Shown here piece after piece: positions 1-64,000 of a DNA stretch of 64,000 bases (positions are counted from its first letter, which is position 1; every line of letters starts with the position of its first letter). Under the pieces are notes generated by a model. That model ran no database searches, was not told where the DNA came from, and saw only the letters and a list, made by a program, of their open reading frames with translations. This stretch comes from Lachnospiraceae bacterium (lineage in GTDB: Bacteria > Bacillota > Clostridia > Lachnospirales > Lachnospiraceae). The stretch lies in the NCBI GenBank assembly GCA_051880475.1, contig JBJEOA010000055.1, positions 28,629-92,628 of the forward strand, in the 5' to 3' direction. The position numbers and the translations under genes were made by a program.

Positions 1-2363
1 AATTAGCTCTTATTCAGACCGATTTGGTGAAAAAAGCCATTTTACAAAAATTTCCGAATATAAAAGTAGAGATTGTAGAGATTTCCACAAAGGGAGATGA
101 GCAGCTAGATCGCTCTTTAACTTCTTTTGGAGGAAAAGGTGTTTTTACTCAAGAATTAGAAGAACAATTACTAAGCGGTCAGATTGATATTGCAGTTCAC
201 AGTGCGAAGGATATGCCGATGGAATTTCCAAAAGGATTATGTATTGGTGCTGTTTTAGAGAGAGAAAATCCAGTAGATGTAGTTTTAACAAGAGATGGGA
301 TTTCTCTCAAAGATTTGCCAAAGGGAGCAATTGTTGGAACAAGTTCTCTAAGGAGAGAATTGCAAATTAAAAAAATAAATCCAGAAGTTGTCATTCGTAT
401 GCTTCGTGGAAATGTACAGACAAGAATCCGAAAACTAAAGGAAGGAAAGTATGATGCCATTTTGCTTGCGGCGGCAGGATTAATTCGATTAGAGTACCAA
501 AATGATTCGGAGCTTTTTTTTGAGTATTTAGATGATGAAAAGTTTTTGCCGGCAGCAGGTCAGGGAATTTTGGCAGTTGAGAGTCGAGAGGGAGATTTTA
601 AAGATATTTTATCTGCAATCCACAGTGAAGAAGCTGCATGTCTGTTAGAAGCTGAGAGAGCATATCTTACGACCATTGGAGGAAGCTGTAATGCACCTGC
701 CGCAGCTCTTTGTAAAAAAACAGAAAATGGATTCTCTATGAAGGCGTGTTTTGCAAGAGATGGAAAGCATCTTGTATTTGAGAGTGAGAATCTAGAAGTA
801 ATAGACAAAGGAAGCGAGCGAGAAATTGCAAGAGAGCTTGGCGTTAAGATTGCAAATAAAGTAAAAAAGGGAATAGTCTATCTTGTAGGTGCAGGTCCTG
901 GAGATATCGGTCTTTTTACACAAAAAGGAATGGATTTAGTCAAAAGAGCCGAGGTCATTGTCTATGATAATTTGGCCTCCACTTCTATTTTAAATGAGGC
1001 AAATGAAAATGCTGAATTAATTTATGCGGGAAAGAGAGCAGATAAGCATCATCTAAAGCAGGAAGAGACGAATCAAGTTTTGGTAGAAAAAGCGTTAGAA
1101 GGAAAAATGGTAGTTCGTCTAAAAGGCGGAGACCCATATATTTTTGGGCGAGGAGGAGAGGAAGCGGAGGCACTCTTGCCTTACGGTATTCCATTTGAAG
1201 TAGTTCCAGGAATTTCTTCTTCCTACTCTGTGCCAGCCTACTGTGGCATTCCAGTGACGCATAGAAATTTAGCGTCTTCTTTTCATGTAATTACAGGACA
1301 TGAGGGAAACCATAAAAATGGAAATGAAGTATTAGATTATGAAGTTTTAGCGAAGGAAGAGGGAACTTTAATTTTCTTAATGGGCCTTAAAAATCTTCCA
1401 AATATTGTAAACAACTTAATAAAATATGGAAAAGATAAGAATACGAAGGCTGCGGTTCTTCAAGGTGGCACGACGGCGAGACAAAAAACGGCAGTTGGAA
1501 CGCTTGAGACGATTGTAGATGAGGCAAAAAGGAGAGAAATCAAGACTCCGGCTATTACAATTATCGGCGATGTTGTAAGCTTAAAGGATAAGCTGGAATG
1601 GTTTGGAAATAAGCCACTTTTTGGTAAGAAAGTTTTGGTAACAGCGAGTCGTCCTATGGCAAAAAAAATGGGAGAGATTTTGGCTGAGGAAGGTGCAGAG
1701 CCGATTTTATTTAGTCTCGTTATGACTCAGCGAAGAGTGGAAGAGAATTTTATCAAAGCGATACAAGAGATTGACCAGTATACGTGGATTGTGCTGACAA
1801 GTGCAAATGGAGTTGAGGCTTTATTTGACTCCCTAAGAGAACAAAGAATTGATATTCGCAAGTTTGCCCATATTAAGTTTGCGGTAATTGGAGATGGAAC
1901 GGCGAGAGCACTAGAGGCGAAGGGAATTTATTGTGATTATATACCAACTGCATATTCGAGCAAGGATATGGCTGATTCTATGATTCCACTTCTTACGAGC
2001 GAAGATAGGGTATTGCTTCTTCGAGCGAAAGAGGCATCAAGAGAACTTCCAAAGGCTTTAGAAGAAAATCATATTTCTTATGAAATAGTTTCTCTCTATG
2101 AAACAAAGTATGACGAGAGAAAGGGAGAGGAATTAAATCGTATTTTAAAAGATATGGACTATGTGACATTTGCAAGCTCAAGTGCCGTAAAAGCATTTAC
2201 TTCTATGGTGAGTGATGAAAATAAAAATTGTTGTTCTCATATCAGTATCGGACCTGTCACATCAAAGACGGCTAAGGAACTTGGCGTTACAATAAATAAG
2301 ACAGCGAGCACTTATACTGCGCAGGGAATTGTAGATGCTCTATTAGCTGAGGTGAATAGATAG
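1..2363 (+). CDS. hemC/cobA/hemD: Trifunctional porphobilinogen deaminase / uroporphyrinogen-III C-methyltransferase / uroporphyrinogen-III synthase fusion; 5' end cut by window edge
   Basis: The frame is open from nt 3 (LALIQTDL precedes the track's TTG), so the true start lies upstream. aa ~1-283 are HemC-like (ISTKGD, GGKGVFT.ELE, DIAVHSAKD, RGNVQTR). aa ~284-530 are SUMT-like (VYLVGAGPGD, VIVYDNL, GGDPYIFGRGGEE). aa ~540-779 are HemD-like (KKVLVTASR, LTSANGV, FASSSAV). Confidence 0.9.
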   Translation, partial: LALIQTDLVKKAILQKFPNIKVEIVEISTKGDEQLDRSLTSFGGKGVFTQELEEQLLSGQIDIAVHSAKDMPMEFPKGLCIGAVLERENPVDVVLTRDGISLKDLPKGAIVGTSSLRRELQIKKINPEVVIRMLRGNVQTRIRKLKEGKYDAILLAAAGLIRLEYQNDSELFFEYLDDEKFLPAAGQGILAVESREGDFKDILSAIHSEEAACLLEAERAYLTTIGGSCNAPAAALCKKTENGFSMKACFARDGKHLVFESENLEVIDKGSEREIARELGVKIANKVKKGIVYLVGAGPGDIGLFTQKGMDLVKRAEVIVYDNLASTSILNEANENAELIYAGKRADKHHLKQEETNQVLVEKALEGKMVVRLKGGDPYIFGRGGEEAEALLPYGIPFEVVPGISSSYSVPAYCGIPVTHRNLASSFHVITGHEGNHKNGNEVLDYEVLAKEEGTLIFLMGLKNLPNIVNNLIKYGKDKNTKAAVLQGGTTARQKTAVGTLETIVDEAKRREIKTPAITIIGDVVSLKDKLEWFGNKPLFGKKVLVTASRPMAKKMGEILAEEGAEPILFSLVMTQRRVEENFIKAIQEIDQYTWIVLTSANGVEALFDSLREQRIDIRKFAHIKFAVIGDGTARALEAKGIYCDYIPTAYSSKDMADSMIPLLTSEDRVLLLRAKEASRELPKALEENHISYEIVSLYETKYDERKGEELNRILKDMDYVTFASSSAVKAFTSMVSDENKNCCSHISIGPVTSKTAKELGVTINKTASTYTAQGIVDALLAEVNR

Positions 2364-3098
2364 ATGAAAAAATTATTATTGACAATTGGATTTATGACAC
2401 GGATTCCAATTCCGATACAGTTAGATGTAAAAGAGGGAGATATGGAAAAGGGATTTATTACTTTTCCGATTGTAGGAATCATTATCGGTTTATTTGATTT
2501 GGCCATTTTTGAGCTTATAAGTTTAGTACTCCCAGAGTCAATCGCAATTTTATTTGCAATTTTGGCAAATCTTTGCATTACAGGAGCCTTTCACTTAGAC
2601 GGTCTTGCAGATACAGTGGATGGTATTTACTCGGCTAGAACGAGAGAGAGGATGCTTGAAATTATGAAAGATAGCCGTATCGGGACAAATGGCGCAATTG
2701 CACTTGTCTTCGACTTATTATTTAAGTTTATCGGTCTATCTTACTGTGATGTGAAGTGGATTCCAATTTTGTTAATGCCTGTGGCAGGAAAGATGGTACA
2801 GGGAGCGATTGTTTATAAGGCAATTTATCCGAGAAAAAAAGGAATTGGTATCTACGTAGGAACTGTTCCGGCTTTTGCGGCGATTGGAGCAGCGGTTATT
2901 GGATTAATTCCGTTTGTCATCTTTTATAAAATTTACGGTGTTATTTACTGGGCGATTTTACTTGTATTTGCTTATCTTTTCCGTCTTTATATCACGGGAA
3001 AGATAGGAGGGGTGACAGGAGACGTTATGGGCGCAGGTTCTGAGCTTAGTGAAGTTTTATATCTATTTTTATTATTGGCAAAAGCAAAATTGTTTTAG
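2364..3098 (+). CDS. cobS: Adenosylcobinamide-GDP ribazoletransferase (cobalamin synthase)
   Basis: FHLDGLADTVDG motif; polytopic membrane protein; start abuts the previous stop. Confidence 0.9.
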   Translation: MKKLLLTIGFMTRIPIPIQLDVKEGDMEKGFITFPIVGIIIGLFDLAIFELISLVLPESIAILFAILANLCITGAFHLDGLADTVDGIYSARTRERMLEIMKDSRIGTNGAIALVFDLLFKFIGLSYCDVKWIPILLMPVAGKMVQGAIVYKAIYPRKKGIGIYVGTVPAFAAIGAAVIGLIPFVIFYKIYGVIYWAILLVFAYLFRLYITGKIGGVTGDVMGAGSELSEVLYLFLLLAKAKLF

Positions 3099-3118
3099 AA
3101 AGATAAAGGGAGAGGCGT

Positions 3119-4177
3119 ATGGATTTTTGTACATTAGTAAATGGGATTTTACCCTTAGATGAAAAGGCAATGGAATTGGCACAGAAAAGATGGAATACTC
3201 TTGGAAAACCTCTTCACAGTCTTGGCAGGTTAGAAGAGCTTGTTGTGCAGCTGGCAGGAATTATGGGAACTCCAATGCCTAAGGTTGAAAAAAAAGCAGT
3301 TATTGTTATGGCGGCTGATAACGGGGTGGTAAAAGAGGGAGTTACACAGACTGGTCAAGAAGTTACAAAAATTGTGACAGAAAATATGACGAAAGATAAG
3401 GCTTCCATTCGTGTTTTTGCCAGAATGAGTGGAGCAGATGTTTTTCCAGTAGATATTGGAATTGCAGCAAATGTAGATTGTCCTGGAATTATTCCAAGAA
3501 AAATAAAAATGGGAACAGAGAATATACATGAGGGCCCAGCTATGACAAGAGAAGAGGCAGTAGAGGCTATTTTAGTTGGGGCGGATATGGTAAGAGAATT
3601 AAAACAAAAGGGATATCATATGTTTGCTACGGGCGAGATGGGCATTGGAAATACGACGACAAGCAGTGCAATTTGTGCCATTTTATTAGAGCAATCGGTA
3701 GAAAAAGTAACTGGAAAGGGTGCTGGGCTTACGAGTCAGGATTTGCTTCACAAAATCGAGATAATTAAAGAAAGTATTATATTAAACCAGGTGGATAAAA
3801 ATGACCCGATTGATGTTTTACATAAAGTCGGAGGACTTGATATAGCAGGATTAGTAGGATGCTTTTTAGGGGCAGCATATTATCAGATGCCAATTTTTAT
3901 TGATGGATTCATCTCCTCCGTTGCGGCATTATTGGCAATAAAAATTGCTCCAGCTTGTAAATCCTATCTGTTTCCATCTCACTGTTCTAATGAGCCAGCG
4001 GGAAAAATGGTATTAGATGCCATTGGAGTTTCTCCATATATTTTAGCAAATATGTGTTTAGGAGAGGGAACTGGCGCGGTGATGGGCTTTACAATTGCGG
4101 ACTATGCACTTGCAGCTTATTACGGAATTCCTTCTTTTGAGGAGACGGCATTTGGAACTTATGAGGAGTTGGTATAG
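3119..4177 (+). CDS. cobT: Nicotinate-nucleotide--dimethylbenzimidazole phosphoribosyltransferase
   Basis: GEMGIGNTTTSSA motif, 352 aa, RBS GGGAGAGG upstream. Confidence 0.92.
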   Translation: MDFCTLVNGILPLDEKAMELAQKRWNTLGKPLHSLGRLEELVVQLAGIMGTPMPKVEKKAVIVMAADNGVVKEGVTQTGQEVTKIVTENMTKDKASIRVFARMSGADVFPVDIGIAANVDCPGIIPRKIKMGTENIHEGPAMTREEAVEAILVGADMVRELKQKGYHMFATGEMGIGNTTTSSAICAILLEQSVEKVTGKGAGLTSQDLLHKIEIIKESIILNQVDKNDPIDVLHKVGGLDIAGLVGCFLGAAYYQMPIFIDGFISSVAALLAIKIAPACKSYLFPSHCSNEPAGKMVLDAIGVSPYILANMCLGEGTGAVMGFTIADYALAAYYGIPSFEETAFGTYEELV

Positions 4178-4218
4178 TATAACATTAAAACAGATTCAGA
4201 AAAGAGGAATGAAATATT

Positions 4219-4854
4219 ATGTTAGATAAAATTGAGATTGTAAAACCGATGGACATAGAAAAGAAAAGTATGGCTACTATTACACAGGAGCTAGGTGGAA
4301 GAACTTGGCCTGAGCCAGAATTTTCTATAGTAAAACGCTGTATTCACACATCTGCGGATTTTGATTATGCAGATAATCTGTGTTTTTCTGATAATGTGGG
4401 ACAAAAGGCTATAGAGGCATTAAGAGCGGGAGCTGTTATTGTGACAGATACCAATATGGCGAAGGCTGGCATTAATAAAAAACGTGTGGCAGAGTACGGC
4501 GGAGAAGTTTTTTGTTTTATGGCCGACGAGGATGTGGCAAAAAAAGCGAAGGAGCTTGGCTGTACAAGGGCAGCTGTCTGCATGGAAAAGGCAGCTCACA
4601 CAATTAAAGATAGACCAATTATTTTTGCAATCGGAAATGCACCGACAGCTTTAATAAAGCTTTATGATTTAATAGAAGAGGGATTAAAGCCGGCACTTAT
4701 TATTGGAGCACCAGTTGGGTTTGTCAATGTTGTGGAGTCTAAGGAGCTTATTATGAAAGCGGATGTCCCATATATTGTTTGTCGAGGAAGAAAGGGCGGC
4801 AGCAATATTGCAGCGGCAATATGTAATGCACTGTTATATCAAGAGGGCAGATAG
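4219..4854 (+). CDS. cbiC: Cobalt-precorrin-8 methylmutase
   Basis: IHTSADFDYA and IGNAPTAL motifs; 211 aa. Confidence 0.9.
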   Translation: MLDKIEIVKPMDIEKKSMATITQELGGRTWPEPEFSIVKRCIHTSADFDYADNLCFSDNVGQKAIEALRAGAVIVTDTNMAKAGINKKRVAEYGGEVFCFMADEDVAKKAKELGCTRAAVCMEKAAHTIKDRPIIFAIGNAPTALIKLYDLIEEGLKPALIIGAPVGFVNVVESKELIMKADVPYIVCRGRKGGSNIAAAICNALLYQEGR

Positions 4855-4857
4855 ACG

Positions 4858-5943
4858 ATGAAGAAGCTAAGAGAAGGGGTTTCGACAGGCTCTTGTATGA
4901 CAGGAGCTGCTATCGCCAGTGCGATATGGCAGCTTGAAGGAAAATGCCCACAGTCTGTTTGTGTCAGAGCACCGATTGGGAGAGATTTATATTTGGATGT
5001 GGTTCCGATAGAGTACGGTGTCTGTGCTATTGTGAAAGATGGTGGCGATGATATCGATGTGACAGACGGGTGCAGTGTTATCGTTAAAGTGACTATCTGT
5101 GAAGAAGACGGAGAAATCCGATTTGTAGGAAAAGAGGGAATTGGCACAGTAACACTAGAAGGACTAAAACTTCCAGTGGGAGAGCCAGCGATTAATCCTG
5201 TTCCAAGACAGATGGCAATAGAGGCTCTTAGAAAAATAATTGGTGAGAAAGCGGCGACGGTGGAAGTTTCTATTCCAAATGGAGTTGTGCTTGCAAAAAA
5301 AACATTCAATGAGAGACTTGGCGTGATAGGTGGTTTATCTGTTCTTGGAACGACGGGGATTGTAAGACCGATGAGCCAAGAGGCAATGCGAGATTCGATT
5401 ATACAGGAGATGCGAGTGCATCGGGCGAAAGGAAATGACTCAATTGTTTTTGTTCTTGGAACGACGGGAGAAAATGCCTTAAGAGAGTTATACGGTCAGA
5501 TGAAAGCAGTTCTTCAAGTCAGCAATTTTATCGGAGATATGTTGGACGAGGCGGTGGAACAGGGGTTTAAAAATATTTTTATCGGAGGTTTTGTCGGCAA
5601 ATTAGTGAAGGTGGCGGCAGGAACGATGAATACACATAGCCATGTTTCAGACGGAAGACTTGAGACAATCTGTACACACGCCGCTCTAGCGCAAGTTGAT
5701 ACTAATATTATACGAAAAATTTATAATTGCGTAACGACAAAGAAGGCTCTTGAAATTATGAGAGAGGAAAATCTGCTCTATATTTGGGAAACTATCGTAC
5801 AAAAAGCAGAACAGCATTGTCAAAAACGAGTGAGAGATGAGGCTGTGGTAGCTATTGTATTTTTAGATGAGAATAATGAGATATTAGCAGAAAGTAAAAA
5901 TGTAAATAAAGTAAGACAGGAGGTGTTTTTATGCACCGATTGA
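4858..5943 (+). CDS. cbiD: Cobalt-precorrin-5B (C1)-methyltransferase
   Basis: LREGVSTGSC N-terminus, GTTGIVRPMS motif, 361 aa. Confidence 0.9.
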   Translation: MKKLREGVSTGSCMTGAAIASAIWQLEGKCPQSVCVRAPIGRDLYLDVVPIEYGVCAIVKDGGDDIDVTDGCSVIVKVTICEEDGEIRFVGKEGIGTVTLEGLKLPVGEPAINPVPRQMAIEALRKIIGEKAATVEVSIPNGVVLAKKTFNERLGVIGGLSVLGTTGIVRPMSQEAMRDSIIQEMRVHRAKGNDSIVFVLGTTGENALRELYGQMKAVLQVSNFIGDMLDEAVEQGFKNIFIGGFVGKLVKVAAGTMNTHSHVSDGRLETICTHAALAQVDTNIIRKIYNCVTTKKALEIMREENLLYIWETIVQKAEQHCQKRVRDEAVVAIVFLDENNEILAESKNVNKVRQEVFLCTD

Positions 5944-7154
5944 AATTGGTCGGAATTGGTCCTGGAACGAGGGAGTATGTTTTACCAAAGGCTTTAGAAG
6001 CGATGGAAAAATCAGATACGATTATTGCCGCAAAGCGTATTATACCGATGCTTGAGGAGCTCCTTGTGGGAAAGAAAAATATTTTGCCAATGAAAGGAAT
6101 TCAAGATACGATTGATTTAATAGAAGAATGTTTAAAAAAAGAAGAGGTAGCTTTAATTGTATCGGGAGACCCTCTTATGTATAGTTTACTTCGCACATTA
6201 AAAAACGATGAGAAGGCTTCTAAAATACCGATGGATATTATCCCAGGAATTGGTTCTTTACAGATGCTTGGGGCAAAATGTGGTATTTCGATGGAAGATG
6301 CAAAAATTATTAGTGTGCATGGAAGAAAACAAAAAAGGGGAAGCATAGCGATGGCAGTTTCTGAGCATCGTGATTGCTTTTTTCTTTGCAGTAAAGAACA
6401 AGGACCTGCGTGGCTATCTGAAATTATGATCGAATATCATTTAGAAAATGTGACAGTTTATGCAGGCTCAGACCTATCTTATGCGGAGGAAGAAATCCTA
6501 GCCGGAAGTCCAAACCAGATGAGTAAAAAAGAGTTTCCATCTCTTTGCGTGGCGCTTATTCACAATGATGAGCCAAGAAAAATAGAGCGTGTGGGACTTT
6601 TGAGAGATTCTGATTTTATCAGAGGGAAAACTCCGATGACAAAAGAAGAAGTAAGAGCGATTATTGTACAAAAATTAGGCTTATATCCTGATAGTATTGT
6701 CTGGGATGTCGGAGCTGGAACAGGTTCTATCACAATAGAAGCTGCAAGATTTTGTCCTTTTGGTGAGGTGTATGCGATTGAGCGAAGCGAGACGGCAGTT
6801 GAGCTGATTGAAAAAAATAAAGAAAAGTTTCATGTTCCCCATGTGAAAGTATTTGCGGGGACAGCGAGAGAAGAGATGAAAAAACTTCCTTGTCCAGATA
6901 TCGTATTTATCGGGGGAAGCGGTGGAGATTTGGAATATATAATTGAATATTTGGCGAGTTTAAAACAAGAAATCAAGGTTGTGATTTCTGCTGTGACAGT
7001 GGAGACATTAGCTCAGGCTTGTAATTGTCTCGAAAAATATGACAAAGATTATGAAATGACTCAAATTTCTATTGGAAAAAGTCGTAAGCTTGGAAAATAT
7101 CATATTATGGATAATCATAATCCAGTCACTCTCTTAGAGGCAGTGATTCGGTAA
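5931..7154 (+). CDS. cbiET: Fused cobalt-precorrin-7 (C5)-methyltransferase / cobalt-precorrin-6B (C15)-methyltransferase, decarboxylating
   Basis: The N-half has GIGPG and SGDPLMYS tetrapyrrole-methylase motifs. The C-half is a SAM methyltransferase (VWDVGAGTGSITIE). 13-nt overlap with cbiD. Confidence 0.88.
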   Translation: MHRLKLVGIGPGTREYVLPKALEAMEKSDTIIAAKRIIPMLEELLVGKKNILPMKGIQDTIDLIEECLKKEEVALIVSGDPLMYSLLRTLKNDEKASKIPMDIIPGIGSLQMLGAKCGISMEDAKIISVHGRKQKRGSIAMAVSEHRDCFFLCSKEQGPAWLSEIMIEYHLENVTVYAGSDLSYAEEEILAGSPNQMSKKEFPSLCVALIHNDEPRKIERVGLLRDSDFIRGKTPMTKEEVRAIIVQKLGLYPDSIVWDVGAGTGSITIEAARFCPFGEVYAIERSETAVELIEKNKEKFHVPHVKVFAGTAREEMKKLPCPDIVFIGGSGGDLEYIIEYLASLKQEIKVVISAVTVETLAQACNCLEKYDKDYEMTQISIGKSRKLGKYHIMDNHNPVTLLEAVIR

Positions 7155-7187
7155 ATATGCTAAGGAAGATAGAAGGGAGAATTCGAC

Positions 7188-7955
7188 ATGAAAAAGGCGT
7201 TACTAGTGATTAGTTTTGGAACTAGTTATGAGATAGCGATGAAGGCAATTGAAAATATCGAGGAAAAATTAGCGGCGGCATTTCCAGATTATGATTTTAA
7301 TCGAGCCTTCACATCTGGTATGATTATTAAGAAGCTGCTTCGCACAAAGAATCAAAAGATTGAGACAACGACAGAAGCACTTGAGAGATTATATCAGGAA
7401 GGATATGAGGAGATACTTTGTCAGCCGACACATATCATTAATGGAATTGAGTATGACAAAATGTGTAGTATGATTGCCGAGTATAGAGAAAAATTTAAAA
7501 GTATTCGCATTGGAGCTCCACTTCTTACGCAGAGCGAAGATTTTGAGGAATGTGCAAAGCGTGTTATGGAAAATATGCCAAATATCAAAGAAAATGAGGC
7601 GCTTGTTTTTATGGGACATGGCACAGATCATTTTGCGAACGGGGCGTATTCTCAGATTGAAAATACATTAAGACATATTGGATATGAGAATGTATATGTA
7701 GGTACGGTGGAAGGATTCCCAGATTTATCCTATGTAGAAAAGCGTCTGGAGAAAAAAGGTGTGAAAAAAGTTTATTTAGCTCCTTTTATGATTGTAGCGG
7801 GAGACCATGCGAGAAATGATTTGGCAGGAGAAGAGGAAGATTCTTGGAAATCAATCTTAGAGACAGCAGGATATGAGGTAGAAGTTAAATTGCAAGGAAT
7901 CGGAGAGTATGATTCCATTGCAGAGCTTTTTGTAGAACATGCGAAGACTGCGTAA
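7188..7955 (+). CDS. cbiK: Sirohydrochlorin cobaltochelatase (anaerobic pathway)
   Basis: MKKALLVISFGTSY...RAFTSGMIIKKL...HIINGIEYDKM closely follows the CbiK pattern. Confidence 0.88.
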   Translation: MKKALLVISFGTSYEIAMKAIENIEEKLAAAFPDYDFNRAFTSGMIIKKLLRTKNQKIETTTEALERLYQEGYEEILCQPTHIINGIEYDKMCSMIAEYREKFKSIRIGAPLLTQSEDFEECAKRVMENMPNIKENEALVFMGHGTDHFANGAYSQIENTLRHIGYENVYVGTVEGFPDLSYVEKRLEKKGVKKVYLAPFMIVAGDHARNDLAGEEEDSWKSILETAGYEVEVKLQGIGEYDSIAELFVEHAKTA

Positions 7956-7995
7956 AAATGATACCGATAAAATATATAAGGAAAGAGGATAAAAG

Positions 7996-8691
7996 ATGGC
8001 AGGAAAATTATATGGAATTGGTGTGGGACCTGGAGACCCAGAATTACTTACTATAAAAGCTAAGAGATTAATTGAAGAGGCGGATATCGTCGCAGTTCCA
8101 GTAAAGAAAATAGGAGAGAATAGTGTTGCGTTAAATATCGCAAAGCAGGCAGCTCATATTCCAGAGGAGAAAATTGTAGAGATTGAATTTACAATGAATA
8201 AAGATAAGACAAAGAGAGAGGCTTGCAGAAGAGAGGCAGCTAAAAAGGTGACAGATATTTTAGATGAGGGAAAAAATATTGCAATGTTAGCACTCGGAGA
8301 TATCGGTATTTACAGCACTTACGCTTATGTGCATAATATTTTGATGAGTCAAGGATATGAAGTGCAAATGGTTTCTGGAATTCCTTCTTTTTGTGCAGGA
8401 GCAAGTGCGGCCAATATTTCTCTTGTGGAGGGAAATGATGGATTTGGCGTTATCCCATCTCTTCGTGGAATTGATGATGTAAAAAGGGCATTGGATGTAT
8501 TTGAAAATTTAGTTATTATGAAGGTTGGAAATCATGTACAGGAAGTATATGATTTATTAAAAGAGAGAAATATGGAGAAAAATGCTGTGATTGTGAGCAA
8601 TTGTGGCATGGAAGATGAGTATATCGGAAGCTTAGTTCCTGATAGAAAATATGGATATTTTACAACAATGATTGTAAAAAAGGAAAATTAA
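7996..8691 (+). CDS. cbiL: Cobalt-precorrin-2 (C20)-methyltransferase
   Basis: GKLYGIGVGPGDPELLT N-terminus; LALGDIGIYSTY. Confidence 0.9.
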   Translation: MAGKLYGIGVGPGDPELLTIKAKRLIEEADIVAVPVKKIGENSVALNIAKQAAHIPEEKIVEIEFTMNKDKTKREACRREAAKKVTDILDEGKNIAMLALGDIGIYSTYAYVHNILMSQGYEVQMVSGIPSFCAGASAANISLVEGNDGFGVIPSLRGIDDVKRALDVFENLVIMKVGNHVQEVYDLLKERNMEKNAVIVSNCGMEDEYIGSLVPDRKYGYFTTMIVKKEN

Positions 8692-8692
8692 G

Positions 8693-9406
8693 ATGAAAAA
8701 AAATATTATTGTAATTGCAGGAACGACGGAATCAAGAGAAGTGATAAAAAGTCTTCGAGAGGATGGGGCAAATATTATAGCATCTGTGGCGACAGAGCTT
8801 GGTGCAAAGATGTTAGAAGAGGAAGATATTACGATTTATGTGGGAAGAAAGGACGAGAGTGAATTTCGAGAGTTTTTTTTGCGAGAAAGCCCAGATATGG
8901 TAGTGGACGCGTCACATCCCTTTGCAAAAATTGTCACACAGACGGTAAAAACTGTATGTAAAGAACTCCATATTCCTTATAAGCGAATAAAAAGAGATAA
9001 AGAAGCATACGATTATGAAAACATCATCTGGGTGGCAGACGCTGAGGAAGCTGCAAAGATGGCAGATAAAATTGAAGGTATAATTTTGCTCACAACGGGA
9101 GCAAATACTGCCCCTGTTTATTCAAAAATGGTGAGTAAGATGGAGGACAGATTATATATTCGTGTATTAGATACACAAAAATCTCTTGAGATATGTGAAA
9201 TGGCGGGGATTCCTAGAGAGCATATTATTGCGAAAATGCCGCCGTTTTCTGTGGAAGATAACATTGATTTAATGAAAAAGATAAACGCTGCCGTTTTAGT
9301 GTCAAAAGATAGTGGGAAACAAGGCGGTGTGCAAAATAAGGTGGATGCTTGCAGAGAGCAAAATATTCCGATAATCTTAATCCGAAGACCAGAGAGTGAA
9401 GGATAG
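8693..9406 (+). CDS. cbiJ: Cobalt-precorrin-6A reductase
   Basis: IIVIAGTTESRE N-terminus, DASHPFA motif, 237 aa, operon context. Confidence 0.85.
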   Translation: MKKNIIVIAGTTESREVIKSLREDGANIIASVATELGAKMLEEEDITIYVGRKDESEFREFFLRESPDMVVDASHPFAKIVTQTVKTVCKELHIPYKRIKRDKEAYDYENIIWVADAEEAAKMADKIEGIILLTTGANTAPVYSKMVSKMEDRLYIRVLDTQKSLEICEMAGIPREHIIAKMPPFSVEDNIDLMKKINAAVLVSKDSGKQGGVQNKVDACREQNIPIILIRRPESEG

Positions 9407-9429
9407 AGAAAGCAGTAAGGAGGAAAAAA

Positions 9430-10839
9430 ATGGGAACTAGTAGTTATATGATACCTAGAATTTTGATTGCGGGTGCAAACAGTGGATGTGGAAAGACGAC
9501 AATTACATGTGCAATTTTAAAAGTGTTGACAGATAAAAGATTTGCTGTTCAATCTTATAAATGTGGTCCAGACTATATTGACCCGATGTTACATACGCAT
9601 ATCACAAAAATAGAGTCTAGAAATCTAGATCCCTTTTTTCTAGATTCTAAGGAGCTAGAGCAGATTTTTATAAAAGATGCCAAAGAAGCAGAGATTGCTG
9701 TAATAGAGGGAGTCATGGGATTTTACGATGGAATTGCGATGACAAAAAATGCGAGTACCCATTCTGTAGCTGAGGCGACAAAGACACCCGTTATTTTAGT
9801 TATGAATATAAAGGGAATGGCAAATACAATCATACCTATTCTAAAAGGATTAAAGGAGTATAATTTTGGAGATAACCAGATTAAAGGAGTTATCTTAAAT
9901 TGCTGCACAAAAAGTTTGCATGATATGCTCAAACCATTAATAGAAGAAGAACTTGGAATTATGGTATGTGGATATTTTCCTGTCGATGAAAAAATTGTTA
10001 TAAAGAGCAGACATTTAGGACTTATGACGGCGCAGGAGATAGGAAACTTAGATGAGATTGTTGAGGAGCTTGGGAAAGTTGCCAGTGAGACGATTGATTT
10101 TGAGAAGATTGTCATGTTGGCAAAGAGCGCATCTGTCTTAGAAGAAAATATAGAAACTCCGAGTGAGATTATAGCTGTCAGAGAAGAACTTGGTGATAAG
10201 GAAATAAAAATTGCTGTGGCAAAGGATAAGGCTTTTTGTTTTTATTACAGAGAAAATTTAGATATTTTAGAGCAGATGGGAGCAAAGCTTTGCTATTTTA
10301 GTCCGATTAAAGATAAGAAATTGCCAGATGGAATATCGGGAATTTATCTTGGAGGTGGATATCCAGAGGCCTATGCGAGAGAGCTTTCAGAAAATAAAAA
10401 ATTGCAAAAAGAAATTGTAAAGGCTCACAACGAAGGAATTCCAATTATTGGAGAATGTGGAGGCTTTATGTATCTCTGTAAAGAATTAACGAATTTAAAA
10501 GGCGAAGTATTCCCTATGTCAGGGCTTGTCGATGCAAAAGTTTTCATGACTCCAAAATTGAATATGCAATTTGGTTATGTAACAGCGACGGCTTTAGAAG
10601 ATACTAGTTTTGTCAAAGAGGGAATGAAGATTCGCACTCATGAATTCCATTATTCAAAAGGAGAGCCAGCGGGAGAACTGTTTGAGATGGAAAAAGTCAG
10701 TGGAAAGAAGTGGCATGGAGTTTACGGTAAAGATAATCTTATGGCGGGATATCCACATTGGTATTTTAGAAACTGTCTTCCTATGGTGGGAAATTTTATG
10801 AGAACTTGCAAGGAAGCATCAAAGATAGGAAAGAAATAA
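9430..10839 (+). CDS. cbiA: Cobyrinate a,c-diamide synthase
   Basis: P-loop NSGCGKTT, CGPDYIDP, C-terminal glutamine amidotransferase GECGGFMYL. Confidence 0.9.
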   Translation: MGTSSYMIPRILIAGANSGCGKTTITCAILKVLTDKRFAVQSYKCGPDYIDPMLHTHITKIESRNLDPFFLDSKELEQIFIKDAKEAEIAVIEGVMGFYDGIAMTKNASTHSVAEATKTPVILVMNIKGMANTIIPILKGLKEYNFGDNQIKGVILNCCTKSLHDMLKPLIEEELGIMVCGYFPVDEKIVIKSRHLGLMTAQEIGNLDEIVEELGKVASETIDFEKIVMLAKSASVLEENIETPSEIIAVREELGDKEIKIAVAKDKAFCFYYRENLDILEQMGAKLCYFSPIKDKKLPDGISGIYLGGGYPEAYARELSENKKLQKEIVKAHNEGIPIIGECGGFMYLCKELTNLKGEVFPMSGLVDAKVFMTPKLNMQFGYVTATALEDTSFVKEGMKIRTHEFHYSKGEPAGELFEMEKVSGKKWHGVYGKDNLMAGYPHWYFRNCLPMVGNFMRTCKEASKIGKK

Positions 10840-10845
10840 AAAAAT

Positions 10846-11853
10846 ATGATACTTACAATAGAAATCGCAATTGGATTCCTTCTCGACTTAATATTGGGAG
10901 ACCCTCGCTGGCTTCCTCATCCAATTGTGTATATAGGGAGAGCAATTAATATATTAAAAAAGAGTGCACAAAAAAAATTATATGGCTGCTTATACAAAGA
11001 GATTTTGGAGGAAGAAAAAGAATCACTTAAAAGAGAAGAAAAGAAGGAATATTTTTTTGGAGTAATTTTATCACTTATTATTGTGATAGGAACATTTTTC
11101 CTTGTCTTTTTTTCCTTATGGCTTCTTGAAAAAATTCATCCGTTCCTTCGATATATTTTGGAGACGTTTTGGATTTATCAGATTTTAGCGACAAAATGTC
11201 TAAAAACAGAGTCTATGAAAGTATATAAAAAATTAAAAGAAGGGGATTTAGAAGGGGCTAGAGTCGAGATTTCTTACCTCGTGGGAAGAGATACACAATC
11301 TCTTAGTGAGGAAGAAGTGGCAAAGGCTACGATAGAGACAGTGGCAGAAAATACGAGCGATGGTGTTATCGCACCGTTATTTTATATTGCAATTTTTGGT
11401 GCACCTCTTGGTATGGCATATAAAGCAATTAATACGCTAGATTCTATGATTGGATATAAAAATGATGAGTTTCTTTATCTTGGCAGATTTGCTGCAAAGC
11501 TTGATGATGTCGCAAATTTTATTCCAGCGAGACTTTGTGCAATTATGATGATGGCCGCTTCTTTTATCCTTGGATTTGATTTTAAAGGAAGTATAAGGAT
11601 TTTTAGGAGAGACCGGTTTGCACATCTTAGCCCAAATAGTGCACAGACAGAGTCCGTGGCTGCTGGGGCACTTCAGATTCAGCTTGGAGGAACTCATGAT
11701 TATTTTGGAAAGCCAGTTGTAAAGCCGACGATTGGGGATGATATCCGCCCAGTAGAGTATGATGATATTAGAAAATGCAATCGGCTCCTTTATGCTACGG
11801 CGATATTGACAGCAATTATAGTTGTTTTGGTTCGGATTTTGTTAAAGATATGA
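10846..11853 (+). CDS. cbiB: Adenosylcobinamide-phosphate synthase
   Basis: LLDLILGDPRWLPHPIVYIGR N-terminus, membrane protein, SPNSAQTE motif. Confidence 0.88.
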   Translation: MILTIEIAIGFLLDLILGDPRWLPHPIVYIGRAINILKKSAQKKLYGCLYKEILEEEKESLKREEKKEYFFGVILSLIIVIGTFFLVFFSLWLLEKIHPFLRYILETFWIYQILATKCLKTESMKVYKKLKEGDLEGARVEISYLVGRDTQSLSEEEVAKATIETVAENTSDGVIAPLFYIAIFGAPLGMAYKAINTLDSMIGYKNDEFLYLGRFAAKLDDVANFIPARLCAIMMMAASFILGFDFKGSIRIFRRDRFAHLSPNSAQTESVAAGALQIQLGGTHDYFGKPVVKPTIGDDIRPVEYDDIRKCNRLLYATAILTAIIVVLVRILLKI

Positions 11854-11949
11854 GTAAGCAAAGACGAAGAAAAATTTCTTTTTGCCATTTGTTTAAAGGA
11901 GATAGAAAATGGAAGAATCTGAAAAAATAGCACAGAAAGGAATGGACAG

Positions 11950-13023
11950 ATGAAAAAGCATGGAGGAAATGTCTATGAAAAGGCAAAGACATTAGGAGTG
12001 GATAAAGAAGAAATACTTGATTTTTCAGCCAATATTAGTCCTCTTGGAATTCCAAGAGGAGTAAAGCAAGCAATGATAGCAAGTATTGATGAGCTCATTC
12101 ACTATCCAGACCCAGACTGTGTGGAGCTAAAAAAAGCGATAGCCAAGGCAGAAAATGTGAGAGAAGAGTTTATAGAATGTGGAAATGGCGGAGCTGATTT
12201 ATTATTTCGCCTAGCGCTTGCCCTAAAGCCAAAACGAGTTTTGCTTCTAGCTCCTACTTTTGTAGAGTACGAAGAAGCAATGAAAGCGGTGGGTAGTGAG
12301 ATTCACTACACAACGCTAGATGAGGAATTTAGGATTTGTCCAGAGTGGATAAAAAGAAAGCTAAAAGAAGGCGCAGAGCTTTTTATTTTATGCAATCCGA
12401 ATAATCCGACTGGATTATTGACAAAAAGAGAAGAGATTTTAGATATTTTAGAAGAGGCAAAAAAAATCGGCTGTAAAGTATTAGTTGATGAGTGTTTTTT
12501 AGAATTGTACGAAAGAGAGATGGACTATTCTCTAAAACCTTATTTAGACAAATATGACAATTTATTCATTTTAAAATCTTTTACAAAATTATACGCAATT
12601 CCAGGCGTAAGGCTTGGCTATATTTTGAGCAGTAATACAAAAAAACTAGAGAAAATTAAGTCATCTGGTCAGGCATGGGGCGTAAGCCATATTGCACAAA
12701 GAGCAGGAGTTGCGGCATTGGAGGAGAAGGCATATAAAGAGAGAACAATAAAATTTATCGCCGAAGAAAATCTATTTTTAAAAGAAAATCTTCGCAATCT
12801 TGGAATCCACGTATTAGACGGCGCAGTAAATTATTTGTTTTTTTATACAAAACAAAAAGATTTAAATGATAGACTGGAAAAATATTCCATTTTGATTCGA
12901 GATTGCAGTAATTATCAAGGTCTGGAAAAAGGATATTTTCGAATTGCGGTAAATAGCCGAGAGGAAAATATAAAATTAATAGAAGCATTAAAAAAGATAA
13001 AAGAAGAGGTGGGAGGTTTTTAA
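11950..13023 (+). CDS. cobD: Threonine-phosphate decarboxylase (PLP, class I/II aminotransferase fold)
   Basis: HGGNVYE start, NPNNPTG, SFTKLYAIPGVRLGY lysine motif, operon context. Confidence 0.8.
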   Translation: MKKHGGNVYEKAKTLGVDKEEILDFSANISPLGIPRGVKQAMIASIDELIHYPDPDCVELKKAIAKAENVREEFIECGNGGADLLFRLALALKPKRVLLLAPTFVEYEEAMKAVGSEIHYTTLDEEFRICPEWIKRKLKEGAELFILCNPNNPTGLLTKREEILDILEEAKKIGCKVLVDECFLELYEREMDYSLKPYLDKYDNLFILKSFTKLYAIPGVRLGYILSSNTKKLEKIKSSGQAWGVSHIAQRAGVAALEEKAYKERTIKFIAEENLFLKENLRNLGIHVLDGAVNYLFFYTKQKDLNDRLEKYSILIRDCSNYQGLEKGYFRIAVNSREENIKLIEALKKIKEEVGGF

Positions 13024-15078
13024 ATGGCAGCAAAAGTAATTATGGTGCAAGGTACTATGTCTAATTCCGGAAAGACATTTGTGACAGCGGGGTTTTGCCG
13101 TGTATTTCGGCAGGCGGGTTATAAAGTTGCACCGTTTAAGGCACAAAATATGGCACTTAATTCCTATATTACAAAAGAGGGATTGGAAATTGGAAGAGCA
13201 CAGGCGATGCAGGCAGAGGCAGCTATGATAGAGCCAACCCATTATATGAATCCAGTTTTGTTAAAGCCGACTAGTCATATGGGTTCTCAAGTGATAGTAA
13301 ACGGCGAAGTATTTGCCAATTTAAGCGCACAAGAATATTATGAGAAAAAGAAAGGCTTGAAAAAAGATGTTATGGCGGCTTTTTCTCATCTTGCAAAAGA
13401 AAATGATATTATTGTCATTGAGGGAGCTGGAAGTCCAGCAGAGATTAACTTAGCAAAAGATGATTTTGTAAATATGGGAATGGCAAAGATGGCGGATGCC
13501 GATGTATTCTTGGTGGCAGATATTGACCGCGGAGGTGTATTTGCCTCTATATATGGAACAATTAAATTAATGTCCAAAGAAGACCAAGATAGAATAAAGG
13601 GAATTATTATTAATAAGTTTAGAGGAGATGTATCTATTCTAAAGCCAGGATTAAAAATGATAGAAGATTTGGTAAATATACCTGTTATTGGAGTTTTACC
13701 GATGGAAAAAATTGATGTCGATGATGAAGATAGTCTATCTGAGCGTTTAAATCAAAAAACAATTCAAGAGGGAATTGATGTGGCGGTTATTCGTCTTCCT
13801 CATATTTCTAATTTTACAGATTTTAGCGTATTTGAGTTAGTGGACGGTGTATCTCTTCGCTATGTGACGGATAAAAAGGAATTAGGAGAGCCAGACTTGA
13901 TTTTACTCCCAGGTACGAAAAATACAATGAGCGATATGTGCTGGTTAAAGGAGAGTGGACTAGAGGGAGCCATTATTCGTGCATCGGCAAAAACAAGGAT
14001 AATCGGTATTTGTGGAGGATTTCAGCTTCTTGGAAAAGAATTAAAAGATCCGTATAATGTAGAGCACGGCGGAGAAATGAAGGGACTTGGTCTCCTTGAT
14101 ATTGAGACTATCTTTGAGGAGGCAAAGACGAGGACTCGCATTATGGGAAATATTTTAGAAGATTCTAATTTATATGGATTAGAAAAACGAGAGGTTGAAG
14201 GTTACGAAATCCATATGGGTGTGACAAAAAATCTTGGCGAAGCAAAACCTATGATAGAACTTTCGGATGGCAGAATAGATGGATTTCGAAATGAGACAGG
14301 CTCTGTCTGGGGAAGTTATTTGCATGGCATTTTTGACAATGAAGCTTTGCTTTTTGGAATTGTACACCAAATTATGAGGGAAAGGGGAATTGATCCTTTA
14401 GATAATCATCTAAGTGTTGCGGAATATAAAGAAATTCAGTATAATAAATTAGCAGACTTAATTCGAGAAAATATAGATATGGATTATGTATATGAGCTTT
14501 TAGAAAAGCAAGAATGTCTCCAAAAAGAAAAACAGGAAAGTGCAGAAAAATCAACAGAGAAAAAAGGGTATGTTCACTTATACTGTGGAGATGGAAAAGG
14601 AAAGACAACTTGCAGCATGGGACTTCTTATTCGGGCTGCGGGAAGTGGAAAGAAAGTTTTACTGCATCAATTTATGAAGGATAATTCTAGCAGTGAGAGA
14701 AACATAATTTCTGGTATTCCAAATATAACGATTCTGCCGGGAGAAGAAAAAGTATGCTTTACATTTTCTATGACAGAAGAAGAAAAAAGTATTCAAAAAC
14801 TTAAAAATGACAAGATGATAGAGAAAATTTCTAATATGATGAAGGATTATGATATGATTGTATTAGATGAGGTTCTCTATGCGATTACAAAAGGGGTTTT
14901 ATCTGAGAAGATTGTATTAGAATTATTAGATAATCGTCCAGAAAATGTAGAGGTTGTATTAACCGGTCGCAATCCTAGTGAGGCTATGATAGAGAGGGCA
15001 GACTATATGTCTGAGATAAAGAAGATAAAGCATCCATTTGATGAGGGAGTAAAGAGTCGCGTAGGCATCGAAAAATAG
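13024..15078 (+). CDS. cbiP/cobO: Cobyric acid synthase fused to a C-terminal CobO/BtuR-type corrinoid adenosyltransferase domain
   Basis: aa 1-~495 are CbiP-like (MVQGTMSNSGKT, GICGGFQLLG GATase). After a K/E-rich linker, aa ~513-684 read YVHLYCGDGKGKTTCSMGL...VLDEVLYA...TGRN...HPF, the CobO/BtuR pattern. Confidence 0.88.
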   Translation: MAAKVIMVQGTMSNSGKTFVTAGFCRVFRQAGYKVAPFKAQNMALNSYITKEGLEIGRAQAMQAEAAMIEPTHYMNPVLLKPTSHMGSQVIVNGEVFANLSAQEYYEKKKGLKKDVMAAFSHLAKENDIIVIEGAGSPAEINLAKDDFVNMGMAKMADADVFLVADIDRGGVFASIYGTIKLMSKEDQDRIKGIIINKFRGDVSILKPGLKMIEDLVNIPVIGVLPMEKIDVDDEDSLSERLNQKTIQEGIDVAVIRLPHISNFTDFSVFELVDGVSLRYVTDKKELGEPDLILLPGTKNTMSDMCWLKESGLEGAIIRASAKTRIIGICGGFQLLGKELKDPYNVEHGGEMKGLGLLDIETIFEEAKTRTRIMGNILEDSNLYGLEKREVEGYEIHMGVTKNLGEAKPMIELSDGRIDGFRNETGSVWGSYLHGIFDNEALLFGIVHQIMRERGIDPLDNHLSVAEYKEIQYNKLADLIRENIDMDYVYELLEKQECLQKEKQESAEKSTEKKGYVHLYCGDGKGKTTCSMGLLIRAAGSGKKVLLHQFMKDNSSSERNIISGIPNITILPGEEKVCFTFSMTEEEKSIQKLKNDKMIEKISNMMKDYDMIVLDEVLYAITKGVLSEKIVLELLDNRPENVEVVLTGRNPSEAMIERADYMSEIKKIKHPFDEGVKSRVGIEK

Positions 15079-15172
15079 CAAAATTGAAGAAAAAGCATAC
15101 TTGTAAAAATACAAAATATGTGGGAGAATATAAGAAATATAAACTTCTATATAGAAAAGAGGAAAATAAAGT

Positions 15173-16069
15173 ATGAATTTTACAATGCTTGCGGGACCAC
15201 TTATCGGTGCCGTTATCGGATATTTGACAAATAATATTGCAGTGAAGATGTTGTTTCGTCCATTGCGTCCAGTGAAGATAGGAAAATATACTCTGCCCTT
15301 CACTCCTGGAATTATTCCAAAGGGGCAAAGTAGATTAGCTAGAGCAGTGGGCAGTGCTGTCGGAAATAATCTTTTGACAGAAGATGTATTTGAAAAAAAA
15401 TTGCTCTCTGATGAGACAATTGGAAAAATGGAAAATTATATCGATGAATTTTTCGAAAAGGAAAAAGAGAGCGATACGACACTTGAGGAACTTTTAGGAA
15501 TGATAAGCAGTCCACAGATAGCTGCGCAGCAGATTGAGATGGCAAAGTCTTCCATTACAGAGAGAATGACAAATAAGATAAAAGAGGCAAATCTTGGGGC
15601 AATTGTTTCTGACGCGGTAGTCGATGCGGCAAAAAAGAAAATCGCCGGAAGCTTTCTAGAGATGATGGTAAGTGACAATATGCTCAGGTCCATTGCAGGA
15701 TACGTAGAAGAAAATGTGGAAGAGTATATTGAGGATCACGGAGAGGAAGTCGTTGGGAAGATGGTAGACGACGAGGCGGATAATCTGATGAATAAGACAG
15801 TAGGAGAAGTCGTAATAACGATGGAGAATAGTCGATTTGACTGGAAAGAAATCCTTATAAATGCTTATAAAAAACTAATCCGTACAAAGGGAAAAGAGAT
15901 GGTACAGCAGCTTGATATTCCAAAGATGGTGGAAGAGAGAGTCAATGCGATGGATGTGCTAGAGCTTGAAGAACTTGTTATGTCAGTGATGAAAAAAGAA
16001 CTGAATGCGATTGTAAATCTTGGTGCTTTGATTGGATTTGTAATGGGATTATTAAACTTATTATTTTAA
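15173..16069 (+). CDS. DUF445-like membrane-associated protein
   Basis: N-terminal GYLTNNIAVKMLFRP and C-terminal hydrophobic LGALIGFVMGLLNLLF, typical of the YheB/DUF445 family as I remember it. Confidence 0.6.
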   Translation: MNFTMLAGPLIGAVIGYLTNNIAVKMLFRPLRPVKIGKYTLPFTPGIIPKGQSRLARAVGSAVGNNLLTEDVFEKKLLSDETIGKMENYIDEFFEKEKESDTTLEELLGMISSPQIAAQQIEMAKSSITERMTNKIKEANLGAIVSDAVVDAAKKKIAGSFLEMMVSDNMLRSIAGYVEENVEEYIEDHGEEVVGKMVDDEADNLMNKTVGEVVITMENSRFDWKEILINAYKKLIRTKGKEMVQQLDIPKMVEERVNAMDVLELEELVMSVMKKELNAIVNLGALIGFVMGLLNLLF

Positions 16070-16183
16070 TATTATGATATTCAATCTAAGAAAGGAGGGA
16101 GAAAAGGAAACAGTAAAATTTTATACCTGTCTTTACAGGCATAACCACATAGGCTGAACAGGTAAACGAAAGGAGAGAGAAGT

Positions 16184-16945
16184 ATGAAAATGAAAAAAAG
16201 ATTTTTGCCAGTATTAATAGCAGTTTTTGCATTTGCCCTCATATTTACGTCAAATCAAGCAATGGCAGCAGAGAAAACAGGTGAGAAAGGATATCTTGGA
16301 GCGAAGGTAGAAGAAGGAAGCTCTGCTTCAGCAAGCTATAGATATGTCACAAACTGCAAATACTATGTTTCTATGAAAAAATCAGCAAGTAGTAGCTCTA
16401 AAACAATAACAACCGTTCCTTATGCAAATAAAGTAACTTATTTGGGAAAAAGTGGAAGCTATTCTAAAGTTAAGTTTTATAACGATATGGATAAAAAAAC
16501 TTATACAGGATATATTAAGTCTTCTTACTTAGCGAGCAGCATATATTTTTACTATGAAGATGTTTATAAGGCGTTTATGAAATGGAGAGGCATGAGTGGC
16601 AAAGTATATTATTCCTATTGTCTTGGACCATATGATTCTATACAGGGGAAAAATATACCAGCGTTGCTTACATCAAATTCTAGTAAATCAAGTGGACGCA
16701 AGATTTATATGTATGTTTTTATTAGCGGAGATTTAAGAAGAGTTCATTTTAATGGAGTGACAGGTAAATATACGTTAACTCCTTCAGGAAGTTGGCTTCT
16801 CTATAACAGTAGATATTTAGCATATAAACAAAGTAGTGGAAAATACAGAGTTTTAAGCTGGACTTCCACCTCAAAAGCTAAATTAGTTACAAAATATATT
16901 TCTTCTAGCTATATGAAAACATTAGGTTTTGGAAAATTTTATTAA
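16184..16945 (+). CDS. Secreted protein with SH3b-like module
   Basis: Signal peptide MKMKKRFLPVLIAVFAFALIFTSNQAMA. The stretch YVSMKKSASSSSKTITTVPYANKVTYLGKSGSYSKVKF...GYIKSSYL fits a bacterial SH3 pattern. Confidence 0.55.
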   Translation: MKMKKRFLPVLIAVFAFALIFTSNQAMAAEKTGEKGYLGAKVEEGSSASASYRYVTNCKYYVSMKKSASSSSKTITTVPYANKVTYLGKSGSYSKVKFYNDMDKKTYTGYIKSSYLASSIYFYYEDVYKAFMKWRGMSGKVYYSYCLGPYDSIQGKNIPALLTSNSSKSSGRKIYMYVFISGDLRRVHFNGVTGKYTLTPSGSWLLYNSRYLAYKQSSGKYRVLSWTSTSKAKLVTKYISSSYMKTLGFGKFY

Positions 16946-17020
16946 ATGATGTATCATAATACAATAAAAAGGTATCTTATATAGATATGATTGCTTTTTT
17001 TAGAGTAGTCATATAGTCAT

Positions 17021-17080
17021 ATAAATTCAGCTGGGATTGTTTTTGGATAAACTTATATTGCAATCGCAGCTGAATTTATA
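17021..17080. terminator. Long hairpin between convergent genes (bidirectional terminator)
   Basis: ATAAATTCAGCTGGGATTG (17021-17039) pairs with CAATCGCAGCTGAATTTAT (17062-17080) with 1 mismatch. It is flanked by outer complementary arms AAAAAGGTATCTTAT (16967-) and ATAAGATACTTTTTT (17086-). Confidence 0.65.
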
Positions 17081-17113
17081 TCTAATAAGATACTTTTTTA
17101 TTGCTTGTAAAAA

Positions 17114-17647
17114 CTATTCTTCTTCCTGTTCTTGAACTTTTAAAATTTCATTTAGTGTGTGAAGAAAGGAATCTGATTCTTTATTTTCATTCTGCTCTTT
17201 GCTTTGGTTTGCCATAAGAAGCGGTAAAAGTTTTAAGAGAATCTCTTGAGTATTTCCATTATTGGAATTAGAAGAAGAGTAACTAGAAGAGAAAATATCT
17301 GGATTATTCTTCATTAATTCCGTATAAGTTTGATACATCTTCATAATATTTCGCATCGTAATAATTTGGTCGATTTGTTCTGCCATTTCTGGACTACTAT
17401 TATTTCGAAGTGCAGTGAGGAGGGAATCAATATTTGGAGGACTATTTTCAAGACCACAGGCAGATAATTTTTCTTCATCGTCAAATTCCGTGAGTATTTT
17501 TTTTATTTCAAGAAATTTAATCGAGAGAGCGAGAGGTTTTCTTAAATGCTCTCCTATGTATGGCATAATAGATTCTAACATAGAAAGTTGATTATCTTGC
17601 AAAAATTGTTGTAGGGCAAAATTTTCCTTTTGTATTATTTCTTCCAT
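17114..17647 (-). CDS. Hypothetical acidic protein with S/N-rich linker
   Basis: 177-aa ORF with RBS AGGAAAGGAGA upstream on the minus strand. No motif recognised. Confidence 0.55.
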   Translation of the reverse strand: MEEIIQKENFALQQFLQDNQLSMLESIMPYIGEHLRKPLALSIKFLEIKKILTEFDDEEKLSACGLENSPPNIDSLLTALRNNSSPEMAEQIDQIITMRNIMKMYQTYTELMKNNPDIFSSSYSSSNSNNGNTQEILLKLLPLLMANQSKEQNENKESDSFLHTLNEILKVQEQEEE

Positions 17648-17924
17648 AAAAAATATCTCCTTTCCTTAGATTAAGATGCCTAATTTCACAGATAGAAATA
17701 TAAATAAAGTTTTGATTGTTTCGTGATTCACACTCTCACAATCATTACTGTATTTTTATTTATGCTATAAATATGAGAGAAGAAAAAATTTTATGTCTAT
17801 ATTTTTAGTGGAAGAAGAAGGGAAAAGAATAAGAGAGTTGTAAAGGAAAAAATCATATGGTAAAATGAAAGAAAAACGTAAATATATGAGATAATAAATA
17901 AATTGATATAAAGAGGAAAAAGAT

Positions 17925-18725
17925 ATGAAACTTACAATATTAGGAACAGGAAATGCAATGGTGACAAAGTATTATAATACATGCTTTGTCTTAGAGGAAG
18001 AGGAAAAATATTTTATGGTAGATGCCGGCGGTGGAAACGGCATTATGCAGCAGTTAAATAAGGCAAAACTTGACTGGAGAGATATGAGAGATATTTTTGT
18101 GACACATAAACATATTGACCATATTACAGGAATGATTTGGATGATTCGTCTCTTCGCACAAAATATGGTGGCAGGTAAAATAGAGGGAGATGTTAATATA
18201 TACGGTCATGAAGAGGTAGTTGAAATTTTGCAAAAATTATCTAATATGCTTCTTGTAAAAAAACAGGCAAAAATGGTTGGTGAGAGAATTCATCTTATTA
18301 CAGTAGAAGACGGCGATGAATATGAAATCTTAGGAAAAAAAGTAACTTTTTTTGATATCCAGTCCAAAAAGGATAAGCAGTTTGGCTTTACAATGTGGCT
18401 GAATGAAGAAGAAAAACTAACTTGCTGCGGAGATGAACCGTATAAGGAATGTGAGGAAAAATATGCGAAAAATAGCACATGGCTTATGCACGAGGCATTT
18501 TGTCTTTACGATCAGGCAGATATATTTAAGCCTTATGAAAAACACCACTCTACAGCAAAAGATGCGGCAGTTTTAGCAGAGAAGCTAAATATAAAAAATT
18601 TAATTTTATATCACACAGAAGAAGCGACCTTTGGGGAGAGAAAAGAATTATATACAAAAGAGGCAAAACAGCATTTTAGTGGAGCTGTATACGTGCCAGA
18701 TGATTTGGAGGTATTAAAACTATGA
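17925..18725 (+). CDS. MBL-fold metallo-hydrolase
   Basis: HKHIDHITG (HxHxDH) motif; RBS AAGAGGAAAAAG. Confidence 0.8.
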   Translation: MKLTILGTGNAMVTKYYNTCFVLEEEEKYFMVDAGGGNGIMQQLNKAKLDWRDMRDIFVTHKHIDHITGMIWMIRLFAQNMVAGKIEGDVNIYGHEEVVEILQKLSNMLLVKKQAKMVGERIHLITVEDGDEYEILGKKVTFFDIQSKKDKQFGFTMWLNEEEKLTCCGDEPYKECEEKYAKNSTWLMHEAFCLYDQADIFKPYEKHHSTAKDAAVLAEKLNIKNLILYHTEEATFGERKELYTKEAKQHFSGAVYVPDDLEVLKL

Positions 18726-20098
18726 GATACGATGTCATTATTATCGGAGCGGGACCAGGAGGAATTTTTTCGGCTTACGAGTTAATTCAAGAAAATAAGG
18801 ATTTAAAAATAGCGGTTTTTGAGGCTGGAAATTCTCTCGAAAATAGAAAATGTCCGATTGATGGGGAAAAAATAAAAACTTGTATTCACTGTAAATCGTG
18901 TGCCATTATGAGTGGATTTGGAGGAGCAGGTGCTTTTTCCGATGGAAAATACAATATTACAAATGATTTTGGTGGAACTCTCTACGAGTATATCGGTAAA
19001 AAAGAAGCCATTGAGCTGATGGAGTATGTAGATAAAATTAATATGGAAAATGGAGGAGAAGGAACAAAACTTTATTCCACCGCTGGAACGGAGTTTAAAA
19101 AAATTTGTATCCAAAATAAACTAAAACTTTTGGATGCTTCCGTTCGTCATCTTGGGACAGATATTAATTATATTGTACTGCAAAATTTATACGCAAAACT
19201 AAAAGAAAGAGTAGATTTTTATTTCCTTACAAAGATTGATAAGATAGAAGTGATAGATTCTGGATATCGAGTGTATTATAAAGACGGGCAGAGTGCAGAA
19301 TGTGATAAATGTATTGTTTCTGTGGGAAGAAGTGGAAATAAATGGATGGAAAAAATTTGTGATGAGCTTGAGATTGATACGAAGTCTAACCGTGTCGATA
19401 TCGGTGTGCGCGTAGAGCTTCCAGCCGTTATCTTCTCTCATTTGACAGATGAATTATATGAGAGCAAAATTGTATATCGCACAGAGAAATTTGAAGATAA
19501 TGTCAGAACTTTTTGCATGAATCCATATGGAATTGTTGTAAATGAAAATACGAATGGAATTGTCACAGTGAATGGGCATAGCTATGAAGACCCAAGCCTT
19601 CAGACGGAGAATACAAACTTTGCTCTCTTAGTCGCAAAACATTTCTCTCATCCATTTAAAGACAGCAATGGGTACGGTGAGAGCATCGCAAGACTTTCTA
19701 ATATGCTAGGCGGCGGTGTCATCGTGCAAAGATTTGGAGATTTAGTCCGAGGAAGAAGAAGTACTGTAAATCGCATTGAGGAGGGACTTGTAACTCCTAC
19801 TTTAGCTGCCACACCGGGAGATTTAAGCCTCGTGCTTCCAAAGAGAATTCTAGACGGAATTATAGAGATGATATATGCTCTTGATAAAATTGCGCCTGGA
19901 ACAGCAAATGACGATACACTTTTATATGGGGTTGAGGTGAAATTCTATAATATCGAAGTAGATTTAGATAAAAATCTTGAGACAAAAAAACATAAGGGAC
20001 TATATGTAATCGGAGACGGCAGCGGAGTAACACATTCCCTCTCTCATGCGTCAGCAAGTGGAGTATATGTCGCAAGACAGATTTTAGCAAAACTTTAA
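18722..20098 (+). CDS. FAD/NAD(P)-binding oxidoreductase (COG2509-like)
   Basis: DVIIIGAGPGGIFSAYEL dinucleotide-binding motif, C-terminal GDGSGVTHS; 4-nt overlap with the MBL gene. Confidence 0.75.
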   Translation: MRYDVIIIGAGPGGIFSAYELIQENKDLKIAVFEAGNSLENRKCPIDGEKIKTCIHCKSCAIMSGFGGAGAFSDGKYNITNDFGGTLYEYIGKKEAIELMEYVDKINMENGGEGTKLYSTAGTEFKKICIQNKLKLLDASVRHLGTDINYIVLQNLYAKLKERVDFYFLTKIDKIEVIDSGYRVYYKDGQSAECDKCIVSVGRSGNKWMEKICDELEIDTKSNRVDIGVRVELPAVIFSHLTDELYESKIVYRTEKFEDNVRTFCMNPYGIVVNENTNGIVTVNGHSYEDPSLQTENTNFALLVAKHFSHPFKDSNGYGESIARLSNMLGGGVIVQRFGDLVRGRRSTVNRIEEGLVTPTLAATPGDLSLVLPKRILDGIIEMIYALDKIAPGTANDDTLLYGVEVKFYNIEVDLDKNLETKKHKGLYVIGDGSGVTHSLSHASASGVYVARQILAKL

Positions 20099-20116
20099 TA
20101 AGAATGGTAAGATACG

Positions 20117-20150
20117 AAAACTGGGAAAGGAGTTATCCTTTCCCAGTTTT
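20117..20150. terminator. Bidirectional intrinsic terminator
   Basis: AAAACTGGGAAAGG (20117-20130), loop AGTTAT, CCTTTCCCAGTTTT (20137-20150); perfect 14-bp stem with A/T runs on both sides. Confidence 0.85.
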
Positions 20151-20766
20151 AAAAAGTTCCCTGAAATGTTTTAAGTGACGCTTTCACTTCTTTTAAAATT
20201 TTTTTACTCTCAGAGGTAAGCATCACCGTAATCGTATAGCTTATCTTAGGGGTATAATAAATATTTGTAATATTATAAGCAGCCTCTCCATCATTATAGT
20301 GAATAGAGTAGGACAGATACTGAATGCCATTTTTTTTCTTTTTAGACTTAAAATCTAAAATCTGAAAATCAACATCTGTAAAAGATTCTTTTAAAAGTGC
20401 GTTGAGCTCCTTTTTTGAGGAAGGAAGAAGAATATTCTCATTATCTTCCTCCGTTGCTCGCGTAATATCCATAAATCCGTAGTCAGACTGAAAAGCAGTT
20501 AAATCCTTATCTTCTTCTGAAATTTCCCAGTTTGTATCTGGCAGTGTAATAGAAAATCCTTTATTCTCATCTTCAAAAAAAGTACTTCCAGTTTTGGAGG
20601 GGTCTAATACAATATCCTTATCTTCCTCTGCATTATCTTCTTGTTCTATACTTGAATCTTCTATGGAGGTTGAAGTCTCCGAGGAAATATTGGCAGATTT
20701 CTTTAGACTATGACAGGAACAAAGGATGAGGCAGAAGAATAGGAGAGGTAAAATTTTGTAATTCAT
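20149..20766 (-). CDS. Lipoprotein, unknown function
   Basis: Signal plus lipobox MNYKILPLLFFCLILCSC, then an acidic linker. Confidence 0.7.
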   Translation of the reverse strand: MNYKILPLLFFCLILCSCHSLKKSANISSETSTSIEDSSIEQEDNAEEDKDIVLDPSKTGSTFFEDENKGFSITLPDTNWEISEEDKDLTAFQSDYGFMDITRATEEDNENILLPSSKKELNALLKESFTDVDFQILDFKSKKKKNGIQYLSYSIHYNDGEAAYNITNIYYTPKISYTITVMLTSESKKILKEVKASLKTFQGTF

Positions 20767-20784
20767 GATAAAACTCTCCTTTGC

Positions 20785-21396
20785 CTAATGTTTTGAATCG
20801 TTATCTGTATAATATTTATCAATAATCTTTTCTACAATCTGTTTCCGGATATAAATATCATAGCTTAACATAGAGATAAACGAAAAATCAGTTAAAAATG
20901 CTCTATCTTCTTCATTGGTGCAGTCTTGAAACGTCTTACTTGCCTCATCATGAGTTTTCATAAGCTGTTTTTCAATCTCATAATAATATTCATGCTCGAC
21001 ATGAAAAATTTCTTGATATATCTTGGAAAAGTCGATCTCGTCCTTATTTGAATTAGTATAGTATTTATCCGTCAAAGGTCCAAGTAAATTTTGTATATCA
21101 GAAATAGATAAAATATTTTTAAAATAATAAATATAAACAAGCAGATAAAGATGGTTTTTCGAGTATTTCTTTTTGGTAGGAGGGGGGATAAGTTTATTTT
21201 TAGCATAATTATTAATCATCGTTTTAGTCATAATCTTATCCGACTCATATCGTTTACTTTTTTCTAATTGACTATCCATAAAGGTGAGAACTTGATCCAT
21301 ATAAAGATCAATATTTGGAAAATCTTCTGGCTTGATATAATCAAGATGAATCCATTGTTTTAACCAATCTATCTTCTCATTATTTTTCATGGGCAA
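20785..21396 (-). CDS. DUF1836-like protein
   Basis: DLYMDQVLTFMD...MTKTMINNYAKNKLIPPP pattern as I recall for DUF1836. Confidence 0.6.
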   Translation of the reverse strand: MPMKNNEKIDWLKQWIHLDYIKPEDFPNIDLYMDQVLTFMDSQLEKSKRYESDKIMTKTMINNYAKNKLIPPPTKKKYSKNHLYLLVYIYYFKNILSISDIQNLLGPLTDKYYTNSNKDEIDFSKIYQEIFHVEHEYYYEIEKQLMKTHDEASKTFQDCTNEEDRAFLTDFSFISMLSYDIYIRKQIVEKIIDKYYTDNDSKH

Positions 21397-22225
21397 TCTC
21401 TCCTTGTTCTATCTCTAAAGTATCTTTAGATTCTAGGTTAGTTATTTCAAATTCATCTAAGCTTTTTAAAAAAGATAAAGTTTCTTTGTCTAAAAGTTCT
21501 GCCTTGTTTTGTCTATTTTTTTCTAAAGTATCTAAAAATACATCAACGGAGCGATTTAATATAAGTTCCTCTGGAAAATGGAGTTCCTCTAAAAGTGGCA
21601 TGGAGTAATTGTGATTTCCTACATCGACATCGATATGAGAATCACTGTCCATAATAATTGGAACTTGATATTTTTCACATAGAGTCAACATACAAGTTAA
21701 ATTCTCTCTTGCATTTTGTCTTGCTCCTCTTGGATGAAGGGAGCTATTGTTTACCTCAAGAATTGTACTGTATTTTTTAGCAGCTTTTACGAGAAGTTCG
21801 TAGTCAAGAGGATAGTGAGAATCATCTGGATGTCCGATGATGTCCACATATTTATTTCTCATAGCTTTGATAAGAGCTAGAGTGTTTTGCTCTTTTGTTC
21901 CAGGTTTAATACAAGGATAATGAAGACTTGCAATGCGAATATCTGATTTTACTAAAATATCATCTTCTAGGTCTACATTTCCATTATAATCCATAATATT
22001 AAGCTCTACCCCAAACATCAATTTAACACCAAATTTTTCTCGAGGAATAACTCGGAAATTTTGAAAATAAATTTTCCCACAACTTCCCGGCATCATAGGG
22101 GCATGTTCTGTAATGCCGAGTAATTCCAAGCCTTTTTCGCTAGCTGCCTTTGCCATCTCTGTGATAGTTGAGTAGGCATGTCCGCTGGCAAGCGTATGGC
22201 TATGCATATCTAGTACGTATTTCAT
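21380..22225 (-). CDS. PHP-domain phosphatase (YcdX-like)
   Basis: DMHSHTLASGHAYS N-terminus, GITEHAP, GHPDD, DSDSH metal-ligand motifs. Confidence 0.8.
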   Translation of the reverse strand: MKYVLDMHSHTLASGHAYSTITEMAKAASEKGLELLGITEHAPMMPGSCGKIYFQNFRVIPREKFGVKLMFGVELNIMDYNGNVDLEDDILVKSDIRIASLHYPCIKPGTKEQNTLALIKAMRNKYVDIIGHPDDSHYPLDYELLVKAAKKYSTILEVNNSSLHPRGARQNARENLTCMLTLCEKYQVPIIMDSDSHIDVDVGNHNYSMPLLEELHFPEELILNRSVDVFLDTLEKNRQNKAELLDKETLSFLKSLDEFEITNLESKDTLEIEQGEIAHEK

Positions 22226-22226
22226 T

Positions 22227-22457
22227 TTATTTACCTTCCTCTTCTTTTATTTCTTTTTCCCAGCGCAAAACGCTAAGAGCAAGAGTGGCAAAGGCAACCA
22301 TTGCCACACAAATACAAGAGAGACGAAGTCCCTTTTTTAGTTTTTTTGGAATTAAAAGTCCGATTAGCATGCTAATAGACATGAAACCAAATCCGAGAAG
22401 TGCAATATTTTCTAATTCCATTTTTGGAGCATATTTTACAAGTTTTTCTTTTAACAT
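22227..22457 (-). CDS. Small two-TM membrane protein
   Basis: I moved the start to the ATG preceded by AAGGAGG at 6-nt spacing (MLKEKLVKY...). Two hydrophobic helices. The stop abuts the PHP gene start. Confidence 0.55.
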   Translation of the reverse strand: MLKEKLVKYAPKMELENIALLGFGFMSISMLIGLLIPKKLKKGLRLSCICVAMVAFATLALSVLRWEKEIKEEEGK

Positions 22458-22487
22458 CTTTTTCCTCCTTTTTGGAAAGTATATTGA

Positions 22488-22506
22488 GAAACAATAATAT
22501 TGTTTC
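22488..22506. promoter_or_regulatory. Perfect 9-1-9 palindrome GAAACAATA-A-TATTGTTTC, candidate operator
   Basis: Seen directly. On the minus strand it lies just upstream of a TATACT -10-like hexamer (22478-22483) and the RBS of the small membrane gene. Confidence 0.35.
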
Positions 22507-22580
22507 ATTTTTAAATGGTGCCTATAAAAACAGGCATATTAGTTCCTATGAAAATTTTTTTTAATTGACTCAAGAAAAAA

Positions 22581-22871
22581 TTACTTATTTTTGAGTCGAT
22601 TAAGAACCATATCATAGCCGTCATTTCCGTAGTTAAGAGAGCGGTTAACTCGACTAATTGTCGCGGTAGAAGCTCCAGTTTTTTCTGCAACTTCTAGATA
22701 TGTGTGATGTGCCCGCAACATTTTAGCTACCTGCAATCTCTGTGCGAGAGATAAAATTTCATTCACTGTGCATAAATCCTCAAAAAATTCGAAACATTCT
22801 TCTTTATTTTCTAGGCAGAGAATCGCATCGAATAATTCTTCTACAGCTTTTGTTCGGATTGCTTTTCCCAA
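22581..22871 (-). CDS. YerC/YecD-family TrpR-like DNA-binding protein
   Basis: EELFDAILCL.N.EE...FFEDLCT..E....AQRL.VA.ML....TY.....TGAS.ATISRV pattern. Start moved to the TTG/ATT after GGAGGTGGG, which removes the overlap with the AraC gene. Confidence 0.75.
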   Translation of the reverse strand: MGKAIRTKAVEELFDAILCLENKEECFEFFEDLCTVNEILSLAQRLQVAKMLRAHHTYLEVAEKTGASTATISRVNRSLNYGNDGYDMVLNRLKNK

Positions 22872-22944
22872 AATCCCACCTCCAGTCTTTCCTATTATTT
22901 TATAATAACATTTCAGTGTAGTGAAGTAAAGAGAAACGAAACGT

Positions 22945-23781
22945 TTATTTTCTCTTTTTTTGAATATATTCACTTGGTGTCATACCCTTTTTTTTATGAA
23001 ACATTTTTGAAAAATATAAATTATTTTCGTAACCAACAGAATTTGCCACGGCAGTAATAGATAAATCGGAATGTTTTAATAGATGGCAAGCTTGCTTTAG
23101 GCGAAAATCGGATAAATATTGTTTTGGAGATAGGCCGAGCGTTTGCATAAAAGCACGATATAAATGACTTCTGCTAATTCCGACATAGGTGGCAATATCA
23201 TCAACCGTAATTGGGAAGGAATAGTGAAATGCAATATAATCAATTCCTTTTTTTGCGTAGTTGCGATAGAAATCACTCGTAGAAGGGTGAGGTGGCTTTT
23301 CATCCATAAAAAGAGAAAGGGTTAAATAAAGTTCCCCCGTCATCTGGACCGCCTGCAAAATTTCCGTGCCTCTCACTTGATAAATTTTTAAAAGTTGTTC
23401 GGTGATTTGAGCTTTTTTTTCTGAATTAGAAATAACAGGGGAATCTGGAGAAAAACGGGTTGATTCTAAAATAATAGGAGCGTCACTTCCGGCAAAGCCA
23501 ACCCAGTAGTATTCCCAAGGTTCATTTTCGTCAGCAAAATAGCTTACTTCTGTATAAGGATAAATAATAAAAGTATCTCCCGCATATAAAGTATAGGTTT
23601 TATCTTTTGTATAATAGTATCCTTTTCCGGATACAACATGATGAATTAAAAAATGGTCACGAACACCAGGTCCCCACTGATAGAGTGGTTCGCATTTTTG
23701 ATATCCTACATTATAGACAGATAACGAAAATATTTCCGTATCTTCTACTTTATATGAATTTTTAAATGTATTATTCAGCAT
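22945..23781 (-). CDS. AraC-family transcriptional regulator (cupin sensor plus HTH)
   Basis: The C-terminal region IATYVGISRSHLYRAF...ITAVANSVGYENNLYFSKMFHKKKGMTPSEY is a classic AraC HTH. The gene is divergent from galE. Confidence 0.88.
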   Translation of the reverse strand: MLNNTFKNSYKVEDTEIFSLSVYNVGYQKCEPLYQWGPGVRDHFLIHHVVSGKGYYYTKDKTYTLYAGDTFIIYPYTEVSYFADENEPWEYYWVGFAGSDAPIILESTRFSPDSPVISNSEKKAQITEQLLKIYQVRGTEILQAVQMTGELYLTLSLFMDEKPPHPSTSDFYRNYAKKGIDYIAFHYSFPITVDDIATYVGISRSHLYRAFMQTLGLSPKQYLSDFRLKQACHLLKHSDLSITAVANSVGYENNLYFSKMFHKKKGMTPSEYIQKKRK

Positions 23782-23864
23782 AATAAAGACCCTCCTTTTT
23801 ATATAGTATAAAATAAAAGATGAATAGATGCAACAAAATTACATGAATAAAATACATTTTCCCA

Positions 23865-23893
23865 TTGAATAAAATTTCCAAATGAGCAATAAT
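23865..23893 (+). promoter_or_regulatory. Candidate sigma-A promoter for galE-galT
   Basis: TTGAAT (23865-23870), 17-nt spacer, AATAAT (23888-23893). Confidence 0.35.
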
Positions 23894-24011
23894 AAATACA
23901 ACAAAGAAAGAAACAAACAATGATTACTTATCATGCAAAGTACGCTGATTTATTAAAAATGCAAACTCAGCTGTACGAAAAAGATAGTGAAACCAGAAAG
24001 GAAGATTGACA

Positions 24012-25004
24012 ATGAAAGTTTTAGTATTAGGTGGAGCAGGTTATATCGGATCTCATACAGTATATGAGCTTATTGACGACGGACAGGAAGTAGTAATTAT
24101 CGATAATTTAGAGACAGGACATATTGAGGCAGTACATGAAAAAGCAAAATTTTATAAAGGCGATATTAGAGATAGAGCATTTTTAGAAGATGTATTTTCA
24201 AAAGAAACAGATATCGATGCAGTGATTCATTTCGCAGCAAATTCCTTAGTTGGAGAGAGTATGGTGAATCCATTAAAATATTATGATAATAACCTCTGTG
24301 GCACAAAAGTGCTATTGGAAGCATTAGTTGCACATGGCATTGATAAGGTTGTATTTTCTTCTACAGCAGCTACATATGGAGAGCCAGAGCGTGTGCCAAT
24401 CTTAGAGTCTGATAAGACAGAGCCTACAAACACATACGGAGAAACAAAACTTTCTATGGAAAAGATGTTCAAATGGACAGGAAAAGCTCATGGACTTCGC
24501 TACGTATCTCTTCGCTATTTTAACGCTTGCGGTGCTCATCCAAACGGAAAAATCGGAGAAGCTCACAGCCCAGAGACACATTTAATTCCACTTATTCTTC
24601 AAGTTCCAAATGGACAAAGAGAGGCAATCAGCATTTTTGGTGACGACTATGACACAATCGATGGAACATGTGTAAGAGACTATATCCATGTATTAGACTT
24701 AGCACAGGCTCATATCTTAGCTGTAAAATATTTGATGGCTGGCAATGACAGCAATATCTTCAACTTAGGAAATGGTGTTGGACATACAGTAAAACAGGTT
24801 ATCGACACAGCTAGAAAAGTGACAGGAGATCCAATTAAGGTTGAAGTGGCACCTAGAAGAGCGGGAGACCCAGCTACTTTGATTGCATCTAGTGCAAAAG
24901 CAAAAGAGATTCTTGGATGGAAGCCAGAACATGATGATTTAGAGGAGATTATTGCTACAGCTTGGAATTGGCATAAAAATCATCCACATGGATTTGCTGA
25001 GTAA
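24012..25004 (+). CDS. galE: UDP-glucose 4-epimerase
   Basis: MKVLVLGGAGYIGSH, YGETK, strong end-to-end GalE pattern. ATG at 24012 preferred (RBS AAAGGAAG 7 nt upstream). Confidence 0.93.
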   Translation: MKVLVLGGAGYIGSHTVYELIDDGQEVVIIDNLETGHIEAVHEKAKFYKGDIRDRAFLEDVFSKETDIDAVIHFAANSLVGESMVNPLKYYDNNLCGTKVLLEALVAHGIDKVVFSSTAATYGEPERVPILESDKTEPTNTYGETKLSMEKMFKWTGKAHGLRYVSLRYFNACGAHPNGKIGEAHSPETHLIPLILQVPNGQREAISIFGDDYDTIDGTCVRDYIHVLDLAQAHILAVKYLMAGNDSNIFNLGNGVGHTVKQVIDTARKVTGDPIKVEVAPRRAGDPATLIASSAKAKEILGWKPEHDDLEEIIATAWNWHKNHPHGFAE

Positions 25005-25072
25005 TCAAGGACATAAATAATTGTAAATAAAATAGATAAAAATTTCTATATTTATAATCGGAGGAAAAAGGT

Positions 25073-26560
25073 ATGAATGAAGCGGTTAGCAAATTAGTGA
25101 AATACGGATTGGATTGTGGATTATTAACAGAAGATGATAAGGTATATGCGACAAATCTTATTTTGGAAGTTCTAAAAATGGACGATTTCGAGGAAGTTGA
25201 AGTGACTGAGGAGGTTAATCTTGAGGCAGTTTTAAAGGAAATGCTTGATTATGCTGCTGAGCAGGGAATCTTAGAGGAAAATACAGTCGTACATAGAGAT
25301 TTACTCGATACAAAAATTATGAACTGCTTAATGCCAAGACCATCTGAGGTTAGAAGAACATTTAAGGCTCTTTACGAGAAAAATCCAAAGGAAGCTACAG
25401 ACTATTACTATAAACTCAGCAAAGATTCTGATTATATTCGTACTTATCGTGTCAAAAAAGATATGAAATGGATTGCAAGCACAGAGTACGGTGACTTAGA
25501 TATTACAATTAACTTATCAAAGCCAGAAAAGGATCCAAAAGCAATTGCGGCAGCACTAAGTGCTAAGCAGTCTGCTTATCCAAAATGTCAGCTCTGTAAG
25601 GAGAACGAGGGATATGCTGGAAGATTGAATCATCCAGCGAGAGAAAATCACAGAATTATTCCTCTTACAATGAATAATGAGGATTTCTTCTTCCAGTATT
25701 CTCCATATGTATATTATAATGAGCATTGTATCGTATTTAATGCAGCTCACACACCGATGAAGATTGATAAAGCCGCTTTTCGCAAGTTATTTGACTTTGT
25801 AACATTATTCCCTCATTATTTCTTGGGTTCTAATGCTGACCTTCCAATCGTAGGTGGTTCTATTTTGACACATGACCATTTCCAGGGAGGAAATTATACA
25901 TTCGCTATGGCAAAAGCTCCAATTGAGACGGAAGTTACCATTCCAGGATTTGAGGAAGTAGAGGCTGGTATTGTAAAATGGCCAATGTCTGTTATTCGTA
26001 TTCGCCATAAAGATACCGATATTCTTGTAGATGCGGCAGATAAGGTATTAAAAGCTTGGAGAGATTATACAGATGAGTCTGCTTATATCTTTGCCTATAC
26101 AGATGGCGTACCACATAATACAATCACTCCAATTGCAAGAAAAGTTGGGGATATGTTTGAGATGGATTTAGTTCTTCGCAATAATATTACAACAGAGGAA
26201 TGTCCAGATGGACTTTACCATCCTCACAAAGAGCATCATCATATTAAAAAAGAGAATATCGGTTTAATTGAAGTTATGGGACTTGCAGTTTTGCCAGCTC
26301 GTTTAAAAAATGAGTTAAAATCTTTGGAAGAAGCGATGCTTGCAGGAAAAGATTTAAGAAAAGATGAAGTATTAGAAAAGCATGCAGACTGGGTTGACGA
26401 GTTCTCTAAAAAATATGAGGAAATCAACGAAGAAAATATCACTAAGATTATTCAAGATGAAGTTGGACTTGTGTACGCATCTATTTTAGAGCAAGCTGGT
26501 GTATATAAGAGAGACGAGGAAGGAAAAGCATCATTCCTTAAGTTTATCGCATCTATTTAG
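25073..26560 (+). CDS. galT: UDP-glucose--hexose-1-phosphate uridylyltransferase (Firmicute type 2)
   Basis: ~495 aa, QLCKENEGY, LTHDHFQGG motifs; follows galE. Confidence 0.88.
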   Translation: MNEAVSKLVKYGLDCGLLTEDDKVYATNLILEVLKMDDFEEVEVTEEVNLEAVLKEMLDYAAEQGILEENTVVHRDLLDTKIMNCLMPRPSEVRRTFKALYEKNPKEATDYYYKLSKDSDYIRTYRVKKDMKWIASTEYGDLDITINLSKPEKDPKAIAAALSAKQSAYPKCQLCKENEGYAGRLNHPARENHRIIPLTMNNEDFFFQYSPYVYYNEHCIVFNAAHTPMKIDKAAFRKLFDFVTLFPHYFLGSNADLPIVGGSILTHDHFQGGNYTFAMAKAPIETEVTIPGFEEVEAGIVKWPMSVIRIRHKDTDILVDAADKVLKAWRDYTDESAYIFAYTDGVPHNTITPIARKVGDMFEMDLVLRNNITTEECPDGLYHPHKEHHHIKKENIGLIEVMGLAVLPARLKNELKSLEEAMLAGKDLRKDEVLEKHADWVDEFSKKYEEINEENITKIIQDEVGLVYASILEQAGVYKRDEEGKASFLKFIASI

Positions 26561-26611
26561 TTTCCAAAAAGTATAGAGATATTCTTACTTCTAAGTTAAT
26601 ATAGAAAAATG

Positions 26612-26667
26612 GAAAAGGAAATTGAGGTTATTTGTGGGTTTTGCCTTGATTTCCTTTTTCTTTTTTT
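26612..26667 (+). terminator. Intrinsic terminator after galT
   Basis: GAAAAGGAAATTGAGG pairs with CCTTGATTTCCTTTTTC (G-U wobbles), followed by a T-run. Confidence 0.7.
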
Positions 26668-26701
26668 GGCTAGATTATACTACAAACAAAAATTTAGGCT
26701 C

Positions 26702-26730
26702 TTTACATGAAATGAAAAAACGTGTATACT
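26702..26730 (+). promoter_or_regulatory. Candidate sigma-A promoter for the fur-family/ACT/glyA unit
   Basis: TTTACA (26702-26707), 17-nt spacer, TATACT (26725-26730). Confidence 0.5.
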
Positions 26731-26835
26731 AAGCCATATGGCAGATTTTGACTGAAAATAAATAAAAGATACTGGGATTTGCCATATAGACAGCAAAATT
26801 TGAGGAATGTAGTATTGGTTGAAGGGAGTGTTTTC

Positions 26836-27291
26836 ATGGCACGTTTGACAAACTACAATACAAGGCAGAGAGAGTTGATTTTAGAATATCTAAGAATTAA
26901 TAAGGATGGACATGTAACGGCAAACCAAATTGTACAGTATCTAAAAGAAAATGATACGCCAGTTGGTAAGTCAACGGTATATCGATATTTGGATTTACTT
27001 CTAGAAAAGGATGTAATCCGAAAATATACATTAGAAAATGGGAAACGTGCTTGTTATCAGTATATTGATGATGTGGAAAGATGCAAGCATCATTTTCATT
27101 TAAAATGCGTCAAATGTGGGGAGTTGTTTCATGTTACTTGTGAGGTATTAGATAATGTGAAGAATCATATTTTGACAGACCATGGTTTTTTAATTGATAG
27201 TAGTAGGACAGTATATTATGGTATTTGCAGGGAGTGTCGAGAAAAATTGCAGATAAAGGAGAAAAAGACAGATGGAAAAAACATTAATTAG
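26836..27291 (+). CDS. Fur-family metalloregulator (Fur/Zur/PerR subtype undetermined)
   Basis: Winged-helix N-half (RQRELILEYL...STVYRYL). HHFHLKCVKCG and CRECRE Cys pairs. Start set at the ATG after GAAGGGAG. Confidence 0.8.
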   Translation: MARLTNYNTRQRELILEYLRINKDGHVTANQIVQYLKENDTPVGKSTVYRYLDLLLEKDVIRKYTLENGKRACYQYIDDVERCKHHFHLKCVKCGELFHVTCEVLDNVKNHILTDHGFLIDSSRTVYYGICRECREKLQIKEKKTDGKNIN

Positions 27292-27739
27292 TGGAGTAAA
27301 AAGCAGCACAGATATCGCTAGAGTTTCAGTTATCGGTGTGAAAAATGAGCCAGGGATTGCATATCAGCTTTTTGATATCATCGCAAAGAAGGGAATTAAT
27401 ATTGATTTAATCGTGCAGTCTGTGGGAAGAGATAATACAAAGGATATTTCTTTTGTATTGGCTCAAAAGTTGGCAAATGCCGCAGTAGAGGCGATTAAAG
27501 CAAATTTCGAGCCAGATTATGAGGATATTGAGATTGATAATGATGTGGCAAAGGTTTCTATTGTAGGTGCCGGTATGATGAGTGATATTGGGACAGCAGC
27601 AAAAATGTTTGGTGCAATCTACGATGTGGGAGTTAATATTGAGACAATCTTTACATCAGAGATTAAAATTACTGTATTAGTAAAAGAAAAATATGCAGCT
27701 AAGGTTGTAGAATCTATCCGCGAGAAATTAGTAGATTAA
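27272..27739 (+). CDS. Stand-alone double-ACT protein resembling the aspartokinase regulatory (beta) region
   Basis: [35 protein letters not shown] and [32 protein letters not shown] repeat the two-ACT aspartokinase C-terminal pattern. 20-nt overlap with the fur-family gene. Confidence 0.75.
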
Positions 27740-27762
27740 TAAAAAACAATGGAGGAAGAAAA

Positions 27763-28998
27763 ATGTTTGATTTTAATGAGGTAAAAAATTTTGATCCAGA
27801 AGTTGCCAAGGCAATGGAGGACGAGCTAGGAAGACAGAGAAATAATTTAGAGCTTATCGCTTCTGAAAATTTAGTTTCTAAGGCTGTTATGGCTGCAATG
27901 GGAAGTCATTTGACAAATAAATACGCTGAGGGATATCCTGGAAAGAGATATTATGGCGGTTGTGAGTATGTTGATGTTGTGGAAGATTTAGCAAGAGATA
28001 GAGCAAAAGAACTTTTTGGTTGTGAGTATGTAAATGTACAGCCTCATTCAGGAGCACAGGCTAATATGGCTGTATTTTTTGCAGTAATGGAGCCAGGTGA
28101 TACATTTATGGGAATGAATCTTGACCACGGCGGACATTTAACACATGGAAGTCCTGTGAATATGTCAGGAAAAAATTATAAATGTGTACCTTATGGAGTA
28201 AACGATGATGGATTTATCGATTATGATAAAGTAAGAGAAATTGCTCTAGAGTGCAAGCCTAAATTAATTGTCGCTGGTGCTAGTGCGTATGCAAGAGCAA
28301 TTGATTTTAAGAAATTTAGAGAGATTGCGGATGAAGTAGGAGCAGTTTTAATGGTAGATATGGCTCATATTGCAGGTCTCGTTGCAGCTGGATTACATGA
28401 AAGTCCAATTCCTTATGCTCATGTGACAACAACTACAACACATAAGACACTTCGAGGACCAAGAGGCGGTATGATTTTATCTAGCGAGGAAGTAAATAAA
28501 AAATATAACTTTAATAAAGCTATCTTCCCAGGAATTCAGGGTGGTCCTTTGATGCATGTAATCGCAGGAAAGGCCGTATGCTTTAAAGAAGCATTATCTG
28601 ACGAGTTTAAGGCTTATCAGGCACAGGTTGTAAAAAATGCAAGCACACTTGCAAGTGCACTTATGGAGCGCGGATTTGATATCGTATCTGGCGGTACAGA
28701 TAACCACTTAATGCTCGTAGACCTTAAGAAGCTTGACAAGACAGGAAAAGAAGTAGAGAAATTATTGGATAGTGTTCATATTACATGTAATAAAAACACA
28801 GTACCTAATGATCCGAAGTCTCCATTTGTCACAAGTGGTATCCGTCTTGGAACACCTGCTGTCACAACAAGAGGTCTTAAAGAAGACGATATGGTACAAA
28901 TCGCTGAGGCAATTAAATTAGCAGTGATTGATGCAGACCTTGAGGGTGCTGAGGCAATTGTAAAGGCTTTGACAGAAAAATATCCTCTTTATGAGTAA
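27763..28998 (+). CDS. glyA: Serine hydroxymethyltransferase
   Basis: [23 protein letters not shown]-lysine motif, 411 aa. Confidence 0.95.
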
Positions 28999-29056
28999 GA
29001 TATAATAAAAATAGAATTATCGGTTAATACTAAATTTTAAACTATTTGATACGAAG

Positions 29057-29097
29057 AAAAAATTCCACGAAAACTTTAATTTTCGTGGAATTTTTTT
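29057..29097. terminator. Bidirectional intrinsic terminator
   Basis: AATTCCACGAAAA (29061-29073) pairs with TTTTCGTGGAATT (29080-29092); A-run before and T-run after. Confidence 0.85.
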
Positions 29098-29134
29098 GTA
29101 GTTTCAAAAATTTAAGCAGGTATCATTTTAATGT

Positions 29135-29773
29135 TTAGAATCCTAATTCTTCTCCGACTAAAACGACTTTAATGCGGCCAGGTACTCTGGAAAAACGAGT
29201 GATGACAGTCTGAGCACAGATACAGTCTGGGCTTAGACAATCTCCGCAGATACCTGTCATAGCACAAGGTGTTTTGCATCCGAGGCGAATTGTATTAGGA
29301 GGACAGGCCTCTCTCTTAATTCGTGCAATCGCGTCCTCCACGTCATTTGCCAGTTTATTCATGCTTGCAACGATAATTACATTTTCAGGACCGTGGCAGA
29401 GTAAAGAGACGCGGTTTCCATTTCCGTCGATATTGACAAGCTCGCCGTCCATTGTGATAGCGTTAGAGCTCATAAGAAAATAGTCTGCGAGATAGGCATC
29501 TTTGAAAAATTCTTTCATAGTTCCCTCTCTTTTTGCTTTGTCTCTGTCAAGGACGATATAATCTTGATTATCCTTTATAAAATCATTAAATCCAATTTCA
29601 GCTAGAGTTACAGAGCCTCCCCATGTGACAGAAGCACCTTTTTTTAGGTATGATTTTACTTTTTCTAAAGCTTCTTCTTTTGTTTGTACATAGCTTGCCT
29701 CAAAGCGGCGATTTTCCATTTTTTCTATTATTTTTTCAGCTAATAATTTTTTTGCCTGTTGTTTTGGTGTCAT
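29135..29773 (-). CDS. LUD-domain (lactate-utilisation LutC-like) protein with Cys-rich C-terminus
   Basis: Pattern VTWGGSVTL...SSNAITMDGELVNIDGNGNR..., plus the C-terminal cluster CKTPCAMTGICGDCLSPDCIC. Confidence 0.65.
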   Translation of the reverse strand: MTPKQQAKKLLAEKIIEKMENRRFEASYVQTKEEALEKVKSYLKKGASVTWGGSVTLAEIGFNDFIKDNQDYIVLDRDKAKREGTMKEFFKDAYLADYFLMSSNAITMDGELVNIDGNGNRVSLLCHGPENVIIVASMNKLANDVEDAIARIKREACPPNTIRLGCKTPCAMTGICGDCLSPDCICAQTVITRFSRVPGRIKVVLVGEELGF

Positions 29774-30061
29774 ATTATCTTTCCTTTCTGTTGCCTTTCA
29801 TTACAAATTTATAATTGGTGAGATTAAAATTTTTTATAGATGATAAAATCTTTCATTATTAATTATAACAAAAAAGAAAAAATCTCTCAAGAAAAATATA
29901 ACCTGCATGATTTCTAAATAAATTTTAAGAATGATATGAAGTATTTTTCGTAAAATTGAAGATTTAAAAATAAAATACGAAAAGAGGATGAAAAATTGAT
30001 GAGAATTTGATATACTAAAAAAAGCAAGAACAAAAGGGCAAATTAGAAAAGGAAAAATAGT

Positions 30062-33000
30062 ATGAATGATAGAATTATATGGATGACAAAATATCAGTTA
30101 AAACAAGAAAAGTTTTCCATTGCTTTATCGGATTCAAATATAGAAATAGAAGTAGAAGCCGGATCATCGTATGAAGGCTCTTTTTCTATGACTAGTGACT
30201 GTGAGAGCGAGATTATAGGAGAGATTATATCAACACATGATCTTGTTGAGGTAAAGAATAAAGTAATTGAGGGAAAACAAGTAGAAGTTTCCTATTTTTT
30301 CAAAGGTAAGCTATCTCTAGTGGGACAAGAAATCACAGGAAGCTTTTATTTAATTACAAATGCGGGAGAGTATGAAATTCCGTATAAAATAAATATTGTA
30401 GCTCCGACTTTAAAATGTAGCTATGGAAAGATTAATACATTAGATGAGTTTGCTGATTTGACAGCAGAAAATTGGGTAGAGGCAAGAGAACTTTTATTTT
30501 GCGAAGATTTTTATAATGTATTTTTAAAAGATGATATTCACTTAAGAGAAGTCTATTACGAGCTCATAAAAGGAAAAGAGAGAGACTGTATTTTAGAGGA
30601 GTTTCTAAAGGCAGCAGGCTGTAAGGAAGTTATAAAACTGCAGTGTGAGGAACAAAAAATAACTCTAAGTGAGGAGGAAAAGCATAAGGATATTTGTATT
30701 AAAAAGACAGAGTGGGGATATATAAAAGGAAATGTCCGCATGAAAAAGGGATGTTTTGGAGTCTCTTGTCAAAATTTTACAACAAGTGATTTTAGCGATG
30801 AAACTTTATGTATCCATGTTTTTGTGGAAGAAGATTATTGCGGGGGAAATATCAATTTAGAAGATGAATTAATCATAGAGACAGCGTATGAGAAACTAAT
30901 TATTCCAATTCGCTATAAAAAATCTGTGGACGAGCAAGTCACTATTGCAAAGCGTACAGATTTAGAGGTTCAAAAGGCGTATTTTACAATCTATAAGCAA
31001 TACTTACTTTTTAGAACAGGTAAGAGTGAGTTTTTAGAGGCAGCAGACTATATCAAATCTAGTATTTCTGTTTTAGAGAAAAAAAACGAGGAGCCTTATT
31101 TTTGTGAACTTCTTCGATTCCATATCGCCATTTTAGGACAGGAAGAGGGATTAGATAATTTTGCGCGAAAGATAGAATCTCGAAGAAAAGAGTATCTTTC
31201 CATGAAAGATATTCGAGAATATTATTATTATCTCATAGCTTTGTATAAGAAAGATCACTCATCTATATTAGAGGCAGTTGTCCAAATTCAAGATACATTT
31301 GAAAAAAGATGTACACCAATTTCTTTCTTCTTTCTCGTCTATTTAGATAAGGAATTAATTCAGGATAAATATCGCCAGTATCAAATTATAAAAGAGTTTT
31401 ATAAACAAGGGTATTGCACTTGTTATCTTTATTTTGAAGCTTTAGAATTATTGAACCAAAATTCAAACTTTATGGAACAAATAGGAGAGTTTGAAATCGG
31501 TCTATTTGAGTGGGGAATGCGTTATGGATATATATCTTTTTCTCTATCTTACCGTTTTACACAGCTTGTATCGCAAGAGAAGCATTTTAGTAAGAGATTA
31601 TTCCGTATTTTAGAGAGTCTTTATCAGGTAGAAGCGGATTCTGTCTATTTATCTGCAATTTGTTCTATGCTCATTCGTGGCAATCGAATTAGCAGAGAGT
31701 ATCATGAGTATTTTGAAAAGGGAATTGCAGCAAATTTAAGATTGGTAGGATTAAATGAATATTATATTCGCAGTATGGATTATAATTCTTATCCAATTTT
31801 ACCAAAGACATTACTTGTCTATTTCACATATAGTAATAGCCTTGATTATATGGAGAGAGCATACCTTTATACGAATGTATTTTTGAATAAAGAAGAATAT
31901 GAGTTTGTCTATGATACCTATGAGATAAAAATTCAGGAGTTTATGAAAGAACAGCTTATGCTTGGAAATGTGAATGAGCATCTTGTAATTTTATATAAAG
32001 AATTTTTGAAGGATAAGACGGAACATGATATCGTAAAATTGATGCCAAATATTGTTTTCCGAAAGAAATTAGTTTGCCATAACGAAAATATGCGCGGAGT
32101 TTATGTGAAACATGATCAGGAAGGAAAAAGCATTTACGTTCCTCTTATTGACGGAAAATGTTATATTGACTTATATACGAATACTTACACACTTGGTTTT
32201 ACGGATAAGGGTGGAAATTGGTATATGAAGGGCATCAATTATGAAATTATTGAACTATTAAATCAAGAAGATTATATGGATATTTGCAGAAAACAATGCT
32301 TAGAGGAGGAGAGAGTTCTCGTTCACAGCGTGGAGAGTATGCTAAACTCTGAGGAAAAAACAGAAGAGTTTGTTCAAGTTGGTGCGCTTGTTTTATATAA
32401 TCGCCATGTAAAACAGTGGGTAAAAGAAAGAGCAATTGAGTATATTTTGGATTATTATTATGAGAGAGGAGACTTTGAGAATTTAAAGAAATATCTCGGA
32501 AAAATTACTTATAAAAATGTTCGTCCGATTTATCGAAATACCCTAATGGATTATTATGTTTCTACGGGTGAGATTGAAAATGCCTATTTTGGAACAGAGC
32601 TTTATGGAAGCGGTAAAATGAATGATGAGCAGTTATATTATATATCTAAATTTGGAATTAATATACAGAAAAACCAAAGGGATGTTTTAACTGCTAATAT
32701 GGCTTATCAGGCATTTTTGGGAGAAAAATATGATAATCAAACGATAGAATATTTGATGGAGCATTATGCAGGAAAACTTTTAGATTTGCTTCGCATTTGG
32801 AATATAGCAAAACAAGAAAATATTGAGCAATCTGAATTTGAAAAGAGAATTTTACTTCAAGCTCTATTTACAAGAAACGAGCAAAACGATCAGGTATTTG
32901 AAGTTTTCTTATCTTATTATGAGAAAGAGCCAGAAGGCAAAGTAATTTATAGTTATATTCCTTATGTGGCAAGTGGATATCTTATCGAAAGTAAAAAAGT

Positions 33001-33604
33001 CCCAGAAAGTTTCTTTGAAATTCTTGGACAAGAGTGCAAAAATCGTCGTGTCAGAGATTTAAAGAGTAAAGTTGCATATTTATATTATTATTCAGATAAA
33101 GAAAGTTTAAGTCAAGAAACGATAGAAACGATAAAAGTGCTTATGAGAGAAATGTTTGGAAATCATATGATGTTTCCTTTCTTCCTTCAATTTAAGGATA
33201 TTGTAGATTTTCCAAAGGGAATTCTTGCAAAAACTTTTGTCACGTATCACGGTGAGAGCAACCAAAATGTGCAATTTTTCTATACCTTAAAAGATGAAAT
33301 TGATACGTATCATCACCGAGTGCAGATGAGAGAGGTATTTGATGGCATTTATGTATATGAAATGTATATCTTCTCAAGTGAAGAATTTGATTATTATATT
33401 ATGATAGATGGAAAAATTCGAAGAGGAAAAGAATATATTACAATCGAAAACTTCTACGAGAAAAATGAGGAGACGAAGAATACAAGATTTGCATTGCTTG
33501 ATCAGATTTTAGAAGAAAAAGATGAAAATAAATCAGAACAAGAGATGGGACAGTATTTGGAGACTTTACAAATCCTAAATGATAATTTAGAAATGATGTT
33601 ATGA
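30062..33604 (+). CDS. 1180-aa protein of unknown function (two N-terminal beta-sandwich-like modules, long helical-repeat body, C-terminal beta module, acidic tail)
   Basis: Long uninterrupted ORF with no P-loop, catalytic or TM motif seen. Repeated module endings GEYEIPYKINIV and EKLIIPIRYKK. Confidence 0.8.
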   Translation: MNDRIIWMTKYQLKQEKFSIALSDSNIEIEVEAGSSYEGSFSMTSDCESEIIGEIISTHDLVEVKNKVIEGKQVEVSYFFKGKLSLVGQEITGSFYLITNAGEYEIPYKINIVAPTLKCSYGKINTLDEFADLTAENWVEARELLFCEDFYNVFLKDDIHLREVYYELIKGKERDCILEEFLKAAGCKEVIKLQCEEQKITLSEEEKHKDICIKKTEWGYIKGNVRMKKGCFGVSCQNFTTSDFSDETLCIHVFVEEDYCGGNINLEDELIIETAYEKLIIPIRYKKSVDEQVTIAKRTDLEVQKAYFTIYKQYLLFRTGKSEFLEAADYIKSSISVLEKKNEEPYFCELLRFHIAILGQEEGLDNFARKIESRRKEYLSMKDIREYYYYLIALYKKDHSSILEAVVQIQDTFEKRCTPISFFFLVYLDKELIQDKYRQYQIIKEFYKQGYCTCYLYFEALELLNQNSNFMEQIGEFEIGLFEWGMRYGYISFSLSYRFTQLVSQEKHFSKRLFRILESLYQVEADSVYLSAICSMLIRGNRISREYHEYFEKGIAANLRLVGLNEYYIRSMDYNSYPILPKTLLVYFTYSNSLDYMERAYLYTNVFLNKEEYEFVYDTYEIKIQEFMKEQLMLGNVNEHLVILYKEFLKDKTEHDIVKLMPNIVFRKKLVCHNENMRGVYVKHDQEGKSIYVPLIDGKCYIDLYTNTYTLGFTDKGGNWYMKGINYEIIELLNQEDYMDICRKQCLEEERVLVHSVESMLNSEEKTEEFVQVGALVLYNRHVKQWVKERAIEYILDYYYERGDFENLKKYLGKITYKNVRPIYRNTLMDYYVSTGEIENAYFGTELYGSGKMNDEQLYYISKFGINIQKNQRDVLTANMAYQAFLGEKYDNQTIEYLMEHYAGKLLDLLRIWNIAKQENIEQSEFEKRILLQALFTRNEQNDQVFEVFLSYYEKEPEGKVIYSYIPYVASGYLIESKKVPESFFEILGQECKNRRVRDLKSKVAYLYYYSDKESLSQETIETIKVLMREMFGNHMMFPFFLQFKDIVDFPKGILAKTFVTYHGESNQNVQFFYTLKDEIDTYHHRVQMREVFDGIYVYEMYIFSSEEFDYYIMIDGKIRRGKEYITIENFYEKNEETKNTRFALLDQILEEKDENKSEQEMGQYLETLQILNDNLEMML

Positions 33605-33751
33605 TGCCAGGGGCAAAAGGTCAAAAAATGGTTCATATTTATATGGTAAGGTATTTGACGTTAGAAACTGCTAAATATGAGGAAAAATAAAGAGAGGCAG
33701 AGTTTGAATGTTTTTAGGATTGCAAAAATAGAAAGAAAGGTTGCATGAGAA

Positions 33752-34834
33752 ATGGCAGAAAAAAAAGATTTAATGTATATCATTGGAATTGATATAAAAG
33801 TCGATCAAGTGCAAATAAGTGTTTTTCAAGAAATCTATAAAGAGCCAATTGAAATTATTAAGCAGTATAAAAATGATTTGTATGAGCAGATAGCACAGGT
33901 TTTTTTAGAAAAAGAAATCCGAATGGAGCAGGTAAGAGAAGTTGTTTTTACGACAGATGAGACGACCAAAAAGGTGAGACAAAGTTATATAGAACTTGCC
34001 AAAAGGCTTGGAGTTCCAAAGGAAAAAATTTCTATTATTACACAGGAAACCGCATATTTACACTATATTTATCGACAAGAAGAAAAAATATGGGATCACA
34101 GAGTATTACTTTTTGATTACGGAAGAGACAAGATTATTTGCAGAAAAATGGAAATCACGCAAAGATCTGTTCCAATGCAGATTCAACTTACCGAGATGGA
34201 TGTATCTGTTCCAGCTTTGTTTACAGGCACGCTAGATAGTAGGGATGAAGTCTTTTCAAAAGTAATTAGAAAAGTAATTGGCAAGGAAGCTATAACGAGT
34301 GTATTTTTAACTGGATCAGGATTTTACGGAAACTGGATGAAAAAATCTTTAAAAGTTTTGTGTTCAGGAAGAAGAGTTTTTTTGGGAGAAAATTTATACT
34401 CAAACGGAGCTTGTTTCTTTAGTGCCTATAAAGATAAGGTGAGAGAACCTGGGGAAGAACCAATTGTAAAAGCGAGAGATTTGGTTATCCACGATATTGG
34501 CTTAATGAGTGGCGATGGCGAGAATGAAAAATTTATTGCCATTACGGAATGTGGAAAAGAATGGTATAATACAAGAGGAAAAATCGAAGTCATATTAGAC
34601 CATGGCAGTCGAATTGAATTCTTATTTAAAAATCGATTTGCAGATGAGATGCAAAAAGAAATTTTAGAAATTTCTTCTCTTCCGGCAAGACCGGATAAAA
34701 CAACGAGACTTGAGATAGAGATTAAATTTCAGGGAGCAAATCAGGGACAGATTTTAGTGAGAGATTTAGGATTTGGTCTGATTTATCCAGCTACCAATAA
34801 AGTATTTATGAAACAATTTACATTATTATCATAG
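33752..34834 (+). CDS. Compact degenerate Hsp70/actin-fold (ASKHA)-like protein
   Basis: IIGIDIKVDQ (phosphate-1-like), LLFDYGRDKI (phosphate-2-like), VFLTGSGF (adenosine-like), and C-terminal RLEIEIKFQGANQGQILVRDLGFG resembling the Hsp70 SBD-beta signature. Confidence 0.7.
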   Translation: MAEKKDLMYIIGIDIKVDQVQISVFQEIYKEPIEIIKQYKNDLYEQIAQVFLEKEIRMEQVREVVFTTDETTKKVRQSYIELAKRLGVPKEKISIITQETAYLHYIYRQEEKIWDHRVLLFDYGRDKIICRKMEITQRSVPMQIQLTEMDVSVPALFTGTLDSRDEVFSKVIRKVIGKEAITSVFLTGSGFYGNWMKKSLKVLCSGRRVFLGENLYSNGACFFSAYKDKVREPGEEPIVKARDLVIHDIGLMSGDGENEKFIAITECGKEWYNTRGKIEVILDHGSRIEFLFKNRFADEMQKEILEISSLPARPDKTTRLEIEIKFQGANQGQILVRDLGFGLIYPATNKVFMKQFTLLS

Positions 34835-34843
34835 AGGTGAATC

Positions 34844-35665
34844 ATGGGAAGAATATTATTATGTAGTTCTAAGATTGCAAGCCAACCCTATGAATTTGCA
34901 GATATCGGAATTTCCGTCAGTTCGTACGAAGAGCTTTGTTTCTTTTTAAGAACGTATTTAGTTATTTGGATGAATACGAAAAAAGATGAGAGATTAGCAG
35001 ATTGGATTGAAAAAGAGCTAGAAATGAAATCTTTAGCGGATAAAATACGTCAGTATCATAATAAGAGAGAAATGATTTTGGAGATTATAAAAAATGGCGT
35101 TTATTTTAATGAGCAGGAGATTTTGGAAATAGAGCAAGAATATGACAATATTCTTGGAAAAAAGATGTGGGAAAAAAAGCTTGAGATGGGAAATATTTAT
35201 CTCTACCATAAAAAATATGAGAGAGCATTAGAGTGTTATGATTATATTTTAATGCAAGAAGATAGAGAGCTTACAGAGGAGATTATCGGGAAGGTGTATC
35301 ATAATTGTGGTATTGCCCACGCTTACTCTTTTGAATTTGACCAGGCGGAAGAAAGCTTTTATAATGCCTACGAGAAGATTTGGTCAGAAAAGTCATTAAA
35401 CTCTTATCTTCTTATGTTATGTATGAATAATAAAGAAGAAGAGGCGATGAAAAAAATAAAGGCGATGGGACTTACGAGGGAGAGATATAATGCAATCTTA
35501 GATGAAATCCATATCTCATCCCGCACTTATAAGGGAACAGCAGATTATTTGAAACTTCAAAGAGGAATTTTTAATAAGGAAAATGGACAGAGTAGTTCTT
35601 ATGCCCGAAAAAAGAAAGAAATTTTGAAAAAATGGAAAAAAGAGTTTCGCTCAGAATTAGTATAA
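34844..35665 (+). CDS. TPR-like helical protein with basic C-terminus, unknown function
   Basis: RBS GAGGTG, 9 nt after the previous stop. TPR-like GNIYLYHKKYERALECYDYIL and CGIAHAYSFEFDQAEESFYNAYE. Confidence 0.7.
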   Translation: MGRILLCSSKIASQPYEFADIGISVSSYEELCFFLRTYLVIWMNTKKDERLADWIEKELEMKSLADKIRQYHNKREMILEIIKNGVYFNEQEILEIEQEYDNILGKKMWEKKLEMGNIYLYHKKYERALECYDYILMQEDRELTEEIIGKVYHNCGIAHAYSFEFDQAEESFYNAYEKIWSEKSLNSYLLMLCMNNKEEEAMKKIKAMGLTRERYNAILDEIHISSRTYKGTADYLKLQRGIFNKENGQSSSYARKKKEILKKWKKEFRSELV

Positions 35666-35672
35666 GAAATAC

Positions 35673-35701
35673 TTGCATTGTTTTTCAATTTATACTATTC
35701 T
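35673..35701 (+). promoter_or_regulatory. Weak candidate promoter for valS
   Basis: TTGCAT (35673-35678), 17-nt spacer, TATTCT (35696-35701). Only a 4/6 match at -10. Confidence 0.3.
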
Positions 35702-35717
35702 ATAGAAATATAAGAGA

Positions 35718-35749
35718 GTTAAATACTGCTAGCTTAGGCAGTATTTAAC
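35718..35749 (+). terminator. 12-bp perfect hairpin (extendable to 15 bp) between the unknown operon and valS
   Basis: GTTAAATACTGC, loop TAGCTTAG, GCAGTATTTAAC. The tail CTTTAAAATT is only weakly U-rich. Confidence 0.5.
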
Positions 35750-35776
35750 TTTAAAATTATAATGGAGGAAGAAGAA

Positions 35777-38416
35777 ATGGCAAAAGAATTAGACAAGACA
35801 TATAACCCCTCTGAGATTGAGGAGAGGTTGTATCAAAAATGGATTGATAATAAATATTTCCATGCGGAAGTAGACAAAGATAAGAAACCTTTCACAATCG
35901 TGATGCCACCACCAAATATCACAGGACAGCTTCATATGGGACATGCCCTTGATAATACACTGCAAGATATTTTAATCCGCTTTAAGAGAATGCAAGGCTA
36001 TAGTGCATTATGGCAGCCTGGAACAGACCATGCGAGTATTGCGACAGAAGTTAAGATTATCAATAAACTTCGTGAGGAGGGAATTGAAAAGGAAGATTTA
36101 GGAAGAGAGAAATTCCTTGAGAGAGCTTGGGAGTGGAAGAAAGAATACGGAGGACGTATCACAAGCCAGCTTCGTAAGCTTGGTTCTTCTTGTGACTGGG
36201 ATAGAGAGCGTTTTACAATGGATGAGGGATGTTCAAAGGCAGTTGCAGATGTATTTGTTCGTCTATACGAAAAAGGATATATTTATAAAGGCTCCCGTAT
36301 TATTAACTGGTGTCCAGTTTGCCAGACATCTATATCTGACGCAGAGGTAGAACATGTAGACCAGGCAGGACATTTTTGGCATATTAATTATCCTCTCGCT
36401 GAGGGAGATGGAGTAATTGAGATTGCTACGACAAGACCTGAGACATTACTCGGCGATACAGCAGTTGCGGTACATCCAGAAGATGAAAGATATAAAGATT
36501 TAATCGGAAAAGAACTTATCTTACCACTTGTTGAGAGAAGAATTCCGATTGTAGCGGATGAGTATGTAGATAAAGAGTTTGGAACTGGTGCTGTTAAGAT
36601 TACACCGGCTCATGACCCTAATGACTTTGAGGTTGGAAAACGTCATAACTTAGAAGAAATTAATGTGATGAATGATGACGCTACAATCAATGAGCGAGGC
36701 GGAAAATACGCAGGAATGGATCGCTATGAGGCGAGAGCCGCTATTGTGAAAGATTTAGAGGAGCAAGGGTATCTAGTAAAAATTGAAGACCATGAGCATA
36801 ATGTAGGAACACATGATAGATGTAAGACTGTTATTGAGCCTATGATTAAACAGCAGTGGTTTGTAAAGATGGAAGAACTTGCCAAACCTGCCATTGAGAC
36901 ATTAAAAAATGGCACGCTGCAGTTAGTTCCAGAGCGTTTTGATAAAATCTATCTACACTGGCTAGAGAATATTAAAGATTGGTGTATTTCTAGACAACTT
37001 TGGTGGGGACATAGAATTCCAGCGTACTACTGTGATGAATGTGGAGAGACGATAGTAGCAAAAGAAGCTCCTAGTGTTTGTCCAAAATGTGGCTGCACTC
37101 ACCTAACTCAGGATGAGGATACACTTGATACATGGTTTAGTTCAGCTCTTTGGCCATTTTCTACTCTTGGCTGGCCAGAAAAGACAGAGGAATTAGAATA
37201 TTTCTATCCAACAGATGTATTAGTAACTGGATATGATATTGTATTTTTCTGGGTAATCCGTATGGTATTTTCAGGACTTGAGTATACAGGAAAAACTCCA
37301 TTCCACACTGTGCTTTTCCATGGATTAGTGAGAGACTCTCAGGGCAGAAAAATGAGTAAATCTCTTGGAAATGGTATTGATCCACTTGAAGTTATTGATA
37401 AATACGGTGCAGATGCTCTTCGTTTTACATTAGTAACAGGAAATGCTCCTGGAAATGATATGCGTTTTTACTGGGAGAGAGTTGAGGCGAGCAGAAATTT
37501 TGCAAATAAAGTATGGAATGCGTCTCGCTTTATGATGATGAATATCGAAAAAGCTGATTTAAGCGGTGTTACATTAGAGGATTTGACAGATGCAGATAAG
37601 TGGATTTTATCTAAGATGAATACGCTTATTAAAGATGTCACACAAAATATGGAAAATTATGACCTTGGTATTGCAGTTCAAAAATTATATGATTTTATAT
37701 GGGAAGAGTTCTGTGATTGGTATATTGAGATGGTAAAACCAAGATTATATAATGATGAGGATGCGACAAAGGCGGCAGCTCTTTGGACATTAAAGACGGT
37801 GCTTACCGATGCATTAAAACTTCTTCACCCATATATGCCATTTATCACAGAGGAAATTTTCTGTAACTTATCTGATGAGGAATCTATTATGATTTCTTCT
37901 TGGCCAGAGTATAAGGAAGAATATAATTTTGCAAAAGAAGAGTTTGCAGTAGAGACAATCAAAGAAGCAGTTCGCACAATTAGAAATGTGAGAGCTCAGA
38001 TGAATGTGCCACCAAGCAAGAAAGCAAAAGTATATGTAACTGCACAGGCAGAAAATATTCGTGATATTTTTGAAAACAGCAAAGTATTTTTTGCTACACT
38101 TGGATATGCAAGTGAAGTTATTGTTCAAGCAGATAAGGCAGGAATTGAAGATGACGCTGTCTCAGCAGTGACATCGACTGCTACAATGTATATGCCTCTT
38201 GAGGAATTAATTGACAAAGAAAAAGAAATCGAGAGATTGAAAAAAGAAGAGAAAAAATTAGTTGGAGAGCTAAAGCGTGTAAATGGAATGTTAAATAATG
38301 AGAAATTTATGAGTAAAGCCCCAGCAAAGAAGATAGAAGAAGAAAGAGCAAAATTAGAGAAATATCAAAAGATGATGGAGCAGGTAAAAGAGCGTCTTGC
38401 TCAGCTTGGAGTATAA
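35777..38416 (+). CDS. valS: Valine--tRNA ligase
   Basis: [13 protein letters not shown] (HIGH), KMSKSLGN (KMSKS), C-terminal coiled coil. ATG at 35777 follows GGAGGAAG. Confidence 0.95.
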
Positions 38417-38442
38417 AGATTGCTATTTAACATCATTGCAAC

Positions 38443-38482
38443 GGATAAATAAAAGGAGGCAGCCGCCTCCTTTTATTTATCC
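38443..38482. terminator. Intrinsic terminator after valS (18-bp perfect stem)
   Basis: GGATAAATAAAAGGAGGC, loop AGCC, GCCTCCTTTTATTTATCC. Confidence 0.85.
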
Positions 38483-38719
38483 AATGCAGTTTCTTGAGTT
38501 TAATATATATTTTTACTTAAAAGAGAATAATATACTTTGCCAAGAGGGATTTTTATAGCATATCTTGATATATTTATCCTCTCTCTGTCAAAAAGGGGAG
38601 AGGATTTCTTCTTGAAAAACAATGGAAAATACTGTAAAATAGGATTGCTGGAAGTTATAAATATAGGAAAGATTCAAAAATCCTGTTAAGCAGGGAAGAT
38701 ACGATATAGGAGAAAAAAT

Positions 38720-40009
38720 ATGACTTATCAAGAGGCACAACAGTATATTTTAGATATACCGAAATTTAGTAAAAAAACTGGATTGGATAATATAAAAGAA
38801 TGTTTAAAAAGACTTAAAAACCCACAGAATCATTTTCATACCATTCATATTGCTGGTACGAATGGAAAGGGCTCTGTTTGTAATTATTTAGACTCTGTAT
38901 TAAGAGAGGCGGGGTATCGCACTGGAATGTTTACTTCTCCACATCTTGTGACGATGAGAGAGAGAATGAGAGTGGATGGCGAGCCCATTAGCGAGGAGAA
39001 ATTTTTAGAAATATTTTTTCGAGTAAAATCAGTCGTAGATGAGATGAGACAAGAGGGTCTTTTGCATCCTTCTTTTTTTGAGTGGATTTTTCTTATGGCA
39101 GTTTTATTCTTTGAAGAGGAGAAAATACAAGTTTGTATTTTGGAGACAGGACTTGGAGGACGTCTTGATGCCACAAATGCGGTGGAAAGTGATGCCTCCG
39201 TTATCACCTCTTTAAGCTATGACCATATGCAGTATTTAGGAGATACTTTGGATAAAATTGCAGCAGAAAAAGCAGGAATCATAAAAAGAAAAAAGCCATG
39301 TTTTTCTATTTGGCAAAAAGAAGAGGCGAGACAAGTTTTGGAAAAGGTGGCGAGAGAGAAAGAGAGTCCATTTCATTTAGTCGATAAAGATTCCATTAAG
39401 GGCTATAGAGAAGAAGGTGATGGGATTGTATTTTGGTTTGGAGAAAAAAAGGAAGAATACCATATTTTAACAAAAGCATACTATCAAATAGAAAATGCGG
39501 CATTAGCAATTACTGTTTTAGAGGGTTTATTTCCTAAAATTCCTCAAGAAGTCATAAAAAAGGGATTGAAAAAAACTTTGTGGGAAGGTAGAATGAATAG
39601 TGTGAGTCCAAGTATTATTATAGATGGGGCACATAATGAAGATGCTATTGAAAAGTTTTGCACTACGATACAAAAATTTTATTGTGTAGAGAAAAAAAGT
39701 CTTTTATTTGCGGTTGCCGAGGATAAAGATTATGTGAAAATTATCCAATACCTATGTGAGAATTGTCAGTTTGAGAAAATTATGGTGACGCAAATTTACG
39801 GTGCGAGGGCAACTTCAATAGAAACGATTTTTAATCTGTTTCGACAAAATACAAATACAGATATATGGGTAGAGAAAGATTTAGAGAAAGCATATGAAAA
39901 GATGAAAAATAGTCTAAAAAAAGATGAGCTGCTATTTTGTGTGGGCTCACTCTACTTAGTAGGGAGTATTAAGGCATTGGAAGAGAGGAAGGGTAGAGCA
40001 AATGATTGA
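38720..40009 (+). CDS. folC: Bifunctional folylpolyglutamate synthase / dihydrofolate synthase
   Basis: IHIAGTNGKGS P-loop, FTSPHL, GLGGRLDATN, IIDGAHN. Confidence 0.9.
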   Translation: MTYQEAQQYILDIPKFSKKTGLDNIKECLKRLKNPQNHFHTIHIAGTNGKGSVCNYLDSVLREAGYRTGMFTSPHLVTMRERMRVDGEPISEEKFLEIFFRVKSVVDEMRQEGLLHPSFFEWIFLMAVLFFEEEKIQVCILETGLGGRLDATNAVESDASVITSLSYDHMQYLGDTLDKIAAEKAGIIKRKKPCFSIWQKEEARQVLEKVAREKESPFHLVDKDSIKGYREEGDGIVFWFGEKKEEYHILTKAYYQIENAALAITVLEGLFPKIPQEVIKKGLKKTLWEGRMNSVSPSIIIDGAHNEDAIEKFCTTIQKFYCVEKKSLLFAVAEDKDYVKIIQYLCENCQFEKIMVTQIYGARATSIETIFNLFRQNTNTDIWVEKDLEKAYEKMKNSLKKDELLFCVGSLYLVGSIKALEERKGRAND

Positions 40010-40400
40010 TTTTAAAAAGGAACTGGAAAAATTTAAGCCATGTATGAATACTGATGAGGTAGAAGAAGCAATCTATGGCAGCGATTTGAAAGACTTAACG
40101 GATATCATGAGAGAAGTGATAGAAGAGTTTAGGAAAAATGAAAAAATAAACGAAAATGAACTTGCAGTAAAGATTAAGACAGATATAAAAGAAGAACTAA
40201 AAGAAGAAGTGTCACATCATACCTTCCTTGTATCAGGAGAACAAGTAGAAAATGTGGAAGGAAAAGAAGAAACTCTTAGTGGGATAGAGACTGACAGTCA
40301 GCTAGAAAAAATAGAGCAAGATTCAAAAGAGGAAGTAACTCAACTTATACAAAGCGAGAATGGAAACGATAGTGAAGAAGATAAAGGTGGTATTAAATGA
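40002..40400 (+). CDS. Acidic E/K-rich 132-aa protein, unknown function
   Basis: 8-nt overlap with the folC end and a 4-nt ATGA overlap with the next gene. No TM or motif. Confidence 0.55.
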   Translation: MIDFKKELEKFKPCMNTDEVEEAIYGSDLKDLTDIMREVIEEFRKNEKINENELAVKIKTDIKEELKEEVSHHTFLVSGEQVENVEGKEETLSGIETDSQLEKIEQDSKEEVTQLIQSENGNDSEEDKGGIK

Positions 40401-41851
40401 AATGTATGAAATGTAATAGCAATCTGACAGAGAGTGGATATTGCAATCAGTGTGGATTTAATATATCTCATTTAATTAAGTCAAAAAATACATCCGGTTG
40501 GTACTATAATCGTGCTTTAGAAAAGGCGAAAAATCGAGAATTAAGTAATGCGGCTGCTCTTTTAGAGATTGCTTTAAGTTTTGATAAGGAAAATATTGAT
40601 GCGAGAAATCTTCTTGGATTGATTTATCATGAGATGGGACAGATTGCAAAAGCGATGCATCAGTGGGTCATTAGTATCAATATTGATATAGAAGATAATA
40701 TTGCTATAAAATATTTGCAACAATATCAAGAAGATGAGCATGCTATGCAAAAGATAGATAGGGGCGTAAATTTATACAATCAGACTCTTTATAGTGCGCG
40801 TCTTGGAAAAGAGGGAATGGCACTTCTAAAAATTGAGGAATGTTGTTTCGTAATTCCAAACTTTGTAGATGCACATTTACTTAGAGCTCTTCTTTATATG
40901 AATAAAAAAGATTGGGAGCAGGCGAAAAAAGCTATCAAAGATGTCTTAAAAATTGACCGATATAATCCAACGGCAGTTCGTTATTTAAAGGAAATCCCAG
41001 AGTATAATATAGATAAGGGATATAAAGATGCCTTGAACGCTCTCTTGCCAGAAGTAAAAAAAGAGGAAAAGAAAGAGATAGTAAAGGCAACTGAGCATGA
41101 AAAAGGAAAAGAAATAAAAAAAGAAACCAAAAAAGAAGCTGTCAAGGAAGAGAAAAAGGAAAAAACAGCAAGAGGCTATGTCAAAATAATCGGAGGTCTT
41201 GTGGCAGGCATTATGATGGGTGTTATCATTATGTGGGCTATGCTTGTTCCTATGAATCAATCTTTTGAAGAGCAGTTTAACTATGTAAAAAATCAAATAA
41301 ATCAAAATACTGCACAGGCAAATCCTTCTAAGTCTACAGAGAGTGAGAAGGAAAATGGCACGACACAAGATACACAAGACACAAAAGATACGCAAGTAAC
41401 TGCGGAGATAGTAGATTATACAGGTAAAGATGACAAAAAAGGTATTATGGATTATATGATAATAGCTATGGGTCACTATAAAGATGGAAATGCTGTCAAG
41501 GCGGCGAAGGCTTTAATAAAAGTAGATGAGGATATGTTAAAATCTGATTCTTCTAAGGAAAAATACGATGAGATTAAAAAATCTACTTTCGGAGAGGCGT
41601 CTACACAGCTTTATAACTCAGGTATGGAATTATACAATGAGAGAAATTATGATGAGGCGGCAAAGGATTTTAAATTAGCATATAAAATCGACGATAGTAA
41701 TGTCGAGGCATATTATTTCCTTGGACTTTGCTATCAAAATACAGATCAGGTAGAAAAAGCAAAAGAAGTATACGAAGAGATTAATAATAAATTTAAAGGT
41801 TCCGACAGAGAACACGATGCAAAAGATCGTTTAAGACAGATGGGATATTAA
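40397..41851 (+). CDS. Zinc-ribbon / TPR / single-TM / TPR protein, unknown function
   Basis: N-terminal CMKC-x9-CNQC ribbon. TPR-like helices and a K/E-rich linker. TM IIGGLVAGIMMGVIIMWAMLV. C-terminal TPR (YNERNYDEAAKDFKLAYKID, AYYFLGLCYQN). Confidence 0.7.
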   Translation: MKCMKCNSNLTESGYCNQCGFNISHLIKSKNTSGWYYNRALEKAKNRELSNAAALLEIALSFDKENIDARNLLGLIYHEMGQIAKAMHQWVISINIDIEDNIAIKYLQQYQEDEHAMQKIDRGVNLYNQTLYSARLGKEGMALLKIEECCFVIPNFVDAHLLRALLYMNKKDWEQAKKAIKDVLKIDRYNPTAVRYLKEIPEYNIDKGYKDALNALLPEVKKEEKKEIVKATEHEKGKEIKKETKKEAVKEEKKEKTARGYVKIIGGLVAGIMMGVIIMWAMLVPMNQSFEEQFNYVKNQINQNTAQANPSKSTESEKENGTTQDTQDTKDTQVTAEIVDYTGKDDKKGIMDYMIIAMGHYKDGNAVKAAKALIKVDEDMLKSDSSKEKYDEIKKSTFGEASTQLYNSGMELYNERNYDEAAKDFKLAYKIDDSNVEAYYFLGLCYQNTDQVEKAKEVYEEINNKFKGSDREHDAKDRLRQMGY

Positions 41852-41868
41852 TATTCTAGATTTCTACG

Positions 41869-41915
41869 CTGACTAGTGAATTATTAAGAGGTGATTTTAG
41901 TAATTCACTAGTTAG
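41869..41915 (+). terminator. 15-bp inverted repeat (1 mismatch) upstream of spoIIAA; terminator or operator
   Basis: CTGACTAGTGAATTA (41869-41883) pairs with TAATTCACTAGTTAG (41901-41915). No U-tract follows. Confidence 0.35.
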
Positions 41916-42003
41916 TCGAGTAGAAGAGCGATTTGTATCGTGTTCTTTTCTTTATGTTTGCTTTTTGGAGTAAACGAATCTGTTCAGTGTGAAAGGGGAT
42001 AAT

Positions 42004-42342
42004 ATGGGAGAAAATTTCCAGATGTATAAAAAATTTTTATTAATTGAGCTTCCAAGAGAGCTTGACCAATACCAAGCAGATAAGATAAGAAGAGAATGTG
42101 AAATTTTATTTTTAGATCAGTGGGTAAAAAATATTGTACTTGATTTTAGACAGACAGAAATGATGGACAGCTCGGGTGTTGGAATGATTATAGGAAGATA
42201 TAAGCAAGTTTCAGCATTAGGTGGAAAAATCTATGCCATTCATATGAATAAAGTCATACGAAAGGTAGTACAAATTTCGGGGCTTTATAAGATTATGGAA
42301 GAATTAGAAAATTTAGATATAGCAAAACAATGCATTAACTAG
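42004..42342 (+). CDS. spoIIAA: Anti-sigma-F factor antagonist (STAS)
   Basis: STAS pattern with the phospho-serine context MDSSGVGMIIGRY. ATG after AAAGGGG. Followed by spoIIAB-sigF. Confidence 0.9.
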   Translation: MGENFQMYKKFLLIELPRELDQYQADKIRRECEILFLDQWVKNIVLDFRQTEMMDSSGVGMIIGRYKQVSALGGKIYAIHMNKVIRKVVQISGLYKIMEELENLDIAKQCIN

Positions 42343-42354
42343 GAGGAATAGAAG

Positions 42355-42795
42355 ATGACGACGAATCAAGTGACAGTAGAATTTGTCAGCAACCCAGAAA
42401 ATGAAAAATTAGCGAGAGTGATGATATCTGCGTTTAGCACAATACTTGACCCAACTTTAGAGGAAATGGCAGATATGAAAACAGCTGTGTCAGAAGCGGT
42501 GACAAATGCCATTATTCATGGTTATGAGAAAAAACGGGGAGTAATTCGCATGGAATTGCAGAGAAAAAATAGGACAATTACTGTAATAATATCGGATAAG
42601 GGAAGTGGAATTGAAAATATAGAAAAGGCAATGGAGCCTTTGTTTACAACAAAGCCAGACCAAGAGAGAACTGGAATGGGATTTTCCTTTATGGAGGCAT
42701 TTATGGATGAACTTGATGTCGTGTCAAAACTAGGAGAGGGAACTACAGTGACAATGAAAAGAACCATCCCAAAGAGGGAGCCATATAGAAAGTAG
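42355..42795 (+). CDS. spoIIAB: Anti-sigma-F factor (serine kinase)
   Basis: N-box EAVTNAIIHG, G-boxes DKGSGIENI and GMGFSFM; 146 aa. Confidence 0.93.
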   Translation: MTTNQVTVEFVSNPENEKLARVMISAFSTILDPTLEEMADMKTAVSEAVTNAIIHGYEKKRGVIRMELQRKNRTITVIISDKGSGIENIEKAMEPLFTTKPDQERTGMGFSFMEAFMDELDVVSKLGEGTTVTMKRTIPKREPYRK

Positions 42796-42804
42796 AGGGT
42801 TAGC

Positions 42805-43515
42805 TTGGATCAGACATTAGAGTTGCTAAAGCTTGCAAAAGAAGGACAAAAAGCGGCAAAAGAAACACTAGTGTTAGAAAACAGGGGACTTGTATGGAGC
42901 GTAGTAAAAAGATTCCAAAATCGTGGGCTAGAGAGTGAAGATTTATTTCAAATTGGCTGTATCGGTCTTTTAAAATGTATCGATAAATTTGATTTATCTT
43001 ATGGAGTTAAATTCTCTACTTACGCTGTTCCAATGATATCTGGAGAAATCAAGAGATTTTTAAGAGATGATGGAATGGTTAAGGTGAGCAGAACGCTAAA
43101 GGAACTTGCCTACCGCGCATATCAATGTCAAGAAAAGCTACAAGAAAAATGGGGAAGAGAACCTAGTATTACAGAAATTGCAAAGGAGATAGGAGTAGAA
43201 TGTGAGGAGTTAGCTCTTGCATTAGATGCAAATAGTGAGGTGGAATCGCTATATCAGCCAATCTATCAAAAAGAGGGACAAGAGATTTTATTGATGGATA
43301 AATTGGAAGAAGAGGATAATGAAGAAAATTTAGTAAATCGTTTATTTTTAGAGAAGGTATTGTCTGAATTAGAAAAGGAGGATAGAGAGTTAATTTATAA
43401 AAGATATTTTGAAGATAAAACACAGTCTGCCATTGCAAAAGAGCTTGGAGTATCACAGGTACAAATTTCTAGGAGAGAGAAGAAAATTTTGAATCAAATA
43501 AGAGAGAAAATATAG
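42805..43515 (+). CDS. sigF: Sporulation sigma factor F
   Basis: The region 2 to 4 pattern ENRGLVWSVVKRF...DLFQIGCIGLLKCIDKFD...FSTYAVPMISGEIKRFLRD...QSAIAKELGVSQVQISRREKK. TTG start after GAGGG. Confidence 0.92.
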   Translation: MDQTLELLKLAKEGQKAAKETLVLENRGLVWSVVKRFQNRGLESEDLFQIGCIGLLKCIDKFDLSYGVKFSTYAVPMISGEIKRFLRDDGMVKVSRTLKELAYRAYQCQEKLQEKWGREPSITEIAKEIGVECEELALALDANSEVESLYQPIYQKEGQEILLMDKLEEEDNEENLVNRLFLEKVLSELEKEDRELIYKRYFEDKTQSAIAKELGVSQVQISRREKKILNQIREKI

Positions 43516-43531
43516 GAAGTAAGAGACTATG

Positions 43532-43573
43532 AAAAAGCGCCAGTTTTGGTAAATACCAGTTCTGGCGCTTTTT
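43532..43573. terminator. Bidirectional intrinsic terminator between sigF and ugd
   Basis: AAAAAGCGCCAG...TGGTAAATACCA...CTGGCGCTTTTT. Confidence 0.85.
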
Positions 43574-43603
43574 CATTAAGGATTTTTTATAGCATCTTTA
43601 AGT

Positions 43604-44842
43604 TTAATCACGTTGGAATAAATCTCTTGTATAAACTTTGTCCATTACATCTGACAATTTATCGGACATACGGTTTGCGATAATAACATTACATACATCT
43701 TTGAAGCGATTAAAATCTTTTTCCACTTTGCTTCCAAAAAATGTTTCATCTTTTAATGTAGGCTCATAAATAATAACTTCTGCTCCCTTTGCTTTTAAGC
43801 GTTTCATAACTCCTTGAATAGAAGATTGTCGGAAATTGTCGGAATTTGCTTTCATTGTGAGACGATATACTCCAATGACAACAGAATTTCCAGGCGTGCC
43901 ATCTCTTCCGGCAGTACCTTCAAAATATCCCGCTTTTTCTAAAATACGCTCTGCAACGAAATCTTTTCTTGTAGAGTTTGATTTTACAATCGCTTCGATA
44001 AGATTTTCAGGGATATCTTCATAGTTAGCGAGAAGTTGTTTTGTATCTTTTGGAAGACAGTATCCGCCATAACCGAAGGATGGATTATTATAATGTGTAC
44101 CAATTCTAGGATCTAGACAAATACCATCAATAATTTGTTTTGTATTAAGTCCACGAGCCTCAGCGTAGCTGTCTAATTCGTTAAAATAGCTGACACGAAG
44201 AGCGAGATAAGTATTGGCAAATAATTTAACAGCCTCCGCCTCAGTAGGATTTGTATATAAAATAGGGATATCTTTTTTAATTGCCCCTTGTGCTAAAAGA
44301 TTTGCAAATGTATGTGCGGCAGCCACAAGACGTTCATCTTCTAGTGGAGCGCCGACAATAATTCTAGAAGGATAGAGATTATCGTATAATGCACGTCCTT
44401 CTCTTAAAAATTCTGGTGAGAAAATGATATTATTTGATTGAAACTTTTTTCGAACAGAGAGAGTATATCCAACTGGTATTGTGGATTTAATTACGATGAT
44501 TGCATTTGGATTATACTCTAGTACTAATTTGATAACAGCTTCTACATTAGTTGTATCAAAATAATTCATTTTTGGGTCGTAATTTGTCGGAGTGCTCACA
44601 ATGACAAAATCTGCATCTGTATATGCCATTTTAGCATCCATCGTTGCTGTTAGATGTAAGTCTTTTTCTGCTAAGTATTGTTCAATTTCAGCATCTATAA
44701 TTGGTGATTTTTTAGAATTAATCATATTCACTTTTTCTGGAATAATGTCTACAGCGTACACTTCATTATGTTGAGCTAAGAGAATCGCATTCGATAATCC
44801 TACATATCCAGTTCCAGCAACTGCAATTTTATAAGAATTCAT
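43604..44842 (-). CDS. ugd: UDP-glucose 6-dehydrogenase
   Basis: [47 protein letters not shown]. Near-collinear with streptococcal HasB as I recall it. Confidence 0.92.
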
Positions 44843-45137
44843 AATATATTATTTCCTTTCTATATTTTAAATTAAATGGGAACGGATTCCCACAGAAACC
44901 TCAAGACTTGATTTTTTAGGTCTTTTATTTATTGTAAAGAAGAAAGAAAGAAATGTCAAGAATTGAGGAAGGATAGTTTGTAAAAGGCAGAAAAATTATT
45001 TGCAATTAAGATTTAGCTTTTTAATCAATTGTAAATTATGCTAGAGTAATGTATACTATTAATTGACATGATATGTCTGATTTATATGTAAAATTTTGAC
45101 CCCAACATCATTATATACTATTTATTGGAGGAAAAAT

Positions 45138-47525
45138 ATGGAGTACAATAAAAATAATGTAGGTATTATTGGATATTGGTTTGCGACTAATTATGGAGGT
45201 GTTGCGAGCTATTATTCCCTTTATACTAAGATAGAAAAATTAGGTTATTCTCCTTTTTTTATAGAAGATACGAACTTACATCAAGATAAAAGAAAAAAAG
45301 AAGCTTTTTCAAGGAAATTTTTTAAAGAGATAGGAGCATCTATTTGTGAGCCATATAAAAAGGAAGAATTAGAAAAGCTGAATGCATATGCGGATACATT
45401 TTTGCTTGGCTCAGATCAAGTTTTTACTGTGACTGGAATAAGCAAACATGGAAAGGTATTTATGATGGAATTTGCAAATCCAGATAAGAAGCGAATTGTT
45501 GTCTCAGGCTCATGTGGCGGAGAAAATATAAGAAAGGAAGGAAATGAAGATTTAGTTAGCTATGTGAGAGAAGAGCTGCAAAAATTTTCAGGAGTTTCTG
45601 TTCGGGAAAGTTCAGGAGTTGATTTAGTTAGAGATAAATTTAGAGTAGATGCAACTTATTTGATTGATCCTATATTTTTTACTAGTCGAGATGAATTTAA
45701 AAGAATTGGAGAAACGGCAAAATTAGAGAAAAAGGAAGAATATATGTTGGCATATATTTTAGATCCGACAGATGATAAGAGAGAGGGAATACAGAAAGTA
45801 TCTGAAATATTAGGATTGAAAAAGAAGATTGCCTTAGATGGAAGACAGTTTACACATGAAGAAAATTCAAAAAAGCTTGATTTAATAGAGGATACATTGC
45901 CAGAATTAGATTTTAAGCAGTGGCTTCATTATTATTCAAATGCTTCGTTTATTTTGACAGATAGTTTTCATGGAATGGCTATGGCACTTATACTTAATAT
46001 TCCATTTATTGTATACATCAATCAAAAGAGAGGATATCAACGTTTTGAGTCTTTGAGACGGACATTTGGTGTGATAGATAGCCGATTAATAAAAAATACA
46101 AGTCAGATTACAAAGAAATTAGTTCGACAAAAAATCAATTTTAAAAAAATTAATGCTGTGATAGAGCAAGAGACGAAAAAATCTGAAGAATGGATAAAAA
46201 AATATTTATCTACTCCAAAAGCAGAACTAGATTCTATTGCTCTGCCAGGAAAGACAGTGAATGAATTACTTTCCAAAAAAATGTGTACGGGATGTGGCGC
46301 ATGTTTGAATGCTTGTCCATGTGATGCTATAAGATTATGTCAGGATGAATGGGGATATTATAGAGCTAAAGTAGAACAAGAAAAGTGCATAGACTGTGGA
46401 AAATGTGCTAAAATTTGTCCGGCGATAAAATCCCCCGTTAAGTTAAATAAAGAGCAGCCAGAGTGTTATGAATTTATTGCAAAAGATTCTAAAACATTAA
46501 TGGCAAGTTCTAGTGGCGGAGCTTTCTCTGTCTTTGCGAGAGAAATATTTAAGAGACAGGGAGCTGTCGTAGGGGCAGCGTGGAGAGATGATTTCTCCGT
46601 AGAACATATTATGATAGAGGATGAAAAGGAACTTCCTAAGTTACAAAAATCAAAGTATTTACAAAGTTATACTGGAATGATTCATTCTCAGGTAAAAGAG
46701 CATTTGAATCAGGGACAGGTCGTTTTATTTACAGGATGTCCATGTCAGGTGGCGGGATTGAAGTCTTACTTAGGGAAGGAATATGATAATTTAATTGCTA
46801 TTGATTTGCTCTGTGGAAATGCTCCGTCCTCTCAGTTTTTCCAAAGATATTTAAAGGAGTCTTTCCCAGAGGGAATAAATAAATATGAATTTCGTAATAA
46901 ATCATTTGGTTATAATGCTAGAACGGTAAAGATAGAGTTAAAAAATGGAAAAACTATCATTCATAAAGAGGGCAAACCACCTAAAGAGGCCGGGAAAACT
47001 ATCATAAAAGAGAAAAATAAAGAAACACCAATCAATGCCAGAAATGATGCGTATCAACAAGTTTATCATAGCCATACGATGTGTGCAACCCACTGTGAAA
47101 AATGTAAATATCAACAAATTCCAAGATATGGAGATTTAACAATAGGAGATTTTTGGGGATTAAGTTCAAAAGATAAAGAAATCAGTGTAAAGAAGGGTGC
47201 CTCTGTAATTCTTTCTAATAACGAAAAGGGAAGTAGTTTTCTGAAATCTTTATCTCAAGATGAAATTCAAGTTTTAAAAGAAGTTCCTCTAGAGTGGATA
47301 GGTGGAAATGGATATGCACTAGAAGGAAAAAAGAATTATTGTTCTGATAAGAGAGATGAGTTTTATGAAGCTGTAAAGAAAATGACCTTTTTAGAGGCGG
47401 TAAGCTATATAGTAGAAAGAGATGAGAAAGAAGAACCGTCAAATCAGACGATAAAAAGAATTCAAAATAAAAAGAACATATATAAAAAAGTAAAAAAATT
47501 AATAAAAAGATGGATGAAAAAATAA
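45138..47525 (+). CDS. Fusion of polysaccharide pyruvyl transferase (N) with 2x[4Fe-4S] ferredoxin plus an F420 hydrogenase/dehydrogenase beta-subunit (FrhB)-like domain (C)
   Basis: N-half: IGYWFATNYGGVASYYSL, LLGSDQVF, VSVRESSG, TDSFHGMAMALILNIPF. From ~nt 46281: CTGCGACLNACPCDAI and CIDCGKCAKICPA. Then SSSGGAFSVFA...KSKYLQS...LFTGCPCQVAGLKSYL...DLLCGNAPS. Start reset to the ATG after GGAGG. Confidence 0.82.
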   Translation: MEYNKNNVGIIGYWFATNYGGVASYYSLYTKIEKLGYSPFFIEDTNLHQDKRKKEAFSRKFFKEIGASICEPYKKEELEKLNAYADTFLLGSDQVFTVTGISKHGKVFMMEFANPDKKRIVVSGSCGGENIRKEGNEDLVSYVREELQKFSGVSVRESSGVDLVRDKFRVDATYLIDPIFFTSRDEFKRIGETAKLEKKEEYMLAYILDPTDDKREGIQKVSEILGLKKKIALDGRQFTHEENSKKLDLIEDTLPELDFKQWLHYYSNASFILTDSFHGMAMALILNIPFIVYINQKRGYQRFESLRRTFGVIDSRLIKNTSQITKKLVRQKINFKKINAVIEQETKKSEEWIKKYLSTPKAELDSIALPGKTVNELLSKKMCTGCGACLNACPCDAIRLCQDEWGYYRAKVEQEKCIDCGKCAKICPAIKSPVKLNKEQPECYEFIAKDSKTLMASSSGGAFSVFAREIFKRQGAVVGAAWRDDFSVEHIMIEDEKELPKLQKSKYLQSYTGMIHSQVKEHLNQGQVVLFTGCPCQVAGLKSYLGKEYDNLIAIDLLCGNAPSSQFFQRYLKESFPEGINKYEFRNKSFGYNARTVKIELKNGKTIIHKEGKPPKEAGKTIIKEKNKETPINARNDAYQQVYHSHTMCATHCEKCKYQQIPRYGDLTIGDFWGLSSKDKEISVKKGASVILSNNEKGSSFLKSLSQDEIQVLKEVPLEWIGGNGYALEGKKNYCSDKRDEFYEAVKKMTFLEAVSYIVERDEKEEPSNQTIKRIQNKKNIYKKVKKLIKRWMKK

Positions 47526-47617
47526 ATTGTATTTTATTTTGTTTATGTAAAAAATTTGATTAAAGAAAAACACTATGTTATGATAGGGAAAAACAAAAAA
47601 GAGTAGGAGGAATTCTA

Positions 47618-48721
47618 GTGAAAAGATATGATTATCTAATTGTAGGAGCGGGATTATTTGGTTCAGTGTTCGCATATGAGATGATGAAAAATGGAAAGAC
47701 ATGTTGTATTATTGATAAAAGAGACCATATTGGAGGAAATATTTACTGTGAGGATATAGATGGAATTCATGTGCATAAGTATGGAGCACATATCTTTCAT
47801 ACCTCAGACAAAGAAATTTGGGATTATATTAATCAATTTGCTGAGTTTAATCACTATATTAATTCTCCAGTGGCTGTATATAAGGACGAGATATATAATT
47901 TACCATTTAATATGAATACGTTTAGTAAGATGTTTCATATTAAAACTCCTCAGGAGGCAAAAGAAAAGATTCAAAATGAGATTAAAGAACTTGGAATTAA
48001 AGAGCCTAAAAATTTAGAGGAACAGGCATTATCCTTAGTAGGTACTACTGTTTATGAAAAATTAATCAAAGGATATACGGAAAAACAGTGGGGAAGAGAT
48101 TGCAAAGATTTACCATCTTTTATTATTAAAAGATTGCCACTTCGCTTTACCTATGACAATAACTATTTTAATGACCGCTATCAGGGAATACCAATTGGCG
48201 GATATACAGCGATTATTGAGAAGCTAATCGAAGGTGCACAAGTGATGCTTAATACAGATTATTTTGAATTTATAAAAGAAAATCAAGATATAGCAGATAA
48301 AATTGTATATACAGGTCCAATTGATCAGTATTATGACTATAAATATGGTGTTTTAGAATATCGCTCAGTCCGTTTTGAACATGAAAAATTAGATATAGAT
48401 AACTATCAGGGAAATGCAGTTGTAAACTACACAGAAAGAGCAATCCCATATACACGAATTATTGAGCATAAACATTTTGAATTTGGGAAACAGCCAGTGA
48501 CTGTGATTTCAAGAGAATATCCAAGTGAGTGGAAATTAGGAGAAGAACCATACTATCCAGTAAATAATACGAGAAATGAGGAGTGTGCTAAAAAGTACAG
48601 AGAGTTAGCGAGTCAAGAAGAAAATATTATATTTGGTGGCAGACTTGGCGAATATCAGTATTATGATATGGATAAAGTGATAAAAGCGGCGTTAGAAGCG
48701 GTGGCAAAGGAAATTGGATAA
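47618..48721 (+). CDS. glf: UDP-galactopyranose mutase
   Basis: YDYLIVGAGLFGSVFAYE, HKYGAHIFHT, RLGEYQYYDMD; GTG start after GTAGGAGG. Confidence 0.92.
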   Translation: MKRYDYLIVGAGLFGSVFAYEMMKNGKTCCIIDKRDHIGGNIYCEDIDGIHVHKYGAHIFHTSDKEIWDYINQFAEFNHYINSPVAVYKDEIYNLPFNMNTFSKMFHIKTPQEAKEKIQNEIKELGIKEPKNLEEQALSLVGTTVYEKLIKGYTEKQWGRDCKDLPSFIIKRLPLRFTYDNNYFNDRYQGIPIGGYTAIIEKLIEGAQVMLNTDYFEFIKENQDIADKIVYTGPIDQYYDYKYGVLEYRSVRFEHEKLDIDNYQGNAVVNYTERAIPYTRIIEHKHFEFGKQPVTVISREYPSEWKLGEEPYYPVNNTRNEECAKKYRELASQEENIIFGGRLGEYQYYDMDKVIKAALEAVAKEIG

Positions 48722-48763
48722 TCTTTACAATGAGACAAATATAAAGAAGGGAAAGAAAAGAAA

Positions 48764-49876
48764 ATGGCGAAAGTATCAATTATTGTGCCAACCTATAATG
48801 TAGAGATTTATTTAAGAGAGTGTATGGACAGTATTGTGCGTCAGACATTAAAAGATATAGAAATAATTTGTATTAACGATGGCTCAACAGACCATTCATT
48901 GAGCATATTAAAAGAGTATGCCAAAAATGACAAACGAATTATCATTATTGATAAGGAAAATGGTGGATATGGAATAGGGATGAATATTGGTTTGGACAAA
49001 GCAACTGGAGAATATATTGGTATTGTAGAGCCAGACGATTTCGTACCGTTATATATGTATGAGGATTTGTACAATATTGCAAAAAAAAATGATTTGGATT
49101 TTGTGAAAGCTGATTTTTATAGGTTTACAACAAATGAGGTTACAGGAGATAGAAATTATATATATCACCATTTGGACAATAAAGGAGAGTATTATAATCA
49201 AGTCATTAATCCAAGTGAAACACCTTATGTCACAAAATTTATACTAAATACTTGGAGTGGAATCTATAAAAGAAGTTTTATAGAGCAATATCATATTCGC
49301 CATAATGAAACTCCGGGTGCATCTTTCCAAGATAATGGATTTTTTTGGCAAACATTTATTTATGCTAAGAGATGTATGTTTATTGACAAACCATATTATA
49401 TGAATCGCAGAGATAATCCAGGTTCTTCTGTTAAATCTAAAGAAAAAGTATACTGTATGAATGTCGAATATGAGTTTATTAGAAATATTTTTATGAGAGA
49501 AGAAAATTTAGAGCTATGGAATAGATTCAAATTTTATTATAATCTAAAAAAATATAGAAATTATATGTCGACAATTGAGAGAATAAGCGATGAATATAAG
49601 AGGGAGTATGTCATAGCGATAAGTGAGGAATTTAAAAAAGCTAGAGAAAATAAAGAGTTAGATTTTAATCTTTTAAGTGCCACAGATAGACAAAAACTAG
49701 TTTTTTTAATGGAAGATCCAGATGGATTTTATTATAAATATGCGATACCTGCAAATGAAAAGGTAAAAGAGTTACAAGAGAAACTAGATACGATAGTGAA
49801 CTCAAGAAGTTATAAAGCATGGAAAAAAATGCTAGATATTTTAGAAAAAGGAAAGAAGAAGTTACACAAAAAATAG
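48764..49876 (+). CDS. GT2-family glycosyltransferase (paralogue A)
   Basis: VSIIVPTYNVEIYL...CINDGSTD...GIVEPDD (DxD). C-terminal coiled coil and basic tail. Confidence 0.85.
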   Translation: MAKVSIIVPTYNVEIYLRECMDSIVRQTLKDIEIICINDGSTDHSLSILKEYAKNDKRIIIIDKENGGYGIGMNIGLDKATGEYIGIVEPDDFVPLYMYEDLYNIAKKNDLDFVKADFYRFTTNEVTGDRNYIYHHLDNKGEYYNQVINPSETPYVTKFILNTWSGIYKRSFIEQYHIRHNETPGASFQDNGFFWQTFIYAKRCMFIDKPYYMNRRDNPGSSVKSKEKVYCMNVEYEFIRNIFMREENLELWNRFKFYYNLKKYRNYMSTIERISDEYKREYVIAISEEFKKARENKELDFNLLSATDRQKLVFLMEDPDGFYYKYAIPANEKVKELQEKLDTIVNSRSYKAWKKMLDILEKGKKKLHKK

Positions 49877-49902
49877 AACGTATTTTAAAAGGAGGGAGTA
49901 AA

Positions 49903-51807
49903 ATGAGACCAATTGTTTCCGTTATAGTAACAGTATATAACGGTGAAAAATACTTAAAAAAATGTGTAGATAGTATATTAAATCAAACATTATCGGATAT
50001 AGAGATTATTTGTATAGATAATAACTCTAATGATACATCATTGGAAATATTACAAGAGTATGCAAGCAAAGATAGGCGTATTAGAGTAATTTCACAAAAA
50101 AATATGAAAACGCAAAGCTCTAGAAGTGTTGGGCTTAACCAGGCGAGTGGAAAGTATATACTATTTTTAGAAGATAATGATTTTTTAGATAGAACAATGC
50201 TTGAAGAGCTAACTCAAAAGATAGAAGAAGATGGGGCTGATTTTATCGCTCTTCGCTCAAATCAATTTGTAGATAATATAAAGAAATTTAAAAGAATAGT
50301 AAAAACATTAGATGTGGAGGCTCTACCTCCTTATACTCCATTTAATTTTAGACAAATAACAGCAAATATCTTTTGGACATTTCAGGAAATAACGAGTGAT
50401 AAATTATATAATAGAAATTTCCTTGAGAAAAATCAAGAATATATTAAAAAAGTAATAAAAAACGATACCGTATTTGTTTTTAGTACATTAATTTTAGCAA
50501 AGAAAATAACATATTTAGATAAAGTGCTGGTGCATCAAAATATAGACGACGAGGAATCGGCGTTTGAGAGAAGAGATACTCAAACAAAGCAGTTTTATGA
50601 GACAGTTTTACTTATGAAAGATATGTTGATTGAAACAGGATTTATGGAGGAGCTAGAACAAGATTTTGTAAATTATGCGCTTTCCTTTAGTCTTAGAAAT
50701 CTCAAAAGGATGAGGGGAGCAGAACAAGAGAAAACTTACAAAATTCTAAAGGAAGAAGGATTTGAAAAATTAGGCATTTTAAATAGAGAAGAAGATTATT
50801 TTTATGACTCAAGACATTATGCAGAACTTTTGGATATTTTAAAATATTCTTTTGAGGAATATACAATAAAAATCTCTGTAGTTATCCCAGTTCACAATGC
50901 GGAAAAGTATATTAGAGAGACTCTACTTAGTGTTTTGGAAAATCAAGATATCAATTTAGAAGTAATCTGTGTAGATGATTGTTCTGATGATAATACTTTT
51001 TCTATTTTGAAGGAGTTTGAAAAGAAATATTCTAATGTAAAAGTACTCAAAAATGAGAAAGTTTTATATGCCGGTGAGTCAAGAAATCGTGGTTTAAAGG
51101 TGGCGAAGGGGCAGTATATGCATTTTTTAGATGCAGATGATTTAGTTATAAAAGATGCATATAAGCCAGTGTATCAGATTGCAAAAGAAAATAATCTTGA
51201 TTTTATAAAAACAAAGGTGAAGGCATTTGACGATCAGACTGGGGAGGAAGTAAAAAATGGTTTATATTCTCTTAGCGGATTTGATCCAATGCTAGATGAA
51301 AGACTGATTAATTTTCATCAATTTCCTGGGAAGTTTTTTTCTATGTCGGTTGTTCCTTGGAATGGGTTGTATAAGAGAGAGTTTTTGATGGAGAATGAAA
51401 TAAGATTTAATCATTTATTTTGTGTAAATGATAGATCATTTTTTATCACAGTCTGTGTGTTAGCCAAGAGGATGATGGTAACTAGAAAATTATTAGTAGA
51501 CCATAGAGTAAATATTGCTACTTCCCTAGTAGGAAGACGTGCACAACATTTCGACTGTCAGTTTGAGTCTTATAAATTGATGGAAAAGATATGTGAAGAA
51601 AATCATGTAAACGAAAAGGTTAAATTTGAAATATTAGAGCATGAAATGTATGATTTAATATCTTGGTATAAAAAGTTTAAAGAACAAGGTATTTTACAAG
51701 AAGGAGTACGTGATGAATTAATAAAATTTTTGACGGATTCTAGAATGGAATATTTTGAAAGTTACGGAAAGAAAAGTAGATGGTTACAGTACAAAAGTAT
51801 AATATAG
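49903..51807 (+). CDS. Tandem double-GT2 glycosyltransferase
   Basis: First GT2 domain: VSVIVTVYNGEKYL...CIDNNSNDTS...LEDND. Second GT2 domain: ISVVIPVHNAEKYI...CVDDCSDDNT...LDADD. Start reset to the ATG after AAAGGAGGGAG. Confidence 0.82.
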   Translation: MRPIVSVIVTVYNGEKYLKKCVDSILNQTLSDIEIICIDNNSNDTSLEILQEYASKDRRIRVISQKNMKTQSSRSVGLNQASGKYILFLEDNDFLDRTMLEELTQKIEEDGADFIALRSNQFVDNIKKFKRIVKTLDVEALPPYTPFNFRQITANIFWTFQEITSDKLYNRNFLEKNQEYIKKVIKNDTVFVFSTLILAKKITYLDKVLVHQNIDDEESAFERRDTQTKQFYETVLLMKDMLIETGFMEELEQDFVNYALSFSLRNLKRMRGAEQEKTYKILKEEGFEKLGILNREEDYFYDSRHYAELLDILKYSFEEYTIKISVVIPVHNAEKYIRETLLSVLENQDINLEVICVDDCSDDNTFSILKEFEKKYSNVKVLKNEKVLYAGESRNRGLKVAKGQYMHFLDADDLVIKDAYKPVYQIAKENNLDFIKTKVKAFDDQTGEEVKNGLYSLSGFDPMLDERLINFHQFPGKFFSMSVVPWNGLYKREFLMENEIRFNHLFCVNDRSFFITVCVLAKRMMVTRKLLVDHRVNIATSLVGRRAQHFDCQFESYKLMEKICEENHVNEKVKFEILEHEMYDLISWYKKFKEQGILQEGVRDELIKFLTDSRMEYFESYGKKSRWLQYKSII

Positions 51808-51823
51808 AGTATGGAGGATAGAG

Positions 51824-52951
51824 ATGGCGAAAGTATCAATTATAGTCCCTACGTATAATGTAGAGATGTATTTAGACGAGTGTATGGAAAGTATTACAAG
51901 ACAAACATTGAAAGATATTGAAATCATATGTATTAACGATGGTTCAACGGATAATTCTTTGGAGATTCTAAAGAAATATGCAAAAAAAGATGAGCGTATT
52001 ATCTTGGTTGATAAAAAAAATGGTGGTTATGGAATTGCAATGAATATCGGTCTTGAAAAAGCGACAGGAGAGTATATCGGTATTGTAGAGCCAGATGATT
52101 TTGTGCCTCTTAATATGTATGAGGATTTATATGAGATAGCTAAGAAAAATGATTTGGATTTTGTGAAAGCTGATTTTTATAGATTTAAGAGAGATAGTAA
52201 GACGGGGAATATGGAGTTAAAATACTTTCATTTATCCCAAAAGAGTGAGAATTATAATATAGTATTTAATCCTAGTGAGAGACCAGAGACATTGCGCTAT
52301 GTCATGAATACTTGGAGTGGAATCTATAAGAGAGAATTTCTTAATAAAAATAATATTCGACATCATGAGACACCAGGAGCATCGTTTCAAGATAACGGAT
52401 TTTATTTCCAGACATTTGTATATGGTAAAAGAGCTATGATAGTAGATAAGCCATATTATATGAATCGAAGAGATAATCCAAATTCATCGGTCAATAATAA
52501 AGATAAAGTATACTGTATTAATATTGAGTATGATTATATAAGAGAGATACTTAGACAAGATATTGACATATGGAATCGCTTTAAGTATATGTATTGGGTG
52601 AAAAAATATACGAATTATAGAGCTGCGATAGATAGAATTGGAGATCAGTATAAAAGAGAATATATTATTCAAATGTCTAAGGAATTTAGGCGTGCGAGAG
52701 ATTTAAAAGAACTCAAAAAAGAAGTCTTTAAAGAGCAGGAATGGAATAATATTCAATTTATCCTCTCTGACCCAGATGGATTTTATTATACTATAATTGA
52801 TGATAAGAGTAATGTAGATTTTCCAAAGCGTAATAGAGTAACGAAGCTAGAGAAAGAATTAAAGGAGATTAAGACTTCAAAATCATTTGCGATTGGGCGT
52901 ACGATGACGGCTGTGCCAAGAAAAGTGAGAAAAATAATAAAAGGAAAATAA
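51824..52951 (+). CDS. GT2-family glycosyltransferase (paralogue B of 48764-49876)
   Basis: 104 of the first 120 residues are identical to paralogue A by my count. Same DxD (VEPDD). Coiled coil and basic tail. Confidence 0.85.
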   Translation: MAKVSIIVPTYNVEMYLDECMESITRQTLKDIEIICINDGSTDNSLEILKKYAKKDERIILVDKKNGGYGIAMNIGLEKATGEYIGIVEPDDFVPLNMYEDLYEIAKKNDLDFVKADFYRFKRDSKTGNMELKYFHLSQKSENYNIVFNPSERPETLRYVMNTWSGIYKREFLNKNNIRHHETPGASFQDNGFYFQTFVYGKRAMIVDKPYYMNRRDNPNSSVNNKDKVYCINIEYDYIREILRQDIDIWNRFKYMYWVKKYTNYRAAIDRIGDQYKREYIIQMSKEFRRARDLKELKKEVFKEQEWNNIQFILSDPDGFYYTIIDDKSNVDFPKRNRVTKLEKELKEIKTSKSFAIGRTMTAVPRKVRKIIKGK

Positions 52952-52986
52952 AAAATACTTATTTTCAATGGTAATGGGGGAATAAT

Positions 52987-54384
52987 ATGGAGATAAATAA
53001 TGCAGGAGAGAAAAATAGTAACGAAGAAATAAAAATATCAGTTATAATTCCTGTATATAATACAGAAAAATACATTGAGGAATGTTTAGACTCAGTTATA
53101 GCTCAAACATTAAAAGAGATTGAAATTATTTGTGTGGATGATGGGTCAAGTGATAGTTCCCTTCAAATTTTGGAGAAATATGCACAGGTTGATCAAAGAA
53201 TACAAGTATTGTCTAAAGAAAACGGTGGACAGTCTGCTGCGAGAAATTATGGAATGGAAAAAGCAATAGGTAAATATATTATATTTTTGGACAGCGATGA
53301 TTGGTACACAGACGTTAAAGCATTGCAGACACTATATGAGTATGCACAACAAGAAGACCTTGATGAACTATTTTTTGGGACAAAAGTATTTTTTGAGAAT
53401 GAGGATGTAAGAAAAAATAATTTATTTTTCGAAAAATACTATGAGCGAAAAGCTATGTACAATGGATTAATAGAGAGAGGTCAAGATTTATTTGTTGATT
53501 TTCAAAAAAATAGAAATTTTAAGCCTGGTGTTGTATTGCAAATCTTTAAACGCGAATTTTTGGAGAGGAATCACTTACGTTTTCGAGAACATCTTTTACA
53601 TGAAGATGAAATCTTTTCAATGGAGTGTATTACATTGGCAGATAAAGCTGGATATATAGATTTACCATATTATGGAAGAAGAGTGAGAGAAAACTCTACC
53701 ATGACAAATAAAACGAAAGATAAAAATATTTATGCCCATTATAAATTGGTGAAGATATTAGTAGAGTTTATTGAAAATTGTGAGATTTACAATGAACAAT
53801 ACTACGAACAATTTTATAGACGTATGCTTATTTTGCTGGATAATGCGGCGAAAATGTACCTAAAGGAGATTGAGGAGCGAGGAGAAAACGCAGTCTTAGA
53901 GAAAATCAAGAAAGAAGAACGCTATGATTTTCGAATGATAATGGAAATGGCATGTGACTCTTATACGAAGAGATGTAGGATAGAAGAATATAAAGAAGAA
54001 ACAAAAGAAAATAAAAAACAGATAAAAAAACATCAGCAAAAAATAAAAGAAAAAGAAGCTCAAATAAAAGAGAGAGATTCTCAGATAAAAGAAAGAGATT
54101 CTCAAATGAAAACTCTTTTTGCAGATATAAAAAAGTTTAAAGAAAAAGGAAAAGATTTAGAGAAAAAATTTCAAATGCTCACAGAGGAGAAAAATGAAAT
54201 TATAAAAAAAGATGAAGCGAGTATGAAACAACTGCAAAAAAGAATCGATGAAAAGGATAAGAAGATAAAGGAACTTGAGTTAGAACAAGAAAGAATAAAG
54301 GCATCTTATAGTTATAAAGTTGGAAATGGTATTATGTATTTGCCAAGAAAAGCAAAAAAAATAGTAAAAAAATTTTCAAATTAA
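52987..54384 (+). CDS. GT2-family glycosyltransferase with ~130-aa C-terminal K/E coiled coil
   Basis: ISVIIPVYNTEKYI...CVDDGSSDSS...LDSDD, then the coiled coil (KENKKQIKKHQQKIKEKEAQIKERDSQIKERDSQ...) and basic tail. Confidence 0.85.
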   Translation: MEINNAGEKNSNEEIKISVIIPVYNTEKYIEECLDSVIAQTLKEIEIICVDDGSSDSSLQILEKYAQVDQRIQVLSKENGGQSAARNYGMEKAIGKYIIFLDSDDWYTDVKALQTLYEYAQQEDLDELFFGTKVFFENEDVRKNNLFFEKYYERKAMYNGLIERGQDLFVDFQKNRNFKPGVVLQIFKREFLERNHLRFREHLLHEDEIFSMECITLADKAGYIDLPYYGRRVRENSTMTNKTKDKNIYAHYKLVKILVEFIENCEIYNEQYYEQFYRRMLILLDNAAKMYLKEIEERGENAVLEKIKKEERYDFRMIMEMACDSYTKRCRIEEYKEETKENKKQIKKHQQKIKEKEAQIKERDSQIKERDSQMKTLFADIKKFKEKGKDLEKKFQMLTEEKNEIIKKDEASMKQLQKRIDEKDKKIKELELEQERIKASYSYKVGNGIMYLPRKAKKIVKKFSN

Positions 54385-54402
54385 AACAGAGAGGGAATAA
54401 GT

Positions 54403-55548
54403 ATGAGTAATAAAGTATCGGTAATTATTCCAGTATATAATGTTGAAAAATATTTACGACAATGTATCGACAGTATTTTAAACCAGACATTATCAGAGTT
54501 GGAATTAATTTGCGTGGATGACGGTTCGACAGACTCCTCACTAGAAATTTTGAGGGAATATGAGAAAAAGGATTCTAGAGTAAAAGTTTTACAACAAGAA
54601 AATTTGGGAGCTGGAGCTGCGAGAAATAAAGGATTAAAAATTGCGACAGGAAAATATTTATCTTTTTTGGATTCGGATGACTTCTTTTTGCCTGAGATGT
54701 TAGAGGAAGCGTATAATAAATGCGAGTCATTAAATGCACAAATCTGTGTCTATCAGGTAAAGCGTTATAATGATGAGACAAAAAAAACGTGGTTTGACAA
54801 GGGGTCTTTTCGATATGAGTATATTCCTAAGAAAGAAGTTTTTTCATATAAAGATATGCCTGATTATATATTAGATACTTTTCAAAATTGGGCTTGGAAT
54901 AAACTGATAAGTCATGAGCTAGTAAAAGAAAATAATCTTCAATTTCAAGAAATACTTAGAACAAATGATTTCCTTTTTGTTGCTTTATGTATGACTTTAG
55001 CACAGAGAATTGTTGTGTTGGAAAAGCCACTTGTGTATTACCGCGTTGGCATGAAAAATAATTTGCAGTCGACAAATTATAAATATCCATTAGAATTTTT
55101 AAAAGCATTTAGAGCTGTAAAAAAAGAACTGCGAGAAAGAGGAATTTTTGACGAGATAGAAAGAAGTTATGTCAATAAAATATTGTCAGGCTGTATATAT
55201 AATCTTAAGTCGATAAAAGATAAGGACGCAAAAAGAACTTTATATTATGAATTGAAAGAGAATGCTTTTAATGATTTTGGAATTATGGATAAGCCAGAAG
55301 AATATTTTCACTCTTATAATAAAGAAAACTATGAGCTTTATAAGATGATATGTTCTTTAGAATTTGAAGAGTTTATGAAAGAAACCTCATCAAAGAAGCA
55401 GGGACAAAAATTATCTCAAGCCTCTAAAAAGAAAGAAAAAGAGACAGCCAAAAATTCTAAAAATTCAAAAAAAGGCAAGTTAAATATACTTGGAAAAGTA
55501 AAAAGAGTGATTTCGAAATGCTTTAAGGGAAGAAAAAAACATGAGTAA
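54403..55548 (+). CDS. GT2-family glycosyltransferase with basic disordered tail
   Basis: VSVIIPVYNVEKYL...CVDDGSTDSS...LDSDD; tail KKGKLNILGKVKRVISKCFKGRKKHE. Confidence 0.85.
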   Translation: MSNKVSVIIPVYNVEKYLRQCIDSILNQTLSELELICVDDGSTDSSLEILREYEKKDSRVKVLQQENLGAGAARNKGLKIATGKYLSFLDSDDFFLPEMLEEAYNKCESLNAQICVYQVKRYNDETKKTWFDKGSFRYEYIPKKEVFSYKDMPDYILDTFQNWAWNKLISHELVKENNLQFQEILRTNDFLFVALCMTLAQRIVVLEKPLVYYRVGMKNNLQSTNYKYPLEFLKAFRAVKKELRERGIFDEIERSYVNKILSGCIYNLKSIKDKDAKRTLYYELKENAFNDFGIMDKPEEYFHSYNKENYELYKMICSLEFEEFMKETSSKKQGQKLSQASKKKEKETAKNSKNSKKGKLNILGKVKRVISKCFKGRKKHE

Positions 55549-56647
55549 AATAAAGGTGTCAATTATCATTCCGATATATAATGCAGAAAATTATTTGAGA
55601 AAAACATTAAATGATATTATAAGCCAATCATTAAAAGAAATAGAAATTATTTGTGTAGATGATGGCTCTACAGATAATTCGAGGAAAATTATAAAAGAAT
55701 ATCAAAAAAAAGATTCTAGAATACAATTAATATGTCAAAAAAATCAATATGCAGGTGTAGCTAGAAATAATGGATTTTTGCATGCAAGAGGAGAATATAT
55801 CTTGTTTTGGGATGCAGATGATAGATTTAAAAAACAGGCGGCACAGAAAATGTATTTTCAGGCAAAAAAAGTGGATGCAGATATTTGTGTATGCAATGCC
55901 CAGCAGTTTGATAGTGAAAATCGTATTTTTTCTACAGATGTTTATTTAAGAAAAAATATGTTGCCAAACGCAAATGTTTTTAATAAATATGATATACCAG
56001 AATATATTTTCAATTGGACAACAAATGTTCCGTGGAATAAAATGTATAAAAAGACATTCATCCAACAGTACGGTTTGAAGTTTCAAAATTTACGTCAAGC
56101 AAATGACACATATTTTACAATAATGGCGTTTTTTTTGGCAGAGAAAATTACTTATGTCGATGAGGTACTCATTTCATATCGGATTAATAATAAGGAGAGT
56201 TTAACTGGGAGAGCTTCTGAGGCAAATTTATGTGCGTATCAATCCTATATGGACACATTTGAAGAATTACGAAATTATGAGGAATATGAGTTAGTAAAAA
56301 AGAGTTTCCTTAATCGAACCGTTAACGGTTTTTTACATGCGCTTGATATCCAGCGATGTTTTCAATCATACGAGCAGATGTTTCAAAAAATAAAATCAGA
56401 AGGAATAAAGATATTGCAAATAAATGAGATGCCAGAAGAAGATTTTCATTATGCTGTGCAGTGCCAAGATATAAAAAATATGATGGAAAACTCAGCACAA
56501 GACTTTTTGCTTTTAAAGGCAAATTCAAGAAAATTAGAAATGGAGCAAATAGTAAGAAAATTTCATAGTTTAAAGATTTATAAACTAAGACATACGTTAT
56601 TAGGGCTCCTTTCTAAAATAAAGAGGAAGTCTCATAAGAAAAATTGA
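55541..56647 (+). CDS. GT2-family glycosyltransferase
   Basis: VSIIIPIYNAENYL...CVDDGSTDNS...WDADD; 8-nt overlap with the previous gene; tail LLSKIKRKSHKKN. Confidence 0.85.
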   Translation: MSKIKVSIIIPIYNAENYLRKTLNDIISQSLKEIEIICVDDGSTDNSRKIIKEYQKKDSRIQLICQKNQYAGVARNNGFLHARGEYILFWDADDRFKKQAAQKMYFQAKKVDADICVCNAQQFDSENRIFSTDVYLRKNMLPNANVFNKYDIPEYIFNWTTNVPWNKMYKKTFIQQYGLKFQNLRQANDTYFTIMAFFLAEKITYVDEVLISYRINNKESLTGRASEANLCAYQSYMDTFEELRNYEEYELVKKSFLNRTVNGFLHALDIQRCFQSYEQMFQKIKSEGIKILQINEMPEEDFHYAVQCQDIKNMMENSAQDFLLLKANSRKLEMEQIVRKFHSLKIYKLRHTLLGLLSKIKRKSHKKN

Positions 56648-56683
56648 TATCGAAATTCGCTTATTCATTAAAAAAATAAAAAA

Positions 56684-56727
56684 AGAGAAATTTAAGATAA
56701 ATATAATCTAAATTTCTCTTCTTTTTT
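56684..56727 (+). terminator. Intrinsic terminator closing the glycosyltransferase block
   Basis: AGAGAAATTTA (56684-56694) pairs with TAAATTTCTCT (56709-56719), then TCTTTTTTC. Confidence 0.75.
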
Positions 56728-56821
56728 CATAAATAATTGCTATTATTTTAATAACTACTTTCGTACCTTAGATTCATACACTATATGTTCATATAGCTTA
56801 ATCTGTCAAATGCTGATTCAA

Positions 56822-56860
56822 AAATAACAAAACCTGTTTTTCCTTGTCACCTGACAGGAA
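56822..56860 (-). terminator. Weak hairpin terminator downstream of the Cys-rich gene
   Basis: On the minus strand TTCCTGTCA-GG-TGACAAGGAA (1 bulge), followed by AAAACAGGTTTTGTTATTTTT. Confidence 0.4.
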
Positions 56861-56873
56861 GTTTTATAGTATC

Positions 56874-57095
56874 TTAGCAGCCACATCCACAGCTACTTCC
56901 ACTACCACCGTTGCAGCAGCATAAAAGAAGGATTAAAGGTAAGATACAGTCGCAAGAGTTACCGCCAAAATCGAAGCAGTCGCCAAATCCATTACCGTTT
57001 CCACAGAAGCAGAACAAAAGGATGAAAAATAACCAAGAGCTTCCTCCACCGTTAGAACAAGAATTAGAGCAGTTTGTTGCAGCTAAATCACTCAT
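56874..57095 (-). CDS. Cys/Gly-rich tandem tiny-TM protein (YjcZ-like sporulation family suspected)
   Basis: The start is set at the second ATG, which sits 8 nt after GGAGG. The first ATG of the track is part of that RBS. The product MSDLAATNCSNSCSNGGGSSWLFFILLFCFCGNGNGFGDCFDFGGNSCDCILPLILLLCCCNGGSGSSCGCGC has 13 Cys, 14 Gly and two hydrophobic cores. Confidence 0.7.
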   Translation of the reverse strand: MSDLAATNCSNSCSNGGGSSWLFFILLFCFCGNGNGFGDCFDFGGNSCDCILPLILLLCCCNGGSGSSCGCGC

Positions 57096-57127
57096 ATTGA
57101 TAGCCTCCATAAATTTTATTTACAGTT

Positions 57128-57156
57128 TATAGTATGTGAGGAGAAAAAAAGTGTGT
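57128..57156 (-). promoter_or_regulatory. Sigma-K-like (mother-cell) promoter candidate for the Cys-rich gene
   Basis: The minus strand reads AC, 16 nt, CATACTATA. This matches the AC-16/17-CATAnnnTA consensus. The -10 element lies ~33 nt upstream of the ATG. Confidence 0.4.
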
Positions 57157-57235
57157 CATAAAATCAGAATCTTTTTATCAAAACAAATTCAAGTGAAAAT
57201 CCGATTTTCTTATTTTGATAAAAAAGGACAGTTTT

Positions 57236-58357
57236 ATGCGAAAGTACGAAAGAAAACATAATATTATATTTAAAAAATTAGAGGAAGTGAAAAATAAAGT
57301 TATTATGAGAAGGATAAAGATTTATGGTACGTTTGGACCAAATTGCAATAAAAAAGAGATATTAGAACAGATGATAGATGCAGGAATGACGGGGATTCGC
57401 CTTAATTTGTCACATACAAATTTAGTAGATTCGAAAGAGTGGATTGAAAATTTAAAAATGGCAAGTGAAAAAACAGGGAAAAAAATAGATTTGGCAATTG
57501 ATTTAGAAGGACCTGAACTGCGTATTGGTGAGGTGGATGGAAAAATAAATGTACATCAGAAAGATAAGTTATATCTTGGGGCAGCTCAGATAGATGATTC
57601 TTTTGTGGATTATTCATCCAATTTAGGAGAAAAATGGATGGAGCGTGAAAAAAATTTTATAGCTATACCTAAATGTTTAGCAGAAAAGTTAAAGGTAGGG
57701 CAGGAAATTTCTATCAATGATGGAATTGTCAAATTAGTAGTAGATGAATTAGAGTCTGGCACTGCAGTCTGTACAGTAAAAACGGAGGGAGAAATTTCTT
57801 CTAGAAAAAGTATTTCAATTGATGGAGTGCAGGTAGATAATCCAGTTTTGACAAAGAAAGATTTCAGTAATTTAGCAGCAGCAAGAGAGTACGGAGTGAC
57901 AGAAGTAATGCTTCCGTTTGTTCGGGGAGAGAAAGATATAGAGGAAGTAAGAACTGTGTTAAAAGAGCTGGATTTAGATGATATTAAGATTTTGGCAAAG
58001 ATAGAACATCAAGAAGGGGTACAAAATATAGAAAATATTATTGGAAAAGCAGACTGTATCGTAATTGCAAGAGGTGATCTTGGCAATCGTTTTCCAATCT
58101 GGAAAGTGCCAGGAATTCAAAAGATGATTTCTAAAAAATGTCGGGAAAAGAATCAAGAATTTATGGTAGTAACTCAGATGTTAAATAGTATGATACAAAA
58201 TCCAACACCGACGAGAGCGGAAGTACTTGATATATATAATGCGGTGTTAGATGGTGCAACCTCGCTTATGGTGACAGGGGAGACCGCAGTTGGAAAATAT
58301 CCTGTGGAAGTAATAAAATATATGACTAAAATAGCAAAAGAGGCTATTGAAAACTAA
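57236..58357 (+). CDS. Pyruvate-kinase-like protein lacking the C-terminal domain
   Basis: PK A/B-domain motifs: MRRIKIYGTFGP, IRLNLSHTN, KILAKIEHQEG, VIARGDLG, VVTQMLNSM, PTRAEVLDIYNAVLDGATSLMVTGETAVGKYP. The protein ends right after the last A-domain helix. ATG 57236 has AAGGA at 7 nt. PK homology begins at the Met encoded at 57305, which has no RBS. Confidence 0.75.
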   Translation: MRKYERKHNIIFKKLEEVKNKVIMRRIKIYGTFGPNCNKKEILEQMIDAGMTGIRLNLSHTNLVDSKEWIENLKMASEKTGKKIDLAIDLEGPELRIGEVDGKINVHQKDKLYLGAAQIDDSFVDYSSNLGEKWMEREKNFIAIPKCLAEKLKVGQEISINDGIVKLVVDELESGTAVCTVKTEGEISSRKSISIDGVQVDNPVLTKKDFSNLAAAREYGVTEVMLPFVRGEKDIEEVRTVLKELDLDDIKILAKIEHQEGVQNIENIIGKADCIVIARGDLGNRFPIWKVPGIQKMISKKCREKNQEFMVVTQMLNSMIQNPTPTRAEVLDIYNAVLDGATSLMVTGETAVGKYPVEVIKYMTKIAKEAIEN

Positions 58358-58363
58358 AAAAAG

Positions 58364-58424
58364 GTTCTATCAAATGCTGGGATAAAAAGAAAGAGGTTTA
58401 TTTTATCCCGCCGTTTGATAGAAC
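58364..58424. terminator. Bidirectional nested hairpin terminator
   Basis: GTTCTATCAAA (58364-58374) pairs with TTTGATAGAAC (58414-58424). The inner pair is GGGATAAAA with TTTTATCCC. A-run before and T-run after. Confidence 0.8.
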
Positions 58425-58441
58425 TTTCCTTTTTTATTTAT

Positions 58442-58957
58442 TTACGCCAATAATTTTTTTATCTCTGGAATAGGTGATAGCACTGGCAATAAAATAGAGG
58501 AAATGATTAATCCGCCAAGTCCCTGAATAATATTTGGCAAAATAGAGCCAGCTGCGGCTCCAACACCGTATAGGAATGATTCGCATACAAAATATCCAAG
58601 AGCTACGATAATAGTAGCACAGATACCAGAAGCGATACAGCCGACAATTAATTTAGCACCTTTTTTTGTAAGGAAGTGGAAAGCGTAGTAGGAAGCAATT
58701 GCTACTAATGCTTTTACTACAAAAGTAATTGGCACATATACCATATATCCACCAAGTAGGTCAGCCATCATTGATCCAATGCCAGCAGCAAGACCACCGA
58801 TAACTGGTCCAAGGAAGATTCCAGAGAGAATGACCATCGCATCTCCTGGATGAATATAGCCATTTGTAGCAGGAACTGGAATTTTAATACTCATTGTGGC
58901 AACACAGCAAAGAGCTGCAAATAAGGCTGCCATCACTAATTTTTTTACATCTTTCAT
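58442..58957 (-). CDS. ECF-transporter substrate-specific (S) component, substrate unknown
   Basis: 171 aa with ~5-6 TM helices. GYIHPGDAMVILSGIFLGPVIGGLAAGIGSMMADLLGGY is typical of ECF S components. Confidence 0.7.
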   Translation of the reverse strand: MKDVKKLVMAALFAALCCVATMSIKIPVPATNGYIHPGDAMVILSGIFLGPVIGGLAAGIGSMMADLLGGYMVYVPITFVVKALVAIASYYAFHFLTKKGAKLIVGCIASGICATIIVALGYFVCESFLYGVGAAAGSILPNIIQGLGGLIISSILLPVLSPIPEIKKLLA

Positions 58958-59233
58958 CTTATCAAATCCTTTCTTTTTATATCGTTTTAAGTCTTTCTAT
59001 ACCGTACATAAAAATAAGAAATTATAAAATAGCCAGACCAAAACTAAAATATAGTGCCAGACGGTGCCAAAAATAACAAATTTAAACATACCAGAATTTA
59101 AAATTATAATTAAGAGATGATTAGAATATATTTTTTTTAGAAAAAGGAAAGAAAATATGACGAGATTTTTGTATAAAAATGAAGGAAATCTTATAAAAAA
59201 ATGCAAAATTAAGCCGTGATGAGAGAAGTACTA

Positions 59234-59263
59234 TTGCAAAATCATTCTACTTTATGCTATACT
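59234..59263 (+). promoter_or_regulatory. Candidate sigma-A promoter for the aconitase gene
   Basis: TTGCAA (59234-59239), 18-nt spacer, TATACT (59258-59263) preceded by TGC. Confidence 0.5.
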
Positions 59264-59361
59264 GTCTAGGACGAGAATAAAGTTATAACTTTGTGACAAA
59301 AAATCATAGGCTTGCCTGTGAGAAAAGTCAAAGTAAATATTCAACATAAGGAGGCAGATAA

Positions 59362-61659
59362 ATGATAAAAGTATATGATACTGGTGCATACTTATTAAAT
59401 GGAACTGAAATCGTTCCAGATACAGAAGAAAGTAAAGTAATGTTGCAACAAAAACTAGGCGATGGTGCTATTTCTAAGGCAGAGGCTGCGAAAAATACCA
59501 TCGCTTATCGTATATTAGAGGCACATAATACATCTGGAAATATGGAAAAACTTCAGATTAAGTTTGATAAATTAACTTCTCATGATATTACATTTGTAGG
59601 TATTATTCAGACAGCGAGAGCGTCAGGACTTGAGAAATTTCCAGTGCCTTATGTCCTTACAAACTGCCATAATAGTTTATGTGCAGTAGGAGGAACTATT
59701 AACGAAGACGATCATATGTTTGGTCTTACTTGCGCAAAGAAATACGGCGGAGTTTATGTTCCACCTCATCAGGCAGTCATTCATCAGTATGCGAGAGAAA
59801 TGCTTGCAGGCGGTGGAAAGATGATTTTAGGTTCTGATAGTCATACTCGCTACGGAGCGCTAGGAACGATGGCTATGGGTGAGGGCGGTCCTGAGCTTGT
59901 AAAACAGCTTCTCTCTAAGACATATGATATTAATATGCCAGGCGTGATTGCTGTATATTTAAAGGGAAAACCAATTCCAGGAGTCGGACCACAAGACGTT
60001 GCACTTGCTATTATCGGTAAAGTATTTGCGAGTGGCTATGTAAATAATAAAGTAATGGAGTTTGTCGGACCTGGTGTGGCAAACTTAAGTGCAGATTTTA
60101 GAATCGGTGTGGACGTTATGACAACAGAGACCACATGTCTATCTTCCATCTGGAAAACAGATGAAAAGATTAAAGAGTGGTATGATATCCACGGAAGAAG
60201 TGAAGATTATAAACAGTTAGATCCAGGTAATATAGCTTACTATGATGGAATGATTGAGATTGACTTATCCAAAATTCGTCCAATGATTGCTATGCCATTC
60301 CACCCAAGTAATACATATACAATTGACGAGCTAAACGCAAATCTTATGGATATTTTAGATGACTGTGAGAAAAAAGCTTTAGTAAGCTTAGATGGACAGG
60401 TAGATTTTAAATTAAAAGATAAGGTTCGCAATGGAAAATTATATGTAGAGCAGGGAATCATTGCTGGATGTGCAGGCGGTGGATTTGAAAATATTTGCGA
60501 TGCAGCAGATATCTTAAAAGGTGCTAGTATCGGACCAGATGAGTTTACACTCTCCGTATATCCAGCGAGCCAGCCAGTATTTATGGAGCTTGTAAAAAAT
60601 GGTGCTGCGGCTTCTCTTATGCAGACAGGTGCTATTATTAAGACTGCATTTTGTGGTCCATGTTTTGGTGCGGGAGATACTCCTTGCAATAATGGATTAA
60701 GTATTCGTCATTCTACAAGAAACTTCCCTAACAGAGAGGGATCTAAACTACAAAATGGCCAGATTGCTTCTGTTGCACTTATGGACGCTCGTTCTATCGC
60801 AGCGACAGCAGTAAATAAAGGTTATTTAACACCTGCAACAGAAATCGATGCTAATTATACAAAACCAAAATATTTCTTTGATAAGACAATTTATGAAAAT
60901 AGAGTATTTGACAGCAAGGGAGTGGCAGATCCATCGGTTGAGATTAAATTTGGACCAAATATTAAGGATTGGCCAGCAATGTCTGCTCTTCCTGAAAATA
61001 TGATTTTAAAAGTTGTATCTGAGATTCATGACCCAGTTACAACGACAGACGAGTTAATTCCATCTGGTGAGACATCTTCTTATCGTTCTAATCCACTTGG
61101 ACTTGCAGAATTTGCTTTATCTAGAAAAGACCCAGCTTATGTTGGAAGAGCAAAAGAGGTTCAGGCGGCAGAAAAAGCAAGAATCGCAGGTGAGGATGCC
61201 GTAGCTGCATTTGCTGAAATTGGACCAGTTATCGATGCAATTCAGAAAGTATATGTAAATAGTACATTGGAAAATACAGGAATTGGAAGTACTATTTTTG
61301 CCGTAAAACCAGGTGACGGTTCTGCAAGAGAGCAGGCTGCTTCTTGTCAAAAAGTATTAGGTGGATGGGCAAATATTGCAAATGAGTATGCGACAAAGAG
61401 ATATCGCTCTAACCTTATTAACTGGGGAATGCTTCCATTTATTATCGACAAAGGAGAACTTCCATTCAAAAATGGAGATTATTTATTTGTTCCAGATATA
61501 AAGAAGGCAATTGAGACAAAAGCTACTGATATTAAAGCTTATGTTGTAGCAAACGGTGAGTTAACTGCATTTGATTTAAAAATGGGAGAGCTTACTGACG
61601 ATGAGAGAGAAATCATCTTAAAGGGATGTTTAATCAACTATAATAGAAATGATAAATAA
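59362..61659 (+). CDS. Aconitate hydratase
   Basis: GSDSHTRYG, the CGPCFGAGD Fe-S ligand motifs, and the swivel-domain pattern [10 protein letters not shown]; 765 aa. Confidence 0.88.
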
Positions 61660-61726
61660 TAAATAGAGTAAACTCTAGCGATGGTGTAAAAATCAAGTAT
61701 AGGCGACTAAAAGATAGTTCTTTTAC

Positions 61727-61755
61727 TTGACGATTGTTCTATTAGAGAGTAAAAT
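61727..61755 (+). promoter_or_regulatory. Candidate sigma-A promoter upstream of murE (~180-nt leader)
   Basis: TTGACG (61727-61732), 17-nt spacer, TAAAAT (61750-61755). Confidence 0.45.
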
Positions 61756-61933
61756 ATTAAAGTGATAGAATTTTTTTCTGTCACTTTAAGTTTTATAAAA
61801 TGAAGCGTAAAATCCATTATCTTTTGGTGATGGGTAGTTTATACTAGGAATATAAGATGAATATCAGGGGTGGCTGCAAAGCAGGTATAAAGGTTTTAAG
61901 AGCAAAGCGCAACCTTTTTAGGAGGGAAATAAT

Positions 61934-63397
61934 ATGAAGCTAAAAACATTATTAGAAAATATAAAATATGAATGTCTTCAGGGCGATATTGATGTAGAAA
62001 TTACAAATTTGACACATGATTCTAGAAAAGTGCAGGAAGGGTCTGTATTTACTTGCATCGTTGGAGCAGTTGTAGATGGACATAATTTCATTAAGGATGT
62101 CATTGCGATGGGAGCGAAAGTATTGGTTGTCCAAAGAGAGATTGAGGTGCCAGAGAGTGTGACAGTAATTAAAGTGGAAGATACAAGATACGCACTTGCT
62201 TATCTTTCCGCAGCGTATTTTGGATATCCAGCAAGACAGATGAAAATGATTGGTATTACAGGCACAAAGGGAAAAACGAGTACATCGTATATGATCCAAG
62301 ATATGTTAAAAGCAGCAGGTTATAAAGTTGGGGCACTTGGAACAATTGAAGCAGTAATCGGTGATGAAAAAATTCCGATGAGTAATACGACACCTGATTC
62401 TTTCACTCTTCACTCTTATTTTAAACGAATGTTAGACGCTGGCTGTGATGCAGTTGTTATGGAGGTTTCCTCACAGGGACTGAAATATCACAGAACAGCA
62501 GGAATAGAATTTGACTATGGTTTGTTTACAAATCTTTCTCCAGACCATATCGGACCAAATGAGCATGATAGTTTTGAAGATTATATGCAGAGTAAGGCGA
62601 AATTATTTAGACAGAGCAAATTAGGAATTGCAAATATTGATGATGAACATTTTGAGGAGATTACAAAAGACGCTCTTTGTCCGATTGAGACATTTGGTCT
62701 TCATGAGAACGCAGATCTTCGCGCCTGTGATATTGAGCTAGTTAGGGAGAAAGATTATCTTGGAATTGATTTTAAATTAAGTGGCCTAGAAAATTACGAA
62801 GTACAAGAGGGAGTTCCTGGAAAATTCAGTGTTTATAATGCACTTGGAGCAATCTCTGTTGCGCGTCATTTTGGTATTGGTGAGGAAATTGTCAATAAGG
62901 TGCTTAGACAGTTTAAAGTAAAAGGTAGAATTCAGATTGTACCAACAGGTTCTGATTATACATTAATCATTGACTATGCTCATAATGCAGTTAGTTTGGA
63001 GAGTATTTTAAAGACACTTAGAGAGTATCATCCAGCCAGACTAATTAGTGTATTTGGATGTGGTGGAAATCGCTCTAAACTTCGAAGATATGAGATGGGT
63101 GAAGTATCTGGAAGGCTTGCAGACTTCACAATTATCACATCAGATAATCCAAGATTTGAAGAGCCACAAGATATTATAGATGATATTATTATAGGTATGA
63201 AAAAGACAGACGGAGAGTACAAAGAGATTATTGACCGTAAGGAAGCAATTTCTTACTGCATCAATAATGCAAAAACAGGAGATATCGTCCTAATTGCAGG
63301 AAAGGGCCATGAGGATTATCAGGAAATCCGAGGAATTAAATATCATATGCTTGATGAGGAAACAGCAAAAGACGTACTCTCAGGGATAAAATATTAA
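61934..63397 (+). CDS. murE: UDP-N-acetylmuramoyl-L-alanyl-D-glutamate--2,6-diaminopimelate ligase
   Basis: GITGTKGKTST P-loop; the DNPR motif (TSDNPRFE) is diagnostic of DAP-adding MurE; GKGHEDYQ. Confidence 0.92.
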   Translation: MKLKTLLENIKYECLQGDIDVEITNLTHDSRKVQEGSVFTCIVGAVVDGHNFIKDVIAMGAKVLVVQREIEVPESVTVIKVEDTRYALAYLSAAYFGYPARQMKMIGITGTKGKTSTSYMIQDMLKAAGYKVGALGTIEAVIGDEKIPMSNTTPDSFTLHSYFKRMLDAGCDAVVMEVSSQGLKYHRTAGIEFDYGLFTNLSPDHIGPNEHDSFEDYMQSKAKLFRQSKLGIANIDDEHFEEITKDALCPIETFGLHENADLRACDIELVREKDYLGIDFKLSGLENYEVQEGVPGKFSVYNALGAISVARHFGIGEEIVNKVLRQFKVKGRIQIVPTGSDYTLIIDYAHNAVSLESILKTLREYHPARLISVFGCGGNRSKLRRYEMGEVSGRLADFTIITSDNPRFEEPQDIIDDIIIGMKKTDGEYKEIIDRKEAISYCINNAKTGDIVLIAGKGHEDYQEIRGIKYHMLDEETAKDVLSGIKY

Positions 63398-63428
63398 AAG
63401 ACTAAGGAAAGATATAGGAGAGGAACCG

Positions 63429-64000
63429 ATGGAAGAACTATATGCAGACGTTATTATTAACATATCGCATGAGGCAGTAGATAAAGTATTCCAGTATAAG
63501 GTGCCTCTTCTTTTGCGTTGTGAGATATCGGTAGGAATGATGGTGGAAGTTCCATTTGGAAATGGAAATAAAAAAAGAAAGGGATATGTCGTTCGACTGA
63601 GTGATATCCCTTCTTATGATGTCACAAAGCTAAAAGAAATACTGGCAATTGATAAAGAAAAAATGCAAGTTGAGGGACAGTTAATTAGCTTGGCATATTG
63701 GATGAGAGAGCGATATGGAACGACAATGATTCAATGTCTAAAGACGGTATTGCCAGTAAAAGATAAGATAGCTAAGAGAGAATCAAGAAAAATTAAGCTT
63801 TGTATTGCTCGGGAAGAGGCTAAAAACTTATTAACAGAATATGAGGCAAAACATTTTAAAGCGAAAGTGCGTCTTTTAAAAGCAGTGCTTAAAGATGAGA
63901 TGCCCTATGAAAAAGTTTTAAAGGAATATAAAATTCCTCTATCCACAATAAAGACGATGGAGGAGCAAGGCATTATTGAGATAAACTCAGAGAGGAAATA
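63429..64000 (+). CDS. priA: Primosomal protein N' (replication restart helicase), 3' end beyond the window
   Basis: My own translation from the ATG after AGGAGAGG gives MEELYADVIINISHEAVDKVFQYKVPLLLRCEISVGMMVEVPFGNGNKKRKGYVV, the typical PriA N-terminal 3'-DNA-binding domain. The frame is open to the window end and is absent from the ORF track because it has no stop. Confidence 0.8.
   Translation, partial: MEELYADVIINISHEAVDKVFQYKVPLLLRCEISVGMMVEVPFGNGNKKRKGYVVRLSDIPSYDVTKLKEILAIDKEKMQVEGQLISLAYWMRERYGTTMIQCLKTVLPVKDKIAKRESRKIKLCIAREEAKNLLTEYEAKHFKAKVRLLKAVLKDEMPYEKVLKEYKIPLSTIKTMEEQGIIEINSERK

Follow-up and report, generated by a model that had tools for sequence, protein, structure and literature searches.

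The question raised by this locus is what three adjacent genes (P1, P2 and P3) do directly upstream of valS-folC in a Blautia (Lachnospiraceae) genome, which we analyzed as a 64,000-nt stretch of one contig (the window) that also holds spoIIAA-spoIIAB-sigF about 6 kb downstream of the trio. A first-pass annotation had read the genes as a three-gene operon for a non-enzymatic, scaffold- or chaperone-like assembly, possibly linked to sporulation or the envelope. Our ORF calls matched its coordinates and shared strand exactly, we measured the same 9-nt gap between P2 and P3, and the purine-rich ribosome-binding sites that it had described were seen for both P2 (AGAAAGAAAGG, conserved) and P3 (GAGGTG). 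The AT-rich region upstream of P1 was likewise borne out (spacer at 29774–30061; GC 0.27 in positions 29500–29999). The features of the cluster are as follows:

29988–30016, + strand: candidate sigma-A promoter, -35 ATGAAA, 17-nt spacer, extended -10 TG-a-TATACT (consensus scan)
30062–33604, + strand: P1, 1180 aa, predicted cytoplasmic scaffold of the DUF5717 family, no TM segment (ORF, Pfam, AF2)
30119–30433, + strand: P1 Ig-like beta-sandwich 1, aa 20–124, ASH/MSP/PapD-like (AF2 strands, Foldseek, hhalign)
30434–30637, + strand: P1 helical linker, aa 125–192, with a conserved EEFL...K motif (AF2 helices 127–184)
30638–30931, + strand: P1 Ig-like beta-sandwich 2, aa 193–290, a duplicate of sandwich 1 (AF2)
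30932–32059, + strand: P1 TPR-like alpha-solenoid, first half, aa 291–666 (AF2 helices 301–665)
32060–32263, + strand: P1 inserted small beta-domain, aa 667–734 (AF2 strands 667–731)
32264–33211, + strand: P1 alpha-solenoid, second half, aa 735–1050 (AF2 helices 735–1044)
33212–33601, + strand: P1 C-terminal beta-domain, aa 1051–1125, and acidic helical tail, aa 1126–1180 (AF2)
33752–34834, + strand: P2, 360 aa, DUF5716 family, lidless, catalytically degenerate mini-Hsp70, short form (Pfam, AF2, Foldseek)
33752–34447, + strand: P2 reduced actin-fold nucleotide-binding-like domain, aa 1–232 (AF2 secondary structure, motif statistics)
34463–34831, + strand: P2 SBD-beta-like sandwich, aa 238–360, with a conserved LPxRPxKTTRL...DxGFG motif (AF2 strands 238–357)
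34844–35665, + strand: P3, 273 aa, conserved N-domain, TPRs at about aa 109–190 and C-terminal helices ending WKKEFR (family alignment, profiles)
35715–35752, + strand: conserved 16-bp hairpin between P3 and valS (-26.3 kcal/mol, z -3.87 against shuffles)

The hairpin had been noticed before, although its stem is somewhat longer than then described. It is retained in the sister Blautia locus (L006) through two compensatory changes, and the 70 nt that precede it are 100% identical there. No T-box was found in this region, and the hairpin may weakly terminate transcription of the cluster, act as a leader element of valS, or both.

We found that P1 belongs to the DUF5717 family (PF18984, E = 1e-192; PF18983, E = 7e-58; DUF5717_N and DUF5717), which comprises 3330 clusters at 50% identity with uniform length, and that P2 matches PF18980 (DUF5716_C, E = 4e-85), so that the DUF5716/DUF5717 families tentatively suggested in the first-pass annotation were the right ones; all these matches exceed the curated cut-offs by a wide margin. 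The AF2 monomer model of P1 (pLDDT 81) reproduced the layout that had been read from the sequence, with two N-terminal beta-sandwiches (aa 20–124 and 193–286), helical repeats, a C-terminal beta module (aa 1057–1123) and an acidic helical tail, whose final 55 residues carry a net charge of -9. The arrangement of these domains is uncertain because the pTM is only 0.53. The two sandwiches, described earlier as sharing one pattern, are indeed related by duplication, as hhalign shows (probability 96.3%, E = 1.8e-9). Foldseek matches of sandwich 1 were hydin-type central-apparatus proteins, CEP192 SPD-2, OCRL1 ASH and CsuC, and the tandem sandwiches resemble the ASH/MSP/PapD-like Ig domains of these proteins and of pilus chaperones at E = 2e-7 to 1e-4, but the identity is only 5–13%, a likeness at the level of the fold that implies no function; PapD-like chaperones are, moreover, periplasmic, whereas P1 is cytoplasmic. 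Similarly, the solenoid recalls the TPR scaffolds Ski3, Ctr9, SYF1 and IFT-A, but all TM scores are low (query TM at most 0.13) and none of these is a full-length analogue of P1. Two features had escaped the earlier reading: the beta-domain at 667–731, which is unrelated in sequence to the other P1 beta-domains and splits the solenoid in two, and the helical linker at 125–192. The linker is among the best-conserved segments (17.6% of positions at least 80% identical), and F130, A141, F150, Y165, E179, E180, F181, L182 and K188 are at least 90% identical. Conservation is otherwise spread along the full length of P1, mostly at aromatic, Gly and Leu positions, and looks structural. This kind of pattern suggests that P1–P3 hold neither a metal site nor a catalytic triad. 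In agreement with the first-pass annotation, we observed no TM or signal-like segment in P1–P3 (maximum KD19 at most 1.22) and no match to an enzymatic family in Pfam or NCBIfam, and every profile test supported a non-enzymatic character.

The modeled structure identifies P2 as an Hsp70 derivative. In a Foldseek search of the PDB with its AF2 monomer model (pLDDT 90, pTM 0.85), the top 49 matches were all Hsp70s (best E = 1.5e-14), with alignments that cover both NBD and SBD; the best PDB sequence matches of the family profile were DnaK (E = 1.4e-4), and P2 itself had no HSP70 match in Pfam at E ≤ 1. P2 shares with canonical Hsp70/DnaK a two-domain layout in which a linker leads from an actin-fold NBD to an SBD-beta sandwich, and it still shows the phosphate-1 G-I-D-L-G skeleton, the adenosine-motif Gly and, in a sequence register that is sub-threshold, the SBD pattern 'GxP..P......IE..F...D.G.G'. 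However, P2 has 360 aa as opposed to about 640 aa in DnaK and lacks the SBD-alpha lid and the C-terminal tail, and neither the catalytic residues of DnaK (Lys, Glu, Thr and Asp) nor its Gly-rich phosphate-2 loop is conserved, in line with the degenerate Hsp70-like nature proposed earlier. Specifically, the TT of phosphate-1 is replaced by x-[DE] (with Lys for G16 in the window protein), GGG, Thr and Asp are all absent from phosphate-2, conservation is lost at the E171 equivalent, and the Lys70 region, which is deleted in short forms, aligns to a hydrophobic position in the long ones. Because Asp14 (58 of 70 sequences) and Asp122 (47 of 70) are mostly kept and G188 is invariant, as are F191 and W195 in the same adenosine-motif region, nucleotide binding may persist. 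The NBD-like domain apparently consists of the IA+IIA core only: to judge from its length and secondary structure, lobe IIB is probably missing, and lobe IB is probably missing as well in the short form, which carries a deletion of about 60 aa at the IB position relative to long forms. The SBD-beta motif is strongly conserved, with R313, T317, R319, D338, G340, F341 and G342 near-invariant.

P3 combines a conserved N-domain (N-terminal MGRILLC and an invariant EE at 29–30 in the family alignment) with two to three real TPRs. The TPR-like helices noted earlier thus proved genuine: the P3 profile scored 1e-9 to 1e-11 against consensus TPR proteins and 1e-5 against the CHIP TPR, and TPR_2 was found in 9 out of 16 members. 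The central TPR unit resembles that of the co-chaperones CHIP and Hop, but P2 offers no EEVD-type ligand, and P3 has an extra conserved N-domain without known relative.

The order P1-P2-P3 is kept in 21 out of 21 Lachnospiraceae loci, even at 25% identity, and in three species (L011, L012 and L016) P2 and P3 form a single ORF, probably through one evolutionary event in closely related species. In addition, 15 loci carry a fourth gene, P4, which encodes a coiled-coil protein interrupted by a hairpin of two TM helices. All 15 loci in which P2 is long carry P4, and all 4 in which it is short lack it; the short form occurs in at least two clades, and the lineages without P4 (Blautia and two others) are exactly those with the short form. 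Thus, the proposed three-gene operon stands as a co-conserved trio, but it is the reduced form of a more common four-gene module. The cluster is vertically inherited: the divergence of P1, P2 and P3 tracks that of valS (rho 0.75, 0.41 and 0.67) at a much faster rate, with 25–36% identity where ValRS keeps 71–77%. Evolution this fast would also suit a conflict system. All named carriers are Lachnospiraceae, and the gene set occurs widely among the gut bacteria of this family. Our literature search yielded no publication on the DUF5716/DUF5717 families or the function of the gene set.

The candidate promoter upstream of P1 (TG at 30008–30009, TATACT at 30011–30016) lies in a block that is conserved in the same sister Blautia locus. 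Sigma-A extended -10 elements are enriched in the regions upstream of P1 (6 of 15 loci, 0.46 expected), and strict, Bacillus- and Clostridium-derived consensus patterns for sigma-E, K, F and G matched in 0 of 15. This evidence, which is at the level of consensus sequences, suggests that the cluster is probably expressed during vegetative growth.

Several other explanations have to be weighed against a scaffold. The trio could be an active chaperone system with P2 as a minimal ATP-driven Hsp70, P3 as its TPR co-chaperone and the giant, multi-domain P1 as the assisted client; the NBD-like and SBD-like domains of P2, its retained Asp, Gly, Phe and Trp residues, and the presence of the Hsp70-binding TPRs of CHIP and Hop among the longest PDB matches of the P3 profile would fit this. 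We nevertheless consider it unlikely, given that the equivalents of Lys70, Glu171, Thr199 and Asp201 and the phosphate-2 loop are not conserved, that lobes IIB and (in the short form) IB appear to be missing together with the lid, that the cluster encodes no J-domain (DnaJ) or GrpE-like partner, and that P2 does not end in an EEVD-type sequence (in the fusions its C-terminus is not even free). A mother-cell-expressed module for sporulation or spore-envelope morphogenesis is suggested by position, as a counterpart of B. subtilis spoVID-ysxE, which we take to be coat morphogenesis genes immediately upstream of valS-folC (our literature search confirmed only that the two are discussed jointly). 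The proximity of the sigF operon, the scaffold-like architecture and the carriage by Lachnospiraceae, many of which form spores, point the same way. However, this chromosomal slot is the sole likeness: no domain is shared with SpoVID or YsxE (no LysM, SpoVID or kinase-like domain of Pfam was found in P1–P3), the promoter type differs, and valS linkage is not family-wide, with valS non-adjacent in 8 of 19 informative loci and, where it adjoins the cluster, able to carry its own T-box in some. The downstream synteny of valS, folC and a small TPR gene is ordinary family-level gene order. The sporulation link of the first-pass annotation therefore found no support and appears quite improbable, whereas an envelope link has some indirect support in relatives, through the membrane protein P4, and none in this window.

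A conflict or anti-phage system, with P1 as sensor and P4 as membrane effector, would have a precedent in CnuD/CnuCD of Type III CoCoNuT systems, where a catalytically weak Hsp70-like NBD/SBD and HEAT repeats are fused in some genomes and separate in others (PMC11090510), much as P2 and P3 are. The fast evolution of the cluster and the coiled-coil membrane nature of P4 could be read in the same sense. CoCoNuTs, however, are built on an McrB GTPase and McrC (DUF2357), together with modules that are nucleases or bind RNA, and neither these nor any other effector domain occurs in the cluster, which is fixed in the chromosome and diverges along with valS. We found no PADLOC or PHROG match and no defence, phage or plasmid signal, nor was the cluster found on plasmids. 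Matches of its proteins to 'phage' were rejected as misfiled bacterial contigs. The 3330 uniform-length clusters fit genes carried by nearly all members of a single bacterial family better than genes that are patchily distributed, and this reading is the least probable of all.

Our favored explanation, held with modest confidence, is that the trio forms a non-enzymatic scaffold complex, specific to Lachnospiraceae and inherited vertically, with a pseudo-Hsp70 peptide clamp at its center and usually with a tether to the membrane. P1 would be a large cytoplasmic scaffold, with its duplicated Ig domains, two-part superhelix and two further beta-domains, and P2, having lost its lid and the residues for ATP hydrolysis, would not cycle as a chaperone does but would permanently clamp an extended stretch of a partner. 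The model for this is Ssz1 of the yeast ribosome-associated complex (RAC, with Zuo1), an atypical Hsp70 that is a stable structural subunit with a pseudo-substrate in its SBD; RAC structures (6sr6, with the pseudo-substrate, and 5mb9) were among the Foldseek matches of P2. Ssz1 differs in its full-size NBD, ATP binding, J-domain partner and location on ribosomes, none of which is seen for the P2 cluster. Two conserved N-termini are the best candidates for the clamped segment: that of P3 (MGRILLC) and that of P1, which is modeled with low confidence. We infer that P3 physically contacts P2 as a TPR adaptor, and its TPRs, together with the solenoid and Ig domains of P1, may provide further docking surfaces. 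In most Lachnospiraceae, P4 would anchor the assembly on the cytoplasmic side of the membrane, probably via the IB-like lobe of P2; because Blautia has lost both P4 and this lobe, its version is a reduced three-part form. Our best guess is that the cluster serves these bacteria as a membrane-proximal structural or assembly platform.

The ORF listing bore out the three same-strand genes that the first-pass annotation had placed directly upstream of valS-folC:

30062-33604, + strand: P1, 1180 aa, DUF5717 protein
33752-34834, + strand: P2, 360 aa, DUF5716 protein
34844-35665, + strand: P3, 273 aa, TPR protein

The tentative assignment to DUF5716 and DUF5717 proved correct. P1 matches PF18984 (DUF5717_N; 642.4 bits, E 1e-192, aa 1-867) and PF18983 (DUF5717 C-terminal; 196.7 bits, E 7e-58, aa 879-1170), exceeding the curated cut-off of 25 bits in each case, and P2 matches PF18980 (DUF5716_C; 285.7 bits, E 4e-85, aa 64-358; curated cut-off 34.7 bits). 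The 9-nt gap between P2 and P3 and the ribosome-binding site (RBS) of P3 (GAGGTG) were likewise confirmed, and the RBS and start codon of P2 are kept across Blautia loci. As had been read from the sequence, P1, P2, and P3 all lack TM and signal-like segments; a surface or secreted location of P1 was considered and dropped on these grounds. The AT-rich region 5' of P1 is 288 nt long, and the same spacer serves a divergent gene (212 aa, 29135-29773, - strand) that is kept in the Blautia locus L006. The P1-P2 spacer (33605-33751) measures 147 nt in the window, versus 68 nt in L006 and 31 nt in another homologous locus, L005; the additional 80-115 nt are found in this genome only and include a 29-codon ORF overlapping the P1 stop.

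We found that P2 is accurately described as a 'degenerate mini-Hsp70', the wording of the first reading, because it has the fold of an Hsp70, its ATPase residues are not conserved, it has no lid and its nucleotide-binding domain (NBD) is reduced to ~232 aa. A confident AlphaFold2 model was obtained from 70 sequences (pLDDT 90, pTM 0.85), and the best 49 Foldseek matches of P2 in the PDB are all Hsp70s (DnaK, BiP, Hsc70, Hsp110, and Ssz1; best E 1.5e-14), with alignments that extend over an actin-like NBD and the substrate-binding sandwich (SBD-beta) that follows it. By sequence, DnaK is reached only with the 70-sequence P2 family profile (E 1.4e-4 to 1.5e-3, in the N-terminal part), which also sets LPxRPxKTTRL...DxGFG against the DnaK SBD motif GIPPAPRG...DKxTG at a sub-threshold level. 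Pfam HSP70 (PF00012) gives zero matches to P2 at E <= 1, E. coli DnaK (in an approximate sequence) matches the DUF5716 HMM weakly and partially, and single-sequence PDB searches with P1, P2, and P3 returned no significant match. Column statistics over the 70 family members, in the register of the PDB DnaK alignment, revealed that the ATPase machinery is not conserved. Specifically, the Thr-Thr pair of phosphate-1 is replaced and the Gly16 position is Lys in the window, phosphate-2 lacks the Gly-rich loop, Thr, and Asp, and the equivalent of Glu171 is variable. The Lys70 region is a hydrophobic position in the long forms of P2, and is deleted in the short form of the window, which has ~60 aa fewer at the position of lobe IB. 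Given the ~380 aa of a four-lobed Hsp70 NBD, we infer that lobes IA and IIA alone are kept, the loss of IIB being read from length and secondary structure in the model. The chain stops at aa 360, right after the final beta-strand (351-357), and P2 therefore lacks the SBD-alpha lid and the C-terminal tail.

The TPR-like helices proposed for P3 became evident at the family level: a 16-member profile matches consensus TPR proteins at 1e-9 to 1e-11 over residues ~110-190, whereas P3 of the window alone remains sub-threshold (21.8 bits vs 27). TPR_2 is detected in 9 of the 16 members, and the longest matches of the profile are to the Hsp70-binding TPR domain of CHIP. By these results the family has the run of at least two 34-residue motifs that defines a TPR protein. 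Aligning these 16 proteins, which come from the loci, brought out a conserved domain at the N-terminus, marked by an M-G-[RK]-x-I-L-C motif at its own N-terminal end and by Glu-Glu at 29-30 in every member, followed by the TPR-like centre and a C-terminal helix, WKxEYR.

P1 belongs to a large family of highly uniform length (~1175-1200 aa, for which its own 1180 aa is typical). An exhaustive search of representatives yielded 3330 clusters (50% identity) at E <= 1e-3, of which 1221 also reach E <= 1e-30; a smaller homologue search had given 13 P1 proteins. The AlphaFold2 model of P1 (13-sequence alignment; pLDDT 81, pTM 0.53) reproduces the architecture predicted from the sequence, with two N-terminal beta-sandwiches (20-124 and 193-286) joined by a helical linker, a helical-repeat body made of two alpha-solenoids (301-665 and 735-1044), and a C-terminal beta module (1057-1123) followed by helices (1142-1179). 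It also places a small beta-domain (667-731) between the solenoids. The two sandwiches, which had been said to share the same pattern, are homologous duplicates (hhalign probability 96.3%, E 1.8e-9), and hhalign detected no relation between this pair and the remaining beta-domains of P1. Among PDB folds, the N-terminal tandem resembles ASH/MSP/PapD-like Ig domains (hydin-type central-apparatus proteins, CEP192 SPD-2, OCRL1 ASH, and Csu/YadV chaperones) and the helical body resembles TPR scaffolds such as Ski3, Ctr9, SYF1, and IFT-A, with low TM scores throughout and zero matches covering the full length. A viral structure library returned just generic tandem Ig/BACON-like matches at the N-terminus. 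In a 76-sequence alignment, conservation is spread along the entire length of P1, chiefly at aromatic, Gly, and Leu positions, and is highest in the first 19 residues, in the linker between the Ig domains (EEFL...K), and at residues ~530-610; a catalytic-type cluster of residues was not seen in this alignment. At one locus, L022 (5891-8933; of the clade with a 348-aa P2), P1 is called as two genes of 126 and 890 aa (~1016 aa together), which points to a shorter variant of P1 or, alternatively, to a frameshift or pseudogene.

The named carriers of the cluster are all Lachnospiraceae, including Blautia, Lachnoclostridium, Anaerocolumna, Herbinix, Anaeromicropila populeti, and Eubacterium sp. P1 of the window is 84-88% identical to proteins of Blautia MAGs, and by sequence the window itself is assigned to Blautia. 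Co-conservation of the trio is complete, as the order P1-P2-P3 is unchanged in 21 out of 21 non-redundant loci, and in three of them (L011 11831-13984, L012 11676-13919, and L016 11789-13984) a full-length P2 continues into a full-length P3 within a single ORF of 717-747 aa. We dismissed a set of unrelated neighbouring genes on the basis of this order and this fusion. The fusion carriers are Anaerocolumna and Lachnoclostridium-like genomes, and a close relative, L003, has P2 and P3 as separate genes; the three cases probably reflect one event in related species. As Rosetta-stone evidence, the fusion suggests that P2 and P3 act together. In addition, 15 loci carry a fourth gene, P4, immediately after P3, as in Anaerocolumna chitinilytica and Clostridium sp. 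KNHs205. It encodes a protein of ~340-430 aa with a two-helix membrane hairpin and conserved coiled-coil motifs on either side, whose profile finds zero relatives in Pfam or the PDB. P4 is missing from the window (also by tblastn across all 64 kb), Blautia L006, L020, and L022, which constitute a three-gene variant. All four loci without P4 have a short P2 (348-365 aa, 360 aa in the window), and all 15 with P4 have a long (404-449 aa) or fused one. Because short P2 and absence of P4 coincide, and an NJ tree places the short forms in at least two separate clades, we suggest a joint function of P4 and the IB-like lobe of P2.

valS follows immediately 3' in 11 loci; in 8 others the available flank does not contain it, and 2 further contigs end too early. 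In the window and six other loci (L001, L003, L006, L009, L016, and L020), the cluster is followed by valS, often folC, a small acidic protein, and a zinc-ribbon/TPR/TM protein (~460-490 aa). In the window, this last protein (40002-41851) is encoded immediately 5' of spoIIAA-spoIIAB-sigF. Within the P3-valS spacer (35666-35776), ~70 nt match Blautia L006 at 100% identity, exceeding the conservation of the flanking coding DNA. The hairpin claimed downstream of P3 is real (16-bp stem, 35715-35752, -26.3 kcal/mol, z = -3.9); it comes after this identical block, and two compensatory changes between the window and L006 preserve its stem. Rfam reports zero known RNA elements in the window at gathering thresholds, and the spacer lacks a T-box such as that found on valS itself in L003 and L016. 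It looks like a valS promoter and an unclassified leader element. The likely valS start is the second ATG at 35777 (product MAKELDK...) rather than the mechanical ORF start at 35762, since GGAGG at 35764-35768 sits at RBS distance from that ATG.

Pairwise identities of the cluster proteins track those of the adjacent valS product (Spearman rho 0.75 for P1, 0.41 for P2, and 0.67 for P3) at far lower values (25-36% where ValRS retains 71-77%), which indicates that the cluster is inherited vertically and that its sequence evolves fast. A plasmid search gave no matches to the cluster, and NCBIfam, PADLOC, and PHROGs gave zero matches for its proteins. Four 'Bacteriophage sp.' records with DUF5717 (MT835486.1, our locus L023, MT835988.1, MT837190.1, and MT835719.1) were rejected as evidence for phage carriage, as they are UNVERIFIED records from human faeces. 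MT835486.1 carries P1-P2-P3-P4 followed by valS (split into two ORFs), and is thus a bacterial Lachnospiraceae contig misfiled as phage.

The first-pass annotation had tentatively linked the cluster to sporulation by analogy with the SpoVID/YsxE pair, and chromosomal position is the sole basis of this link. That pair combines LysM and the SpoVID N-domain, a kinase-like (CotS/APH) fold, and sigma-E-dependent transcription, whereas Pfam finds none of these domains in P1-P3 and the regions upstream of P1 contain no match to strict consensus patterns for sigma-E, K, F, or G in any of 15 non-redundant loci. In the same upstream regions, extended -10 sigma-A elements (TGnTATAAT-like) are present in 6 out of 15 loci against 0.46 expected (0 out of 300 shuffles reach 6), complete -35/-10 patterns likewise occur in 6 out of 15, and L006 shares the candidate promoter of the window (ATGAAA-17-TGaTATACT, 29988-30016). 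The promoters of the cluster appear to be of the housekeeping type, and the sporulation reading finds no support. P2 has lost catalytic residues and the cluster has no J-domain or GrpE partner (DnaJ and GrpE domains are absent from P1, P3, and P4), both of which make an active chaperone system unlikely. A conflict (defence) system has a precedent in CoCoNuT systems, which include the CnuD proteins, Hsp70-like plus HEAT (PMC11090510). However, CoCoNuT/McrBC-type systems carry an McrB-like GTPase and the McrC N-terminal DUF2357, both absent from P1-P4, and the missing effector enzyme, fixed locus, and vertical inheritance of the cluster also make this reading disfavoured.

Overall, the evidence from sequences and models fits a non-enzymatic, co-evolving complex around a pseudo-Hsp70. 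In this complex, the conserved SBD-beta of P2 would hold an extended segment of a partner in a permanent clamp, a role that we modelled on Ssz1 of RAC (6sr6 is among the fold matches of P2). The leading candidate for the clamped segment would be the hydrophobic, conserved N-terminus of P3, which in the fused proteins is placed after the P2 SBD with a short linker between. P1 may provide the main platform and P4, where present, a membrane tether; we infer these roles of clamp, platform, and tether from the features of each protein. It is a tentative, and on balance doubtful, extension that DUF5717-DUF5716-TPR(-P4) forms an unrecognised cytoplasmic, usually membrane-tethered, Lachnospiraceae-wide machine without a characterised bacterial counterpart, with a catalytically dead Hsp70 as a permanent peptide clamp and a lineage-specific role in cell architecture, such as envelope, division, or organelle-like organisation.

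The families were already catalogued as DUFs, and searching the literature by family name (DUF5716, DUF5717) and by PF accession brought up no relevant paper. New here are the identification, by sequence and model, of DUF5716 as a lidless, catalytically degenerate Hsp70, the predicted fold plan of DUF5717, the definition of a four-gene module with a reduced, three-gene form, the P2-P3 fusion, and the joint loss of P4 and of the IB-like lobe of P2. Pseudo-Hsp70s that serve as structural subunits form a short list (e.g. Ssz1 and CnuD), which P2, stripped of its lid, its catalytic residues, and probably its IB and IIB lobes and kept for its substrate-binding domain, would lengthen. We predict that P2 lacks ATPase activity, that P2 contacts P3 (from the fusion), and that P4 contacts the IB-like lobe (from their co-loss); the natural P2-P3 fusions should lend themselves to structural studies. 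Lachnospiraceae rank among the most abundant human gut bacteria, and to our knowledge their cell biology is almost unexplored. Here, a ~1,200-aa protein is held at constant length over more than 3,000 sequence clusters, apparently by vertical descent, in families on which we found no paper. If the module is a family-specific structural machine, it would offer a useful handle on the morphology and physiology of Lachnospiraceae.

Follow-up and report, generated by a model that had tools for sequence, protein, structure and literature searches.

A single polypeptide joining a pyruvyl transferase to a ferredoxin/FrhB-like flavoprotein in a Lachnospiraceae glycan locus, a candidate lactyl-ether synthase

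The window, i.e. the whole stretch of DNA that was analysed, comprises 64,000 nucleotides of contig JBJEOA010000055.1 from a Lachnospiraceae bacterium (GenBank assembly GCA_051880475.1). The host is a Gram-positive spore-former of the gut-type Clostridia. The locus consists of one large fused gene, a divergent dehydrogenase gene and, downstream, glf and a row of glycosyltransferase genes (Table 1). No terminator-like site is present on the plus strand between the fusion and glf, and the promoter/terminator scan did not rise above chance. Membrane-spanning windows are absent from the six family-2 glycosyltransferases. No aminotransferase or amino-sugar genes were detected in the locus with Pfam, and neither wzx nor wzy was found in it.

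Table 1. Features of the locus; positions are counted from the first nucleotide of the window
Feature	Position	Strand	Basis and remarks
UDP-glucose/GDP-mannose dehydrogenase family gene, divergent from the fusion	43604..44842	-	Pfam UDPG_MGDP_dh N, central and C domains
Shine-Dalgarno GGAGG	45128..45132	+	6 nt 5' of the ATG start (45138); read from the sequence
Whole fused gene, 795 aa	45138..47525	+	Translation, Pfam, homologues, AlphaFold
PS_pyruv_trans domain, residues 18-295	45189..46022	+	PF04230, E 1.8e-24; fold extends to about residue 358
Two CxxCxxCxxxCP motifs = 2x[4Fe-4S] ferredoxin domain, residues 383-428	46284..46421	+	Fer4 family matches
FrhB/FdhB-like flavoprotein module, residues 448-711	46479..47270	+	PF04432, PF04422 (weak), Fsr alignment, Foldseek
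glf, UDP-galactopyranose mutase (galactofuranose supply)	47618..48721	+	PF03275 GLF, E 1e-84
Run of six genes for soluble family-2 glycosyltransferases; two GT2 domains in one of them	48764..56647	+	Pfam Glycos_transf_2

The fused gene has no internal stop, and its product is arranged in the order pyruvyl transferase, 2x[4Fe-4S] ferredoxin, FrhB-like flavoprotein and Lys-rich helical tail. Translation could also begin further upstream, at a TTG at 45096, which lacks a ribosome-binding site. The first-pass annotation had described one ORF fusing a pyruvyl transferase to a ferredoxin/FrhB-like module; this was confirmed by the translation, by Pfam and by colinear homologues, and all motifs quoted there were found in the translation. 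The second half, which had been placed from about nt 46281, opens with a Cys motif that begins at nt 46284. The modules are separate adjacent genes in most genomes, and one relative (L034) has the split form, as would be expected if an assembly or sequencing artefact had joined neighbouring genes here. Stops are abundant, however, in both other frames across the domain junction, and more than 550 colinear homologues of the fusion were counted. In 60 of them, with 40-97% identity, both halves were found in a single chain, and a 795-aa protein 97% identical to the fusion is known from independent assemblies. The AlphaFold model (pLDDT 90.4, pTM 0.80) includes an inter-domain helix modelled with high confidence. 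The uninterrupted frame, the stops in the other frames and the 60 one-chain homologues therefore exclude a frameshift artefact, and the two-gene reading was ruled out. Joining by assembly or sequencing error was likewise rejected and is given practically no chance.

The N-terminal PS_pyruv_trans match scored 87.6 bits against a cut-off of 25.3 and covers profile positions 1-278 of 280. Its motifs are IGYWFATNYGG (residues 11-21), LLGSDQVF (residues 89-96), VSVRESSG (residues 153-160) and TDSFHGMAMAL (residues 274-284). Invariant in the 60 homologues are G12, W14, N18-G20, G91-Q94, R156, E157, D275, S276, H278, G279, R298 and R302. In the model the N-terminal half has a GT-B-type fold, which matches GT-B enzymes and yeast Pvg1p (5ax7_A; E 2.5e-6, TM by target 0.54).

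The two Cys motifs of the ferredoxin domain, CTGCGACLNACP (residues 383-394) and CIDCGKCAKICP (residues 417-428), contribute eight Cys, all invariant in the 60 homologues, and Fer4 scored 32.8 bits against a Pfam cut-off of 21.1. In the domain searches that the first-pass annotation had proposed, FrhB_FdhB_C (PF04432), like PS_pyruv_trans, exceeded its cut-off (68.1 bits versus 23.3). FrhB_FdhB_N (PF04422) fell short with 18.4 bits, under the cut-off of 22; the region nonetheless aligns with Fsr, and the fold matches whole FrhB-type subunits. SSSGGAFS (residues 457-464), KSKYLQS (residues 504-510), GCPCQVAGL (residues 533-541) and DLLCGNAPS (residues 556-564) are located in this module, and the SSSGG, KSKY and PCQ motifs align with the flavin-binding, F420H2-oxidase half of Fsr. 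Residues S457, G460, G461, K506, Y507, Q509, P535, C536, Q537, C559, C649, C653 and C656 are invariant in the same 60 homologues, and the module is therefore catalytically maintained. The five invariant Cys (536, 559, 649, 653, 656) could form a third Fe-S cluster site. Foldseek matches of the C-terminal half are 8rja_E, 7npa, 7bkb_E, 5dqr (HCAR, E 3.6e-9) and 9r51_B. HCAR is a ferredoxin-dependent protein of the FrhB type that works without F420. The NCBIfam model FpoF scored 54.7 bits against a cut-off of 475. Dependence on F420 was rejected for the host genome (99.6% complete), in which no CofE match (PF01996) and no CofH match over the cut-off (TIGR03551) was found. As the search turned up no genes for F420 biosynthesis, F420 is an unlikely redox partner of the fusion, whose reductase probably runs on ferredoxin.

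How often the two modules are fused or adjacent, a question raised in the first-pass annotation, was surveyed in 300 Clostridia-class genomes. FrhB-like genes are present in 75 of them, with 90 such ORFs. Eight are fused to a pyruvyl transferase and 43 directly adjoin one on the same strand (fused or adjacent, 51/90), and a further 22 have a transferase within 5 kb that is neither adjacent nor fused. For 17 ORFs no transferase was found within 5 kb; this number was obtained after a Pfam check and with a second, iterated transferase profile, while a profile trained on the fused proteins alone overlooked divergent PF04230 neighbours and left 29. Among the 75 closest relatives of the pyruvyl-transferase domain of the window, 59 are linked to FrhB, versus only about 7 of the 150 transferases with the highest Pfam scores (CsaB-type). 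A FastTree phylogeny of the transferases, with long branches and biased in that most rows were gathered around FrhB genes, contains a clade of 15 that unites the window transferase with the enzyme of the Escherichia coli O69 cluster; its support is 99 and all members are FrhB-linked. The fusions fall in several separate parts of the tree and occur in both domain orders (e.g. L031), and judging by these placements fusion arose several times, in both orders.

The transferase might nevertheless perform ordinary ketal pyruvylation, like CsaB, WcaK and WbbZ, with the Fe-S flavoprotein serving a separate redox step on the polymer, redox control or a structural role. The biochemically tested PF04230 enzymes in the literature searched form ketals from PEP alone (WbbZ), and 16 of the 75 closest relatives have no FrhB gene beside them. 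No alternative reductase was found among the ten neighbours or fused partners scanned of transferase relatives in FrhB-less genomes; these partners are glycosyltransferases, a Wzy polymerase, an ATP-grasp protein and a LicD domain fusion. The unlinked transferases are scattered over the tree (9 changes for 11 rows), so that no specialisation of the transferase clade for different chemistry is visible. A ketal can be formed without any redox step, yet more than half of the cases surveyed have the modules fused or adjacent, fusion took place repeatedly in both orders, and the cofactor motifs of the FrhB-like module are invariant. In E. coli the gene pair follows lactyl antigens, not ketal antigens, as set out below. 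Ketal pyruvylation with a redox module acting elsewhere is considered unlikely on this evidence, yet it is the most serious of the rival readings.

According to the 2019 E. coli O-antigen review, lactyl ethers occur in the O69, O124 and O146 antigens and a pyruvate ketal in O149. The comparison covers two lactyl serogroups and two ketal cases. The clusters of O69 (strain 2013C-3252) and O124/O164 (strain TUM18780) each contain an FrhB-like gene and a pyruvyl transferase between galF and gnd, and glf is also present in the O124/O164 cluster. In TUM18780 the transferase is broken into two CDS, which fits the wfeP frameshift that, according to the same review, deprived O164 of its lactyl group. 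Strain UMNK88 (O149) carries a transferase in its O cluster, but its chromosome gave no PF04432 match; K-12, in which WcaK bears the annotation of colanic-acid pyruvyl transferase, gave none either. In the Enterobacteriaceae family search PF04432 was found in 2 of 401 genomes. Over its full length the window transferase domain can be aligned with the O69 transferase (E 4e-23), versus no significant BLASTP similarity to WcaK (E 0.74), and the reductase half shares 25% identity with the O69 FrhB-like protein (E 7e-10).

A pair of nitroreductase and transferase genes on an E. coli plasmid is a mosaic, in which the transferase is a 99% copy of an FrhB-linked one and the duplication begins at the transferase. 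In Klebsiella, the gene listing of a cps survey of 79 K types has a single 'F420 hydrogenase' gene, which is specific to K66 and stands beside a K66-specific pyruvyltransferase. The same listing gives K22 and K37 a type-specific pyruvyl transferase together with a nitroreductase-family gene, and K22 contains 4-O-[(S)-1-carboxyethyl]-GlcA according to a title cited in PMC3857182.

Architecture alone implies just a PEP-type transfer and a two-electron reduction, and the pair could thus make a different reduced decoration derived from pyruvate, such as an N-(1-carboxyethyl) amino sugar, or the reductase could act on the acceptor sugar. N-carboxyethyl groups do occur in O antigens of enterobacteria, and Nε-[(R)-1-carboxyethyl]-L-lysine in Proteus LPS (PMC11989651). 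The testable matches of structure and gene are nonetheless all O-linked lactyl ethers, and the locus of the window lacks aminotransferase and amino-sugar genes. Such a product is regarded as quite improbable.

In the MurA/MurB system an enolpyruvyl group is moved from PEP to a sugar hydroxyl, and the vinyl ether is then reduced to a lactyl ether by a flavin-mediated step. The fusion is probably a cytoplasmic, self-contained two-step glycan-modifying enzyme. In the first step, by analogy with its family, the PF04230 domain would move the C3 unit of phosphoenolpyruvate to a sugar hydroxyl of a growing galactofuranose-containing polymer. Phosphate would be released, and an enolpyruvyl (carboxyvinyl) ether or an oxocarbenium equivalent would result, with no closure to a cyclic ketal. 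A second, reductive step is suggested by the fusion and by the E. coli correlation. In it the C-terminal module would be fed by a low-potential electron donor, probably ferredoxin in its reduced form; two [4Fe-4S] clusters, probably joined by a third, would relay the electrons to the flavin, from which a hydride would be delivered to the vinyl carbon in the manner of MurB, giving the lactyl ether. The transfer-then-reduce chemistry put forward in the first-pass annotation is supported correlatively by the linkage, the repeated fusion and the E. coli serogroups. A MurA/MurB-like two-step lactyl-ether (1-carboxyethyl) synthase acting on a galactofuranose-containing wall polymer is the best reading of the fusion, and we infer it with somewhat more confidence than doubt.

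The claim that the role of FrhB-like genes in glycan loci had not been established biochemically holds in so far as no biochemical study of the gene pair was found in the literature searched. The link itself is not wholly new, because the pair was tied genetically to glucolactilic acid in 2006; the fusion is for this reason a fused variant of a known gene-pair system. The product of the enterobacterial pair is named UDP-GlcLA in the 2019 E. coli O-antigen review, an assignment made by genetics only. In the literature searched, PF04230 enzymes are described only as ketal-forming (e.g. WbbZ), and no member was reported to release an enolpyruvyl ether. Searches of full texts that combined pyruvyl transferase with F420, capsule, O-antigen or lactic acid returned only the Klebsiella cps survey, and the 2019 pyruvylation review makes no mention of F420, a reductase or lactyl. 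No characterised enzyme that makes lactyl ethers was found in the literature searched besides MurA/MurB, and a search on carboxyethyl in Butyrivibrio gave nothing relevant.

O antigens and capsules have long been known to carry lactyl (1-carboxyethyl) ethers as acidic decorations that shape antigenicity and charge, and the exopolysaccharides of Butyrivibrio also bear them. If the proposed chemistry is true, the fusion supplies the missing enzymology for the 1-carboxyethyl sugars of bacterial polysaccharides. The pair of PF04230 and FrhB-like genes, present in about one quarter of the sampled Clostridia genomes as well as in E. coli and Klebsiella serotypes, would then be a genomic marker that predicts lactyl-bearing glycans, and the misleading annotation 'coenzyme F420 hydrogenase' would be corrected in organisms that make no F420. 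As transferase, electron-transfer domain and reductase are combined in one soluble protein, the fusion is a convenient construct for in vitro chemistry. The fuller proposal stands about evenly in the balance: a ferredoxin-powered single-polypeptide lactyl-ether synthase, non-homologous to MurA/MurB and widespread in gut and rumen anaerobes, which in the present lineage may serve to cap or decorate a wall polysaccharide containing galactofuranose, with export by an ABC transporter and attachment by an LCP ligase.

Among known systems, the enterobacterial glycolactilic-acid pair (wfeP and the adjacent FrhB-like gene of O124/O164; O69) likewise combines PF04230 with an Fe-S flavoprotein of the FrhB_FdhB type inside a glycan cluster; by the title of a paper, Shigella boydii 17 also has such a pair. 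In the window both parts belong to a single polypeptide, the halves being separated by a complete 2x[4Fe-4S] ferredoxin domain, whereas the O69 FrhB-like protein retains just the first cluster motif in the aligned region. The window further differs in its Gram-positive, spore-forming host and in a locus without wzx/wzy, and identity is about 24-25%. The Klebsiella pairs, as given in the gene listing, also combine a type-specific transferase with a flavoprotein-type reductase (wcqF and 'coenzyme F420 hydrogenase' HG203 in K66; wclZ and nitroreductase HG127 in K22/K37); they are separate genes, however, and the K22/K37 reductase is from another family than FrhB.

The ketal transferases WbbZ (Klebsiella O1b), CsaB (Paenibacillus alvei), WcfO, WcaK and Pvg1p have the Pfam family and the GT-B-type fold in common with the window protein. 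PEP is the presumed donor for them as for the window domain, and WbbZ also acts on a galactan of an ABC-transporter pathway. These enzymes stand alone, with no redox partner, and form cyclic ketals, while the window domain has an Fe-S flavoprotein covalently joined to it. The FrhB-type fold of the reductase half is shared with HCAR, the plant and cyanobacterial 7-hydroxymethyl chlorophyll a reductase, and with the 8-vinyl reductase BciB. Both enzymes are flavin/Fe-S reductases driven by ferredoxin, and the bond reduced by BciB is a vinyl C=C. They differ in having chlorophyll precursors as substrates and no transferase partner, and their identity to the window protein is only about 16-18%.

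With MurA/MurB (MurA is summarised in PMC6801904) the fusion would share the reaction logic, enolpyruvyl transfer followed by flavin hydride reduction to a lactyl ether, which is proposed on the side of the window. The two are not homologous: neither an EPSP-synthase nor a MurB-type family was hit in Pfam and NCBIfam at E <= 0.01, and the folds are GT-B and FrhB-type. The fusion probably acts on a glycan that is lipid-linked or still growing, not on a nucleotide sugar, and its predicted electron input is Fe-S/ferredoxin, in contrast to the NADPH of MurB.

The fused gene (Table) translates as 795 uninterrupted codons in one frame, and its ATG lies 6 nt downstream of a GGAGG. The first-pass annotation described a single polypeptide joining a pyruvyl transferase to a ferredoxin/FrhB-like flavoprotein; this is borne out by the one open frame, as both remaining frames contain many stops over the domain junction. 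All eleven motifs quoted there were found in place, and Pfam puts both PS_pyruv_trans (PF04230) and FrhB_FdhB_C (PF04432) above cut-off, though FrhB_FdhB_N is sub-threshold. The top NCBIfam matches are FpoF-type F420H2 dehydrogenase subunits, with scores far under the cut-offs. Neither a signal peptide nor a membrane segment was found in the fused protein, and on these grounds it is predicted to be cytoplasmic.

Table. Coordinates of the fused gene, its domains and related features (L-numbers, stretches of other genomes; G000, the window's own genome)
Location	Feature	Size or score
Window 45138-47525 (+)	Fused gene	
Residues 18-295	PS_pyruv_trans	Pfam 87.6 bits, cut-off 25.3
Residues 380-430	4Fe-4S ferredoxin families	Pfam
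Residues 448-511	FrhB_FdhB_N, N-terminal to FrhB_FdhB_C	Pfam, below threshold
Residues 529-711	FrhB_FdhB_C	Pfam 68.1 bits, cut-off 23.3
Window 47618-56647	glf and six soluble GT2 genes	
Window 57215-58357 (+)	Pyruvate-kinase barrel domain only (PF00224)	380 aa, E 4e-85
Window 30062-34834 (+)	DUF5717/DUF5716 gene pair	DUF5717, 1180 aa
Window 24-15078 (+)	Cobalamin biosynthesis operon	
G000:C22:49277-49468	Second FrhB_C-like match	20.3 bits, sub-threshold
L031:3690-6143	Reversed order, ferredoxin-FrhB-transferase	818 aa
L009:3450-5759	Fusion without ferredoxin domain	770 aa
L034:88-2395	Split form: transferase+ferredoxin ORF, then overlapping ORF with FrhB	
L112:3938-5884	LicD-pyruvyl-transferase fusion	649 aa
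L102:714-3271 and 16870-18345	Fused homologue, ABC2 permease, LCP ligase, long ABC ATPase	
L102:19931-22709	DUF5717 gene	
L100:8516-16577	galF-gnd cluster, E. coli IAI1 (NC_011741.1)	

A search of 5.8 billion proteins gave more than 550 homologues of the fusion. PF04230 and PF04432 are both present in all 120 of those listed, whose identity spans 97% to 40%; the majority are colinear across 94-100% of the query, and for two the best local alignment covers just 49%. The fusion is real and common, and databases hold it in abundance under generic names. Homologues are usually ~890 aa long in the alignment, owing to an additional C-terminal domain that the window protein lacks. This conserved domain (~100-130 residues, after residue ~760 of the window protein, in homologues of ~890 aa or longer) is probably beta-rich, and some of its carriers have precomputed CBM_4_9 matches. 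The window protein itself finishes with a Lys-rich helix, modelled at low confidence. Across 60 aligned homologues the eight ferredoxin Cys, Cys 536, 559, 649, 653 and 656, the SSSGG, KSKY and PCQ motifs and the transferase motifs GSDQ, RE, DSxHG and RGxxR are invariant. The AlphaFold model built from the homologue alignment has a mean pLDDT of 90.4 and a pTM of 0.80. Foldseek matched its N-terminal half to GT-B enzymes, among them yeast pyruvyl transferase Pvg1p, and its C-terminal half to FrhB-type subunits (8rja_E at 2e-14, Fsr, FdhB, FrhB) and to plant 7-hydroxymethyl chlorophyll a reductase (HCAR).

How often the two modules are fused rather than adjacent, a question raised by the first-pass annotation, was surveyed in 300 genomes of the organism's class. 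FrhB_C matched in 75 of these and PS_pyruv_trans in 214. The 5 kb on either side of FrhB-like genes were scanned with homologue-built profiles, and the result was corrected with Pfam and with another, iterated profile. Among 90 FrhB-like ORFs, 8 are fused to a pyruvyl transferase, 43 are adjacent to one (same strand, ≤150 bp), 22 have one within 5 kb, and 17, several at contig ends, have none in the scanned stretch. Both domain orders occur among the fusions, as do forms that are split or lack the ferredoxin domain (Table). One FrhB-free genome also has a LicD-pyruvyl-transferase fusion. Of the 75 transferases in the sampled genomes that are closest to the window's domain, 59 are linked to FrhB and 16 stand without it; of the 150 best Pfam-scoring transferases, taken to be CsaB-type, only ~7 are linked. 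Next to unlinked relatives in FrhB-free genomes only glycosyltransferases, Wzy, an ATP-grasp protein or a LicD domain were found. A FastTree built from 101 transferase domains, with sampling biased to FrhB neighbourhoods, groups the window's domain with the O69 and IAI1 enzymes of E. coli in a 15-member clade (support 99), all members of which are FrhB-linked. Unlinked transferases are scattered over the tree (9 changes for 11 rows), so the transferase lineage does not appear visibly specialised.

The fused gene is the first of a run with glf and the GT2 genes. Upstream, divergently transcribed, lies a UDP-glucose dehydrogenase family gene, and beyond it the spoIIAA-spoIIAB-sigF operon. Flippase, polymerase, transporter and priming transferase are all absent from the locus. 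A fused homologue with 54% identity (L102) stands in a different arrangement, with an ABC2-type permease, a 587-aa ABC ATPase, GT2 genes, glf and a LytR-CpsA-Psr ligase; by analogy, this gene set suggests a wall polysaccharide exported by an ABC transporter and attached to peptidoglycan. The modification could, speculatively, be a chain-end cap, like the pyruvate of Klebsiella O1b. The ATPase part of the unusually long ABC ATPase is confined to its C-terminal 340-584, and the extra N-terminal half might recognise such a cap. A DUF5717 gene directly follows this locus, and a DUF5717/DUF5716 pair lies ~10 kb upstream of the window's fusion; the pair may be in conserved linkage with the glycan locus. 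The pyruvate-kinase-barrel gene, which lacks the C-terminal domain, starts 570 bp past the last GT2 gene; a PEP/pyruvate enzyme near a glycan locus that consumes PEP may be there by chance or may not. A long cobalamin biosynthesis operon occupies the window's first 15 kb and includes fused hemC-cobA-hemD, cobS, cobT, cbiD, cbiK, two CobB/CobQ-type amidotransferase genes, cbiB and a cobQ-cobO fusion.

CofE is without a match in the window's genome (2.7 Mb, 99.6% complete) and no CofH match passes the cut-off, which makes F420 an unlikely partner of the fusion. The fusion holds the genome's only pyruvyl transferase and only FrhB-like module over cut-off; the second FrhB_C-like match lies within a 288-aa frame. 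Because a 2x[4Fe-4S] domain is built in, the sequence points to a low-potential one-electron carrier such as ferredoxin as the probable donor. In Fsr (F420-dependent sulfite reductase), it is the F420H2-oxidase half to which the flavin-side motifs align. Ferredoxin-driven, non-F420 reductases have precedent in the FrhB family in HCAR, the structural match, and in BciB, which reduces a vinyl group.

In the proposed reaction, the transferase half would put a PEP-derived C3 unit onto a sugar hydroxyl. No ketal would close; with its flavin, supplied through the Fe-S clusters, the C-terminal half would reduce the enolpyruvyl ether to a lactyl ether (1-carboxyethyl ether). Ketal transferases such as WbbZ require PEP alone, which leaves little other reason for a reductase to be so tightly coupled.

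Lactyl groups occur in E. coli O58, O124, O146, O69 and O150, and pyruvate ketals in O112ac, O149 and O156; O164 differs from O124 solely in missing the lactyl group, due to a wfeP frameshift (2019 E. coli O-antigen review). Gene pair and decoration were compared in a few serogroups, in genomes located via two FrhB-like genes of Enterobacteriaceae. The O69 cluster of 2013C-3252 (lactyl ether) has both a pyruvyl transferase and an FrhB-like gene. In the O124/O164 cluster of TUM18780 the FrhB-like gene is directly upstream of the transferase and glf is present; the transferase is in two CDS, as expected from the wfeP frameshift. UMNK88 (O149, pyruvate ketal) has the transferase and no PF04432 match in its chromosome. 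K-12, whose colanic acid carries a pyruvate ketal, likewise has no PF04432 match; the PF04230 control matches in E. coli, and wcaK is annotated in other strains. For the window's transferase domain, the alignment to the O69 enzyme spans the whole domain (E 4e-23), with nothing comparable for WcaK (E 0.74); the FrhB-like protein of O69 aligns in turn with the reductase half (E 7e-10).

In the galF-gnd cluster of E. coli IAI1 an FrhB-like gene and a pyruvyl transferase are accompanied by a flippase, an EpsG-type polymerase and GTs, and a mannose-1-phosphate guanylyltransferase gene lies past wzzB; if the lactyl-ether reading holds, the IAI1 antigen should bear a lactyl ether. The small, IS-rich E. 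coli plasmid pBDSF8-3_3 (24.8 kb) carries capsule-type locus fragments with a flippase, an FrhB-like gene and a pyruvyl transferase. A second transferase copy (99%) lies behind a 72-aa nitroreductase-family fragment, and the duplication begins at the transferase. In a Klebsiella cps survey a K66-specific 'coenzyme F420 hydrogenase' is listed beside a K66-specific pyruvyltransferase, and a pyruvyl transferase specific to K22/K37 occurs with a nitroreductase-family gene; K22 bears 4-O-[(S)-1-carboxyethyl]-glucuronic acid, according to a title cited in PMC3857182.

The transfer-then-reduce reading of the first-pass annotation is the best supported, by the E. coli pair and by the linkage, but it is unproven, and its chemistry is one that we infer. 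It shares its reaction logic with MurA followed by MurB, the folds being unrelated. In Enterobacteria the gene pair already has a genetic link to lactyl ethers; the fusion is of moderate interest, chiefly as a ready-made construct with which to demonstrate the reaction, and is a fused variant of a system known from genetics.
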